A stretch of 64,000 nt of DNA from Octopus vulgaris (lineage: Eukaryota), in contig OX597816.1 of NCBI GenBank assembly GCA_951406725.2, positions 159,278,001-159,342,000 on the forward strand, written 5' to 3'. Each line of letters starts with the position of its first letter. Within the stretch, counting starts at the first letter, position 1. Positions 1 through 64,000 of the stretch are shown one piece after another. The position numbers were made by a program, and so were the translations under genes. Below the pieces are notes generated by a model, which searched no databases, was not told where the DNA came from, and worked only from the letters and a program-made list of their open reading frames with translations.

Positions 1-389
1 TTTCATTTGCATTGTTGCCTTTATTGAACTCATAAAACAAAATGTGCCGAATATGCTCCTTTGTCACTTCCATTATGGCTTTGGAAAAATAGCGGTTAAA
101 ATTGAATTGCACTCTTCAAAACTTGCACTAAGAATAAGTTTTAATTACTACCTGCTTTTATAGTAAGTTGATGCAGGTAGTTTATCCCACTCCCACTCTG
201 ACTTCTAGTTCATGCAATTGAAAAAAAAACCACATTATGGGATGATCCAATACAACCATATACATTTTTCCATACCTTAGGTTTGGAAACAAAATATATA
301 TAACAAGAGAAGTGAGAACTCATTAGAAATATTTTTAATAAAATCCAAGTTTTTATAAACAATAAGAAAGTCTTAAAATTTGAAACTTA

Positions 390-527
<138 letters not shown>

Positions 528-771
528 TTACAGTTAATAAAAGGAACAAAAAGACCATTTCTATCAATTATTGGTTTCATATTGAGACAAAAGACCTGAA
601 ATTTTATAAGTGAAAGGAGTGGGAATTTATGCTGTTCATGTTTTTCTGATAAACTCTAGTAGCAAAAATGAATTATAAAATTAAAACATGGCAACAGTTT
701 AGAATAACAATGAAGTCAATAGGAACAATTCCATTATGTTTGCAACACTCCAGAAAAGTTATGTAACTTAC

Positions 772-874
772 ATTAAGACAAACAGTATCTAAATATGACT
801 CTTTAAATTTGATGTCTCTGTTTCGTTCGGCAACTTCTCGACAACATCTGAGAAACAAACCATCAGACATCTTC
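772..874 (-). CDS. IDH3A: IDH3A exon ([34 protein letters not shown])
   Basis: MSDGLFL and YLDTVCLN motifs typical of the alpha (catalytic) subunit; AG/GT boundaries. Confidence 0.96.
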
Positions 875-1100
875 CTGCAAATAAAAACATTTCAAAATTA
901 TCAGAGAGAAAAACATTTTAACAGGAATTTCTTCGTCTGTAATTAAATGTGAATACAACTGAGCAAGCTAATTTTAAGCAAGCATTTAATGGCAGCTTAA
1001 TGTACATAAGCTTGGATAATAAAATGAGACTGAACGAATTCTATATGAAGACTAAATCTATCAAAATGTTAGTGTTTAATACAAAATGTGTTTAGCTTAC

Positions 1101-1234
1101 ATGATATTAGCCTTGTGAACTGCAGTAACAGTAGCTCTGCTGTTCTTGCGAGCATACTCAAAGGCATACTCTGCGACACGAAGGGATGCTGCTTCTGTGA
1201 TGAGTTTAATACTTTGGACAACTCCATCCACAAT
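1101..1234 (-). CDS. IDH3A: IDH3A exon ([44 protein letters not shown])
   Basis: [10 protein letters not shown] and [10 protein letters not shown] motifs; TTTAG acceptor and GTAAG donor. Not shown in the ORF track in this frame. Confidence 0.96.
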
Positions 1235-2070
1235 CTAAATAACAAAAATATGGCTGACGTATATAAGAAAGTAAAAACATTTACAAATGTATTATTATTA
1301 ATGGTGAAGTGGAAGAACAAGAAGTTCCAGACTAAATATCCCAAGTGTTTTATTTCATTCTTCTAAGAATTCTGCCAGGTCCACCTTCACATTTTGTCCT
1401 CCAAAAAGGTGATAAATAAGATCTGTTAATGTAGTCGAATTAACTTAGCGTGGCCGTTGCCAGTACCACCAGACTGGCCCTCATGCCAGTGGCACATAAA
1501 AGCACTCACTACACTCTTGGAGTGGTTGGCATTAGGAAGGGCATCCAGCTGTAGAAACTCTGCCAGATCAGATTGGAGCCTGGTGCAGCCATCTGGTTCG
1601 CCAGTCCTCAGTCAAATCGTCCAACCCATGCTAGCATGGAAAGCGGACATTAAATGATGATGATGAAATAATGATATTATATCCTCTTCTCTACAGAAGT
1701 TGGTCAAAACAAATGATTAACATATCTTTTGACTAAACACAACAAAGGTATACAGAAGACAGTGTTTAGTTGAACAAATTCACACTATTATTTGTTTACA
1801 AAACACTTGGCAGATGAAACTGAAAACTGGATATGATGCATACAGAGGATGACAGACGGGCACAAAAAGTGTCCAAGCAATTCAAATGGAAGGGACCTGC
1901 AAAAGACATAGGAAGACGTAGTGGAAGCTAACCATATCAGGATGATGCAGGACTAAAACAAATGTCAAGAGGATATATTGCAGAAATCTAACCAACCCGT
2001 GTAAGCATTGTCTACTACTTTATTATTTCTATAAATTCTTTATTATTTCTATAAATTCTTTATTATTATT

Positions 2071-2324
2071 GATGTTTGTAAGCCATTTAAGAACACGCAG
2101 AAACTGTTAGTTTCACTTTAACATTTAAATTTAATTTCTGACAAAATATTTTCGTTGCTTTGAAACCATGAACTGTTCACTGACAAAACTTCTTGCTGCA
2201 TCTTTGTTTTGTCAGTGAGCAGGTCGCAGTTTCAAAGTGACGAAAATATTTTGACACAAATTAAATTTAAATGTTGAAGTGAAACTAACGGTTTTTGTGT
2301 GTTTTTGAATGGCTTACAAACATC
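2071..2324. repeat. Fold-back element: 119-bp imperfect inverted arms with a 16-bp spacer
   Basis: 2071-2189 (GATGTTTGTAAGCCATT...CACTGACAAAAC) is the imperfect reverse complement of 2206-2324. Confidence 0.9.
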
Positions 2325-2692
2325 TTCCACGCTTGTTTCAGCACACAATCTCAGATCAAGTCACTTGCTATGCAAGTACATCTCCATAATTTATTATTAT
2401 TATTGCTATTTATAATAACATCAATCAACCCAAAGTTGTGACTGTCATTAAGCGTTATTAAGTTCAACTTAAAGTGTCAAAGACTTACAATGGGTAGAAA
2501 TATACTGGTAGGGAAGAATCTCCTGAGATACATTTTTAAGCAAAATGGAATGTATATAAATGTATATACTTATAATTAGTTTCCTAATCCTGATATATAT
2601 ATTATTTATTTAATATGTATTCTTGTTAAGAAATATTTCAACAAAAGAGCAAAAAAACTAGAAAAATAAAACAAACAAACAAGAGAACTTAC

Positions 2693-2822
2693 AATATGTT
2701 CAATTCCACTGTATTCTCCTTCAGTGTTCTCCCGAATTGTGACCAAGTTAACATCTTCATAGGGTGTTTCATAACCAACTATAGATTTACATGGGCGAAC
2801 ATTAGCATACAAACTGAAAGCT
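2693..2822 (-). CDS. IDH3A: IDH3A exon ([43 protein letters not shown])
   Basis: LYANVRPC and [14 protein letters not shown] catalytic motifs; phase matches both neighbours. Confidence 0.96.
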
Positions 2823-3131
2823 CTACAAAACAAATGTTGAGAATGGTAAAAATTAAAATTTAAAAAAACACCAGCATGGCCAGTCAAAATGACTGAAACA
2901 AGTAAAATAATAAAAGAATATATTTAATCAACTCTATTTTTTTACTTCAAAACTGGAGAGGTCCAAGACATTTTTAGTTTTAATCTATTTTCAGACATGG
3001 CTGTGGTTAAGAAGCTTGCTTCCCGGCCATGTTGTCTTGGGCAAGTGTCTTCTTCTTCTACAGTCCTAGGGTCACCAAGACTTGTGAATGGACTGCTAGA
3101 CAGAAGCTGAAGGAAACCCATGGCATATATG

Positions 3132-3166
<35 letters not shown>

Positions 3167-3171
3167 ATACA

Positions 3172-3950
3172 TATCAGGTCATTAAGAATGAAATGTTCGA
3201 TTTTCTTATGCACCAAGTTTGACAGTCGTTGACTCTAATGTTTTACCCTGACAATTATTTGTTTTACAACATTAAAGAGTTACATCATCACTTTCCGAAA
3301 TACAATTCGTGGTGTCTGATTATATTGTGAGTTTTCTCTTGTAAATCAATTTTTGTGAACTCATGGATAGATAAAATATTTGTGTTGTTTATGAATATGT
3401 GTGCCATTGTGGAACCAATTCATCCCAGACAGCTCGAAACGTCAATGAGGTGTCTGGTGAAGATGTAGCGAATGAGTGCACTGTACATCGATGGTTTGAG
3501 AAGTTCCAGGCTGGTGATTTTACTCTTAAACTATGCGTGAGTTAGCAGTAAGGTTTAATGTTTCAATTCCAACTGTACTGGACTATCTGAAACAAATAAA
3601 GAAGCTGGACAAGTCGGTACCACACGAACTGAACAGGAATCAAATGACATGTCATCTTGAAACTTACTGTTCTTTGCTGTCACAGCATGAAAAGTGAACC
3701 ATTTTTGCATCGTATTTTTATGTATGATGAAAAATGGATTCCTTTCAACAATAACAAGTATTCTGCATGGTGGTTGGATTGAGACAAAAGTGCCAAAACA
3801 CAATGCAAAAAAGAATATTCCCCAAAAAAAGCTAATGGTGTCTGTTTGGTGGTCCAGTGCTGATGTCATCCTCTACAACTTCATGAGACCTGGTAAGTCA
3901 ATTACAGCAGATGTATACATCAGCTAACTGAATGAAATGATGAGTTAATT
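3172..3950 (+). mobile_element. Decayed mariner (Tc1/mariner) transposon fragment
   Basis: TARNVNEV..G..TVHRWFEKF..GDF HTH region, VPHEL, FLHRI..DEKWI and KKLMVSVWW...PGKSITADVY, all broken by frameshifts. Boundaries approximate. Confidence 0.85.
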
Positions 3951-4191
3951 GATTCAAACAGTTCCTTTTGGAAGCCCCTACCTCAAATTTTTATCACTTT
4001 GTCAGTACCTGAACCCAACATACATGATGCATAGTTTTCACATGACTTTTACATGTAATTTTGTTCACCGATTTATAAATTTATATGTATATTTATTTCC
4101 TTGTGTGCTTTAAATTATGCTTTGGAATTTGTATTGATTACCTGGATGTGTTCCTCCTATAATTTCCCTTATATATATATATATATATATA

Positions 4192-4434
4192 AGGTGGCAC
4201 GTTAAAAGCACCAACCGATCGTGGCCGATGCCAGACCCCCCTGGCACCTGTGCAGGTGGCACGTAAAAAGCACCCACTACACTCGCGGAGTGGTTGGCGT
4301 TAGGAAGGGCATCCAGCTGTAGAAACACTGCTAGATCAGACTGGAGCCTGGTGCAGCCCCTGGCTTCCCAGACCCCGGTCAAACCGTCCAACCCGTGCTA
4401 GCGCGGAAAACGGACATTAAACGATGATGATGAT
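4192..4434 (+). repeat. Young copy of the abundant RTE-tail short retroposon with (GAT)n tail
   Basis: GGAGTGGTTGGCGTTAGGAAGGGCATCCAGCTGTAGAAA...AAACGATGATGAT. A near-identical copy lies at 24841-25088 (minus); other copies at ~1449-1665, 32177-32365, 50927-51097, 55065-55237 and 57490-57822. Confidence 0.85.
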
Positions 4435-5366
4435 ATATATATATATATATATATGCATATATGTGTGTGTGTATTTGTGCACCCTTGTCTTGATGTCACA
4501 TGAAGGTTGTAAATGAGTTTCACCATCTTACAAGAAAGGTTGTTCATTTCCAGTCTTCTGTGAAAAATGTCATACCATGGGGAAATATTACTTCATTTGT
4601 AAACAAGTGAAGGTTGGTAACAGGAGGAGCGTCTGGCTATAGAAAATCTGCCTCAAGAAATTCTATCAGACCAAAGCAAGTATGGAAAAATGAATGTCAA
4701 ATAATGATAACAATGACAATAGAAATGCTATCAGTAAAACATTAGCTCCTACAATTTAGGAAAATACAGGAAATTTATAAACTTGTGTGAACTAGGTCGG
4801 GTGTGAAAATATAAAAAAACAAAACAATGGGACGGAAAGATGACTGAAAAATTACCACTGGTATTTGATAAAAAGAACTTCAAAAGAAAATGCCTCTAAG
4901 AAGTTAATGGGAAATTGAAACAGAAAAGGAAATTTTTAGAATGCTTCTTTAGAAGAAAAATCTCATCAGATATGTACTAGAATTATAGGAACAATCAGGC
5001 TGTTCACCTAATTCTTTTATGTTGCTATCAATACAATTTTTTATAAGGTATTTTTCTAGGAAAAAGAGGAAAGTGTATGGGAATGATAACTGTTTTCAAT
5101 CCAGATTGATTGGAACAAAATAGTTTAGTAATAACACAGAAGTACAACTGCACAGGTTACTGTCCGTGACATTTGAATCAATAGCTTTACTAATTGCAAA
5201 CTTAGCCATTACATACTCAAGTATTGTATCATTTCTTGTAAGGAGGCATTGTAACAATTAGATACAAAGATAGCTAATTAATAGGAAAAAAGATGTGTGG
5301 TGAGTGTTAAATGGGCAGAGATCATTGCAATAGCATCCTATGATTGAGTGATTGATCAACCAAGCA

Positions 5367-5535
5367 ACAGATAGACAGACAGATAGACAGGCAGGCAGAT
5401 AAAGACAAGTAGCTAGATAGACAGACAGACAGATAGATAGCAAAATAGGCAGACAGATTGTTAGATAGATAGAAAGACAGATATATAAATAGCTAGACAG
5501 ACAGATAGGCAAACAGATGAATAGATAGGCAGATA
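5367..5535. repeat. Degenerate (GATA/GACA)n microsatellite
   Basis: Direct reading of the sequence. Confidence 0.9.
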
Positions 5536-6395
5536 TATATGTGTGGTTAAGAAGTTTGCTTTTAAATCATGTGATTTTAGGTTCAGTCCCAATGCACAGC
5601 AGCTTCAGCAAGTGTCTTCAACTAGAGCCTCAAGCCAATCAAAGCCTTGTGATTTGAATTGGTAAACAGAAACTGAAAGTAGCTCCTCATATGTGTGTGT
5701 GTGTGCGTGTGTATATCCGTCTGTGTGCACTTATCTACATTGGTGGTTCTTTAAAAAATTACTGAGCTACAAGCTGTGATGATGTCATTTCCCTTCAACA
5801 AATTGTTTGCTGACTTTGTGCCTTCAAAGACATGCAGAATAAGAGATCCCTTACTTGAAAAACAGGTGAGAAATAGCCACAAGAAGGGCATCTGGCTGTA
5901 AAACAATGCCTCAATAATATATTTATCTAATCCATTGCCAGCATAGAAAAAAAACAGATGTAAATCAAATATATATCTATATATGTGTGTGTACACATGT
6001 GATATATCTTTTAATGTTTAATGAAATTATTAATTTTCTTTTAATAAATTACTAACATGTGGTCATAAATGAGTACAAATAATTTTATGACTATCAATAA
6101 ACTAAAAGGCAGTAAAAGATAGAATCAGTAGAGCATCCAACAAAATGCCTTGTAAGTATTAAAGATTTGATTCTTTACATTCTGAATCCAAATTCTACCA
6201 GGGTTCACTTTGCCTTCATCCTTCAGTCAAGTTCTCAAGTTAATTTAATTAACTGCACCCTCTCCTACAAAATGTGTGCCCAACCCCTTACCTATGTTAG
6301 AAATCCTCATTATTATTAACATAACAGGTTAATCAGTATAAAATAAGGTTATCAGTTTTAGATAAATTACACAACAATTAATTAAATAAACCTAC

Positions 6396-6568
6396 TTTCT
6401 CAATGCTAAGTTGAGGGATTGATGTCCTTTACCGACTGGGGTAGCAAGAGGTCCCTTCAGGCCACATTTAGTTTCAGCCATTGATTCAAATACTTTCTGT
6501 GGAAGACGGAATTTTCCATCTGGACCCTTCACTGGGGTAACATCAACAGTATCCCATTCTACGGGCAC
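6396..6568 (-). CDS. IDH3A: IDH3A exon (VPVEWDTVDVTPVKGPDG...GLKGPLATPVGKGHQSLNLALR)
   Basis: GLKGPLxTPxxxGHxSLNLxLR motif of IDH3 alpha; TTGCAG acceptor and GTAGG donor. Confidence 0.95.
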
Positions 6569-6850
6569 CTGCAAGAATAAAGGATTACCAATTATTTTAG
6601 AGAAAGCGAAATTTAAATGATTAAAATTATAAAAAAATTAACTAACTTTTCTACAACACTTTATATGTGATTTGGATAACAATTTCCATTAAAATATTTA
6701 ATTAATTGGCCTAAAGTAACATCAGGATTATCAGGAATTTCAAACATAATCAATACATTGTTCAGTTTGCTTTATTTATTTTTTCTTTTCAATATGATCA
6801 GTATCACTACTTTATGTGGGTTATATTAACAATGAAGAACTTATAAATAC

Positions 6851-6934
6851 CTTAGCAGCAGCAAATATCTCTTGGACAGCTGCAGAGATTTCTGGACCAA
6901 TACCATCTCCAGGAATTAAAGTAACTTTCCTTAC
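6851..6934 (-). CDS. IDH3A: IDH3A exon ([28 protein letters not shown])
   Basis: Conserved N-terminal [12 protein letters not shown] motif of NAD-IDH; AG/GT boundaries; phase 0/0. Confidence 0.95.
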
Positions 6935-9900
6935 CTAAAAGTATACACATTGTATATAGACATATGTAAACACTAAGAACAAGACTGATACATATATTTT
7001 GATATAACAACATGAAAATAATAACATTTTCGATAAATATTTACTTGAAATGATATTTTGAACTAAAAGTAGTCAAAATTAATGAACACAAGCTTAGTCT
7101 GAAGGATGCCTTGAAAGTATAATAATCAACTTTTCGAAAATAATTAGCAAAAATCTGAATCAAATGAAGAGACTGGACAGTCAGGGTTAATTCATAAGTT
7201 GCTTCATTTAACATCACCACCCAACCCTTGTGTATATTTAGCAGAGATCAATCTATTGCATGCATTAAGGCTAGGTCTGCAATCCAGCAATTTGAGTAAG
7301 AAGGACTGTCACATTGAAACGGATCATGAGGACTGTCACAGAGCCAATAATAATAATAATCCTTTCTACTATAGGCACAAGGAGGGAGCTAGTCAATTAC
7401 ATTGACCCTAGTATTTCATTGGTACTTAATTTATCAATCCCCAAAAGGGTGAAAGGCAAAGTTGACTCCAGTAGAATTTGAACTCAGAACAAAAGGACAG
7501 ACGAAATACCACTAAGCATTTTGACCAGCATGCTAATAATTCTGCCAGCTCGCCACCTTAATAATAATAGATGCAGTCCCAGGCAGTGGCTCTCATGGCT
7601 TCTGATTTTAACTGATTGGAAATGTTATCATGTACATTGTTTTGTCTTGGTATAAAAGATGGGCTACAGCAAATATTCTGCTTAATACCTCAGATTAGCT
7701 TGTCAGTTGTTTGACCATAACCAGCTGAGCATGTCCCTTGGTGGCTGATGATATGTGCATCCCTGATCAGGAGCAGTAGTGGGGGAACATTAAAACCATG
7801 TGTTGAGAGGAATTCTTTGGGGTTTGGATAATTCACCTCTAGAAACACGGGTGTTTCATTCAATATTCTTAAACAACCTTTATTCAGGGACCTTTTTTTG
7901 TGCACATGTTGTGATGCATGTGTCTGGTGTACCCTTATCAGACAGGTAGTCATGATACATATACAAGGCTTCATATATTTTACCCCAGTGTCACTTTGAT
8001 GGCATGCACTGCTCTCTCACTCAATGATAATAATAATAATAAATCAGAAATTAGGTAATAGCTTTTCATCAACACCACCATCATTTTATCTATATTCTCC
8101 ATAGGTTGGATTATTTGACACAGTCAGTCAGTTCTTATTTGAGATCACTGCATGCTTTGACAGGTCAAAGTGGATCAGATCTTGCTTGTATGTTCCATGT
8201 TAGCAAGGTATCTTTGGCTGGATGCCCTTCCTGTCACCAACCAATCACTTAACAGAGGGTGTGGCACAAGCAATATGGCAAATTTTATGAAAAGGGAAAA
8301 ATGGGAATCATTAGTCTAGATTAAAATCCTAGACTAATGATTAATCAACAAGAGATTTGAGTATTTAAGTACTTCCAATTGATTGGTAATAAATTAGCAA
8401 TTATTGAAAACTATACTGGAACAGGCTCATGAGAAGAACAACTAAATGGTAATGAATGGGGAAAATATTACTTTAACAGATAACAAGAGCATATGAAAGT
8501 TCTTTGTAATACTATAATCCAGCATTTTATTGTACAGTCTCAGCCATAAACATCCCCTATTCTGTTATTTTCTTCAAAATCCTTTGATTAATTTCTAGGA
8601 AATCTTTGTTTATTCTCTTTAGTTATGTTTTCTGTTCTAGTTTGCTTTCTCATTCTGGCTTGTGCAAAATATTCTTGCCTATCATCATTGCTCATATTTT
8701 AACTTCTTTCCTAATTAACAATCTTCATTTTTTCTCTTATCTACTTCAATTTTGTTGTGTGTCATACAACACCTCACACAGCTGTCATCTGTATATGTAT
8801 GGGTGCCAAAACAAAAATTAGTATGTTTGTACGTGTATGTGTGCATGAGCTGATAGTGTTCATTTTAATCTCTGTCCGTCTGTCTGTCTCTTTCTCTTTA
8901 TTGCATACACTCTTTTATTATCCCCTTTCTGCTGCATGACAGGGCTTTTACACCACAGAAATTTATCATTAACCCTTTAATATAATAGATTTTTTTTATT
9001 ATAATCAGTCAGCTTTGGGGGACCTCCAAATCTGACAAGATTAACATCACTAATGTTTTACTTAACCAACTTACGAAATTGTTAGTTCCCTGCACGTGAA
9101 AGACATATGCAAAGAGGAAAAACAGTGGTTAGCCTTGCTCTAAAGCAAAGAGAAAACGTGGATTTAGCAAGCAAAAGAGTTAACATTTTAACAGTGCAAT
9201 TACAACCATGTATGCTCTCTCTCTTTCTCATGGTCAGGTGATTATATATCATTCACTATCTACAATAAGTTATATAGGGGCATAAATTTGGGGTAATTAG
9301 ATTACAAGGGAAGAGTAGAAACATAGTCTTATACAAAGCCCATGTGGGAAGAGTTGTATTAATTTTCACTGATTTACAAATTTCACTGCTGATGATGCAA
9401 GAAAAATGTTTCGGGATGCTTATACATATCCTAATGCTGCATGCAATTAAAACCATCATCATTGATATAATGTCCATTTTTGATGCTTGTATGGGTTAGA
9501 TGAAATTCACTGAGGCAGATTTTCTACAATCTGATGTCCTTCCTGTTGCTAACCCACACCTGTTTCCAAGCAAGCTAGTATTTCCCCTAATCCTCCCAAC
9601 ATGAATAGCACAAATGGCTAGATATGTTTTCATGGAAGATTGCAAACTTGATACTGCTTGTCACGGTCAGCCTGCAATGTATATATAAATGTATGCCTGA
9701 ATGTGTGTGCATCTGTGTTTACTTGTCTTGACATTGCATGCTAATTGTAAGCCAACATCACTGATATACAAGTAATGTCATTCATTTATAATCTTCCATA
9801 TAAAAATTTTTGGATATTTGTGCTGTTGATGTTGGAAGGACAAAGGAAAATATTACCTTGCTTGAAAACAGACAAAGGCTGGCAGCTTGAAGAGCATCCA

Positions 9901-10534
9901 GCTGTAGAAAATCTGCCTCAGTGACTTCTGTCCAACCATGCAACCACAGAAACAAATTGGACATTAAAACAACAATTATCATTATTATTAGTTTTAATTG
10001 CATGCATCATCAAAATGCATACAAACATTTGACTTACATTCATCATAGAAAATATATAATCCAGTGAGAATTAATAGACTTTATGCTATATAAATTCTGT
10101 ATAAGACTTTCTACTCTTTCTCTCCCTGTAATTCGTCAAATTTATGCCATTATACGATTTATTGTAGATAGCAAATAATATATAAAATCTATTTATATAA
10201 GCAACAAACTTCTTTCAGTTTCTGTCTACCAAATCCTCACAAGGCTTTGAGGCTGTAGTAGAAGGCACTTTGCTTGAGGTGCAATATAGCATTAACTCAA
10301 AACCATGTAATTACACAGCAAACTTCATAACCACACAACCATGCCTTAAAAATGACTAAAGACAGAAAAGAATCAGATAAGATTGAGAAAAATCCACCCA
10401 AATGTGTAATATCAGATTAGAAAAACAATAGTGAGAACAAATGATAAAATAGTAACAATGATTCCGAAAAGCGATCACAATAAATAACATGAGAAGGGAC
10501 TTGTGAAAATCAAGAACTAGTTAAGTTGAATTAG

Positions 10535-11216
10535 AGAAGAAATTTCAGGTGTGACCAGGTCCGTAGTGGAGATGGATGCTCTAAGAGCTTCTGCCTTTGT
10601 TAGTAACAAAGGGCCTCTCCCTCAGAGTGAAAGACAGACTGTATGATGCCTGTGTGTGAACAGCCATGCTACATAGCAGTGAAACATAGGCTGTGATGCA
10701 GTGGAAATGCGAAGGCTTCAGAGAAACGAAGCTAGAATGTTTCACTGGATGTGCAATGTCAGCATGCATGTATAACAGAGTGAAAGCATCTTGAGAGAAA
10801 AATTGGGCATAAGAGAGAAGACTGTGCTGGTATGGTTATGTGGTGCGAATGAACGAGGACAGCCGCATAAAGAAGTGTATGATCTTTGGATGTTGGGTCT
10901 CAAGGAGGCGATAACAAATGATCAAGACCTTTGGCAATTTGCTGTGCTTAAGAAGACACATAAAAGGCACCTGTACCAGTGACACATAAAAGGCACCCGT
11001 GCCAGTGACATGTAAAAGAACTCATACCAGTGACACATAAAAGGCATCCACTACACTCTTGGAGTGGTTGGCATTAGTAAGGGCATCCAACCATAGAAAC
11101 CAGGTCCAAAACAGACTGGAGCCTGGTACAGCTCTCCAGCTTACCAGTTCCAGGCAAACCGTTTAACTCATGCCAGAATTGAAAACAGACATAAGTGATG
11201 ATGATGATGGTGATGA
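10535..11216 (+). mobile_element. 5'-truncated RTE LINE: RT C-terminal remnant joined to the (GAT)n-tailed 3' UTR
   Basis: Similar to 36600-37070 in the opposite orientation (ELLPLLVTKGLSLRVK.RLYDACV), then tandem GGCACC-GT-CCAGTGACA units and the GGAGTGGTTGGCATTAG...GATGATGAT tail. Confidence 0.8.
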
Positions 11217-12250
11217 CATATTTTATATATACTACCTCACTGAGAACAAAACGATCTACTATGAAAATACAGTAAGAATAATTCTTCAAAAAAGCCAATT
11301 TATTAACTGGTCAAAAACTGATTTTAAGAACAAGATTAAAATTTTAATGTTGTTGTTATACCTGTTAACCCTCAAATGTCAGTCTGTGACACTAAAAATA
11401 AAATGTCAAAGAACAAATGAACAATAATATAACGAGTTTATTCAATTAATATTACAAATTAAACTGAGCATTTGTTAAAAATTAATTCAATGTTTGTAAT
11501 AAATTAATTAAATTATTTGCAAGATATCAATTAAGTATATGTAACAAATAAAATAAATGGTAATAAATTGAGTAAACATATGCATCAAATTAATTAAGTA
11601 TATGTAGCAAATTATGTGAAGGCATGCGACCTAGAGGTTAGGGTGTTGCATTCAGGATTGCTAGATTATAGGTTCAATTTCCATACTGGGCAGTGCACTG
11701 TGTTCTTGAGCAAAACACTTCATTTCACATTGCTCCAGTCTACTCAGCTGTAAATGGGTAACCCTGTGATGAAATAGTCTTCTGATCGGGGGGTGGGGTG
11801 AAGTGGGGAGATGTTCATCTGCTGGCCTAGCTAGTAGGGTAGCATTATCCAAAGGCTAAAATAATGCAAAGCACATTCTGATCAGCGATGTATAACAACA
11901 TCAAAAAGTCTGATCAAATATACCTAGGATAAAAGGTGCTCAGTCACAACTAACCTGATTTTTTTTTCTTTAATGTATATCCAGGACTAGATATAGTGTA
12001 TATCCAATGTATACACCCTCATTAGCTCAAATTTGCATGAATTGTTTTAGTAGGTAGACCCTTTTCTAATATATGAGTGACAGCGCCATCTTCCAATTCA
12101 GCAGACTGAGAAAAGTATTGTATCTTTCTTAAGGATACAATCTCAGTAGAAGACTTAGAACACATAACAATGGGCTGCAATTCTTTAAAGATAATGCCTC
12201 AAATCCCTTCATTTCAAAATGATATAAATACTTAATAAAATTATACGAAC

Positions 12251-12289
12251 CTCACTGGACAGGTGCTGAACTGGAGTCTTGAAAATATT
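12251..12289 (-). CDS. IDH3A: Probable IDH3A coding exon 2 (NIFKTPVQHLSSE)
   Basis: CCCTTTCTAG acceptor and GAG|GTTCGT donor. 39 nt, phase 0/0, bridging exon 1 and the [11 protein letters not shown] exon. This region is poorly conserved, so the call rests on splice sites and phase. Confidence 0.6.
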
Positions 12290-12559
12290 CTAGAAAGGGA
12301 AAATGAAAAGCACTTAAATTAGAAAAAGAACAGATGTGATACGTTACGTTACTAGAAATGCAACACAATAAAAGAAGATCATTTTTATATCATGTCAGCA
12401 AGAACTACATTAAAATTGATTTCAGGATTTATCATTGTCAACATTTTACAAGATTTTTTCTATACTTGCATGGGTTGGATGTGTCTCAACTAGCACATCT
12501 CAACATTTGTGATCCTTAGTCATTTTCTTTCTGAGGATCAGCTTTCACCACATTTCCCT

Positions 12560-12950
12560 GTTTTCCTTTTCTACAGGCTCATTTTACTTGGATTTCTTAG
12601 CACTTATTTATCCAACTGTCATCTTCCATATGCATCACACATCCATATCAGCATAGTCTTCCCCCTTGCACACTACATTTCATCCCCCTTAAACCCAATT
12701 TTTCTCTCAGCTTATTTAAACTCCACTGTTCACACACACAAACATTAAACAACCAGTATAATAGGCTCATCTCATTTCTTACTAACTTTTTCGAGGCTCT
12801 ATTCAAAGCCCATGTCTGGTTGCCATGCAATATTATACTTTGTACACAAAAATACAGTCTGCCATTCACTTGGAAAGACAACCCCTTTGTTATCAGATGT
12901 AGTAATAGATCCTTGACCTTTTTCAAGTTACTATATTTCCAGAACATCTA
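12560..12950 (-). mobile_element. Degraded RTE LINE fragment
   Basis: ORF 12648-12947 (LITKGLS.QV.GRLY...LHG..TWAL...RNEMSLL...LREKLG) resembles the RTE C-terminus seen at 10535 and 36670. Confidence 0.7.
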
Positions 12951-13289
12951 CCTGCACTGTTAATTAGGTCACCGAAGTAACAGAAGCTATCAATTACATT
13001 TTGGGAGCCTTTTGAGCATTTGAAAGAATTTAATGGATGCTCCCACTGTTAAGAACTCTCGTGCTAATTGTGAAGTCCCTGTTGTCAGTCAGCCCTTCTG
13101 TGATCCCATAGTGCACATTGGACACACATTACTGATAACCTAAAGTATCAATACAATTCTTGTACTCTATTTCTGACAAGTAATGACAGCACACACTAAA
13201 CTGCCTCGATATGTTTGCAAAAGATTTGAACTAACAACTGATGTTGTAACAAACTTCTACTTCTAAATGTAAACAATACTGACAGATCA

Positions 13290-14174
13290 TTTAGATCTTT
13301 CCTGTAACTGGACCTGGACACAATGCAGCAATGGATTATGGACTGGCAACTCAAGCTGGCTGTGGACAAGTGTACCACCATGCATTTTAGGAAGAAAAAC
13401 CCAGCATCCACATACTCCCTCCACAACACTAATATCAAGAAATCTTCTTGTGAAAGTGACCTGGGCATTACTATCAGCAGTGATTTGTACTGGACAAAGT
13501 ACATCTCTAAAATTATCAAGCAGGTCAAAGGTGTCTTGGCATCACTCTGCAAGACCTTTGTCAGCTGCTCTCCAGCTTTCTATTTAAGGCTTATATGGCT
13601 ATGGTGCAGCTTGGAATTGGCATTACCAGCCTGGAACACCTATCTTACTCAGAACATTGACCTCCTGGAAACTATTCAAAGATGTGCAACCAAACAAATA
13701 CCCTCCATCAGGCATCTACCATACTCTGAATGTCTTGCTTCCCTGGGAATGGATACATTGAAGCTCCGATGTATGACAACTGACTTAGTAAACACCCACA
13801 AGATTATTAACCATCATGCCAACAACCACCATGAGCACCTTTCTGAGCTCCGTGTGTCTAACACACGTTGACATGTCTACAAAGTCAGAAAACAGCACAG
13901 CTCCCATGACTTTCAGAAACATTTTTTCACACTTAGAGTTGCTGACGTATGGAACAAACTACCTGCATGCATCACTTGCTAGTTGCAGAGACATTGCATC
14001 CTTTAAAACTCCATGCTTCCTGAAATTCGCCAATGCTACACCTGATATCCCACCCCACTCCATATATTACAACTCTTTCCTTCTTTTGTACATAATTCTA
14101 TGTACTGTACATGAACCTTTGATAAGTTGTAGTGCACCTGAGCACTATACACAATAATTTCATTATTATTATTA
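13290..14174 (+). mobile_element. 3' fragment of a CR1-like LINE
   Basis: WQLKLAVDKC..MHF, ESDLGITI and LETIQRCATKQIP RT C-terminal motifs. The 3' end AGTTGTAGTGCACCTGAGC plus an (ATT)n tail recurs at ~25138 (minus) and ~63978. Confidence 0.8.
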
Positions 14175-15339
14175 TGTCTTATCTCTTAAACATTACCTAA
14201 TCTACTGCTTTACAGAATTACAGAACAGGGAAGATACATATCACTTAACACAAATATAACATGTCATCTATTACAAATATATAAAACCTATCAAAAGTTG
14301 CCATATAAAATGTGCACAAGGCTGAAGGAAAATACTTAGGGGAACATTCATCATCATCGTTATCATTTAATGTCCCCTTTTCTATACTGACATGAGTAGG
14401 ACAGTTTGAGAGAGGAACCAATGAGCCAGAGGGCTGCACCAAGTTCCAATGTCTTCTTTGGCATGGTTTGTAGTAAATACAACATGAATGTGTCTCACAC
14501 ATGTAATGCAGTGAGTTGAAAACTTTGACTAACTGAAGTAATCGGTCATTTGTAGAGAGAAATAGAACTGTGCTGGAGTAAACAATACAAATTGTATTAG
14601 GTGTGAATAAGAGACTAACTTTACTGAAACTAGATTTCAACTTTTGACTGTTTGACTTTCACACACACAAATATAACATTATAATTAAATAATAGACAAA
14701 TATGTTTTCAGCTCATACTATGACATTTCTATTGTATCAACTTTTCATTATGCTAAAAGCAGTTGGGAATTTAGGGTATGTGTGTCAGACGTGCTGATAT
14801 ATTATACTGATAACCAGCCCATAACATCTTTTTTAAAAACTTACCTAGACTGTCAAGTAGGTACGACTGGGTAATGCTAAAATGATTAAATGTTTAGTCT
14901 GAATTATTTGCACACTAGCTGTTTGAAAAGGTTTTAAATAATGTTGTTATCAAAAAAAAAAAAGTAATTATAATAATATACATTTTTAAAAAATTAGTTT
15001 ATAAGGAAATTTGAACTTATCGCTGTTGTACAACAATAAACTAGTCTTCTTAATCAAGTCTTCTTAAGCAAGTCCTCTCAACTTATTAGAGAAAACAACA
15101 TTGCCAATTTTTCAATGTTTGATCATACGCCTGCTCACTTAAGTTACAGTAAGAGATAAAAACATCATTTTTACATTTGTTTGTCCATGATGGTATGGGT
15201 TGGACAAGACTTATTGATATAGTATTCTGCAGCCAGATGTCTTCCTGTCACTAACCCTTGCCTGTTTTGAAAGCAAAGTAGTTTTATTCCAATGATCTTC
15301 ATACATTGAAACTGCCAGGCTATAGGACATATTGTTTAA

Positions 15340-15540
15340 CCCTTTCGGTACTGTATTTATTTTGAGATGCTCAGTGTTTCTTTCAATTAATTTTAAATAT
15401 AACAAAAAACTTAGTAAAATAACTTAGTCATCATTAAGCTAGTGTTAGCAACAGAAATTGTGATTAAGGTTTCGTGGAAGATTTTAATTCAAAACTTATG
15501 CAAACAAGAGGCAGTTTCAGCTGGGTTGGTATCAAAAGGG
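15340..15540. mobile_element. TTAA-flanked MITE (piggyBac-like ends)
   Basis: TTAA|CCCTTT...AAAGGG|TTAA. The same family occurs at 34107-34326 (opposite orientation) and partially at ~58965-59075. Confidence 0.75.
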
Positions 15541-17560
15541 TTAAAGATGATGTAAACCTATTACCACTGAAATAAACATTCATGCACACCCACACAGTTT
15601 CCTTCTACTAATTTCACTCACAAAGCATGAGACCAATGCTCTAGAAGACACTTGCTAGAAAGTACTGACAGCACAGTAGGATAGAACCTGAAACCACATC
15701 GTTACAAAGTGAACTTTGTTACCACAAAACCATGTCTGTTTCTATTAATTCATACACCTATACCAAAACTGACTTCTTTCTTGTATGCCATTGCCACCAG
15801 TTCTATAATTATTTCAACCATTTTCACATAGGCTTGCTTTCTCACATATAAGTAAGCATGTTTATGTTCATTATTTTAGGGTAGCATGTATCATAAACAT
15901 TGAGAAACCACTTAGACTGTTAATTATAGGATGATGTTAGGCATCAAAACCGTGTGCTAAACATTTTATGTCTTCATACTCAAGATGATGTAACTGTGAG
16001 CTGCTTCTGTTTCTTCTATTAGCTTGATAGCATAAGTGTGTTAAGGTAAGCTAACTAGGACAACTTAATAACATGTTAAACTGATAATAAAAATGTCTAA
16101 TGTTAAGATAAAATATATTTTTCAACTATTAATCTTAATCTTTAAACTGTAAATTTATAATATTTACATTTACACTACTTTTCAATTAGTTAAATCACTA
16201 TTCATCATCAAGTACTCTTAAATATATACATTGAACAGATAGGGATATGAATTTGGAATCTTTATTTCTAAAACAAGGATAGTAACATCTTTATTTGCAA
16301 ACTACATGCACCAGTATAAGTTACAGACATGTACTGTACAGATAAGGTTAATAGTTTAAAATAAAATTATCTTGATAACAATTATGAGTGCCAAGTCTTA
16401 TATGTACGACTTAAAAACAAAAGCCATATGAAAAATTATACAAAATAATACTAAGTCATTGATACAAATAATAAATGCAATGTTCAGAGGATATTTCTGT
16501 TATACTATTTTACTATTAAAAAAAAAATTATACTGCATTTAAAATAAAAGATAAATTTGTCCATGAAATAGTAAAGTGAAGCAGTAAATATATGAATTCA
16601 TCATGATCATTTAATGTATTCCATGCTTGCATGAGTCATATGGAATTCATTGAGGTGATTTTCTATAGCTTGATGCCCATCATGTTGCCAACCTTCACCT
16701 GTTTCCAAGCAAAGTAATATTTCCCCATGGCTAGACATGTTTTTCACAGAAGACTGAAAACAAAACCACATTGTTCATTTACAACCATCACGTGATAGCA
16801 AAACAAAGGTACACACACACACATGTATGTAGCAGGCTTCTTCCAGTTTCTATCTCCCAAATCCACTCACAAGGTTTTAGTCAGTCCAATACTAAAATAG
16901 AAGAAACTTTGTCCGAGGTACCATACAGTGGAACTGAACCAAAAACCAGATGACTGGCAAGTAAGCTTCTCAACCACACATTATTTACTTTGAAGCAAAT
17001 TTCACACTGCGGCATCTATTGACACTGAGAGAAACAAAGAAGTTGTTTCACACAAAGTGTGTTGATATAAATAAAACAGGAATGTGAATTTATGAGAACA
17101 GAGATGTATTATAATCACTAAATATCACCAATGTCATTGCTTTCATTACCACCACTGCTACTATTGCCACCTCCAGCATAATCATCATTAACATTTACTA
17201 TATGTACATATCTTTCTTACATGCAGGTATTAGAATAATCTCTGATATTTCTCCAGTCAGAATTAGATTTCAGAGATATATTCTAACTGTTTCCCATCAA
17301 GATGTTGTTGCCCTGATTACCACCAACAATAGCAGATGGTATTCAATGCACACAGCAAAGAAACCATATGGTACTTCATCTACTCCAGTCATGAACAGCA
17401 CACAAAACCATCAAAGTTACTATAAATGTTAGTCCTAACAATCTGATGATCAAACTACAAATATATCTTGTCCTGGTGGTGGTGGGCGGTCATTACACCA
17501 ACAATTACACACACATTGGTTCAATATCGCTTCTTTACTGTTAGTTAATTGGTTAGATGT

Positions 17561-17867
17561 GGAGGCGCAATGGCCCAGTGGTTAGGGCAGCGGACTCGCA
17601 GTTGTAGAATCACGGTTTCAATTCCCAGACCGGGAGTTGTGAGTGTTTATTGAGCGAAAACACCTAAAGCTCCACGAGGCTCCAGCAGGGGGGGGGGGGC
17701 GATCCCTGCTGTACTCTTTCGCCAAAACTTTCTCTCACTCTTTCTTCCGTTGGCCTGCTCGCTTAGCCGGTGAGGTGGCATCATTTGAAGGCTAAAACAA
17801 TGCGAAGCGCATTGTGACCAGCGATGTGTAATAACATCTGATAGCCCGGTTGATCACATGATCACGT

Positions 17868-17869
<2 letters not shown>
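17561..17869 (+). mobile_element. tRNA-derived SINE, well preserved
   Basis: A-box TGGCCCAGTGG, B-box GTTTCAATTCC and tRNA-like head, followed by (AT)n. The 3' portion GGCTAAAACAATGC...GACCAGCGATGT is shared with a decayed copy at ~11620-11915. Confidence 0.8.
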
Positions 17870-17911
<42 letters not shown>

Positions 17912-20900
17912 TATATATATGTCCTTTTGCATCCACTTTTCAAACTGACTTGGAATGAATCCCTATCGTCAGTGTCAACACATTCAAAGGAACTGCTTAC
18001 ATAGATGGTTTGGAGGACATCTTGCCTTTTTGGAATGATTTCTATGACTGAATGTCCTTCCTGACATCAATCAATTAGTGTAAGGAATAGTGTTTTTTTT
18101 TTTTAATGGTACCAACATTTGAGTGGTAGCCATGTCCTTGACAAGACTTGATGTGCCCTTGACAAGAGGTCAATACTCACTCTCCTATATAGAGTGAAAA
18201 TGATGAATGATGGCAGTATGAACAATACAGATGAGTGATAAGTGATGAGAAGAGTGGTGATAGATGGGTGAGTGATAGGGGTACTCTGTATTCCAAGACA
18301 TACATACATTGTATGTAGTGTGACTCAGAGAATAGAGCAATGACAGGGGAAGAGCCAAGATACCTGCATGAACAAGAGGAAGATGGCAATTAAATGAGTG
18401 GGGTGATGACAGGCAGTGAGGAGGGTGAAGAAAGAGTGTATTCAGCACAATATGTCTAATGTGGTCTCTTATACTAGAAGGAAAGGAAAGGTTGAGTGAC
18501 GGTAGGGAAATAGAAAGTAAAAGGACCCATACCAACAGATAGCATGACTGAGGGTTAAGATATATATAATATAGAGAAAGTCATTGATTGCATTCACTTG
18601 TTTTTATGTCCATTTTTCTATATTAGCATGGGTTAGATGAATGTACTATCAAAGTACTGCTTTACAGCACACACCCCTCCTGATGCTAATCTTTTGTTTT
18701 GCACTTGTTTCAGTCATTAGACTTTGGCCATGCTGGGGCAGCACCTTGAATTTTAGTCAAACAAATCAACCCCAGTACTTACTCCCTTTTTGTTTATTTT
18801 TAAGCCTGGTACTTATTCCATCAGTCTCTTTTGCTGAACTACTAAGTTATGGGTATGTAAACACACCCACATCAGTTATCCAGCAGTAGCAGGGGACAAA
18901 CACAGATGCAAATACACACACACATATATATATATATATGATAGGTTTCTTTCAGTTTCTGTTTAGCAAATCCATTCACAAAGTTTTGGTCAGCTCGAGG
19001 TTATAATACAAAACACTTGCCCAAAGTACCACACAGTGGATTGAACCTGAAACTACATATTTAAAAAGCCCTGAAAGTGTTCCTTACAGCTAAAAAAAAA
19101 AACAAAAAAAAAACCCCCAGCCAATTCAATATTTATTGTTCAGAATAATGTAGAGGAGTAACAGAAACAACTGAAAATTAGACCCTTAGCATTTAGTTCA
19201 ATTCCTCTAACCTTCTGTCTTCCAATCTTCCTTATATTCTTGCAGAATGGATAAAATATTTTTTGACATATATAAACAGACATAAGTGTGGCAATGGGTG
19301 CAGGTTTGACTTTGTGGTTAAGAAGCTTACTTCCCAGCCATGTGGTCTTGAGTTTAGTTCCTCTATAGCCTTGTACTGACTACAACCTTGTGAGCAGATT
19401 TAGTGACTGGATGTTGAAGAAGACCTATTATGTACATATGTGTGTTTTTGTGTAGCTTTTGTCTTCACATCATGTGATGTTGCTCATCGCCTGTCTTCCA
19501 GGGTGAAATATTACAAGCAATAAAATGATGATGAGAGTTGGTAATGAATTTTGTTTGATGAATCATCATCATCATCATTTGATGTCTGTTTTCCTGGGGA
19601 GCTGCACCAGGTTTCAATCTGATTTGGTATCCAGTAGTAGAAACCATACCAAATCAAATTGAAACATGATGCAGCTCCCCAGCTTACCAGTTTTCAGTCA
19701 AACCATCTAACCCATGGAAAACGGATGTTAAATGATGATGATGATGAATTTCAAAAACATGGAAAAGTGGATGTTAAATGATGACAATATCATATAATAC
19801 TGGGACCAATTTTGACTGATAGATCTAATATGCAACCTAGTTTAACACAACCACATAGTCCTTGAGTGCCTTTAGTTTTCTTGTGAGTCTTCAGGGCTAA
19901 ATCTTGGATGATCAGTAAAGAACATAGGCACTCCCTACCTCCACTATTTATCATCATTATCATTTAACATCCTGGCATGGACTGTATTGTGCCCTACAAA
20001 CTATTTTGACAGGGTTTCTACAGCTGGATTACTTTCCTAATATCAACCACTTTACAACATGTATTGAGTACTTTAATCATGCTACCAGTAGTAGTGAGAT
20101 CACCATGCAGCTTGCAAAATTACAAACACCAAGAGAGACAGCTTTATGCAAGTATATGAAGGATTAAAGTATGAGAAGGGGCCAGAATAGAACAGCTCTT
20201 GTAGAAGGGCCACATGACTACTCACATTTTGGAAGAGGTGTGAAGGTGATCAGGATGGAGTGGGGAAAAGATAAAAAATAATAGTGGTGAGGCATCACCC
20301 TCAAGATAGGAGATGGGTAAAAGCAAAAAGTGACAAAGAATCAGGATTATTGGTAGGTGGAGGTTGCAGGGGTGTACAGGAAAGTGAAATGGGGAATGAG
20401 TGAGCATAATGAATGAGGAACAGGTATTTAGTGGATGGTAAGTAGGACAGGTAGGGAAGAGTTGGAGTAGGTAACAACTGTAAAGATTGGGTGGGGTTGA
20501 GGAGTGGATATAATCAATGGTGAATGAAGGATGGGGTTGAGGTGACCAATAATGATGGAGTGGGAGGTCATCATTTTAGAAATATACAAAATTTTTTTTA
20601 GAAATCAACAAAACTACTTCACCAAATCTGTGGTCATATGTCAATGTAGAAATGAAGTTATAAATTAAAATACATATAAATCAATGGTGAAACTAACACC
20701 AATCATGAAAACTTTTAAACAAAGCAACCAGTCTTGCTCTGTTTTTAGATCAGTTTTTTTTTTCTTTTGAAAAGTGGGGAATGAAAATTGAATTAAATCA
20801 CAAAAAGAGATCTATACAATTTATTTATATACAAATTCTATCATGTTGTTAGCCTACATCAAATAGCAACTAACGCCATTGTGCTTAAGGACATTGTCAG

Positions 20901-21782
20901 AATATAAATGACCTTGCATGTTCTAAAAGCAACAATCTTCCATGAAATTTCAGGTAGCTTATTTGTGAAATCAGTTAAGTTAGACTGAGAAAGAATGAAG
21001 AACAGGAAAAAGCAGATGATTGCTGTTACTGTTTCATGAGTGAGTTGTATGAGTAAGGGGTGCAAATAGTCAGTCAGTCAGTTCAAACAGTACAGAGATT
21101 GTTGTTACATCAGCAAAAGAAACTAAGGATGCAGCTCGGCAGTGTGCCAATAATTTCTGAATGTTGATATCTGAAGTTTGTTGTTGCTGTTGCTTAGCTC
21201 CAGGTCAGCTGTGTGTGAGCAAATGCACATGATAAAAGGCAAACTATCCAGGAACATCAGGTTTTAATTTTTCAAGCACCTTGAAGAGTTTAGTTGAACA
21301 AATTTGAACTTATTTTCAAGTCTAGTACTTGTTCAGTTGGTCTCTTCAACCAAACCACAAAATTACAAGGGTTTAAACAAACCATACCAGTTGTTAAGTG
21401 GAGGCAGTGGACAAACACACATATATGACAGGCATCTTTCACTTCCTATGTAGCAAATTCACTCACAAGGCTTTGGTCAGCCTGTAGCTATAGTAGAAAA
21501 CACTTGTCCAACATGGTACACAGTGGGACTGAACCTGGAACTATGTGGTTGGGAAGCAAGCTTCTTACCACACTGTCACGTAAATTAATTTATATTCATT
21601 TAAAATTCAATGCTTCTTAGGATGAGAGAAAGAAGAGAAGGAGAAAGAGAAAATGTGTTTTGTATGCTGATGTCTGAAGGTGAGAAGAGCAAAAAGTATT
21701 ATATCAAATGTTAGAAAATTATATTTTTACTTAGTTAAATTGAAATATATACATCCACCCCCACCTCACCCCAACATATATA

Positions 21783-22538
21783 TGGCATACCTACACAAGT
21801 GTGACCCCCCACTGACTTTCAGAAAAATGGATATTTTTTCATCAAATTTTCTTCAAATACACTTCAGATGGTGTAGATTCTGTAAATGGTGGAATTCATT
21901 GTGAAAAAAGTTTTTAAGAGTGGAGAAAGAAGTTTCGGATAATTCATACGGGTCGGTTTTGTTTTCTCATAACTTTCTGAAAAATGAATATATTTTTATA
22001 TAAAAATTTTCTACAAGTAACTGTCAGATGGAATGGATTACGATTACATCGGAATTTAATATGGTAAAAAAATAAAATAGAAATGGTGGCCGCGCGCATA
22101 CATACATACCAATATACATCACAAGTTTTTCGAAATTTCAGGTTTCATTTTGTAGGTGTATGTGGTGTGGTGTCACTATCTACGTATGTGCGCCCACCAA
22201 TTTTGTTTTGTTTTTTCCATATTAAATTCCGATATAATTATAATCAACGGTTAAATGTAAACATTAACCTAACCTACATATTCTGAAAAGTATGTGTACA
22301 AAATTTCATTAGAAAATGCCCAATTTTAAAAGTTATGAGGAAACAAAGCCGACTCCTGTGCATTTTCCGAAACTCCTCTCCTCATCCTCGGAAAAACTTT
22401 TTTACAGCAAATTCCGATATAATCGATATCTTCCTAATCTGAAGTGTAGTTGTAGAAAATTTCGTCAAAAAAATATCATATTTCTGAAAGTTATGAGGCT
22501 ACACAGTCGGGTGGGTGCACACTCGTGTAGGTATGCCA
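21783..22538. mobile_element. Non-autonomous DNA transposon (MITE-like) with TIRs and subterminal repeats
   Basis: TGGCATACCTACACAAGTGTG ... CACACTCGTGTAGGTATGCCA termini. Internal ~55-bp units (CTTTC.GAAAAATG.ATAT...AAATTTTCT.CAA...CAGAT) are direct on the left and inverted on the right. Confidence 0.75.
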
Positions 22539-23939
22539 CATCTACCACGCTATCTAAATATATTCACTCTTGGCCCCTTTGCTGGGGGTATATTTATGTT
22601 AGGTTATCATTGAGTGGACGACCTTCAAAGCATGACATAAGGTGACTATAGATTGGCGTCTGTCAAAACATTTCGGATAAACACCCGCTTTTTGTTGTGG
22701 TTTAGCTCCAGGTTAATCAAAGGCATTCCAGTCGTGACCATTCTATATTTTTCCCCAGGAGTAGAATCCCAGGACCAAATAATCTAACATCTTTTTTTCT
22801 TTTTTGTTCTCCAAGAAGTGTTTAGAGACCGGGTAGGAGATTTTTTTTTTAATTTACAGCGGCTAAGAAGTAAATAAATATCAAAAAATATATATTAAAT
22901 TTGTAATTTTATGTCTACATAAATAAAAGGAAATATGAAATCCCAACTCTCTCTCTCTCTGTATATATAATTGTTTACATCGTGAAGATGCGGGTTCGTA
23001 TCCTGCGAGTAGCCTTCGATCTTTTATCTGTTGAAGTGATGTTTTTTTAATCCAGTATATAAGTATATTACACGCAATTATTTATAGATAATACCCACTT
23101 CTCACTTGGAGATTCACCCTTCAAAAATATTTCATGTAGTTTCTTTTCCTTCACCACATGGAACATTTTTTTTTTTAATTTCCAAAAGATAGTAAAAGGA
23201 AGCTAATTTATTTGAATAAATTATATGTGTGTGTGTGTGTGTTTGTATGTATTCAATGTTGTTTTATTACTTGGTGTATCTCATCGTTTAATAAAGTTTG
23301 GGAAGTCGCTGTTTTAATTAAAATAAAAACAAACTACAATTTACGAAAGTGACTGAACGGAGCGAAAATTCAAAAGGGAAAAAAAGAATCTGAAGAGATC
23401 AGTTCCTATCAACACTTTCACTAACGATAGTAATAGATTTCTCACATAGCATTTGTAATACAAATCAAATTAATTAATAGATACGCTCGAGATATCTTAG
23501 GTAAAGAGAATGTATTGAGAGTGACTTGAAGCAGAAAAAACATTTAAACTATTCCGGCCGCTTCACCACCATCAACAGCAACTGACCGGAATGAAAGAGA
23601 TATCACACGCACCTGATATATTCCAGTAAAAAAAAAGTTGGTTTTCATCAAAATATACATTATATTTATCTAAAATTTTCAATTCACATACTAGGTTATA
23701 CTTTCTTCTCTATTTTCCCTTGATTTTTTTTATAAGACTTTAAACAGAATCCCGATTAGGAGCGGCGTTGTGAAATAACAAGATATGATACATGCATAAG
23801 GTCAGAAGCTGTTGCAAGATACGAATGGAACAGGAGAATTATTTTCAATGACAAAGCTGAATGTTGATCTTAGATTAATTTACGACTATTCTAAATGCAA
23901 TCATCTGGCTAATCGAAACAGAAAATGTGAACTTATTAC

Positions 23940-23993
23940 CTGCGATAAAGCAAAAGCGAGTCGGTTGACTTTGAGAAACAGGCGAGAAGCCAT
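23940..23993 (-). CDS. IDH3A: IDH3A coding exon 1 (start codon, mitochondrial presequence MASRLFLKVNRLAFALSQ)
   Basis: ATG in AAGATGGC context. The peptide is Arg/Leu/Ser-rich with no acidic residues, typical of a presequence. It ends CAG|GTAATA in phase 0, and an NRF1 motif lies about 50 bp upstream. Confidence 0.8.
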
Positions 23994-24054
23994 CTTTCTA
24001 GTATAATGACCTTGCACTGAAGTCAACGAGATTGACTCAACGCTGCGCATGCGC
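23989..24054 (-). promoter_or_regulatory. IDH3A proximal promoter motifs: NRF1 site TGCGCATGCGC (24044-24054), AP-1-like TGACTCA (24033-24039), YY1-like AAGATGGC over the start codon (23989-23996)
   Basis: Direct motif matches immediately upstream of the ATG. NRF1 and YY1 sites are typical of promoters of nuclear-encoded mitochondrial genes. Binding is not demonstrated. Confidence 0.6.
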
Positions 24055-24116
24055 TTAAGTCTTTTCTCATTTCCCCGCAAACCCGGCTCTGTTTAACCAC
24101 AGGTGTCATGACAGAA

Positions 24117-24787
24117 GCCTCTAGGTGGTCGCTTGATCTGTTAGAAATAGCAGTCAAATCTTCCACTTTTCAAACTATTATCTTTCATGATAATAATAAA
24201 AAACCAGAATGGACGCATGGCTAATATGGTTCTAGGTTTCCTACGTCCTTGCACACAGAAAAAAGATGGTCACGGCTGGAATGCCTTTGATCATACGTTT
24301 GCTTGATGAGGACTAACCTGGAGTTAAAGGATTAAACAACACCTGAATAGTCACAGTCAACGAGGATGCGTCTGCCTCTACGTGGTCACTCAATTTGCAA
24401 AAAATAGCAGCCAAATTTTCCACAAATCACAATTATTGTCTTAAAAGAGATATCCTGGATAATGTAGTCATAGGTTAATTGCACATAAGAAAAATTCGGG
24501 ATGATCACGGTTGGGGTGTCTTTGATGATGAAGTTGATCAACGAGGGCTCATCTGCAGTTAAACAGCAGCATCAACACAACAATCAATATGCGTTTATGT
24601 GGTCAATCTATCTGCTAGAAATAGCAACGAAATCTCCCATACATTGCAATCTATTGTATGGAAAATAGTGGTGTGGATAACATGATTTGGGGTTCCCTGC
24701 ATACAGACAGAAAAAATGGGATGGCTACGGTTGGAATACCCTTGATTATAAGTTTGCTGATCTCGAGGTAAAAACAATAACAATAAC
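24117..24787 (+). repeat. Three head-to-tail diverged copies of a ~210-bp element with (CAA)-type tails
   Basis: Recurrent GTGGTC...AAATAGCA..CAAAT and G(A/G)TCACGG(C/T)TGG..TG.CTTTGAT at ~24117, 24374 and 24594; inverted partial copy at ~22690-22790. Confidence 0.7.
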
Positions 24788-24840
24788 TGTTCAATGGTCA
24801 TAGAAATAATAATGGCCTTATTACATAGTGTGCCCAAGTC

Positions 24841-25088
24841 ATCATCATCATCGTTTAACGTCCGCTTTCCATGCTAGCATGGGTTGGACGGTTCAACTGG
24901 GGTCTGGGAAGCCAGAAGGCTGCACCAGGCCCAGTCTGATCTGGCAGTGTTTCTACAGCTGGATGCCCTTCCTAACGCCAACCATTCCGTGAGTGTAGTG
25001 GGTGCTTTCTACATGCCACCGGCACAGGTGCCAGATGAGGCTGGCAATGGCCACGATCGGATGGTGCTTTTTACGTGCCACCGGCACG
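24841..25088 (-). repeat. Young copy of the RTE-tail short retroposon
   Basis: Reverse complement of 4192-4434 with few differences. Confidence 0.85.
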
Positions 25089-26476
25089 GAAGTGTACAAC
25101 AATTATCATTTCTCCTATATACTCAGGAGTTGTCGCGCTCAGGTGCACTACAACTCATTAGAAAAGAATAAAAGAGGGCACAGAACTCAGCAACAACTCA
25201 AGTAAAGAAAGTCAGCAATGATAACTGAAAGATCTGGTCCCTATAAGTATCAAAGAAACACACCTACACCGATACAGAATATAACTAAAAGTTTTCACAA
25301 ACCTAATAAATGCCAGGCCTCAGTCTCCAATCACCTTTCCAAGAGAACACGACAATCAACAATAGTCACAACTGCATCTCATAAACTAGACTTCCTATTC
25401 AAAGCTAGAAATACTTCAACCACAAGCAGTTGCTCACTTTGCAATGTACAAATATGATCCTTACTAGAGTACTGCTCGCATCTAAGATGGAGTAGCTACA
25501 ATGCACTCTAGTATTCTAGATCAAACTCTAAACTGTCATAAAAGTCCTTGAACTCATTAACATATTACAGCCTCTAACACATAGTGTTTTAGCATGGATA
25601 CCACCAAAACATGAGGTAAACACTGCATTTCCTGGAAAAATTCAAAGGCAGAAAATTCTTCAGACAAAGCAGAAAGCTCTTGAGATGGGATCACCAATAA
25701 ACTCAGTGTTTATGGAACAAGAGAGGTGCAAAATTTAAGAAGCAACTTGTTGGAATATACATGTCTGTGAGGAGACATAAACAAGAATAACAAAAATCTA
25801 CTATACCAAAAGAACTGGTAAGGCATACATTACAAGTGTTCTATGAAGAGAACATAAGATTGCTGCATAATTCAACATGAATGTGAAACAACATTAAACA
25901 TCGCATAAGGTAAATGAAGGTTTCTCGAGGAATGCTAAGTCATATTCACTTAGTGAGTTTACATATGTGAGGGTGAATTATGATGTTGTTGTCAGCATTA
26001 GATGCAGTAAGAGCTAGTTGCAGCAATATTGGCAGTGATGAATTTCATTGTGTCATAACATGGAGAAGGCAAGCAATAACTTCCTGGTAGCAAGCTAAGC
26101 GGAGATAAACTGACCTATTTAAGGAAATTGCTAGGCTCCACAAAGATATGGAAGGTTTTTCCGCCAAGAGAACATGTGATCCATTTGAACACACCAGGTA
26201 GTTTGGCATAATTATTTAAGGGACAAATTGTGCCTAAAAACTAACCAATCAGAGCAAATGGTTAAAAAAATGATCTTCATAGCTAAGTGTTCTCTGCTAT
26301 GTCCAAACAACAACTATAAATAAAAGGGAGAGAGAATAGTTTGTCATTTATGCTTTTGTCAATCCATTCTGCTACAGTGTCTTTCAATCTCTTCTACTGC
26401 TACAACAAAAACTCCATCTCCTTTAAACAACAAACTGTGTATCACTTCTGCACCCAGTTCTCCTCTCATCCATTAA

Positions 26477-26692
26477 CCCTATAGCATTTAAACCAGCCAT
26501 ATCCAGCCAAAATATTCTACTTGTTTTATATTCAGGCCAGCTAGATCTGGCTTCTCATACCTTACCTTACCATGTCATTCTAAAAATACTCTATTACATC
26601 ATCAAAATCTCAAAGCTATGAGATAATGAATGATAAGTTTAAAACAGTATGAATAAGCGTTACATTTACTGAATAATCTGAGTGCTAAAAGG
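26477..26692. mobile_element. TTAA-flanked MITE of a different family, abutting the 5' LTR
   Basis: TTAA|CCCTATAGCA...TGCTAAAAGG|TTAA. Confidence 0.6.
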
Positions 26693-26700
26693 TTAAAGCC

Positions 26701-27118
26701 TGTAGTGATGCTACTGTGTAAGGTTCAGCGCACATGCGCAGAATGGGACTACTTCCGGGTGGCCACCGGAAGTCTTCCCCATGCGCATGTGCGGGAAACT
26801 GACCCCTAAGGCCCAGTCAACTCGATCACTCTCTCTGGCCATTTCAGCCCTCGTGAACAGACGTGCATTTGGTAGTCTCTGATAACTACGCCGACTTAGC
26901 TGCGGACGACGTCGAATCACTTCAACCAACCAACAAGAAGCTGTACAACAGATTCGGCTGTCGTTTTCCCTTCAGAAATACGTACACCATCACGAATAAT
27001 AAACGACACTGCTGTCTTTCCCAGATAACCTGACTTCGTCTGTTATATTTAACTAAATTGAATGTGACGGGATCGGATCGACACCCCTTCAGTGATACCG
27101 ATTCCAGATCCTGTTACA
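26701..27118 (+). repeat. 5' LTR (418 bp)
   Basis: TGTAG...TTACA termini; AATAAA at 26998-27003; differs from the 3' LTR at 4 positions by manual comparison. Confidence 0.97.
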
Positions 27119-27120
27119 AT

Positions 27121-27130
27121 TGGTGACCCC
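27121..27130 (+). other. Primer binding site complementary to the tRNA-Trp 3' end
   Basis: TGGTGACCCC lies 2 nt after the 5' LTR and is complementary to ...GGGGUCACCA. The match stops after 10 nt. Confidence 0.8.
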
Positions 27131-27490
27131 AAGTAAAAAAAAAAAAAAAGAACAGAAGACGCAGCGAACAGGTTTTGCCAGTTAGAGCACTGAACACTCA
27201 GTTTTCACTTTCATTTTTCTTTTCCTTTCAGGACGGCGAAGGTGCGTACAAACAAAAGTTTTATTCATCGAACTCAGTACACTGAAAAAAAAAAAAGAAA
27301 CAAGCACACATTATTTTTTTTCTTTTCTGTACCTTTTGTTTTTCCTTTGTGCACACACACACTTATTCTTTACTACCCACGAGGTTCACACACACACACA
27401 CCAGTACACAAAACACGATTTTTGATTTGCTTTGTTAGTTCCACGTGTTCTCCACTTCTCGTTCATACCTTCTGCCCCTTTCTGACAAAC

Positions 27491-28239
27491 ATGGCTGCAT
27501 CAGGTTTGCCTTCATTCACAGGGGATGCGGGTCTGTGGCTTGCCCAGGTGGAGTCGCATTTTGCCGCACATGCCGTTCCTCCACAGCAGCAGTTGCATCT
27601 GCTATATTCGAGTTTGCCTTCCCGACTCGCCACATCGGTCAGGGATCTCATAATGAGTCCCCACCCTGACGCCACATATGCGTCAGTAAAGGCCGAAATC
27701 CTCCGCCGCAACATGCAGTCGGAGGAGAGTCAATTCAATGAGCTGATGGCCGACGAACAGTTGGGGGACAGGACTCCATCCCAGTTCCTGCGCACCTAAA
27801 GGAGCTAAGCGGCAACACAGCAGACGCGCCACTCTTACGGAAGATATTCTTCTCCAGGCTGCCTGCCCACGTGCAGACAATGTTGGCCACGGCACTGGAG
27901 TCTGTGTCAGTAGACCAGATTGCCACGATGGCCGACAAAATATTAGAATTTTCGGGACCATCTCCATCGCGGGGCCTGTACGCATGTACAGAGCCCCCTT
28001 GGACACCTTCTCCGACGAAAAATTCATTAGCCGAGAAGATCGATGCGCTTACGCAGCGAATCGATGATCTGTGCCGTGCGATCGGGCGCCAACCTCGCAG
28101 TCATAGTTGCAGTGGCTCTGTTTCCCGTAGTCGGAGTGACTCTATTTCTTGTTCCAGCTGGTGCTGGTACCATTCAAAGTATGCCGAAAAGGCAGAACGG
28201 TGTACCCAGCCGTGCACTTTCCAGCCCTCGGGAAACTAA
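27491..28239 (+). pseudogene. gag: gag with a 1-nt frameshift near 27793
   Basis: MAASGLPSF..D..LWLAQVESHF N-terminus, LGDRTPSQFLR motif and C-X2-H-X9-C-X3-C knuckle (CWYHSKYAEKAERCTQPC). The frame breaks at CGCACCTAAAG (expected R-H-L-K). Confidence 0.88.
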
Positions 28240-31200
28240 ATCCGGAGGAGGTGAGCACGTCACCTTCTTCCTTCTCGTTTCCCAAAAATCGTACATTCAT
28301 TGTAAAAGATCTGGTGTCGAAGAAATTCTTCATGGTGGACACCGGCTCTTGTTGCAGCATCTGGCCCCTTCGTCTGACTGCAGACAAGCCCAAGCGCTCT
28401 TCAATTGTCTTGCATGCCATTGACTCGTCTCCCATAACCACCTTCGGTCAGATTTCGCTGCGCCTCAACCTTCATCGAGATTTTCAATGGGTTTTCGTCA
28501 TCGCTGACATCCCGCATCCTATTCTCGGCGCAGATTTCTTGGATAGGTTTAATCTATTGGTGGATGTCAGGCGTCGGAGGCTTCTTGATAGCATGACGTC
28601 GCTCTCTACGCCGACTGAGAGTTCCACCAATGCGGTCCTTAGCCCGACATTCTTTGTTGCCACCTATGGAGACGCTTTTCACTCTCTTTTGGCTTCATTT
28701 CCGGAGCTAGTGGACATTGCCTTTCAACCGGAAAAGCCTACCCACTCGACACTCCATTTTATCACCACCACTGGGCCGCCTGTATTTTCGCGCCCACGGC
28801 GCCTTGCGCCTGACCGACTAAAAATGGCTAGGGCCAAGTTTGAGCACATGCTTCAACTTGGCCTTATACGCCCCTCCACCAGCCCATGGGCGTCTCCCCT
28901 TCATTTGGCGTGAAAGGGCGAGTCTGATTTTCGCCCGGTAGGAGACTATCGACGCCTCAATGCCGTAACACTAGCCGAAAGATATCCAATCAGAAATCTA
29001 CAGGACTTTACAGCAAATCTCCATGGTTGTACCATTTTTTCGAAGGTCGACCTTATACGCGCGTACCATCAAATACCGGTCAACCCAGCCGACGTTCCGA
29101 AAACTGCAATCACTACCCCTTTTGGGTGTTTTGAGTTTTTGTATATGAGTTTCGGTTTGCGGAATGCTACTAGCACTTTCCAGCGTTTCATTGATGAGGT
29201 TGTCTGCGGTCTTGATTTTGTGTTTGCCTATGTCGATGATATACTCATTGCGAGCGACACACGTGAAAATCATCTCCAGCACCTTTCTCAGCTTTTTCAG
29301 CGTCTTCGCGCTTATAGTATACGTATAAATCCCGATAAGTGTGTTTTCGGACGCTCTTCTGTAGATTTTCTAGGCCATCATATTGATTCGAGTGGAATCA
29401 GCCCCCTGTCGTCAAAGGTCGATGCCATTCAACGCATCGCACCCCCCACTTCCTTGCGCCAGCTCAGGCATTATCTAGGGATGATCAATTTCTACAGACG
29501 TTTTATTCCCGGTTGTGCAGATAAGCTACTTCCTCTCACCAGGCTATTAAAGAACACTCCTAGAAAGGACGGTCAAGTCACCCTCTCTGTTGAGGCACTG
29601 ACAGCCTTTGAGTCCATTAAGAAGGAGCTGGCTTCTGTTTCTTTGCTTGCACATCCGGTTCCTGGTGCTTCTCTCTCTTTGACTGTAGACGCATCGGACA
29701 CTGCGATTGGCGCTGTGTTACAACACACAGTGGATGATCATATTCGACCTCTGACTTTCTTTTCCCGCCAACTGCAACCAGCTGAACGACGATACAGCAC
29801 CTTTGATCGTGAGCTCCTAGCGATCTATCTATCGGTTCGTCATTTCCAGCATCAACTCGAAGGGCGAGATTTTGTGATCTATACGGATCACAAGCCCCTT
29901 ACGTTTGCCCTGTGTTCAAAAACGGACAAACTCTCGCCTCGTGCTTTCCGGCACCTGGATTTTATCTCTCAATTCACTAGTAACATTCGACACATACCTG
30001 GAAAAGAGAACGTTCCTGCTGACGCTCTCTCTCGCCTTCAAGTCTGCGCCCTTTTGTCTCCTGCTGCTATCGACTTAACTGCCATCTCGCAGGAGCAGCC
30101 ACCTTTGGCGTCGTTAGACTTAACTTCTCCCAAGTTCTCCTGTTGCCAGTTTTCCTACCTTCCGCTTCCGTCAGCCGAAGGCACCATTCTCTGTGATACT
30201 TCCACTGGTTCTCCCAGGCCACTCGTGCCTGAAAATCATCAACGCTCTGTGTTTGAAGCACTGCACTCCTTATCACTTCCTGGCATCGCTGCCACCCTTA
30301 AGCTGATCACTGCTCGGTTTTTCTGGCCGAATATGCGTCGCACTATTACTTCTTGGACATGCACCTGCTCCAAGTGTCAACGGTCCAAGATTCAACGGCA
30401 CGTTCGTGCCCCGCTTGGACATTTTCCCCCAACGGAGGCCCGTTTTCGCCATGTCCATATCGATCTGGTTGGACCATGGCCTGTGAGTCGCGGGTTTTCT
30501 TATCTGTTAACTTGTGTCGATCGTTTCTCCCGCTGGCCAGAAGCCATTCCGATAGCAGACATTTCTGCTGAGACTGTTGCGCGAGGCTTCGTTTCAAACT
30601 GGATTTCCCGTTTCGGAGTCCCGTCCAGATTGACTATTGATCGTGGACGTCAGTTTGAAGCTTCGCTATTTCGCGAATTGTCGCGCATTTTAGGTGTGCA
30701 TCATATCCACACTACCAGCTATCATCCAGCGTCTAATGGATTAGTTGAACGGTTCCATAGACAGCTCAAGACCGCTCTTCGTGCCTCTTCAGATCCACAG
30801 TCCTGGATTGAATTTCTGCCAATTGTGCTTCTCCGTTGTCGGACTGCTGTCAAGGCAGACCTGGGGTTTTCTTCTGCAGAGCTACTGTATGGTACCACAC
30901 TGACATTGCCTGGTACGATGTTGGTGCCAGACACTTCCCAGCCCCATGATCCGGCGACCTATGTCGCCAGACTGCGTTCATATTTCTCGAATCTTCCACC
31001 CGTGGTTCCCAGGAAACAATCTCCACCATCCCATCTCCCACCGGATATGGACACTTGGTCGCATGTTTTTGTTCGGGACGACTCTGTCAAGGGACCACTT
31101 GTTTCTCCCTATAAAGGACCTTTCCGTGTGCTTTCTCGCACACCTAAGGTTTTCACTATTGAAATAAATGGTCATTCGGAGACCGTTTCTGTGGACGACT

Positions 31201-31441
31201 GAAGAAAGCATACTTTGAGACGTCTTCATCTTTTGATGACAACCTTGCCACACCCACCTATGCACCTTTAACAACACCTTCACCTGCAAAAACACCTTCA
31301 CCTGCACAAATACTTTTGCCTTCACCGGCTCCTACAACACCACCTTCGCCGTCAACGGGTGCCCCGAGCACACCGTATATTACAAGATCGGGCAGAACAG
31401 TGCATTGGCCCAAGAAACTTTCAAAGACAATTTATCTTTAA
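28236..31441 (+). pseudogene. pol: pol (protease, RT, RNase H, integrase) with a premature TGA at 28911 and a 1-nt frameshift near 31197
   Basis: PR VDTGS; RT DYRRLN, FGLRNA and YVDD; RNase H VDASD and TDHKPL; IN with [25 protein letters not shown] and KGPF; after the shift, a C-terminal TRSGRTVHWP ending at TAA 31439-31441. Confidence 0.92.
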
Positions 31442-31574
31442 CTTTCTTTCAAATTTCTTGTTTTTGTATGATATTATGTACCAAATCTTCTGGGGGATCG
31501 GCAAGCCATCTGTTTTTCTGCAGCACCACTACAAATTTTCTTGTTTTCGTACTTCCGCACTCGAGGGGGAGCCA

Positions 31575-31992
31575 TGTAGTGATGCTACTGTGTAAGGTTC
31601 AGCGCGCATGCGCAGAATCGGACTACTTCCGGGTGGCCACCGGAAGTCTTCCCCATGCGCATGTGCGGGAAACTGACCCCTAAGGCCCAGTCAACTCGAT
31701 CACTCTCTCTGGCCATTTCAGCCCTCGTGAACAGACGTGCATTTGGTAGTCTCTGATAACTACACCGACTTAGCTGCGGACGACATCGAATCACTTCAAC
31801 CAACCAACAAGAAGCTGTACAACAGATTCGGCTGTCGTTTTCCCTTCAGAAATACGTACACCATCACGAATAATAAACGACACTGCTGTCTTTCCCAGAT
31901 AACCTGACTTCGTCTGTTATATTTAACTAAATTGAATGTGACGGGATCGGATCGACACCCCTTCAGTGATACCGATTCCAGATCCTGTTACA
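31575..31992 (+). repeat. 3' LTR (418 bp)
   Basis: Direct repeat of 26701-27118, preceded by the purine tract GAGGGGGAG (PPT, 31563-31571). Confidence 0.97.
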
Positions 31993-32935
31993 TGCCCATG
32001 TGAACAGAGACCTTAAAAATATCTTCTAGTGCCAACATAACAATCTATTCACATCTAACAAAACCAAAAGAAACACTCTACAACAATGCTGTATAGGACT
32101 AAAATCTTCATAAACTTTATAAATGCTAGGATTCACTCTCTGATCATCTTTTCTAGGGACTCTGTAACTATGTAACCATCATCATCATTTAACATCTGCT
32201 TTCCATGCTGACATTGGTTGTATCGTTTGACTGAAAACTGATAAGCTGGTGGGGGCTGCATCAGGCTCCAATCTGATTTGGCAAGGTGTCTATGGCTAGA
32301 TGCCCTTCTTAATGCCAACCACTTCGAGAGTGTAGTGGGTGTTTTTTACATGTCACCGGCACCATTTAAAGTAAACTCTTCCATACTAAGGATGCTGCTG
32401 TACTTCATCTCTGCATGCAGGAGTCAGTGTCTCATCAGGCAGTGCAGCAGCTCTGTAAGTGTTTCGACCCCTTCGACTGCAACACCAGAGCTGCCTGAGG
32501 CCACCCATTGTTGTAGGTGACAAAACTCCTACCCAACAGCCTAACCTTTGTAGAGTCAGATATTTCAACTCTGGGTCAGATGTCTTCATCATTCCCAATG
32601 CTCAAACTTACTGCACCACTCATCCTCTCTCTTACGCCAAAGCTTCCCGTTTATGTGACACAAAAACACAGCAAAAGATTATTATTGTTATTAATAAGAG
32701 AAAAAAAGCATAACTTTATTCAGTTCTTCATTTATTGACATATTTAGTTCAATTTTACTTCATCAGAAGAGTAACTCTTTCAATGTCCATATTTGTTATT
32801 GTTGTTTAGTGTCAGTTCAGTCTTGATTTAACTGTTGTAATCATCCAGACAACTACAAGGTGTGATGATTTTTCCTTCTTTATTTACGGTTTGTTAAAGC
32901 TTTGGATAGAATGCTTCATATTTTCTCCAATTCTA

Positions 32936-33125
32936 AGGCAGTGAGCTGGCAGAATTGCTAGCATGCCAAGCAAAATGCTTGGCAGTATTTTGTCTATCTT
33001 TATGTTCTAAGTTCAAATTCCACAGAGGTCAACTTCATCCTTTTGGTATCAATTAAATAAGTACTAGTCGAGCAATAGGGTCAATGAAATCAACTTACCC
33101 CCTCCCCACAAATCACTTGCTTTAT
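32936..33125 (+). repeat. Third SINE family (representative copy)
   Basis: GAGCTGGCAGAAT..TAGCATGC...GTTCAAATTCC.C.GAGGTCAACTT...CATCCTTT. Related copies at ~6120-6300, 7390-7560 (minus), 51830-52010 and 55890-56070 (minus). Confidence 0.7.
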
Positions 33126-33397
33126 ATCAAAATTCTCAATTCAAACCTTGCTGAGGTCAACTTTACCTCTCATCTTTTTGAGGAGTGATAAACTGTACCA
33201 AACCAAAGAAGTGGAGATGTTAGAGGGTCAAACAGAATGCCTTATGTTATCTGTTCTGTCCATTTATGTTCTGAGAGCAATGTTGACACTGGTACCAAGC
33301 TGTACTGGCCCTAAAACAGCAACCTTTTCCAAGGGCAACACATCGGTGATATGGAGAGGGAAGAGCTGCATAAGTAAGAAAAAGCCAGTCTTCCACT

Positions 33398-33453
33398 CAT
33401 TGTCATCAGTACAACCACCATCACCATCATCACCACCATCATCATCACCAACA

Positions 33454-33495
<42 letters not shown>

Positions 33496-33501
33496 TCGTC
33501 G

Positions 33502-33583
<82 letters not shown>
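33398..33583. repeat. Compound (TCA)n/(TCG)n microsatellite; expanded tail of a minus-strand RTE-tail retroposon
   Basis: Long trinucleotide run directly adjoining TTTAACATTAATGCTCTATGCTGGCATGGGT. Confidence 0.95.
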
Positions 33584-34106
33584 TTAACATTAATGCTCTA
33601 TGCTGGCATGGGTCGGATGTTTTGACAGGATCTGATGGGTCCAAGGATTGCATCATACTTCAGTGTCTGCTTTGGCATGGTTTCTTTAGTTAGGTGCCTT
33701 TTCTAATACCAACCACTTTACAATGTACACTGGATGCCTTTTTTCATACTACCAGCCCTTGTGAGGTCACCAGGCAGCGTACAAGGCTATGAGCTCTGAG
33801 GGAGCAACTTTGTGCAAGGAGATAAGGAGCAAAAGACGGCTGAAAGTATAAGAGAAGGAGCCAGAACAGAACAGATTTCTTGCTGTAGAGGAGCTACATT
33901 ATTACACACATTTTAGAAGAGAGGATGGGAGTGATTGAGTAGAGCCAAAGAGTGAAGTGAGAGTAGGAAATGTCTGACAGTGCTGAGCAGTAGAAAGGTA
34001 CTGATGAAACACACACACACACACAAATCCCTGCCTAGGCCTGCAAAGTCCTGATCAATGGAATCTCACAGAGCTAACATAATGTATGAGTGAAATAAAA
34101 AATTAA

Positions 34107-34326
34107 CCTTTCATTAGCAACCTGGCTGAAACTGGCTCTGGCTCTGTAGTACAAATGTCTTGTTTTCCTAAGTTCTGAATTAAAATCTTCCACCAAGTCT
34201 TAGTCACAATTTATGTTCCTAACACTAGCTTAATGATAACTAGGTTATTTTACTAAATTCTTTGTTACGTCTAAAATAATTGAAAGCAACACAGAGCATC
34301 TCAAAATAAATACAGTAACAAAAGGG
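34107..34326. mobile_element. TTAA-flanked MITE, same family as 15340-15540
   Basis: TTAA|CCTTTC...AAAGGG|TTAA; internal sequence is the reverse complement of the 15340 copy. Confidence 0.75.
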
Positions 34327-34970
34327 TTAATAACTTTCACTGCATTGAAAAGAAGTAAACATGGATCAATGTCTAAATCTACTCAAGACAGGTAGGGGAG
34401 ACAACTTCCATCTATTCATCCATTTTCTCTACCCACCATTCCTGGGAAATTATGGTTGTAGAATCCTCAGGCACTTCCTCTAGAGGGTCCTGTCGAAAAC
34501 AACTGTCATTACTCTTTCTGGCTGGATTCTCAAGCATGACCAACCAAGACTATGAATATTAAACAACCCTGTTACTTTTGGCTTACCCCTAGGTCTCTTG
34601 CCAGTTGGTTTGGCTTGAAGAATCCATCTAGCAGTTGTTTCCTGCAACATTCTAATCACATGTCCATAATATCAGGGCTGTGACCTCTTAATGTGAAGTA
34701 GTGGTTCAACCAAGAGAGACTCCCTGATCTCTACAGAGTAAGGTAAAACAATCAAGGAAATATGTAACAATAGAAGCTTCACTGCTGTGGGCTGCAAGTT
34801 TAATGCCAATGAATCTACCATTTGTTTCAATTATGAAGTGCTTGGAGTTGATTTGTTTATCATCATTTTTATTAAAAATAAACAAAACAAATCCTGTGGT
34901 AAACAAGGACAGATGTATTTAAAAAATCAGTGACCTTCATAAGTAAGTGAAATAAAATAAATTAAAATCT

Positions 34971-37900
34971 ATTCATTATCATTATTTAACGTTTGTCCAT
35001 GCTGGCATGGGTGGGATGGTTTGACCAGGGCTGACAAGCTGGAAGGCTGCACCAGTCTGATTTGGCATGGTTTCTGTGGCTGGGTGCTCTTCCTAATGCT
35101 AACCACTACAAGAGTGTAAAGGGTGCTTTTACATTCCACTGGCACGGGTGCCATTTGCATGACACCAGTATCTGCCATGACTGCAATTTTACTTGGCTTA
35201 ATGGATTTTCTTCTCAAGCACAGCATAATGTCAAAGGTCTCAGTCAGTCATCATTGCCTCCGTGAGGCTCAACACGTGTTTTTCATGTGCAACCAGCATC
35301 TGCTACCTTGCTTTTGTGAGGCTCAATGCTCAAAAGATGCTTTTTACATGCTACCAGCACAGGTGCCAGTTATATGACACCATCATGATTTCACTGGTCT
35401 TGATGGATCTTCTCAAGCACAGCATATTACCAAAGATCTCAGTCACTATTCATTGCCTCTATAAAAATAAGAACGTGTTCCTATTCTTAATAATATATTC
35501 TGACCAGGTAATACACATGAGTTTGGAATGACAACAAGATTTCTTTTTAAGATATATACATTATTTATTTTACATATTTTACAATCATGCTTGATGTTGT
35601 AAGTTTGTAAGTGTTAGCATGTTTTTGTGTCTGTGTGTTCGTTAGGCGTAAAAAGGTACTGACCAGTGAAATGACGATGAGATTTGATTCACAGTTCATG
35701 TTGTTGGTATCAGCTTGGCAACAGGTAATAACAGATGGCTTAAGGTAGTTCTTAGAAGAAACTAGAACCCAAGAAACAGATAATTGATTTACCGTTTATG
35801 AGGTACACTGTAAGAGTTCTATATCAAGGTATTGCGTGTCGCAGTTGAGATTAATTGAATCACTCGTGTTTATCTTCCTCTTGATATGAATATACTTCCA
35901 GACATGTTTCTGTAGCCGTTTTCTTTGTGGCGAGAATTTCACCTAACCGCTATAGTTGAATCTGTAGTTGTCTCGTGTACAATTTAAATCTTCGATGTTT
36001 GTCGATTGGTTCTTGCTGCTTCTTCATTATATGTTCTGCTTGGTTATTTTTCTCTAGTTATAGATATCCTGTAACCGTTTTCTTCATGGTGATATTTCAC
36101 ACTAACAGTATGAGAGGTATCTGTAACATCTTGTATTAATGGTGGTCGCCTGCCTCGAAACTGGAACTTGGTCGAGTATTCTCTGTGTGGTCAGAGACTT
36201 AGCTCTTAAAAGAACTAAAAGCCTAAGACGAGCTGTGTGGTCAGAGGTTTAGCTCTGAGAAGAACTAAAAACCTAAGACGAATATTCTTCTGAGAAACCT
36301 TATTTATAAGCTTCACCAGGCTCCCAGTGAACTTCAGAAATGGAAAGCTGTGATTGGCTGCTTGGACTATGGCGCGAAAATAAGTCGAGACATTTTGCGC
36401 CAAGTTATAACCAGCGGTGCGAGCATAGTAGAGACCAACGTGTCAACCAATCGAATTAGTGTTTACAACAAATGTTGAACTAGCCAAAGCTGTTTGTAAT
36501 CTCGACCGAGGTTGTTCTTAATACTCTTCTCAAACAGTGAAGATAGCAATGAGAGACGATATTGCTACACCTCCATGAGGCCTAAAGTTTGAAGATCATG
36601 TTTCACTACCCCGTCCTGCTGTGTCTTCTTGGGTCTACCTTTACCACAGGTTCCCTCCACAGTTAGAGTTCAGCACCTCTTTACACAGCTGTCCTCATCC
36701 ATATGCATCACATGACCATACAAGCACAGTTGTCTCTCTTGCACACTCTCTTGATACCTCTTATACCCAACTTTTCTCTCAAGATGTACATGTACTCTGA
36801 CATTGCAAATCCAGCAAAGCATGCTAGCTTCATTTCTTTCAAGCCTACGCATCTCCTCAGCTGTCAGCCCATGTTTTACTGTTGTGTCGCATAGCTGTTT
36901 GCACACAAGCATCATACAATCTGCCTTTTCACTCTGAGGGAAAGGCTCTTTGTTGCCAGCAGAAGCAGGAGCTCTCTAAACTTAGCCCAGCCTAATCTTA
37001 TTCTCACACCTATGTTTTCGGAGCATCCACCTCTGCTACTAACTTGGTCACCGAGATAATGGAAGCTATCTACTATCTCTAGCTTACTCCACTGGCAGTT
37101 GATGAAGTCTATTTTCTGTACATTTTCGGTGTTTATTGTACCTGTACAGCTTCCATACACAAAATCTATTTTCCCTGTTAACCTTCCTGATATTGCTGCA
37201 CCTCTTACATATCCATAGCTTACACCAGGCAGATCTTATGGAGTTTCTACTTACACCATTTCTACAGATCGAGCAGGGATATCTACCTGAAGGAATTTGT
37301 GATTTGTCTGCCTTCCTACTTACTATGGATTTTGCTAGGTTAACTCTAAGGCCCTTTGATTCTGGACCTTGCTTCCATACCTGAAATATTTTCTCTCGCT
37401 CTGGTAGTGATTCATCTATAAGAACAAGGTCATCAGCATAGAGGAGCTCCCAGGGAAAGCCTTCTTAAATTCCTCTGTTATTGCCTGGAGGACAATGATG
37501 AACAAGAGGTGGGGCAAGGACTGATACTTGGTGAATTCTTCACTATACTCATTGTCAACCTTCACGTTACTAACAGTGTTCCTGTACATAGCTTGTACAG
37601 TTCTCACCAACCACTTGTCTATCCCTAGTTTCTGCATTGACCATCAGATAAGGGAGAGGGGGAACCTGTCAAAGGCTTTCTCCAAATCACAAAAGCCAAG
37701 TACGGAGGTTTATCTTTGGCTATGCATTTCTGCAGCTACCTTACCAGAAATATAGCATCAGTGTTGCTTCTCTCTGGCACAAAACCAAGCTACATCTCAT
37801 CTAGACTAACTCTCTCCCTAATTAGTTGCACTATGACCCTCTCCACAACTTTCATCACCTGATCCAACAATTTGATACTTCTGTAATTATTTCTAACAAA

Positions 37901-39516
37901 GGCATCACCTTGACATTTGTAGCAGTTGACTATGGTACTGCTACATCAGTCATTGGGTATGACTCCTTTGTGAACAACCAGATTTATAATACGGGTGACT
38001 AGACCATAACCCACACTGCCAGATATTTTAAGCATCTCAGCGGTGATTCCTGATGGAGGCTTTCCCTGTCTTCATAACCTTAATTGCTTTATCCACCGAG
38101 GTTCTGTCAATATGGATAGCTGGTCCCTTTGTTGGGTTAACATTTGGCAGACTCTCCTCCTATTCATTCTCCACGTCCAGCAGTCTTTCATAATGGAATT
38201 TCCAAGCCTCTTTCTTTGCAGAATCATTAAATACAAGTGCACCATCATCCATGCGGACACATTCCTCTCTTATGGCCTCACAGTTTTCTCTTGCAATCTG
38301 AAACACTTCAAGTCTTTGGTCCTCATGTCGCTGAACATAGGCAAACTTCTTTTCTACTTCTCCTTTGGCTAGATATACCTGTCTTCTAGCTTCTCTCCTG
38401 GTTATCTGATACAGTTCCTTGCTACCCCCACTTTTCCCCAGGCCTGTTTCTTTGCTCTATTGACCTTGTCTACAGCATCATTCCACCACCACACCACCCT
38501 AGGTCTTGATGGTACTTTGCACCAGCCACAGATTTGGTCTGTGGCACTCAGTAAGCTGTCCCACAGGAAATCCCAGCTGCCCGCTATGTTACAAATCTGT
38601 AGTTCCTCCTCCCTCTCATCAAATTTCTCAATTAGGATGCCCTTAAATCTCTGACCACATGCATCCAAATCCTTTTCAAGATTGGTCTGCTTCTTGGCAT
38701 CCTTCTGGCCTGGAGTCTAAAGTCACTAATGACTAGTCTATGCTGGGGGGTACATTCTTCACCAGGGAAGGTCTTTGTATTTAGGAGCAACCATGCATCC
38801 CACTGTCTGGTGAAAATATAATAGATCTGGCTAGTGTCATCACCTGATTGGTAGGTTATCAGGTGTCTGGCTGGCTTCCTGAAGTTGGTGTTGCAGATCA
38901 ATAGGTTATTCGCATCACAGAACTCCAGTAGCCTTGTTCCCTATTCATTTTGAGAACCAATTCCATGGGCTCTATGTACACCATGGAAGATACCGGGCTG
39001 CTCATTGAAATCCCAGCCATGAAGAGGAAATTGTCATTTGTCTTTGAGGTAGCCTGCAGAAGAATATCATAAAAGTGGTCTTTTTGTTCATTTGGTAGGC
39101 CTGCTTGTGAGACATAATATAACAATTACCTCTGCCTATTTTGCAAGACTAGCCTGACCTTAAGTACTCTATCACACACTGATTACCTCTATGACTTTAT
39201 CCACCAATTTCTCTGCAAGAAGTATGCCCACACCACCTACGCTGTCAGTGTTACCGTCCCAGAAGATTTTATACCTATGTGTCTCTCTTGTAAGGAACTT
39301 GGCTGAAGTTCCTCTCCAACTTACCTCTTGAATGCAACACACATCAACATACCTCCTTTCAAGCATCTCAACCATCTTGCTAGATCTACTGTTCAATGTG
39401 CTTACATCGACAGTGCCAACTCGGAAAACTGGAAAAGAGACAAGAGAGGGAACATGGAAAGGAGAGATGATATTCAACACCTGAAAAGGTTTTAACGATT
39501 GTTTGATAACAGACAT
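34971..39516 (-). mobile_element. Decayed near-full-length RTE-clade LINE, interrupted by a solo LTR
   Basis: APE endonuclease remnant (RVGTV...VDVCCIQEV.W), NTNFRKP, QHRLVISD and WWWNDAV; RT remnants (LLFIIVLQAI, FHYLG, LERNEASML); 3' UTR ending in a degenerate (GAT)n tail. Many stops and frameshifts. 5' boundary approximate. Confidence 0.85.
35460..36569 (-). mobile_element. 1110-bp probable solo LTR of a second family, inserted in the RTE LINE
   Basis: Flanked by CCTC on both sides (35456-35459 and 36570-36573), and the RTE sequence CATTGCCTC|CATGAGG rejoins across it. The minus strand begins TGTAGCAATA and ends TATTTTTATA, with CCAAT (~36355) then TATAAATA (36301-36308) and a downstream AATAAA. 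Confidence 0.72.
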
Positions 39517-39913
39517 GTCACATTAGCTGATCTCACTTTAACCTACCATTATTCAAACATGTTAAAATTGTTGCCCCTATTGGGAGTGAAAGCATTGTCA
39601 ATGTTGAAATTAAGTAAATGAGCTGCTATTGGTTAGTCCATTATAGAGAGAAAGGGGTAGGTGGTTTGTTAATTTACTAAGTAACATATCTTCTTTTGGT
39701 GCATGCAGTAGTGTGGATGATTGCTGCTGATGGTAGTGGGGAGGAGAGAGCTATGCACATCTTCTGGAGCAAAAGCAAGGCAGAGCCTTGTAGGGGTTTC
39801 CAGTGTAAGAGATTTCTGGTACAGGTGTGGGGGCAGGAATGAGTGGGCACAACATGGACAAGTAAAGAAGGCCAGCTTCATCTCAGGAAATAGCAGCCAA
39901 GATAGAAAGACAC

Positions 39914-39917
<4 letters not shown>

Positions 39918-39956
<39 letters not shown>
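39918..39956. repeat. (AG)n microsatellite
   Basis: Direct reading of the sequence. Confidence 0.95.
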
Positions 39957-39959
<3 letters not shown>

Positions 39960-40650
39960 TCAAAAGACTTTATCATTGGAGAAATCATGGCAAGTATAAG
40001 ACATGAGTTATAAAACAAGGAGAGAATGTTTTCAAATTTTAGGGAGAGAGGGAGAGATTGCTGAGGAAATCGTGGCAAAGTATGGAAACACATGGGTTAT
40101 GAAAGAGGGAGAGAATATTGCAAAAATTTAAAGAATTAAAGAATTACGAGTTTTACAAGTTATTTTAAATGAAATTACAGCATGTTAGTATTATGAATTA
40201 GATGAATGAATGAATGAGGAGTGATTAAAACTAAAGAAATACTCTTAACTGAGGTGGTCATTTCATGTGGAATAATAGTGTCAGCAGTAGAGCAAGCAAT
40301 GTGAAATTTTTTTTTTATTGTTTGTAAAAATTAGATAAAGGATAAAAATACTTCCTGAGTCATATTGACTCATAAGGATGGTTTCCCAGATTCTTTGGCA
40401 TATACCCTCACTCCTGGATGGGATGCGAGTCCATCACAGGAAACTTACTTTTGCCAACTGAGTGGACTGGAGCGACATGAAATGAAATGTTTTGCTCAAG
40501 AATATAACACATCGCCCAGTCCAGGCATTGAAACCACAATCTCATGATTAGGAGTCCAATACCTTAACCACTAAGCCATGTGCCACAACTTGCAAAACTT
40601 GGAAACAAAAATAAAGACAAAGAGACAACAGGTTTCAACTTAATTTTATG

Positions 40651-40656
40651 TTTATT
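40651..40656 (-). terminator. Candidate polyadenylation signal ending a ~3.3-kb per 3'UTR
   Basis: AATAAA on the minus strand followed by a GU/U-rich tract (TGTTGTCTCTTTGTCTTTATTTTTG), at the edge of a repeat-poor AT-rich block running from the stop codon. Other AATAAA hexamers exist in the block. Confidence 0.35.
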
Positions 40657-41557
40657 TTGTAATTTACATAATGATACTTAACAAAACAACTGTGAAACAA
40701 AGGAGGAAAGTGGCTTGCAGAGATGCACATTACCATACTCTATATACAACTTTTCAACCCCATGCATTCGTCAAACTTTTATACTCCTTCAACATCGTAC
40801 TAAAATAAAATATGACATGCCTTGTACCTTCTCCATTATTTTCATGTCATTTTTTTTTCTTTTTAACAGATTTAATTACAAAATTGTCCTAATGGAGTGA
40901 ATTAAGTAAACTTGCAGTGAATAATGACTTCACAAAAACAAAAAAAATGTTAAAATTTTTGTTTGGTTTCCATGAAAATTGTATGAATGTTTATGTTTAA
41001 ACTGATGGCATTAGAGTCAGCAATAGCTTACTTCTAAAGATATAAAATAAGTATTCCTTTCAATGAATTTTTTTATAACAAAAATAAATTAAGTTTAGTG
41101 TTCGTTTTTTTTTAAAAAAACTCTCCTATGCATAAAAGACAGGAAGTAAACAAAACAAGAACTTAAATTCAAAATAAAAAGAAAAACTTTTTATGAAAGG
41201 AGATAGAAGTTGGAAAATCTACCAATTTTGTGAAAGACGAAAGAGTGCAACATTTCTGGGTAAAGAATAGAAATACAATTCTTACTCTTGTATGTTTCTG
41301 TTTTAGAGATAAATAAATAGAACAAAGAAATGCTATTTACATAAATACTTCAATAAGCTCTTCTTATATTCAGAGACGTTGAAATTTAAAGGAATTTATT
41401 TTACAAAAGTAAGTCTTTCATTTTATAAAAAGATTTCATGCCTCATCCAAGGTTATAAATTCATAACACATATTACAGATATGTGTATGTGTATCTGCAT
41501 GTGTGGGTGGGTGTTTATGTAGATAAATAAATATATATATATATATATATAAGTAAT

Positions 41558-41708
41558 TTTATTTTGGTTAAGTCAGTCCCCTTGCTATTCTGAGTTCACC
41601 TGTGGTGCACAATGTTTTCAAGCAAATTATGACTTGCAACTTACCTGAAGACAGTGCACTCGGAGGCAAAACTCAGAATAGCAACGAGACTGACTTGACC
41701 AAAATAAA
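41558..41708. repeat. Hairpin-forming MITE copy 1 in the putative per 3'UTR
   Basis: TTTATTTTGGTTAAGTCAGTC..TTGCTATTCTGAGTT ... AACTCAGAATAGCAA..GACTGACTTGACCAAAATAAA inverted arms. Confidence 0.8.
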
Positions 41709-41926
41709 AAAAAAATACTTGACTATGGTACGGAGTACTCTTTTTTCCCTGATATTTTGTGAGTGTGTGTGTATATATATACATACACACTCCAAATGAT
41801 CTGTAACATTTGAACTATTCAAAATATATGTTTATATACTTTACAGCTCTTATATCATTACATATACATATATATATATATATATACCCATTTAGTGTAG
41901 ACTGTTGGAATACAATAGTAGAGAAA

Positions 41927-42052
41927 TTTATTTTGGCTGTGTCAGTCCCTTACAGGGTCTACAGGTAAGTTACAAGTTGTAATTTGCCTGAAAACATTGT
42001 GCACTCACAAGTGAAACTCAGAGTAGCAAGAAACTAGCTTGAGCAAAATAAA
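41927..42052. repeat. MITE copy 2, inverted relative to copy 1
   Basis: Internal CAGGTAAGTTACAAGTTGTAATTTGCCTGAAAACATTGTGCAC is the imperfect reverse complement of the copy 1 core. Confidence 0.75.
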
Positions 42053-43975
42053 TACACACATGTACTTATCTACGTATAAACACACACACACACATATACA
42101 TATTTAGTATCACAAGTAAATCAATACCATTGTAAAATCATTTTCATGATGAATACATAACGTGTAACAAATAATGAGAAATGGTAACTGTATGGAAATG
42201 ATAATCCTTTCATTCTTGATAAATATGTTATTCTATGAAGAATTGAAGAGAAAGGAAGAATACAAAGAAGCAGCAACAAAGGAGAGCTTTCAGATGTATG
42301 TATGTAGTGATAGAAGCAAGCAATTTCATGCTTCTTAGATGGAGAAGTGAACAATGATGTCAAACTGAAAAGAGCTGAATTATTAAATACACAGCACAAA
42401 TTGAGGTTTCCTGTCTCTATGACATTTCATAAGTCAATTCAAAAGTAGTCAACAAACATGAAATTATCAAAGATTTAATACTAACACCTAATACATCTAT
42501 TAATGTGATTGCCAAGATGTATAACCTAGCTTAGATACCTAGTAACATAAAACTGGTAATCACAAGCAAGAAAGAAAGAAATAAGGAGATATTATTTAAA
42601 TAGCTCATTATAGAAGCTTACAGATTCCAAAGTACAAGGTTTTCCATGTGCTTACTTGAATATCTTACAAAATTCAACATTTTATCAAACAGAAGTGCTT
42701 CACTTCAAACTGAGATAAAATTTCTGAACGAATTAAAAGCTCCAAGAGCCATGCTCAACCAAAACAAGTTGAACAATACATAGACAATAAATAATGGAAG
42801 TTTAATATAATTTCTATTTGTAAAGTAATTTTTACTTTTTTCAATGAAATACCAGCAAATGTGTGGAATGTTCAGACATTATGATCCAGCTGCCAATATG
42901 GTTCTAACAATAAGTTAATAACATATAAAGTTTAATGGATTTATGACAAATTCAAATTTACATATTTATAATAATTACAAAGATAAAGAATAGATGTAAT
43001 TATTTTAAATAAATTAAAGGCAATAAATAAGAGTCTGTATAGATATAGTTAGTGAAATTACAATAGAGACTTCAAGAAATTTAAGAGTTTCTCAAGTTCT
43101 ACAAGATGAAAACTAAACATAACTGAGTAAAGAGTTATCCCTATGAAAAAGTTTCAGATTAACTCTTAAAAATAAAAAAATTTAGGACTATTGTTGGATT
43201 AATGCCCATTTTTCCCTGCTGGTTGGTTCTGTAATAGACACATAACTGAAACCTCGTTTAACATTCTCAACAAAACAAGCATAAGTCTTACACAAACACA
43301 TGTAGTGTACATTTTGTCCAAATAAAAAGTAGACAGTTGCAAATTACTTGTATTCATTATCAGACAATTACAGTAAGCAATAAAATATTTCAGATAATGA
43401 ATTACACAGCTGAAAATTAAATACTAGACGTATATTTATATTTTCTTTTTGAGTCAGTATGTTTCTTTAGCTTACTGATGAAAACAATAACAAAAAAAAA
43501 ATAATAATAACAAAGACAAATGGAAAAAAAACTAAAAAGAAACAGTCATTTCATTTTGTTGTTAGTCCAACTATAACAGAATCATTGTTGTTGTTATAAA
43601 ATATTTTCAAATGTTCAATAAATAACAACTACGACAGATATTTTTTTTCGTTTCGTGATAATGATTTCCAATTTTTTTTTTTTTTTTTTAGTGTGTCTAA
43701 TTAATAGCATAAACCAAACATATTTACACCAGTAAATGCTATTGATATATATATATGGAACGCAAACCACTGTTTACAAAAAATAAACTCAATAATACAA
43801 CATGATTGAATTCAAGAAAGATGGAAGGGATCAACTGCATCATCAGCCTCAATTTCTTCTTTTGGAAAGGCCAGACTGGTGAAATTGTTTACAAATAATG
43901 AGCACTTTTGACCATGGATTTCATGTGCTTGTATAATTTTCAATGGAGACTGGTCATAACTGAATTAGGAAAATC

Positions 43976-45316
43976 TTAAATAAAATCATCCTCCTCTGTC
44001 ACCGTCGAAAGGAAAAGCTTATCAAAAACGTCTACATTTCGGCAATTATTTGCTGCCTTTTGTTCTAGTTGAGAAACAAATTTATTGTCTGGTGATGGCA
44101 TTTCTGAAGAGTTCACTATCATGGGTATAGCATATGATGATGATACTCGTGAATTTACAATATTGGATGGTGAATGTAATGAATAAGATGATGACGACGA
44201 TGGCGAAGAAGCTAGTGGCATGAGAACATCATCTGTAGTCTCATCACTTTGAGATTCAGAGTTATTGTCTTTGTTAGTGGTTATATTCTCAGTGGAAGAA
44301 CTATTAGCATTCAAGTCATTTTGGTCCACTGGGGACATTGTTACATCATCAGTTTTAGTTGGCGCAAGAGATAAATTAACAGGTGATAATGATTCTGAGG
44401 GGGAACACGCCATTTCTTGATTCTCTGTTAAACAATTTGTTGTAGTTGTAGTAGCAGAGGTGGTAGTGGCAGAACCGATGGTTGAAAAAGTGATGGCAGT
44501 AGTAGAGGTGGGAGTAGAAGGAACAGTGTCCATTAATTTCTCACTCTCACTATAATCATACGTAGCAGCAGTAGTTTCAGCATCAAGTGAGTTAGTGTCT
44601 TCAATTTCTCCTAACAACGTTTGCAACTGTTCATGTACCATGCTTGATTGCGTCAGATTTACCATTCTTCGGCTATCTGACTCCAGAATGCTGTCCAACT
44701 CTTTTGATGAAATATGGTAGCCCATCTTAATATTCTCATTGAAATCTGCCTTCATGAGCCAATGTGGCTGTTTTGAGGGCCGATTATCAGTCTCCCTCTT
44801 TGGTACCCGGAGTGATAATGGAACAAATAATTCAGAGAAACAATTATAATCAGCTTTCTCCATCAAAGTAGGCTTACTTTCTTCTCCGCTACCATTGTCA
44901 GATTCCTTAGAACCTGAATCTGATTCTTTTGATGCACCATCAGACTCTTTCAAAGAACTGCCAGCCTCCTCATTGCTTCGTTGGTCACTTGTAGTGAGAT
45001 AACTTGAATTTTTTGAAGAACTTTCAGAATTATCATCATCATTATCACTGGATTCAGTTTTTTCAGAGTTCTGCTGTTCCTTATCTTTACCACTCTCCGT
45101 TTTCGCCTCAGTCTTTTCATTTGGTACATTCTTATCTTTTACGTCTCTTGCTTCAAAGACAATTATTTCTGTTTCCTCTTCTGTACTAGCTGAGTTTGAA
45201 GATTGAGGAGAGTCAGCAACTGCTGACTCATCACATTCCTGATCTTTTTCTGACTTGTCGTCTTCGTTTAATTGGGTGGAATTTTCAAAGAATACCAAGA
45301 AATCTTCCTCTTCATT
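43976..45316 (-). CDS. per: period terminal coding exon: acidic Ser/Thr-rich tail with a second Period C-terminal motif
   Basis: TTTCAG acceptor in phase 0, in frame with the 440-aa ORF; stop TAA at 43976-43978; contains QPHWLM...MGY...ILESD...QSSMVHEQL. Confidence 0.87.
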   Translation of the reverse strand, partial: NEEEDFLVFFENSTQLNEDDKSEKDQECDESAVADSPQSSNSASTEEETEIIVFEARDVKDKNVPNEKTEAKTESGKDKEQQNSEKTESSDNDDDNSESSSKNSSYLTTSDQRSNEEAGSSLKESDGASKESDSGSKESDNGSGEESKPTLMEKADYNCFSELFVPLSLRVPKRETDNRPSKQPHWLMKADFNENIKMGYHISSKELDSILESDSRRMVNLTQSSMVHEQLQTLLGEIEDTNSLDAETTAATYDYSESEKLMDTVPSTPTSTTAITFSTIGSATTTSATTTTTNCLTENQEMACSPSESLSPVNLSLAPTKTDDVTMSPVDQNDLNANSSSTENITTNKDNNSESQSDETTDDVLMPLASSPSSSSSYSLHSPSNIVNSRVSSSYAIPMIVNSSEMPSPDNKFVSQLEQKAANNCRNVDVFDKLFLSTVTEEDDFI

Positions 45317-45720
45317 CTGAAAAAAAAATAAAAAAAAAATCGTTTTAGAAAATAATAATAATAATCAAAAGCAGGAAACAAGGAAACATTTTATTTGAAT
45401 TTTCTATTAGAATAAAGAAGTGAAAAGAGGTTATATAGATATATTTAAGTGAAACAAAAAAAACTTTAATTTATGTTCAACACGTTCTCCCTATTAAGTA
45501 AAATCTCAAAACAACTCCATGAGACCTGAGAAGTAACTAATGAATTGTTTTTGTCTTTCTTTTTTGTTAGAGAACACAAAATATTTGTCATTAACTTAAT
45601 AATGTAATTAAAGCTTCAATAGAAAGTTCTGTGCTAATTTCCAATAATATGTGGAATAAGTGAGATTGTTAAAATTGCAATTATTAATTAAATACAGTGG
45701 GGATAATGAAAGAAACTTAC

Positions 45721-45957
45721 AATAACTGGTATGTTACTATTGATAGTGACTTTGAGATCTTTCAGTTGTTCTTGTACAACTTTTGATTGGTACAAAGTGT
45801 TCAAGCGTTCATTGTCTTCTTTTAAAAGATGTTTCAAAGATTTATGTGGTACAGTGTACTTCATTCGAATATTTGTAGACCAGTTAGTATTCTGCAGCCA
45901 AAATGGGTCACGAGGTAAACGTTTATTTTTTCTTACACTTCCAGGATCACTAAAAAT
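45721..45957 (-). CDS. per: period exon with Period C-terminal motif copy 1 (RDPFWLQ...MKYTVPHKSLKHLLKEDNERL...VQEQL)
   Basis: DPxWL...MxYxxPxxxLxxxLKEDxxxL...Q...EQL is the Period_C (CRY-binding/CCID-region) signature. Confidence 0.93.
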
Positions 45958-46235
45958 CTGGAAAAAAAAAAAAGAAAAACAAAATAAGAAAAACAAAAAA
46001 AAGAAGTCAATATTTATCTTAACACTTAACATTATGAGCTTCAGGTAAACAAACAAAATAATTATAAAAAATATATAACAAAAACAAAAAAAGTTTTTTT
46101 TCAGAAAGTTAAAATGTTTGGCAATCACAAGCAGTCTGTATTTGAAAATTATCAAGATATCCTAAAATTATTTTTAGAATTAAATAGAATATCTTTTATT
46201 TAATGCAGGAAATATTACAAAAATAGTCAACGTAC

Positions 46236-46376
46236 ATCCGGGCAAGGCGAACTAGTGTTGCAGCTGCCAGTTTCAAGGAGGTACATGAGGGATGAACTAG
46301 TTTCCTCTTGAGATGTTGTACTGCAGGAGCTTTCAGAAATTTTGAGGTTATGTTTACTTAGAGCTCCTTGTAAATT
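46236..46376 (-). CDS. per: period exon (NLQGALSKHNLKISESSCSTTSQEETSSSLMYLLETGSCNTSSPCPD)
   Basis: 141 nt, phase 0/0, TTACTAG acceptor and GTACGT donor. TSSSLMYLLE resembles the SSxLLxLLL segment that precedes the PER C-terminal domain. Confidence 0.75.
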
Positions 46377-47067
46377 CTAGTAAGAAAAATAAAAACAAAA
46401 GGTTAAATACAGGTTGTTGCTATATTTCACAATTAATTAAAAAACACAGGTGAAAACTTTGCAACAACTTTTTCAACAATAGTACAATATCTATTGTTGT
46501 AAGTAAAATTGTCGAATAATTTATTCAACTTTAACTGATACAGACTGTTCAATACACTACTCTAACTCTTGAGTATACTCCCCAACACAACCTAATTTTC
46601 AGCAAGAGATTAGACTAGTTTACTTAATACCTTAATTCCCCAATGAACCTCTAACAATTCCCAATTGTTACAAAAATGGAATTCTTCTAAAGTAATAACA
46701 CAAACATAAAATTTACTTCACTCTATCCATTAATTTTATAATTTAATATTTGTTTTCCCATGCTAGCTTGCCTAAAATGAGAATAAATTTTGAAGCAGGA
46801 TTTTTATGGTCAGAAGCACTTATCATTAACCCTTGCCTATTCTCAAGTAAGAGATTTTTATTTCAATGCAATTCGAAAGTGCAGAGCTAGCAGACAATTT
46901 TGTAGACAAGAAATGTCAGTGAACTTCACTGTTTACAGCACAACCAGAATAATGAGATCATTGTTTGTAACTGAGTTACAACTCAAATATTCAAATAGAG
47001 GAGAGAATGATTTAACATTAACTAATAATATAAAATCAATTAAGAAAAAGAAAAAGGAAATATTTAC

Positions 47068-47261
47068 CCTTGATGACATCATTGACTCTTTTCTATTTGT
47101 ATTTGGACCACTACTAGATGTAATCTTGGTTTCTTGAGATTTACTTTTGGTCAGATTAGCAGTATTATGTGAATATGGAACAGGAGTATTGAATGCATGG
47201 AACAATCCAGGGACTGATTGATAGAATCTTCCAACAAGTTGTGTTGCTACAAATGGCATAC
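47068..47261 (-). CDS. per: period exon (GMPFVATQLVGRFYQSVPG...RKESMMSSR)
   Basis: Open frame with AG/GT boundaries; phase 1/0 fits both neighbours. Confidence 0.75.
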
Positions 47262-48714
47262 CTTAAATAAACATTTAAATAAGAATGTTATTTTCAAAAA
47301 TAGTATTAGTAAAAAGAATAAAACATTGCTGGGGAAGAAATTTAAATTCATATCATTGCTATTATGTTAAACTGATATATGTCCAAATGCGTTTTTTGCA
47401 ATATTTATTTTTGCTTGCAATAGCCGGTTCTTTTGGTCAAGCTATCATATCTCCAGCTGCTTTAGATGCCAAGATATCAAAAATTTTCAAAGTGTAGTAC
47501 AACAGTTTTGCTATGGAATAGTGTAACTATTTTTTTGTTTTCTGAAAAAGCAATGGTTTGGACTTATGACACTTTTGCATTATAGCAACAATATGAATAT
47601 TCATGTATGTATGATGTTACTGAGCATGAATGATGGTGTACACAAAAGTACTGAAAGAAAGATTGGCATTAAAGTATGTAGATGGTAAATAAAAGCATGT
47701 GACACATCTAGAGGATTCTAGTTACATAAAGAAGAGCTCAGAGTTTCAAATAGATGGAACCTTTGAAAAAGGGAGGCACAACCCAACCTGGGCAAATATA
47801 GAAAAATGTGTGTAAAATGAAGTTGGTGGTGGCAATGGAAAATTAAATGCAAGATATCTATACTGGAGATTCTCTTGACCATTCTGTTGAAATTAAGTTT
47901 CCATATAACTGCTCTCCCCATTTTTTCATAACACTTATCTCCTCACTGTCACTCTTATCATAATGCCTGTGCAACAAGGGATGGCATTGCATTGAATCCA
48001 TAGATATTCAATGCTCTACTTACCACCAACCTTTCTTTATCCCTAGCCATGACTCTCTTTCCACTCACTCCTACCACTCATTACTGATATCCATCACTTC
48101 CACTCTTACCATTAAGTATCTTTATTTCTATCCACCACCCTCCCCCTCCCCCAATTCTATCACCCTGTTTCCCCATCATAATGCACATACTGCTTCTATT
48201 CCATCACATTACCAACAATCCTTATGCAGCTGTCTCTCACTCTAGCTTTACTCTCTTCTCTTTCAGCCTTTTTCTTTGGTCCTCTTCTCTTTACTTGCTG
48301 GGACAAGGCAACAGAGGGAGTGGAAGGTTCTTTCAGTTTTGCCAGAAACAAAATAACTTCTCTCAAGGGCTGGTGCCACTATAAAATGCACCATGTAGCA
48401 CTCAATAAATAGTTTGGCAATAGAAAGGCATCTAGCCATAGAAACTGTGTCACAAATGGAATACAGGATTGGGCATGGTCCCTGACATGTCTAGGAGGAT
48501 AGTAACTGAATAAGAACTAACTTGGAACCAGAACCCATGCTAAATTAGAATTGCTCATGCTAATATGTAAAAGTGAACAGGAAACTGATGATAATTTTGT
48601 TTGGTGATATATTATAAAGAATTATATAAAGTATGATTATCAGAACATTCTAATTACAGTTAATAAGAAATATGTAAATGTTACAATTTTTTTTCATCTC
48701 TAAAGAATAAACTA

Positions 48715-48867
48715 CTGTATTTTAATGTGTATAAGGAACCCCATAAAATTTGGAAAAAGGTTTTTTGTAAGGGATTATAATACTATCCCTACATAAAAAA
48801 AAACTCCCATATATTTTTAACCTAATTTTTGGAAAAAAAAAGGTTCCTTATACTCGTTAAAATATGG
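48715..48867. mobile_element. TA-flanked Tc1/pogo-like MITE
   Basis: TA|CTGTATTTTAATGTGTATAAGGAACC ... GGTTCCTTATACTCGTTAAAATATGG|TA imperfect TIRs. Confidence 0.7.
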
Positions 48868-50015
48868 TAATAATCAACTAAAAACATCATTTTCAGTCAT
48901 ATTATACTAGAAGTAATATTTCAAAAGAACTAAATGAAAGCTGGAATCAAGACAAGGAACAAAAATGTAATCTATGAGATGCAATGGTTGCAAGATTAAA
49001 GAGTTGAGTTACCAGTCATAGGTTCAAATCTTACCATCACCAGTGTAATTGTTCCTGGGTTCATAACTTACTATTACTAGCACTAGTGTATTTGTTCCTG
49101 GGCTCTGCTTGGTAGAAAAGTGTCACTGCTACTTCACTGTTGAGAAGTTAACAATAAGAACAATTTCTAATGAAAATGATTCTTTTTCAAACAGTAACAA
49201 TGTTCCAAAACCCTTAATAGATCATTGGATCACTACTGGATGCTTCATCTTCACAGAATGTTATGGACAGGTCATCTCACTAAGCTACTGACTGAACACA
49301 GAAATTGTAGATATGATGCATGCAATATCTCAACTGGAGGACTAAACTGACATAACAGATTTAGCACAGTCTTTGATACTTGTTTTTAGAATACATATCT
49401 GAATGTATACATACAATCAATCTAACAATAAAATCATTCAAACTTTAATATCAGTTCAGAATTAAATTAAATAAAAAATAACAAGCCCATAACTTTTCTT
49501 GTTCATTATAGAAATAGACAGTAATTTTGATTTTAAAACAGACCTTATGAAAATTCTAGTTGTTATAAAATCCATATTTCATACCAGGAGCTCTTTTAGT
49601 AGCAGTTAGCAAAATAAAAAATATTCCTTTCTCAACCTCATAGCTGTGGGAGCTCTTTAGTTTTGTGAGTCACAGTATGAACTCATTTGTGCTGGTGCCA
49701 TGATAAAATGTACCCAATACACTCTGAAGAGTGGCTGGCAAACCAAGCAATACGAAGTAAGGTTGAAAGGATTCTTAAGTTTTGTTGCTGCCAAAACTGA
49801 CTGAGTGAGATGTGGGCTTTCAACCTGTCTAGGAGATTGGTAACTCCAAATAAAAACTAACTTGCAATATAAAGAAACATCCAATTCATGCCAGCATAGA
49901 AAAATGGATGTAAGATTGTGATAATGATGTTTTTAAATATGATATATTCTTTCAATAAAAAGTATAGAAACAGCCCCAAAACATTATTAAAGTTGACATA
50001 AAATACTATCTTTAC

Positions 50016-50718
50016 CTGTTTGTGTGTAACAAGGCCAGTATGTAGTTGGCATAGAAGCAGTTGTAGTATTTTGAGTGTAGTTCATTGAACTAACATTATG
50101 AGTGGAATTATTAGATGTCATATGCATTGCAGGATCATACTGCAACACTGGAATAGCCTGTTGGAAGTTTTGCTGGAAGGCATTTTGTACATTTGGAAAC
50201 TGGACTTGGGTGGGATATTTTGAGTAAGGCATATTTACAGGATATGTGGGCCGGTAGAACTGAGGATGAAGAGGTGTTTTGTTGAAAACTTGAGATGAAC
50301 TTAGTTGCTGATTTGTCATTTGAGCTTGTTGCATATTTGTAGGGTATATTTGAGATTGGTCTAATCTTGGTACTTTAGAAGGTGGATAATCTTCCTGATC
50401 AGAGCTGGATAGTTTGTGCCGATTAGGGTGTTGGGTAGTATTTCTGTTACTGCTATTATCTGAACTTCGACCTCGATCCAACTCAAAAAGACTAGAATCA
50501 CTGGTAGCTTGCTGCACATATAAGCGCTCCTGTAACTGCGTATGCATTCGCAAAACTTCCGGCGTTAAACTGACTGGTTGATATAAACTCTGTCCATCAA
50601 AAGAAACTGAAGGTGGTGCAGTGGATATAGAAAGTTCTTTATGTATGTTAAAATCTTCTAAATAATCATCTGCAGGTGGACTGGTTGCATCTCGGGGTTC
50701 TTGGTCAGAAACAAGTAC
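50016..50718 (-). CDS. per: period large exon (VLVSDQEP...PVSLTPEVLRMHTQLQERLY...Q/P-rich region)
   Basis: LTPEVLxxHTQxQE matches the conserved PER LT(K/E)xxLxxH(T/N)xxxE motif; 703-nt open frame; phase 0/1. Confidence 0.9.
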
Positions 50719-51166
50719 CTAAAAGTTGAAAAAAAAAAAAAAAAAAAATGATTATTTTAAAATAAAACTGCTTTGTAGCTTGATATTTAAATTACTGTAA
50801 TATTTCAAATAATCCTAATGACTGCATACCTCCATATACAGACATACACATACAAAAAAGTGGATACATGCATATATGTATCCTCCACATTGTCATCAAA
50901 TTAACATCCACTTTTCCATGCTTGAACGTAAAAAGCACCCACTATACTCTCGGAGTGGTTGGCGTTAGGAAGGGCATCCAGCCGTAGAAACTCTGCCAGA
51001 TCAAGATTAGAGCCTGATGCAGTCATCTGGTTCGCCAGCACTCAGTCAAAATCGTCCAACCCATGCTAGCATGGAAAGCGGACGTTAAACGATGATGATA
51101 TATATATATATATATTTGTAGAAAGAAGAAAACTAAAAACAAAATTACAAGGAAAAAGCAACTTAC

Positions 51167-51252
51167 TTTTGTACTGCTTCCAAAGCTTGGTGGATTCAAA
51201 ATAGGTATATCTACGGGAACAAAATCTGTATCGGCACAGAAATCACTGCAAT
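51167..51252 (-). CDS. per: period exon (CSDFCADTDFVPVDIPILNPPSFGSSTK)
   Basis: TTTCAG acceptor and GTAAGT donor; phase 1/0 fits both neighbours. Confidence 0.8.
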
Positions 51253-52519
51253 CTGAAATAATGCAAAATACAAAGAATAAAGAAAATGTAAAATACTCCA
51301 GTAAATGCTTTATATACCAACAAATGTTAGTCACAAACTATTCTCAAAATAAAACAGAAAAAGCAGCCAAACTTCTAATTTATTAAGTTAGAGAATAAAC
51401 AGAATGTCTTGCACTCAACTTATAGGCACTCAAAGAGGATACCAACTGCAATCTGAGAGGGACAGTGAAAGCCACAGGCTCAGATCCTTTCCTCCAGATC
51501 AAATCTGCTTCAAGTCTACAAGGCTCAAGAGACTGGAACCTATCCAGATTTTCAAGATGCTTAAGCTGAGAATACAATATGCTCCCATCCCATGAACAGA
51601 ACACCAGACCATTACAAACTTAACTTGCAATGACCACTGGTACTTGTTTTCAGATGAATGTACAGGAAGGAGATGAAATGGTGTACCTTGTTCAAGAACA
51701 CAATGTACTACCCAATCTGAAAATTGAGCTCACAAACTAACAATTGCAAGCCCACCACCTTAACCACTAGACCAAACCATAATAGAAAAAAAGGGGGAAA
51801 AGAAACATCACAAGCCTAATACTTGGGTAAAATGGCAAGCTGACAGATTCATTAGCATGCAGGACGTTGTTTAGTGGCATCTTTTTTTTGACTCTTTATG
51901 TTCTGAGTTCAAATCCTGCTGAGGTCAACTTTGGAGTTGATGAAACAAAATACCAGTTAAGTACTGGAATTAATGTAATCAATTTGTCCCTTCTCTTTGA
52001 AAAATTGCTGGCCTGCAACAGACTGGAATCCTCTTCAGAGAAATGTTGTGATGTCAGTCACTTATAAGCCTTGGATATGGGTTATTATCTTATTTTTCTT
52101 GAGAACAGTTCTAGGTCTCAAGAAAAATAATAAGATAATAAAAAAAATCTTGGATGCCTTTAGTTGAGTTCAATGTATCTCAAGCATGATCTCTCAACCC
52201 ACATCAAGCTGGGATTTAGCTGCATCTATCTCACTAGTTTAATAGGGTTCGCAAAAGCCATGGACACATTGTCCCATCACCCTTGGCTAACTAAAAAAAA
52301 CAAAATTTTCAAAATACTGATGAAAAGGGATCAAATTTGGTTGGCACCAGTGTCGAGTTTAGCTGTAATTTCTTTACCTATCATTAATGCTGATAATGTT
52401 GTACTTTAATGAAATATTCACAGAGTGGCTTATTTAAGACAAAATTCTAAGTTGAAGTAAAAAACAAAAAGCCAAATAAATACATATTTTTTTTGTATTA
52501 AATTCAAGACAAAACTTAC

Positions 52520-52596
52520 TCTCTGACTTTACTTGTTTTGAATCTTCTTTATCTGAATTATCAGAATGATATGTTTTGGGCTGGCTCAGCAGAAAT
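52520..52596 (-). CDS. per: period exon (FLLSQPKTYHSDNSDKEDSKQVKSE)
   Basis: Completes the RFFxSxP motif as RFLLSQP; phase 2/1. Confidence 0.88.
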
Positions 52597-53149
52597 CTGG
52601 AAAATAGAATTGATAAATAGTAATAAAAATAATTACAAGTTTTAAGATATTTCACGTTCAAAAACTCAAGGAATATATCAAAAAAAATTGTCACGTTATG
52701 TCACCATGAATGATCTGCTATTGTATAGTTTATATGAATGTATGCTATGATGTTTCACAGTTGTACCTGTCTGGCAAATCACTCGATCTGAGACTGTGTT
52801 TTGAAACTGAAGAAACTGCCTCACAGAAGAGCAATTCTGAAAAGACAAACTATTAAATTCATTCATTTTTCAAAGTGTTAAAATTTTCATCACACTAACT
52901 GCAACCTTGTTGGTTGCTGCCACAGTTCTGCCATGCTAAAACAAAGAATTGCAGTGGAACTGTCAATGACCAGGTCACAGTGATGTAATGAAAATCTTAA
53001 CACTTCAATAAATAAAAAACAAATTTAAAAGGTTCTTTCATGTATGTATGTGTGTTGACGGCGAAAAGTGCTCTAATTACTATATTATGATGATAATATT
53101 GTCATCAACAAACCATTGACATAAATCATTTAAAGAATTATAGGCACAG

Positions 53150-53300
53150 AAATGGCTGAATGACAAGTTTGCCTCCCAATCACATGGTTCTTGGTTCAAT
53201 TCCACTGCGTGGCACCTTGGACAAGTGTTTTTCAACACTATCCTTGGGCCAACCAAAGCCCTACGAGTAGATTTGGTAGATGGAAACTAAAAGAACCTGT
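53150..53300 (+). repeat. Second tRNA-headed SINE family (representative copy)
   Basis: GGTTCAATTCCACTGCGTGGCACCTTGGACAAGTGT...GATTTGGTAGATGGAAACT. Related copies at ~2995, 5540, 10210, 15595, 16835, 18940, 19305, 21430 and 59480. Confidence 0.75.
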
Positions 53301-54047
53301 ATGTGTGTGTGTGTGTGTGCATGTATATCTGTGTTTGTGCTCCACCACCACTTGACAACTGGTTTTGGTATGTTCATGTCCCTGTAACTTAGTGGCTTGA
53401 TAAGAGAGACTGATCAGTACCAGGTACACACACATACACACCATCACTGCTTTAATGCCCACTTTTCCATGCATGCTTGCATTGGGTGAATGAATTTTCC
53501 ATGACTGGATGCCCTTCCTTTTGCCAACTCTCATCTGTTTCCAAGCAAGGAAATATTTCCCCATGACCAGACATGTTTTCACAGAATATTGGAAATAAAT
53601 GACACTGCCTGTATGACAGCAACACACATTTAAAACTACTATGTGATCTAAAGACAAGGAGGTACATACAAACACATGCATATTACACACACACACATAC
53701 GCACAACAGGCTACTTTCAGTTTGTCTACCAAACCCACATACAAGGCTTTGGTTGGCTCAGGATGGACAATGGTGGGAGACACTTGGCAAAGGAAGAACA
53801 GTAAATTTGAAAAAAATCCGATAATTTGTAGAAAAGACATTACAAAATGTGACTATTTACAAATTTAATGGATCAACAGCAACGAAAAACAAAAACAAAC
53901 TAATGTAAAATCTAGAGTTGCAACTGCAAACAATAAATGCAAATGGTTTTAAATATTTGTCAATATGGCTGAACGCATTATAATAGTCAGCTAATAAGTT
54001 TGATTAAAATATGGATGTTAGTAAAGAGCAGAAAGAGAAACACTTAC

Positions 54048-54160
54048 CGCCTAATGTTGTAGGAATAGTTCAGCTGTTCATATGTAACGGATGTGTCTGA
54101 GTCAAATTGTAATGGAGGGGAACTGGAGTGTGATACAGCTGGACTAACATTGCCATCATT
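54048..54160 (-). CDS. per: period exon, CK1/DBT-binding region (SPAVSHSSSPP...VTYEQLNYSYNIRR)
   Basis: TYEQLNY..NI.R corresponds to the conserved PER SYNQLNYxENLxRFF motif. Confidence 0.92.
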
Positions 54161-55313
54161 CTAATAATAAAATAATAATTTTGACATTGAAATATCTATC
54201 AAAAGACCAACAAATTTGCAAGAAAGACTGTTTATATTCATTTGATTAAGCAAATACTGAGATATTTAAGTCAACTTATATGTTAGTCTAGACAGGACAA
54301 CAGCATTTTAATTAAATGACAGATTATTGGTAATTAACAGAGAATATTAAAATATAATTTCATTTTATTTATTAAAAAAAACGTAATCCTTAATAATGTT
54401 AATATGAAATCAAGATAGGGCCTAACTATATATAACTTGTATTTTGAATACAAGTCATCATCATCATTTAATGTTTATCTTCCCTGCTGGCATGAGTCGA
54501 GCAGTTTGACAGGATCAAACAAGTTGGAGGATTGCATCAAGTTCCAATATCTCTTTTGGCATAGCTTCTACATATGGATACCCTTCCTAATGCCAATTCC
54601 CTTACAATGTACTGGGTGCTTTTTCTCTGACACCAGCACTAGTGAGGCTGCTAAGTAACTAGCAAGACAAAGAAAAGGTCCCTAGACTGATTGGGGTTAT
54701 AGTATAGAGGAAGGTGGCTTTACACCAGGTGTTGAGAGGTTAAACTATGATGGTAGGACAGGCACAGGTGTCTTGCTATAGAGGAGTTACATGGCTATCC
54801 AACATTATATAGGAGTGGGTGAAAATAGTAAGAAAAGGGGACAATTGTGTTGGTGACAAGTGTCAGAGTATACCCTCAAGATATAAGAAGGTGAGTATAA
54901 GAGAGAATATGGACTGAGACGTCTGGTGGTTTGTTGTGCTTGAGAAGACACGTCAAGCTAAGTAAAATTGTGGCTGTTCATGCACACAGATATGTCTTCT
55001 ATATCTCTCTCTCAGTTGAGAGATCCTAGTCTTGCAGGCTCATGGATGCTGGGGTCATGTTAAAGTATCCAGCACACACACTCTGTAAAGTAGTTGGCAT
55101 TAGGAAGGGCAGCCAACCCTTGAAACTATGCCAAAGCAGACAAATGGAGCCTGGTGCAGCTCTCCAACTGCCAGTTCCAGTCAAACCATCCAACTAATGC
55201 TAGCACGGAAAACAGACGTAAAATGAAGATGATGATGGGCAAAGAATCAGGAAGAATGTTAAACTGAATTCAAAAAAAAAAAAGGTAAATCAGCAGTAAC
55301 TGATTAAACTTAC

Positions 55314-55393
55314 CGGACAATATATTACATCATCAACAAAACTACCCGCTGTCATAAAACCTTCTTTTGATTGTACTTCTGATCTGCAGGTTT
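55314..55393 (-). CDS. per: Probable period exon (TCRSEVQSKEGFMTAGSFVDDVIYCP)
   Basis: TTTTAG acceptor and GTAAGT donor; only one open frame, phase 1/0; little recognisable homology. Confidence 0.65.
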
Positions 55394-56501
55394 CTAAAAA
55401 TTAGAAAAAAATTGAATAAAAATATAGGTTGATCGAAACTTTTGATAATTTTTAAACAAAATAACTGGTTAGCAGTAATTTCAATAAGAAAATGGGATGA
55501 CAAGAGATAACCACAAGAGTAGCAGAATTATAATACAAAAAGAAGTTAACAGATGTTTACTTACCAAAAACAGCTAAAAGATTATTAGTCTCTAAAATTT
55601 TACAAACAAAACAGTAAAGAAGATCAGTTAAAAAAGAATCAAATTATTTTATATGTTCCATGATTAAAACGAAGTATTTAATCACCATTCACCAATAAAT
55701 AAAAACCTAAAAATCTGCTACTCACTCCACAATCATTGCCATCACTTGTGGTTTCTATTTTACCTTTCTTCAAATAATAGAATGCAAAGAAGGTTTTTCT
55801 ATAACAATTTACACACATTTGTTTAAATTATTGAGTCAAATGATAGATACCATGATTACATCCAATAATAATTTTAACTCTAATTTTGACAAAAGGCCAG
55901 CAATTAGGGACAAGTTGATTACATTGACCCCCCCCCCCACTGCTGACTGGTAATTATTTTATTGATACTAAAAGAATGAAAGGCAGAATTTGAACTCATG
56001 TAAATGGCCATGAGAAATGCTGCTAAGCAGTTTATCCAAATAGCTAATAATTCTGCAAGTTTGCTGCCTTATAGTCAATAATGATAATGTTGGAGAGAAA
56101 GCAATAATTCAAGCTGATAACAGAACAGTCAAGAATATAAGACGCTAGTTAATATTAGATAGTTCATCCGACATGATGGTGTCACACCAAATGGTTGACA
56201 ATCATTATCACTGCTACAATAATATGTTTGACAATTTGGCAGATATCAACATGCATCAACAAATAATTTGCTCGCAAAGATATTAACAAAAGCTAAAAAC
56301 AAGTTAGACTAATTTGTCCAGAGTAGCTGCACTAATGAATAGAGTGTGTTAAAAACATACATTCACCATCAAGTTGTTCTCCTGCTAATGAAAGACAACA
56401 GTGATTAACATATTCACATTTGAAGCTACCAGAACAAATTAAGAAGTCATTGTTGATATGCTTAAGTTAAGTTGTAGAGAGAAAAAAAAATCTTTACTAA
56501 C

Positions 56502-56734
56502 TTGTTGTAGATATATTCACCACAAGAGAAGGTGGAGATTTTGCAACAGCAGGTTTTTGTTTGCTAAGTGGTTTATTTCTAGCTGGAACAAGGAAAGACT
56601 TCTCAGTTGTCTGTTGTAATAGAATTTCTTGAATCATCCGTTGCAATTTCTGTCCTTGAATTTGACTTTCTTCAGACAATTTTGAGTAGGAGTTGTTTGT
56701 ATCCTCATCAAAAACATTAGGATTTTCAGGGATT
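56502..56734 (-). CDS. per: period exon after PAC (IPENPNVFDE...KLQRMIQEILLQ...); donor position uncertain
   Basis: PxNxxVF followed by the alpha-F/NES-like helix LQxxIxxILLQ. The GTTAGT donor at 56501 was chosen because it gives phase 1, matching the next exon; a GTGAAT donor at 56520 is an alternative. Confidence 0.8.
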
Positions 56735-57210
56735 CTAGTAGAAAAGAAAGTAAAACAGATATAATTTTTTAAATTTTAAACATACAATGAATAACAACTT
56801 TGCTGCTGCAAGACAAAGCAAACCACTCTAGCTATGATGGTTTTAGGTGGATTTTTAGGAACTATGGTTAAAAATATTAATTCGTAAAATGTAATAAAAA
56901 TAATTAACTTAAATTATAAAGAAAATTAATGTTATTCTATAGTAAAGAAGTAGAATAAAAATGGTTAAAAAAATATGAATCCCTCACACACAAAAAAAAA
57001 GAAAAAGCTTAAATATAAATTTCTTTGGCTTTAATAATTACTTGAGTGAAATCAGACTAACAGCTCTCCAGAAGTTGTTACTAACAGGATAACTCTATTT
57101 CAAGTTTTATCTACATCATTTAAATTAAAAGTTAAAAACAGCTATACAATAAAATCCTTAATCTCCAAGAAATTAGGACAAAACTTAATAAAAGATTATA
57201 AAATATTTAC

Positions 57211-57364
57211 CTGACTACAGTGTGCTGGCCATTTACATCTTCAAGTCTTTTGGACCATTGATTGAGAGTAGCTGACCATTCAGTTTCAACATAAACCCAG
57301 CTTTGGTTTCGTGTCCGTAAACGGTAGGGCTCACTCTTAAAACGGAACCCTTGGGTTGACACAA
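57211..57364 (-). CDS. per: period exon, PAC (SEPYRLRTRNQSWVYVETEWSATLNQWSKRLEDVNGQHTVV)
   Basis: Matches the PER PAC pattern SxPYRF...ETEWxSFVNPWSRKLEFVxGxHxV. Confidence 0.93.
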
Positions 57365-58822
57365 CTGAAACAAAAAAGATTACTCATGTAGCAGAATACT
57401 ATGTTGCCCAGAAAACAAATGAGTTGGTGGACAATTTTGTGAAAAAGAATTAATGAATCTGTAACATGCTTATATTCTTTGTTTAATGTTGAGCCTCATT
57501 GAGGAGTTCCTTTCAAGCATTGGGCCTCACAGAGGCAAACTGGCCGAGTTCCTTTTGAGTGTTGGGTCTCACAGAGGCAATGTTCGAGACCTTTGGCATT
57601 ATGTCATGGCAGGTATTGATGTCACACAAATGGCACCCATGCTAGTGGCACATAAAAGCACCCATTACACTATCAGAGTGGTTGGCATTAGGAAGGGTAT
57701 CGAGCCATAGAAAACCATGCCAAATCAGACTGGAGTTAGGTGCAGCCTTCCAGCTTACCAGTCTAGGTCAAACCGTCCAACCTGTGCCAGCATGGACAAC
57801 GGACGTTAAATGATGATGATGATTCAAAAATGTCTTATCTCTGGCAGAACTTAGACAAACAATTCCTAGTGAACAGCTTCATGAGCAATGCTTTCAGTTA
57901 TTTTTTACTTTGAGCACTGACAAAGATTGTTTTTGCTTTCAACATGTTGACATTCAACACATAAGCTAAGGCATGCACACACACACACAATAGACAGGTA
58001 TCCTCTCACATTTTAAGAATGTTGCTGTCAAGTGGAGCTGTAGCATGCAAGTGATTGGTGTTAGGAAGGACATCCAGTTACAGAAACCACACCAAAGCAG
58101 GTACTGGAATCTTGTGCAGTCCTCTGGCTTGGCAATTCTTGTTGAACCATCCAACCCTTGCCAGCATGGAAAACCGGCGTTAAATGATGAATATTTTTCT
58201 CTGGATTTTCCAATCATATAACATGGCAATCAATGACATTGGCTTTGAGTTACAAGATTTCAAAATTATAGCATAATTTTCAGGAATGTAAAGCTTCTAT
58301 AACACAACAAATGCTTGTATCAGAAATATTCATATATGATTACTTAGTGTGTACAAAAAAAATTCCAACAAAATATACCCTTTGTTGGTGGTCTTTATTT
58401 GCATACAATTAGAAATTTGCAGAGTCACATATTCTAAGTAATTTGGCAGCAAATTCAAACAGAATTTTTTGAGGTAGATTTTCTATGGCTGGATGCTCTT
58501 CCTGTTGCCAAACCTAACTCACTTTCAAGCAAGGTGATATTTTCTCATAGCTAGACATGCGTTTTATAGAAAGCTGGGAGCAAACCTTAATTGTATGATG
58601 ATGATACTCAGTTACGACCATCATATAATGTCTAGGTGTGGATGCATACAAACACACATGTATACATGAAGCTGTTCACTAGAATAAAAACTGAGAGTTG
58701 GTAACATATTTGCCCCAAAATTGAAATATTAGAGAAATACATAATAATAGAATAGCATGAAAAAGTCAAGTTAACAAAAGAGAAATGAAGGAAGTTGAGC
58801 ACACAGATGACTGGAAACTGAC

Positions 58823-58929
58823 CTTTTTGATAAACAGTCTGTAAGTACGTCAAATCATCAGGATGATAGAGTTCAAATATAGACATGCCTATTAGATCCT
58901 GAGGCAGGAAACCCAGTAAAGTAATTGCA
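58823..58929 (-). CDS. per: period exon, PAS-B (AITLLGFLPQDLIGMSIFELYHPDDLTYLQTVYQK)
   Basis: Diagnostic LG(Y/F)LPQDLIG...YHPxDL motif of PER PAS-B. Confidence 0.95.
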
Positions 58930-59772
58930 CTGAAATAAACAAGAAAATAATTAAAGATTCTGCTTTGCTTATAATTTATGATAACTAAGTTATTTTACTA
59001 AATTCTTTGTTATATTTAAAGTAATTGAAAGAAACACAGAGCATCTCAATATAAATATAGTAATGAAAGGGTTAAATAGTGGTAAGCTACTAATACTAAT
59101 ATCTAAACTGAGATCAATATCAAATTTGCATTTATTCCATCCATTTTTACTGCCCACTATTCATGGGAGAGTTGTTTGAGTAAAGTCCCCAGGCAACCCT
59201 TCTATAGGGTTCTATCAGAAGCAATTGTCATTAGACTTTACAGTTGGATTACCAAGTGTCACCAATCCTTAACTTCTTTTGGAAGAAAAGGATTTCTTTA
59301 TTCCACAGGAAACTGGAAGTGCAGGAAGTGTCAAGATCTATTGACAGGAAATGTCAACAAACACTACCCATGGTGGCAAAGCCACAAATTGCAGTGTCAC
59401 TGTTTGTAGCTGTAGCTCAGCATAGATTGTAAACATTCGGACATACAGACAGACACATGCATACACAGACACCCTAGGTACTTTTCAATTTCCATCAACC
59501 AAATTCCCTCACCAGGTAATAGTCAGCCTGGAGCTTTAGTAGAAGATATTTGCCAAAGGTGCCACTTAGTGGGACTGAACTCAAATCCATGTAGTTAAAA
59601 AACAATCTCCTTAACCACACAGTGATGTCCATGCTACCTTCTATAAATTTTATGTCTTGTCAAAAGAAATTTTCGTTTGCCATGCTGTTTACTAGAAAGA
59701 TCTTACAACACTACTGGTGGTGATAATGAGGGTGATAAAAATTGTGACAGATTAGAGGCTGTTTTTACTCAC

Positions 59773-59848
59773 CTGTTACTAATTAAGCTAAGGTTACAAT
59801 AGAGATTATGAGTGGTTGAAAAAGTGAAGTCTTTGGGCATTGAACATC
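59773..59848 (-). CDS. per: period exon, start of PAS-B (CSMPKDFTFSTTHNLYCNLSLISN)
   Basis: FSTTHxxxC corresponds to the PER FTTRHTxxC motif; TCCAG acceptor and GTGAGT donor; phase 1/2. Confidence 0.88.
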
Positions 59849-60298
59849 CTGGATAAAAAAAAAAAAAACAATGGTAAAGAAATTAATTCCACTGGATACT
59901 TAAATACAATTAACATTTTAAATATTCATTTTTTAAAAAAATATCAGTCACAATTAGAAAATGCAAAGAAAATGTTATTTTCAGTTTTTAAATCATACGT
60001 TCTAAGTTTCCCTGTCAGTATTAGATTTTTAAAAAAATAACTGATTATTTCTAAATTTATCATGAGTGCCATGTGGAATCCCATTTAAAGTTAAGAAATG
60101 TGAATGTTTAAGATGATCTTTGAAGTTATTATATTGTTATATATAAATTAATTTTAAAATCATTATAGTCAACAGCTTTAAGGATAAAAGAAATCAATCT
60201 TTCAGATTATTAAGGTTTCTCTATAAATACAAATATATATCTTATAATGTGATATGTAACAAAAGAGAAGAGTGATATTAAACAAGGGAAATAATTAC

Positions 60299-60486
60299 CA
60301 ATATAAGCAGACTGGAGTGGTACACATCTTAAGATAAAATGCTTTGTTTTCTTAGAGCTGCCTAAAATGTTCCTATCCTTTTCTGATGAAGGTGTATCTA
60401 AGATCTGTGTGGTAACATTAGCTTGGAATGCACAAAACTTATCTTGTCGCTTCAGGCCATAGCCATCGTTCAAATTTTTGTAATAT
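60299..60486 (-). CDS. per: period exon, end of PAS-A (YYKNLNDGYGLKRQDKFCAFQ...ILRCVPLQSAYI)
   Basis: Matches the RYxGLxxGFGV...PF and PIxSAY segments of invertebrate PER; phase 2/1. Confidence 0.88.
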
Positions 60487-62215
60487 CTAAAACAGAAACA
60501 AAATCAACAATGTCATAAATATAATTCCAAGTTTTTGAGTTAGATAATATTTCAAATATTAACATAAATACAGTTGCATAGTTAAGGTATTGGAAGGAAG
60601 GCTACTCCACTAAATGCATTTCATTTTTGAGCTTATCTCTAGATTCTGGCTTCAACTTCCACAGACTGATTTTAATTTTCATCCCTATGACCAGTAATAT
60701 CATGATCATTTTACATCCTCTTTCCATGCTGGTATGGGTTGGACAGGCTATGACAGTCTAAAACATTCCTTATTGGGAGCCACTGCTTCTCATTAATTGA
60801 TTCTTTTACATGTCATTCAGTTTGGTTGCCATGGTCGGACATACTTCCAACTGCCAATCACTTTACAGAGTGCACTGGGTCCATTTACTTATGATACCGA
60901 CACAAGACAGCATTAAAAGGACCTCACATTTTCCTCTGCTCATTTACCTATTATTTAACACTGTGTGCTGGATGCACTTTTATGGTATCAATCCTAGCGA
61001 GGTAGTCTTGCTCATCATTCACCTATAGCAGGTGCATGGCAGGTTCCATTGTAGGAACAACATAGGGTGTATCTTGAGCACAGTAAGAGTGAAGAATATG
61101 TTGACCAAAGAGAGAATAGGAGATGGTGTAATGAGAGCAGAAAGGGTATTGTGTGTGTGTGTGTATGGAAGGTGATAGGAGTGGAAAAGCAGAGGGTGCT
61201 CCAATCTAGGGTGTGTGTATTTGCTCAGGTGACTTAAGAGGGAGAGCAAGATATCAGAAAGCCAGAATAAGTGGGAGCATGGAAAGAGCAGGTGCTTGAT
61301 GAGGAAGGCAGTGATTGGCAATAGCTAGGTGAACAAAGTTAAGAGTGAACAACACAATAAAGGCAAGAGTAAGTGTTAAGTGACAACAGAGCTATCCCAT
61401 GGGAGAGAGAATGCTGGCTGGTAGTCCCGCAAGGTAGAGTTAGAGTGTATGGCACTGTGGTTAATCAAGTGACTGCACTCCCCCCATATTATGTGAAACA
61501 GAGCCTAGTATTAAGAAAACAACATGGGTTGGTCAGTTGACACGGTCCAAATCAGAGAGTTACTGCTCCTAGATGGGTCAGAGGAATGCCTCTTGCCTGA
61601 ATGGAAAATATGAAACTAAGAGGTCAGTAACTCCAAATAAGAACTGATTTGGATTGTGATGACCTATCTAACTCATATCGGTATGGAAAGCAGATATAAA
61701 ATGGCAATGATAACAATGGTGGCGGTGGTGGTGAAAGCGGTGGTGGTGAAAGCGGTGGTGGCAGTGATGAGAATATTCTTTCATTAGTTCTGAAGTAAAA
61801 GAAGTTTACATTAAGAAACCACAAACAAAGTTTTGGTCAACATAATGATAATTATAAATAATAATATATATATATATACACATATATATACTTTAGCTAG
61901 TAATGAACGAATACTTTAAAAATTCTTAGAGAATCTGTAAATGTAAAATTTAGTATACCTGGTACAATTATTTATGGATGCTAAGTTCCAACAACAACAA
62001 CAACAATAATCTATTTTTCTAGAAATTTTAATCAGTAAATAAAAATGATTATTATTTAATTTAGAATTTGTTAATCCATTGACCTAATTTCTCAAAACAA
62101 CCCATCGGCCCAGTCTGGAAGATCAGTTTAACTAATGAAGAACTGCTATCAATTCTTATTTAAAGAAATAAAATAATATAGGGTTATATATATATTTTGA
62201 AGTGAAAGTAATTAC

Positions 62216-62252
62216 CTGAGCCGGAAGTATATGGTATTTTCTTTTTGTTTGG
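62216..62252 (-). CDS. per: period small exon (AKQKENTIYFRLR)
   Basis: 37 nt, phase 1/2, fitting both neighbours. IYFRLR corresponds to the PER FFCRIR strand. Confidence 0.8.
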
Positions 62253-62668
62253 CTATAAAAAGAAATGAACAGTTAGTATAATGTGAAGTCATCAGGAATA
62301 TTTTTTAGTGAAGGAAAACACTTAAAACTCATAAAATTAATTAGTATATTATGAAAAATTATTTTTAAACAGATTTTATGGCTAACTGAATATAACATAT
62401 TAAAAGATGAGCACATTTTCTATAAAAGAAAGAGCTTTTAACGATGTGACTAAAGCAATATTTAATACACATTTCATACTATTAAAAAATCAGATAATGA
62501 ATTGTTCACATCTTCATGTGTGTTTACATATGTATTTTATTAATGGAATTGGAAACAAAATAATGTTTTCAAAAACACTCATTTTATAAACTAAATGAAA
62601 TGGATATGTGAAAAGAAAATTCTGAAAAGGTGTATATTACAGACAAATAAAAAAAAAAAAAATCTCAC

Positions 62669-62789
62669 CTGCTCCACCAGAATCTGCATATCGCTTGAAT
62701 GTATTTTCATTTTTTGATAACATATTATTCACTGTTATAATATCTTTACGAGATGTGAAGCTAGTTAAAAGATGTCCACGCCAGCTATC
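62669..62789 (-). CDS. per: period exon, PAS-A (DSWRGHLLTSFTSRKDIITVNNMLSK...)
   Basis: Corresponds to the PER DMWLGRSFIDFVHxKD segment; TTTCAG acceptor and GTGAG donor; phase 0/1. Confidence 0.85.
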
Positions 62790-63213
62790 CTGAAACAGAA
62801 AAAGAAAAACAAAGTTAATTTCCTATGTAACTGATATGTTTACAAGAATTGATCTATATCAGTGGTTCTCAACCATTTTTCACCAGTGGATCCCTTTTTT
62901 TGCTATTTTATTCTGGTAGACCCCCATAGTCATTCAATGTTTAGAAACTAATTCAATAAATACTTCTTTCAAAATTTCTATTTTGTTTATTCACTCAGTC
63001 ACTTGTATAGGTTGAAGTATGTAAAATGTTTCTTGCAAAACATTACATGGACCCTACTAAGGATCCCCAATTAACTATTCTGCAAGTGTGAAGCCCCGAA
63101 AATCTTAGGATGGATTAATAGGAAATGGTAGGTCAGAAGAAGGGTGTCTATGGTTGGATGCCATCTCATGAAAAAAAAAAAAACACATTAAAAAAATATT
63201 CAATGAAACTTAC

Positions 63214-63297
63214 TTTTGGATATCCAAGAAATTTCAGTAGAGAAGCATGTACTGAATCCACTCTGCAATCCAAAGTCACAGCTAGAACAAAAGATCC
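63214..63297 (-). CDS. per: period exon, start of PAS-A (GSFVLAVTLDCRVDSVHASLLKFLGYPK); upstream exons lie outside the window
   Basis: Resembles the PER PAS-A segment ending LGYP; CTCTCTTAG acceptor and GTAAG donor; 84 nt. Confidence 0.85.
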
Positions 63298-64000
63298 CTA
63301 AGAGAGAAAAAAAGAACAAAAACAATTTAGCTGATTAGGTAAAATTGAGAAAGAGAAAGATCAATAGAAATTCTTAAAATCTTTTCCTTTTTAGGTAGGA
63401 AATATATATTTTTCCTTTAACTTGTTTCAGTCATAGGACTGCAGCACCATACTCAAGAACTGCCTTCAAGGGTTACTGGATCAACTTTAAACCCAGTCCT
63501 TTTTTTTTTGTATTTATGTCTGGTACCTACATTATCAGTCTCCTTTTGTTATTAGATGTAAACAAACCAACACTGGTTGTCAAGCACTGTGGACACACAC
63601 ACATACACAGTAGGTCTAAATGTGAAATCATGTAGTTGAGAAGACAACTTTTTAAACACAATGTCATTCCTGCACTTTTATGCATATATATTTTGCTTGC
63701 TTCAGTCACTGGACTGCAGCCATGCTGGGGCATGCCATGTTCAAAACTGTCAAAGCATGGAATAAACCACGCTTATTAGTTGTTAGGTAACACTAATTGC
63801 ATCCTTCAGAAATTCCATGCTTTCTATGTCTATCCATCCTTTCTGTTTTGTAGCTCTTTTACTGTTCACTTTTCTAACATTATTCAGTACTACACATGCA
63901 CTTTTGGCTTTCACTGTTGTCTTTCTTTATTTGACTTACTACTGCTTTCTATGCCGTCTTTTAAGCCTTTTCGGACAAGCTGTAGTGCACCTGAGCTTTG

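Follow-up and report, generated by a model that had tools for sequence, protein, structure and literature searches.

The closest described system is the cryptochrome (CRY)-binding domain (CBD) of mammalian PER1 and PER2, represented by the structures 4u8h, 4ct0 and 6of7 and by the Pfam family PF12114 (Period_C). These proteins carry one such domain, whereas octopus PER carries two, and they possess a CxxC zinc clasp that the octopus copies lack. The PER2 domain contacts CRY through W1139, D1167, residues 1171–1174 and the zinc clasp, whose loss weakens the binding of mouse PER2 to CRY, and PER2 shields CRY from FBXL3-type turnover (Nangle 2014, PMC4157330). Arthropod PERs (bee, bug, beetle, moth, mosquito and Limulus, together with the krill PER-CRY2 model of PMC5735174) share the same core with its Q..v..QL helix. 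The arthropod domains compared are acidic, like octopus copy 2, and the insect and Limulus domains among them are also without the CxxC clasp. The domain is single in all 131 arthropod-like sequences, and the motif that follows it gave no profile match to the mollusc motifs, neither to the F motif nor to the one behind copy 1. The preliminary description of this locus had also credited Drosophila PER with a single homologous block; this is at odds with the text of bioRxiv 10.1101/2025.01.17.633578, where D. melanogaster is stated to have no PeriodC domain.

The published mollusc PERs (Bathymodiolus, PMC7351958; oyster, PMC5224872; nudibranchs, PMC6180908) are encoded by the same orthologous gene, which is single copy per genome where this is stated (PMC6180908). 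Mussel PER was described as having 'one Period_C domain', with a length varying between bivalves (PMC7351958), and the domain descriptions in the other accounts give PAS/PAC domains only, with no mention of a second copy (PMC6180908, PMC5224872). No description of a two-copy PER was found in open-licence PMC and bioRxiv text, a scope outside which subscription journals, supplementary alignments and bioRxiv supplements fall. The two-CBD PER is a real and old architecture of a core clock protein that has apparently gone unreported. Because neither the gene family nor the domain family is new, and two stretches are already reported by Pfam on these proteins, we regard it as an unnoticed architecture and not as a new kind of system.

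The octopus period gene and its two CBD copies

The 64,000-nt stretch of Octopus vulgaris DNA that was analysed (the window) contains the following features.

43976..63297 (-), coding exons of the period gene, residues 137–1459 of the 1459-residue protein P0003 (tblastn of P0003 on the window)
57211..59855 (-), exons of the PAS-B region, about residues 278–392
46236..46376 (-), 141-base exon with the Ser-rich/SSLxYLL block that opens Pfam Period_C upstream of copy 1 (Period_C match from residue 887; alignment; exon ends)
45721..45957 (-), copy-1 exon, 237 bases, 79 codons, phase 0 at both ends (Pfam 43.5 bits)
45754..45906 (-), core of CBD copy 1, residues 952–1002, with a basic patch and net charge +4
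45317..45720 (-), 404-base GT-AG intron between the copy-1 exon and the terminal exon (joint 45316/45721 in runs X1, X7 and X8)
43976..45316 (-), terminal coding exon of 446 codons plus the stop, which encodes in turn the acidic spacer, the Ser-rich M motif, F motif 1, copy 2, the Ser/Thr tail and F motif 2
44936..45019 (-), M motif, 28 residues, Ser-rich, residues 1113–1140; in 61/61 two-copy proteins and 0/168 other single-copy proteins
44816..44854 (-), F motif 1 (FxxLF), a short helix immediately ahead of copy 2 (AlphaFold helix 158–163)
44615..44767 (-), core of CBD copy 2, residues 1197–1247, net charge -2; W1199 corresponds to mouse PER2 W1139 and D1227 to D1167
44012..44029 (-), F motif 2, close to the C-terminus (profile match to F motif 1, E 2.5e-5, probability 75)

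The spliced product, P0003 (1459 residues; the source names Octopus vulgaris), belongs to a cluster that takes in period proteins of O. sinensis and O. bimaculoides and whose members are named period circadian protein. Its PAS domains find their best PDB matches in PER PAS chains of Drosophila, mouse and other species (E 1e-34 to 2e-18), and Pfam returns PAS_11/PAS_3 and Period_C. On a tree of the N-terminal 800 residues it stands among the mollusc PERs, as an orthologue of mollusc, arthropod and chordate PER. The first 136 residues found no match in the window by tblastn.

The terminal exon, which contains copy 2, is spliced to per as had been supposed: the 45721/45316 junction is bridged by contigs in three of four runs (X1, X7 and X8, from three studies), and a single X8 contig spans from exon 50013–50715 through both copies. 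We treat these three runs as probable RNA; no run is recorded as RNA, and the status is a guess backed by the intron joints. The contigs of the fourth run, X15, whose kind is unrecorded, do not join the junction. The copy-1 exon and its predecessor each begin and end in phase 0, and their lengths are multiples of three, which would allow in-frame skipping of copy 1; no such skipping joint is among the 15 joints listed. Nor is any A-to-I-type change inside either copy among the differences listed from these contigs, which drop rare variants. All four runs show a 27-base in-frame insertion relative to the window at 44453, in the Thr/Ser-rich tail after copy 2, which is a length variant of a low-complexity repeat. 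The probable RNA contigs are unbroken across 42500–43975 (-) and continue past 42500, and the 3′ UTR is therefore longer than 1.4 kb. The nearest AATAAA found lies at 41932.

The window also holds long open reading frames in several frames at 27194–31441 (+), which read by eye like gag, protease, reverse transcriptase, RNase H and integrase and which we take to be a Ty3/gypsy-type retrotransposon. Broken reading frames at 36670–39522 (-) and 13308–13871 (+) are presumably LINE endonuclease and reverse transcriptase remnants, again by eye.

The two copies align on the minus strand without gaps over 51 residues, and the 20/51 identities counted by hand in the preliminary description were recovered; nucleotide identity is 51%. 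BLASTP of the copy-1 exon against the terminal exon gives 21/58 identities (E 2e-11). The spacer, put earlier at about 200 acidic, Ser-rich residues, measures 194 residues, with 18% Ser, 15% Glu and 10% Asp. Pfam returns two Period_C stretches on the spliced protein, as expected (44.3 bits against a cut-off of 25). The copy-1 exon alone scores 43.5 bits (E 4e-11), and the terminal exon alone scores 21.1 bits (E 3e-4), under the 25-bit cut-off. Since copy 2 misses this cut-off by itself, its homology rests instead on the profile comparison with copy 1, which gives a probability of 99.5 and E 1e-22 for profiles of 29 species-level rows. Compared with PDB sequences, copy 1 has as its top three the PER2 CBD chains 4u8h_B, 4ct0_B and 6of7_B (E 6e-6 to 6e-5); copy 2 has the same top three, more weakly (E 0.005–0.008).

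The M motif between the copies is 75–93% identical between octopus and five other molluscs, above both CBD copies and the PAS-B region. Outside lophotrochozoan-type PER it was found in none of the 168 other single-copy proteins. It is likely, from its sequence, a phosphorylation cluster; by consensus rules we take its Ser/Thr spacing to resemble CK1, CK2 and GSK3 sites. A Ser-rich stretch of amphioxus resembles the end of M by eye, with no profile score. Profile comparison gave no support to the notion that M is a duplicate of the block preceding copy 1 (probability 2.9, E 0.016). The F motif near the C-terminus is significant in 10/21 tails compared with 0/29 control linkers, eight tails being too short, and from its sequence F motif 2 is likely a duplicate of F motif 1. 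The M and FxxLF motifs of two-copy PERs were not detected in the vertebrate sequences compared.

An acidic-aromatic motif (DEExD-aromatic-L-x-F) follows copy 1 and is conserved in most molluscs. In P0003 it occupies residues 1010–1025, at about 45700–45760 and 45290–45316 (-), and straddles the octopus splice junction. No counterpart was found after copy 2.

Spread and origin of the second copy

A first local profile, applied to 158 PER-like proteins, found two copies in 22, one in 75 and none in 61. With a refined profile, 61 of 305 PER-like proteins have two copies, 176 have one and 68 have none; this survey took proteins of at least 150 residues and counts isoforms and fragments. The survey of lophotrochozoan PERs that had been proposed thus places the doubling well beyond cephalopods. 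Two copies are found in the chiton Liolophura; in the gastropods Haliotis, Patella, Nucella, Babylonia, Tritonia, Aplysia, Lymnaea, Biomphalaria, Onchidium, Elysia and Plakobranchus; in the bivalves Pinctada, Mizuhopecten, Saccostrea, Tegillarca, Mactra, Mya, Mercenaria, Ruditapes, Dreissena, Potamilus and Sinanodonta; and in the cephalopods Octopus and cuttlefish. Outside molluscs, they occur in the brachiopod Lingula and the nemertean Lineus.

Eight of the 176 single-copy proteins carry the M motif: three Tubulanus isoforms, three early-ending gene models and two fragments. Two mollusc-like partials were dropped from the remaining single-copy set, leaving 166 arthropod- or chordate-like sequences (131 and 35, respectively), none of which has a second copy; this set was sorted by name or motif and contains many near-duplicate hymenopteran isoforms. 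The gene models ending before copy 2 are Sepia pharaonis P0021 and P0022 and Mytilus coruscus P0042. The Tubulanus PER (P0059; three isoforms) has copy 2 only, copy 1 having been lost. A further protein, P0082, contains the M motif with no scoring CBD, only a trace before M, and lies on a long branch; it is a candidate for either a loss of CRY binding or a pre-duplication state. Because Tubulanus has copy 2 alone and P0082 lacks any scoring copy, a PER can evidently do without two sites.

On the tree of the N-terminal 800 residues, Tubulanus and P0082 join the two-copy proteins in a single branch (SH-aLRT 88, not starred). A tree of the copies themselves, based on only 62 columns, unites 20 of 21 second copies and the lone Tubulanus copy in a starred branch (98/97), split from all first copies and single domains; the Patella copy 2 falls outside it. 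Copy 1 groups with the single domains on this tree and occupies the ancestral position, after the SSLxYLL block. AU tests, with low power, failed to reject either copy-2 monophyly (p 0.27) or a duplication confined to cephalopods (p 0.13), so that the copy tree alone is weak. The shared layout is a stronger argument for a single origin than the tree. The same 28-residue Ser-rich M motif separates the copies in every one of the 61 two-copy proteins, and an FxxLF-type motif lies just before copy 2 in 28/29 rows.

Judged from these sequences, the tail was likely duplicated in tandem once, before molluscs, brachiopods and nemerteans split. We infer that the unit copied began with the CBD and extended through the FxxLF motif, giving the order CBD1-spacer-F1-CBD2-spacer-F2. 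No named annelid PER was recovered among the protein search matches or the 28 clusters looked up, and the supplement of PMC7351958 contains a Platynereis PER fragment of 317 residues, which lacks the tail. The age of the duplication is therefore stated as at least that of the common ancestor of molluscs, brachiopods and nemerteans, as far as the sampled sequences indicate. Animals of these three phyla diverged from that ancestor in the Cambrian or earlier. The proposal of an old duplication kept by selection has fared well: the copies are spliced into one mRNA and are present in molluscs, a brachiopod and a nemertean, and we consider an old duplication under selection almost certain.

CRY-contact residues and predicted structures

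Between octopus and two cuttlefish-like proteins, copy 1 is 77% and copy 2 is 56% identical, compared with 21–35% for the flanks; copy 2 is thus kept in related cephalopods, as had been anticipated. Against chiton, Aplysia and Tegillarca, copy 2 (31–48%) is on a par with copy 1 (35–38%). The equivalents of PER2 W1139, the Trp inserted next to the secondary pocket of CRY, and of L1164 are present in all 29 copy-2 rows, with W and L invariant over three phyla, and that of D1167 is present in 28/29. Copy 1 has the W in 29/29 rows and the D in 27/29. Octopus copy 2 contains both the equivalent (D1227) of the Asp that forms a salt bridge to the C-terminal helix of CRY and hydrophobic residues at the positions equivalent to 1171–1174. 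The CxxC half of the zinc finger is absent after both octopus copies and occurs after only 1/29 first and 2/29 second copies. The octopus domains are therefore not assigned as CBDs of the vertebrate (PER1/PER2) type.

AlphaFold predicts three helices in copy 2 (pLDDT 87–94 over residues 201–240 of the terminal exon), the rest of the exon being of low confidence. A Foldseek search with this model had no match at E 0.001; 6of7_B came up with an E of 4.6, which is no evidence. For the complex with CRY, we used a stand-in repressor-type cryptochrome, L017 (from a metagenome contig, arthropod-like; best PDB match mouse CRY1, E 2e-257). Structure prediction of each copy with cephalopod CRY1, CRY2 and TIM had been suggested in the preliminary description; with this stand-in the model of copy 2 scores 0.85, and the best of three controls reaches 0.01. 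The runs agree in at least 44% of contacts, with a partner pLDDT of at least 51. The mark used for such scores is reached by 51/78 solved and 2/108 mismatched microbial pairs and, in eukaryotes, by 71/105 solved and 2/126 unrelated pairs.

In the model, octopus D1227 contacts R490 of L017, which by alignment corresponds to R483 of mouse CRY1 and R501 of CRY2; the contact is the equivalent of the mouse D1167-R501 bridge. Only the C-terminal half of copy 2 (1215–1251) is placed confidently in the complex, and W1199, the W1139 equivalent, is not. The prediction was made without alignments of our own. The model docks copy 2 on repressor-type CRY in the manner of PER2, though it may reflect memory of 4u8h, 4ct0 and 6of7. 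Because similar complexes are solved, we read the pass as likeness and not as binding. The putative binding of copy 2 to repressor-type CRY is supported by both sequence and model.

Possible roles of the two copies

We propose, with modest preference, that both copies clamp the C-terminal helix of repressor-type CRY, giving a two-site PER with unequal sites; the contact residues suggest this for both copies and the modelled complex for copy 2. Of the parts of this proposal, binding of repressor CRY by copy 2 is probable, and the chances that both sites are used are about even. Copy 2 would clamp the C-terminal helix as mouse PER2 does, and both copies would shield the bound CRY from FBXL3-type turnover. 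One PER could then hold up to two CRYs, or one more tightly. The two sites may differ in affinity or timing because copy 1 gained a basic patch and copy 2 stayed acidic like the arthropod domain, and the Ser-rich M motif between them may act as a kinase-controlled switch. Counting against a two-site mechanism are the single-copy Tubulanus protein and krill, where a PER:CRY2 dimer was not detected by co-IP though the domain is present (PMC5735174).

The divergence of the copies bears directly on this proposal. Of the two copies, copy 1 has the more positive charge in 25 of 29 proteins, with three ties. It carries a Lys/Arg patch ahead of the main helix, and over nine positions it has on average 3.8 Lys/Arg and 0.1 Asp/Glu, the copy-2 averages being 1.6 and 1.9. 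The copy-2 profile gives single domains the higher score in 120/131 arthropod-like sequences, many of them near-duplicate hymenopteran isoforms, and in 25/35 chordate-like sequences. The arthropod-like domains are acidic like copy 2, with a median charge of -4. By sequence, the arthropod single domain thus resembles copy 2 more closely, and copy 1 carries the basic patch. Since copy 1 holds the ancestral position yet the outgroups score higher on the copy-2 profile, the main rival is a division of labour, in which repressor-CRY binding passed to copy 2 and the basic patch turned copy 1 to a different function, such as nuclear import, binding of an acidic partner (for example a phosphorylated M motif) or binding of a different cryptochrome. 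The retention of copy 2 alone in Tubulanus is consistent with this reading, as is the existence of a second partner, WDR5, of the PER2 CBD (PMC13649712). Both the reading and the jobs it assigns to copy 1 are nevertheless rather unlikely in our estimate, as copy 1 retains the same contact residues, sits after the SSLxYLL block and trees with single domains; in octopus it is also the better match to mouse PER2 and the better conserved copy among cephalopods.

The version raised as an example in the preliminary description assigns one copy to the light-sensing cryptochrome and the other to the repressor, bridging light input and repression. D. melanogaster is not known to have any CRY other than the light-sensing one. 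Its reported lack of a PeriodC domain (bioRxiv 10.1101/2025.01.17.633578) counts against such a bridge, as does the retention, in both copies, of contacts defined on repressor CRY. The presence of both CRY types in oyster (PMC5224872) and the systematic divergence of the copies are in its favor, and Bullo et al. (PMC12049834) question TIM-PER binding in molluscs and annelids, a doubt under which other routes of light input would be conceivable. We consider this version improbable. Finally, copy 2 could be a passive leftover or an annotation artefact, either the last exon of a different gene or a duplicate in decay. The sub-threshold Pfam score of copy 2 alone and the Sepia and Mytilus models that stop before it would fit. 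However, those models end mid-tail and related proteins have both copies, the junction is seen in three probable RNA runs from three studies, and copy 2, with its W and L invariant over three phyla, is conserved well above its flanks. This explanation is largely refuted and, in our judgment, highly unlikely.

Returning to the two-site proposal, its significance lies in the role of PER-CRY assembly, which determines how strong animal clocks are and what period they keep; a partial weakening of the PER-CRY interface is enough to shift period and robustness in mice (PMC11645128). Molluscs have both CRY types as well as TIM, whose binding to PER there has been questioned (PMC12049834). A second predicted CRY site, conserved over three phyla, alters the expected PER:CRY stoichiometry, and the clocks of the animals with two copies likely assemble their repressor complex differently from textbook models. 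A more speculative arrangement, to which we give a small chance, is a two-socket PER scaffold in which the repressor cryptochrome sits on acidic copy 2, another cryptochrome or a different partner sits on basic copy 1, and M serves as a phospho-switch choosing the socket. If true, this would represent a third clock architecture beside those of fly and mouse, and would offer a molecular handle on daily and tidal/lunar timing in marine molluscs.
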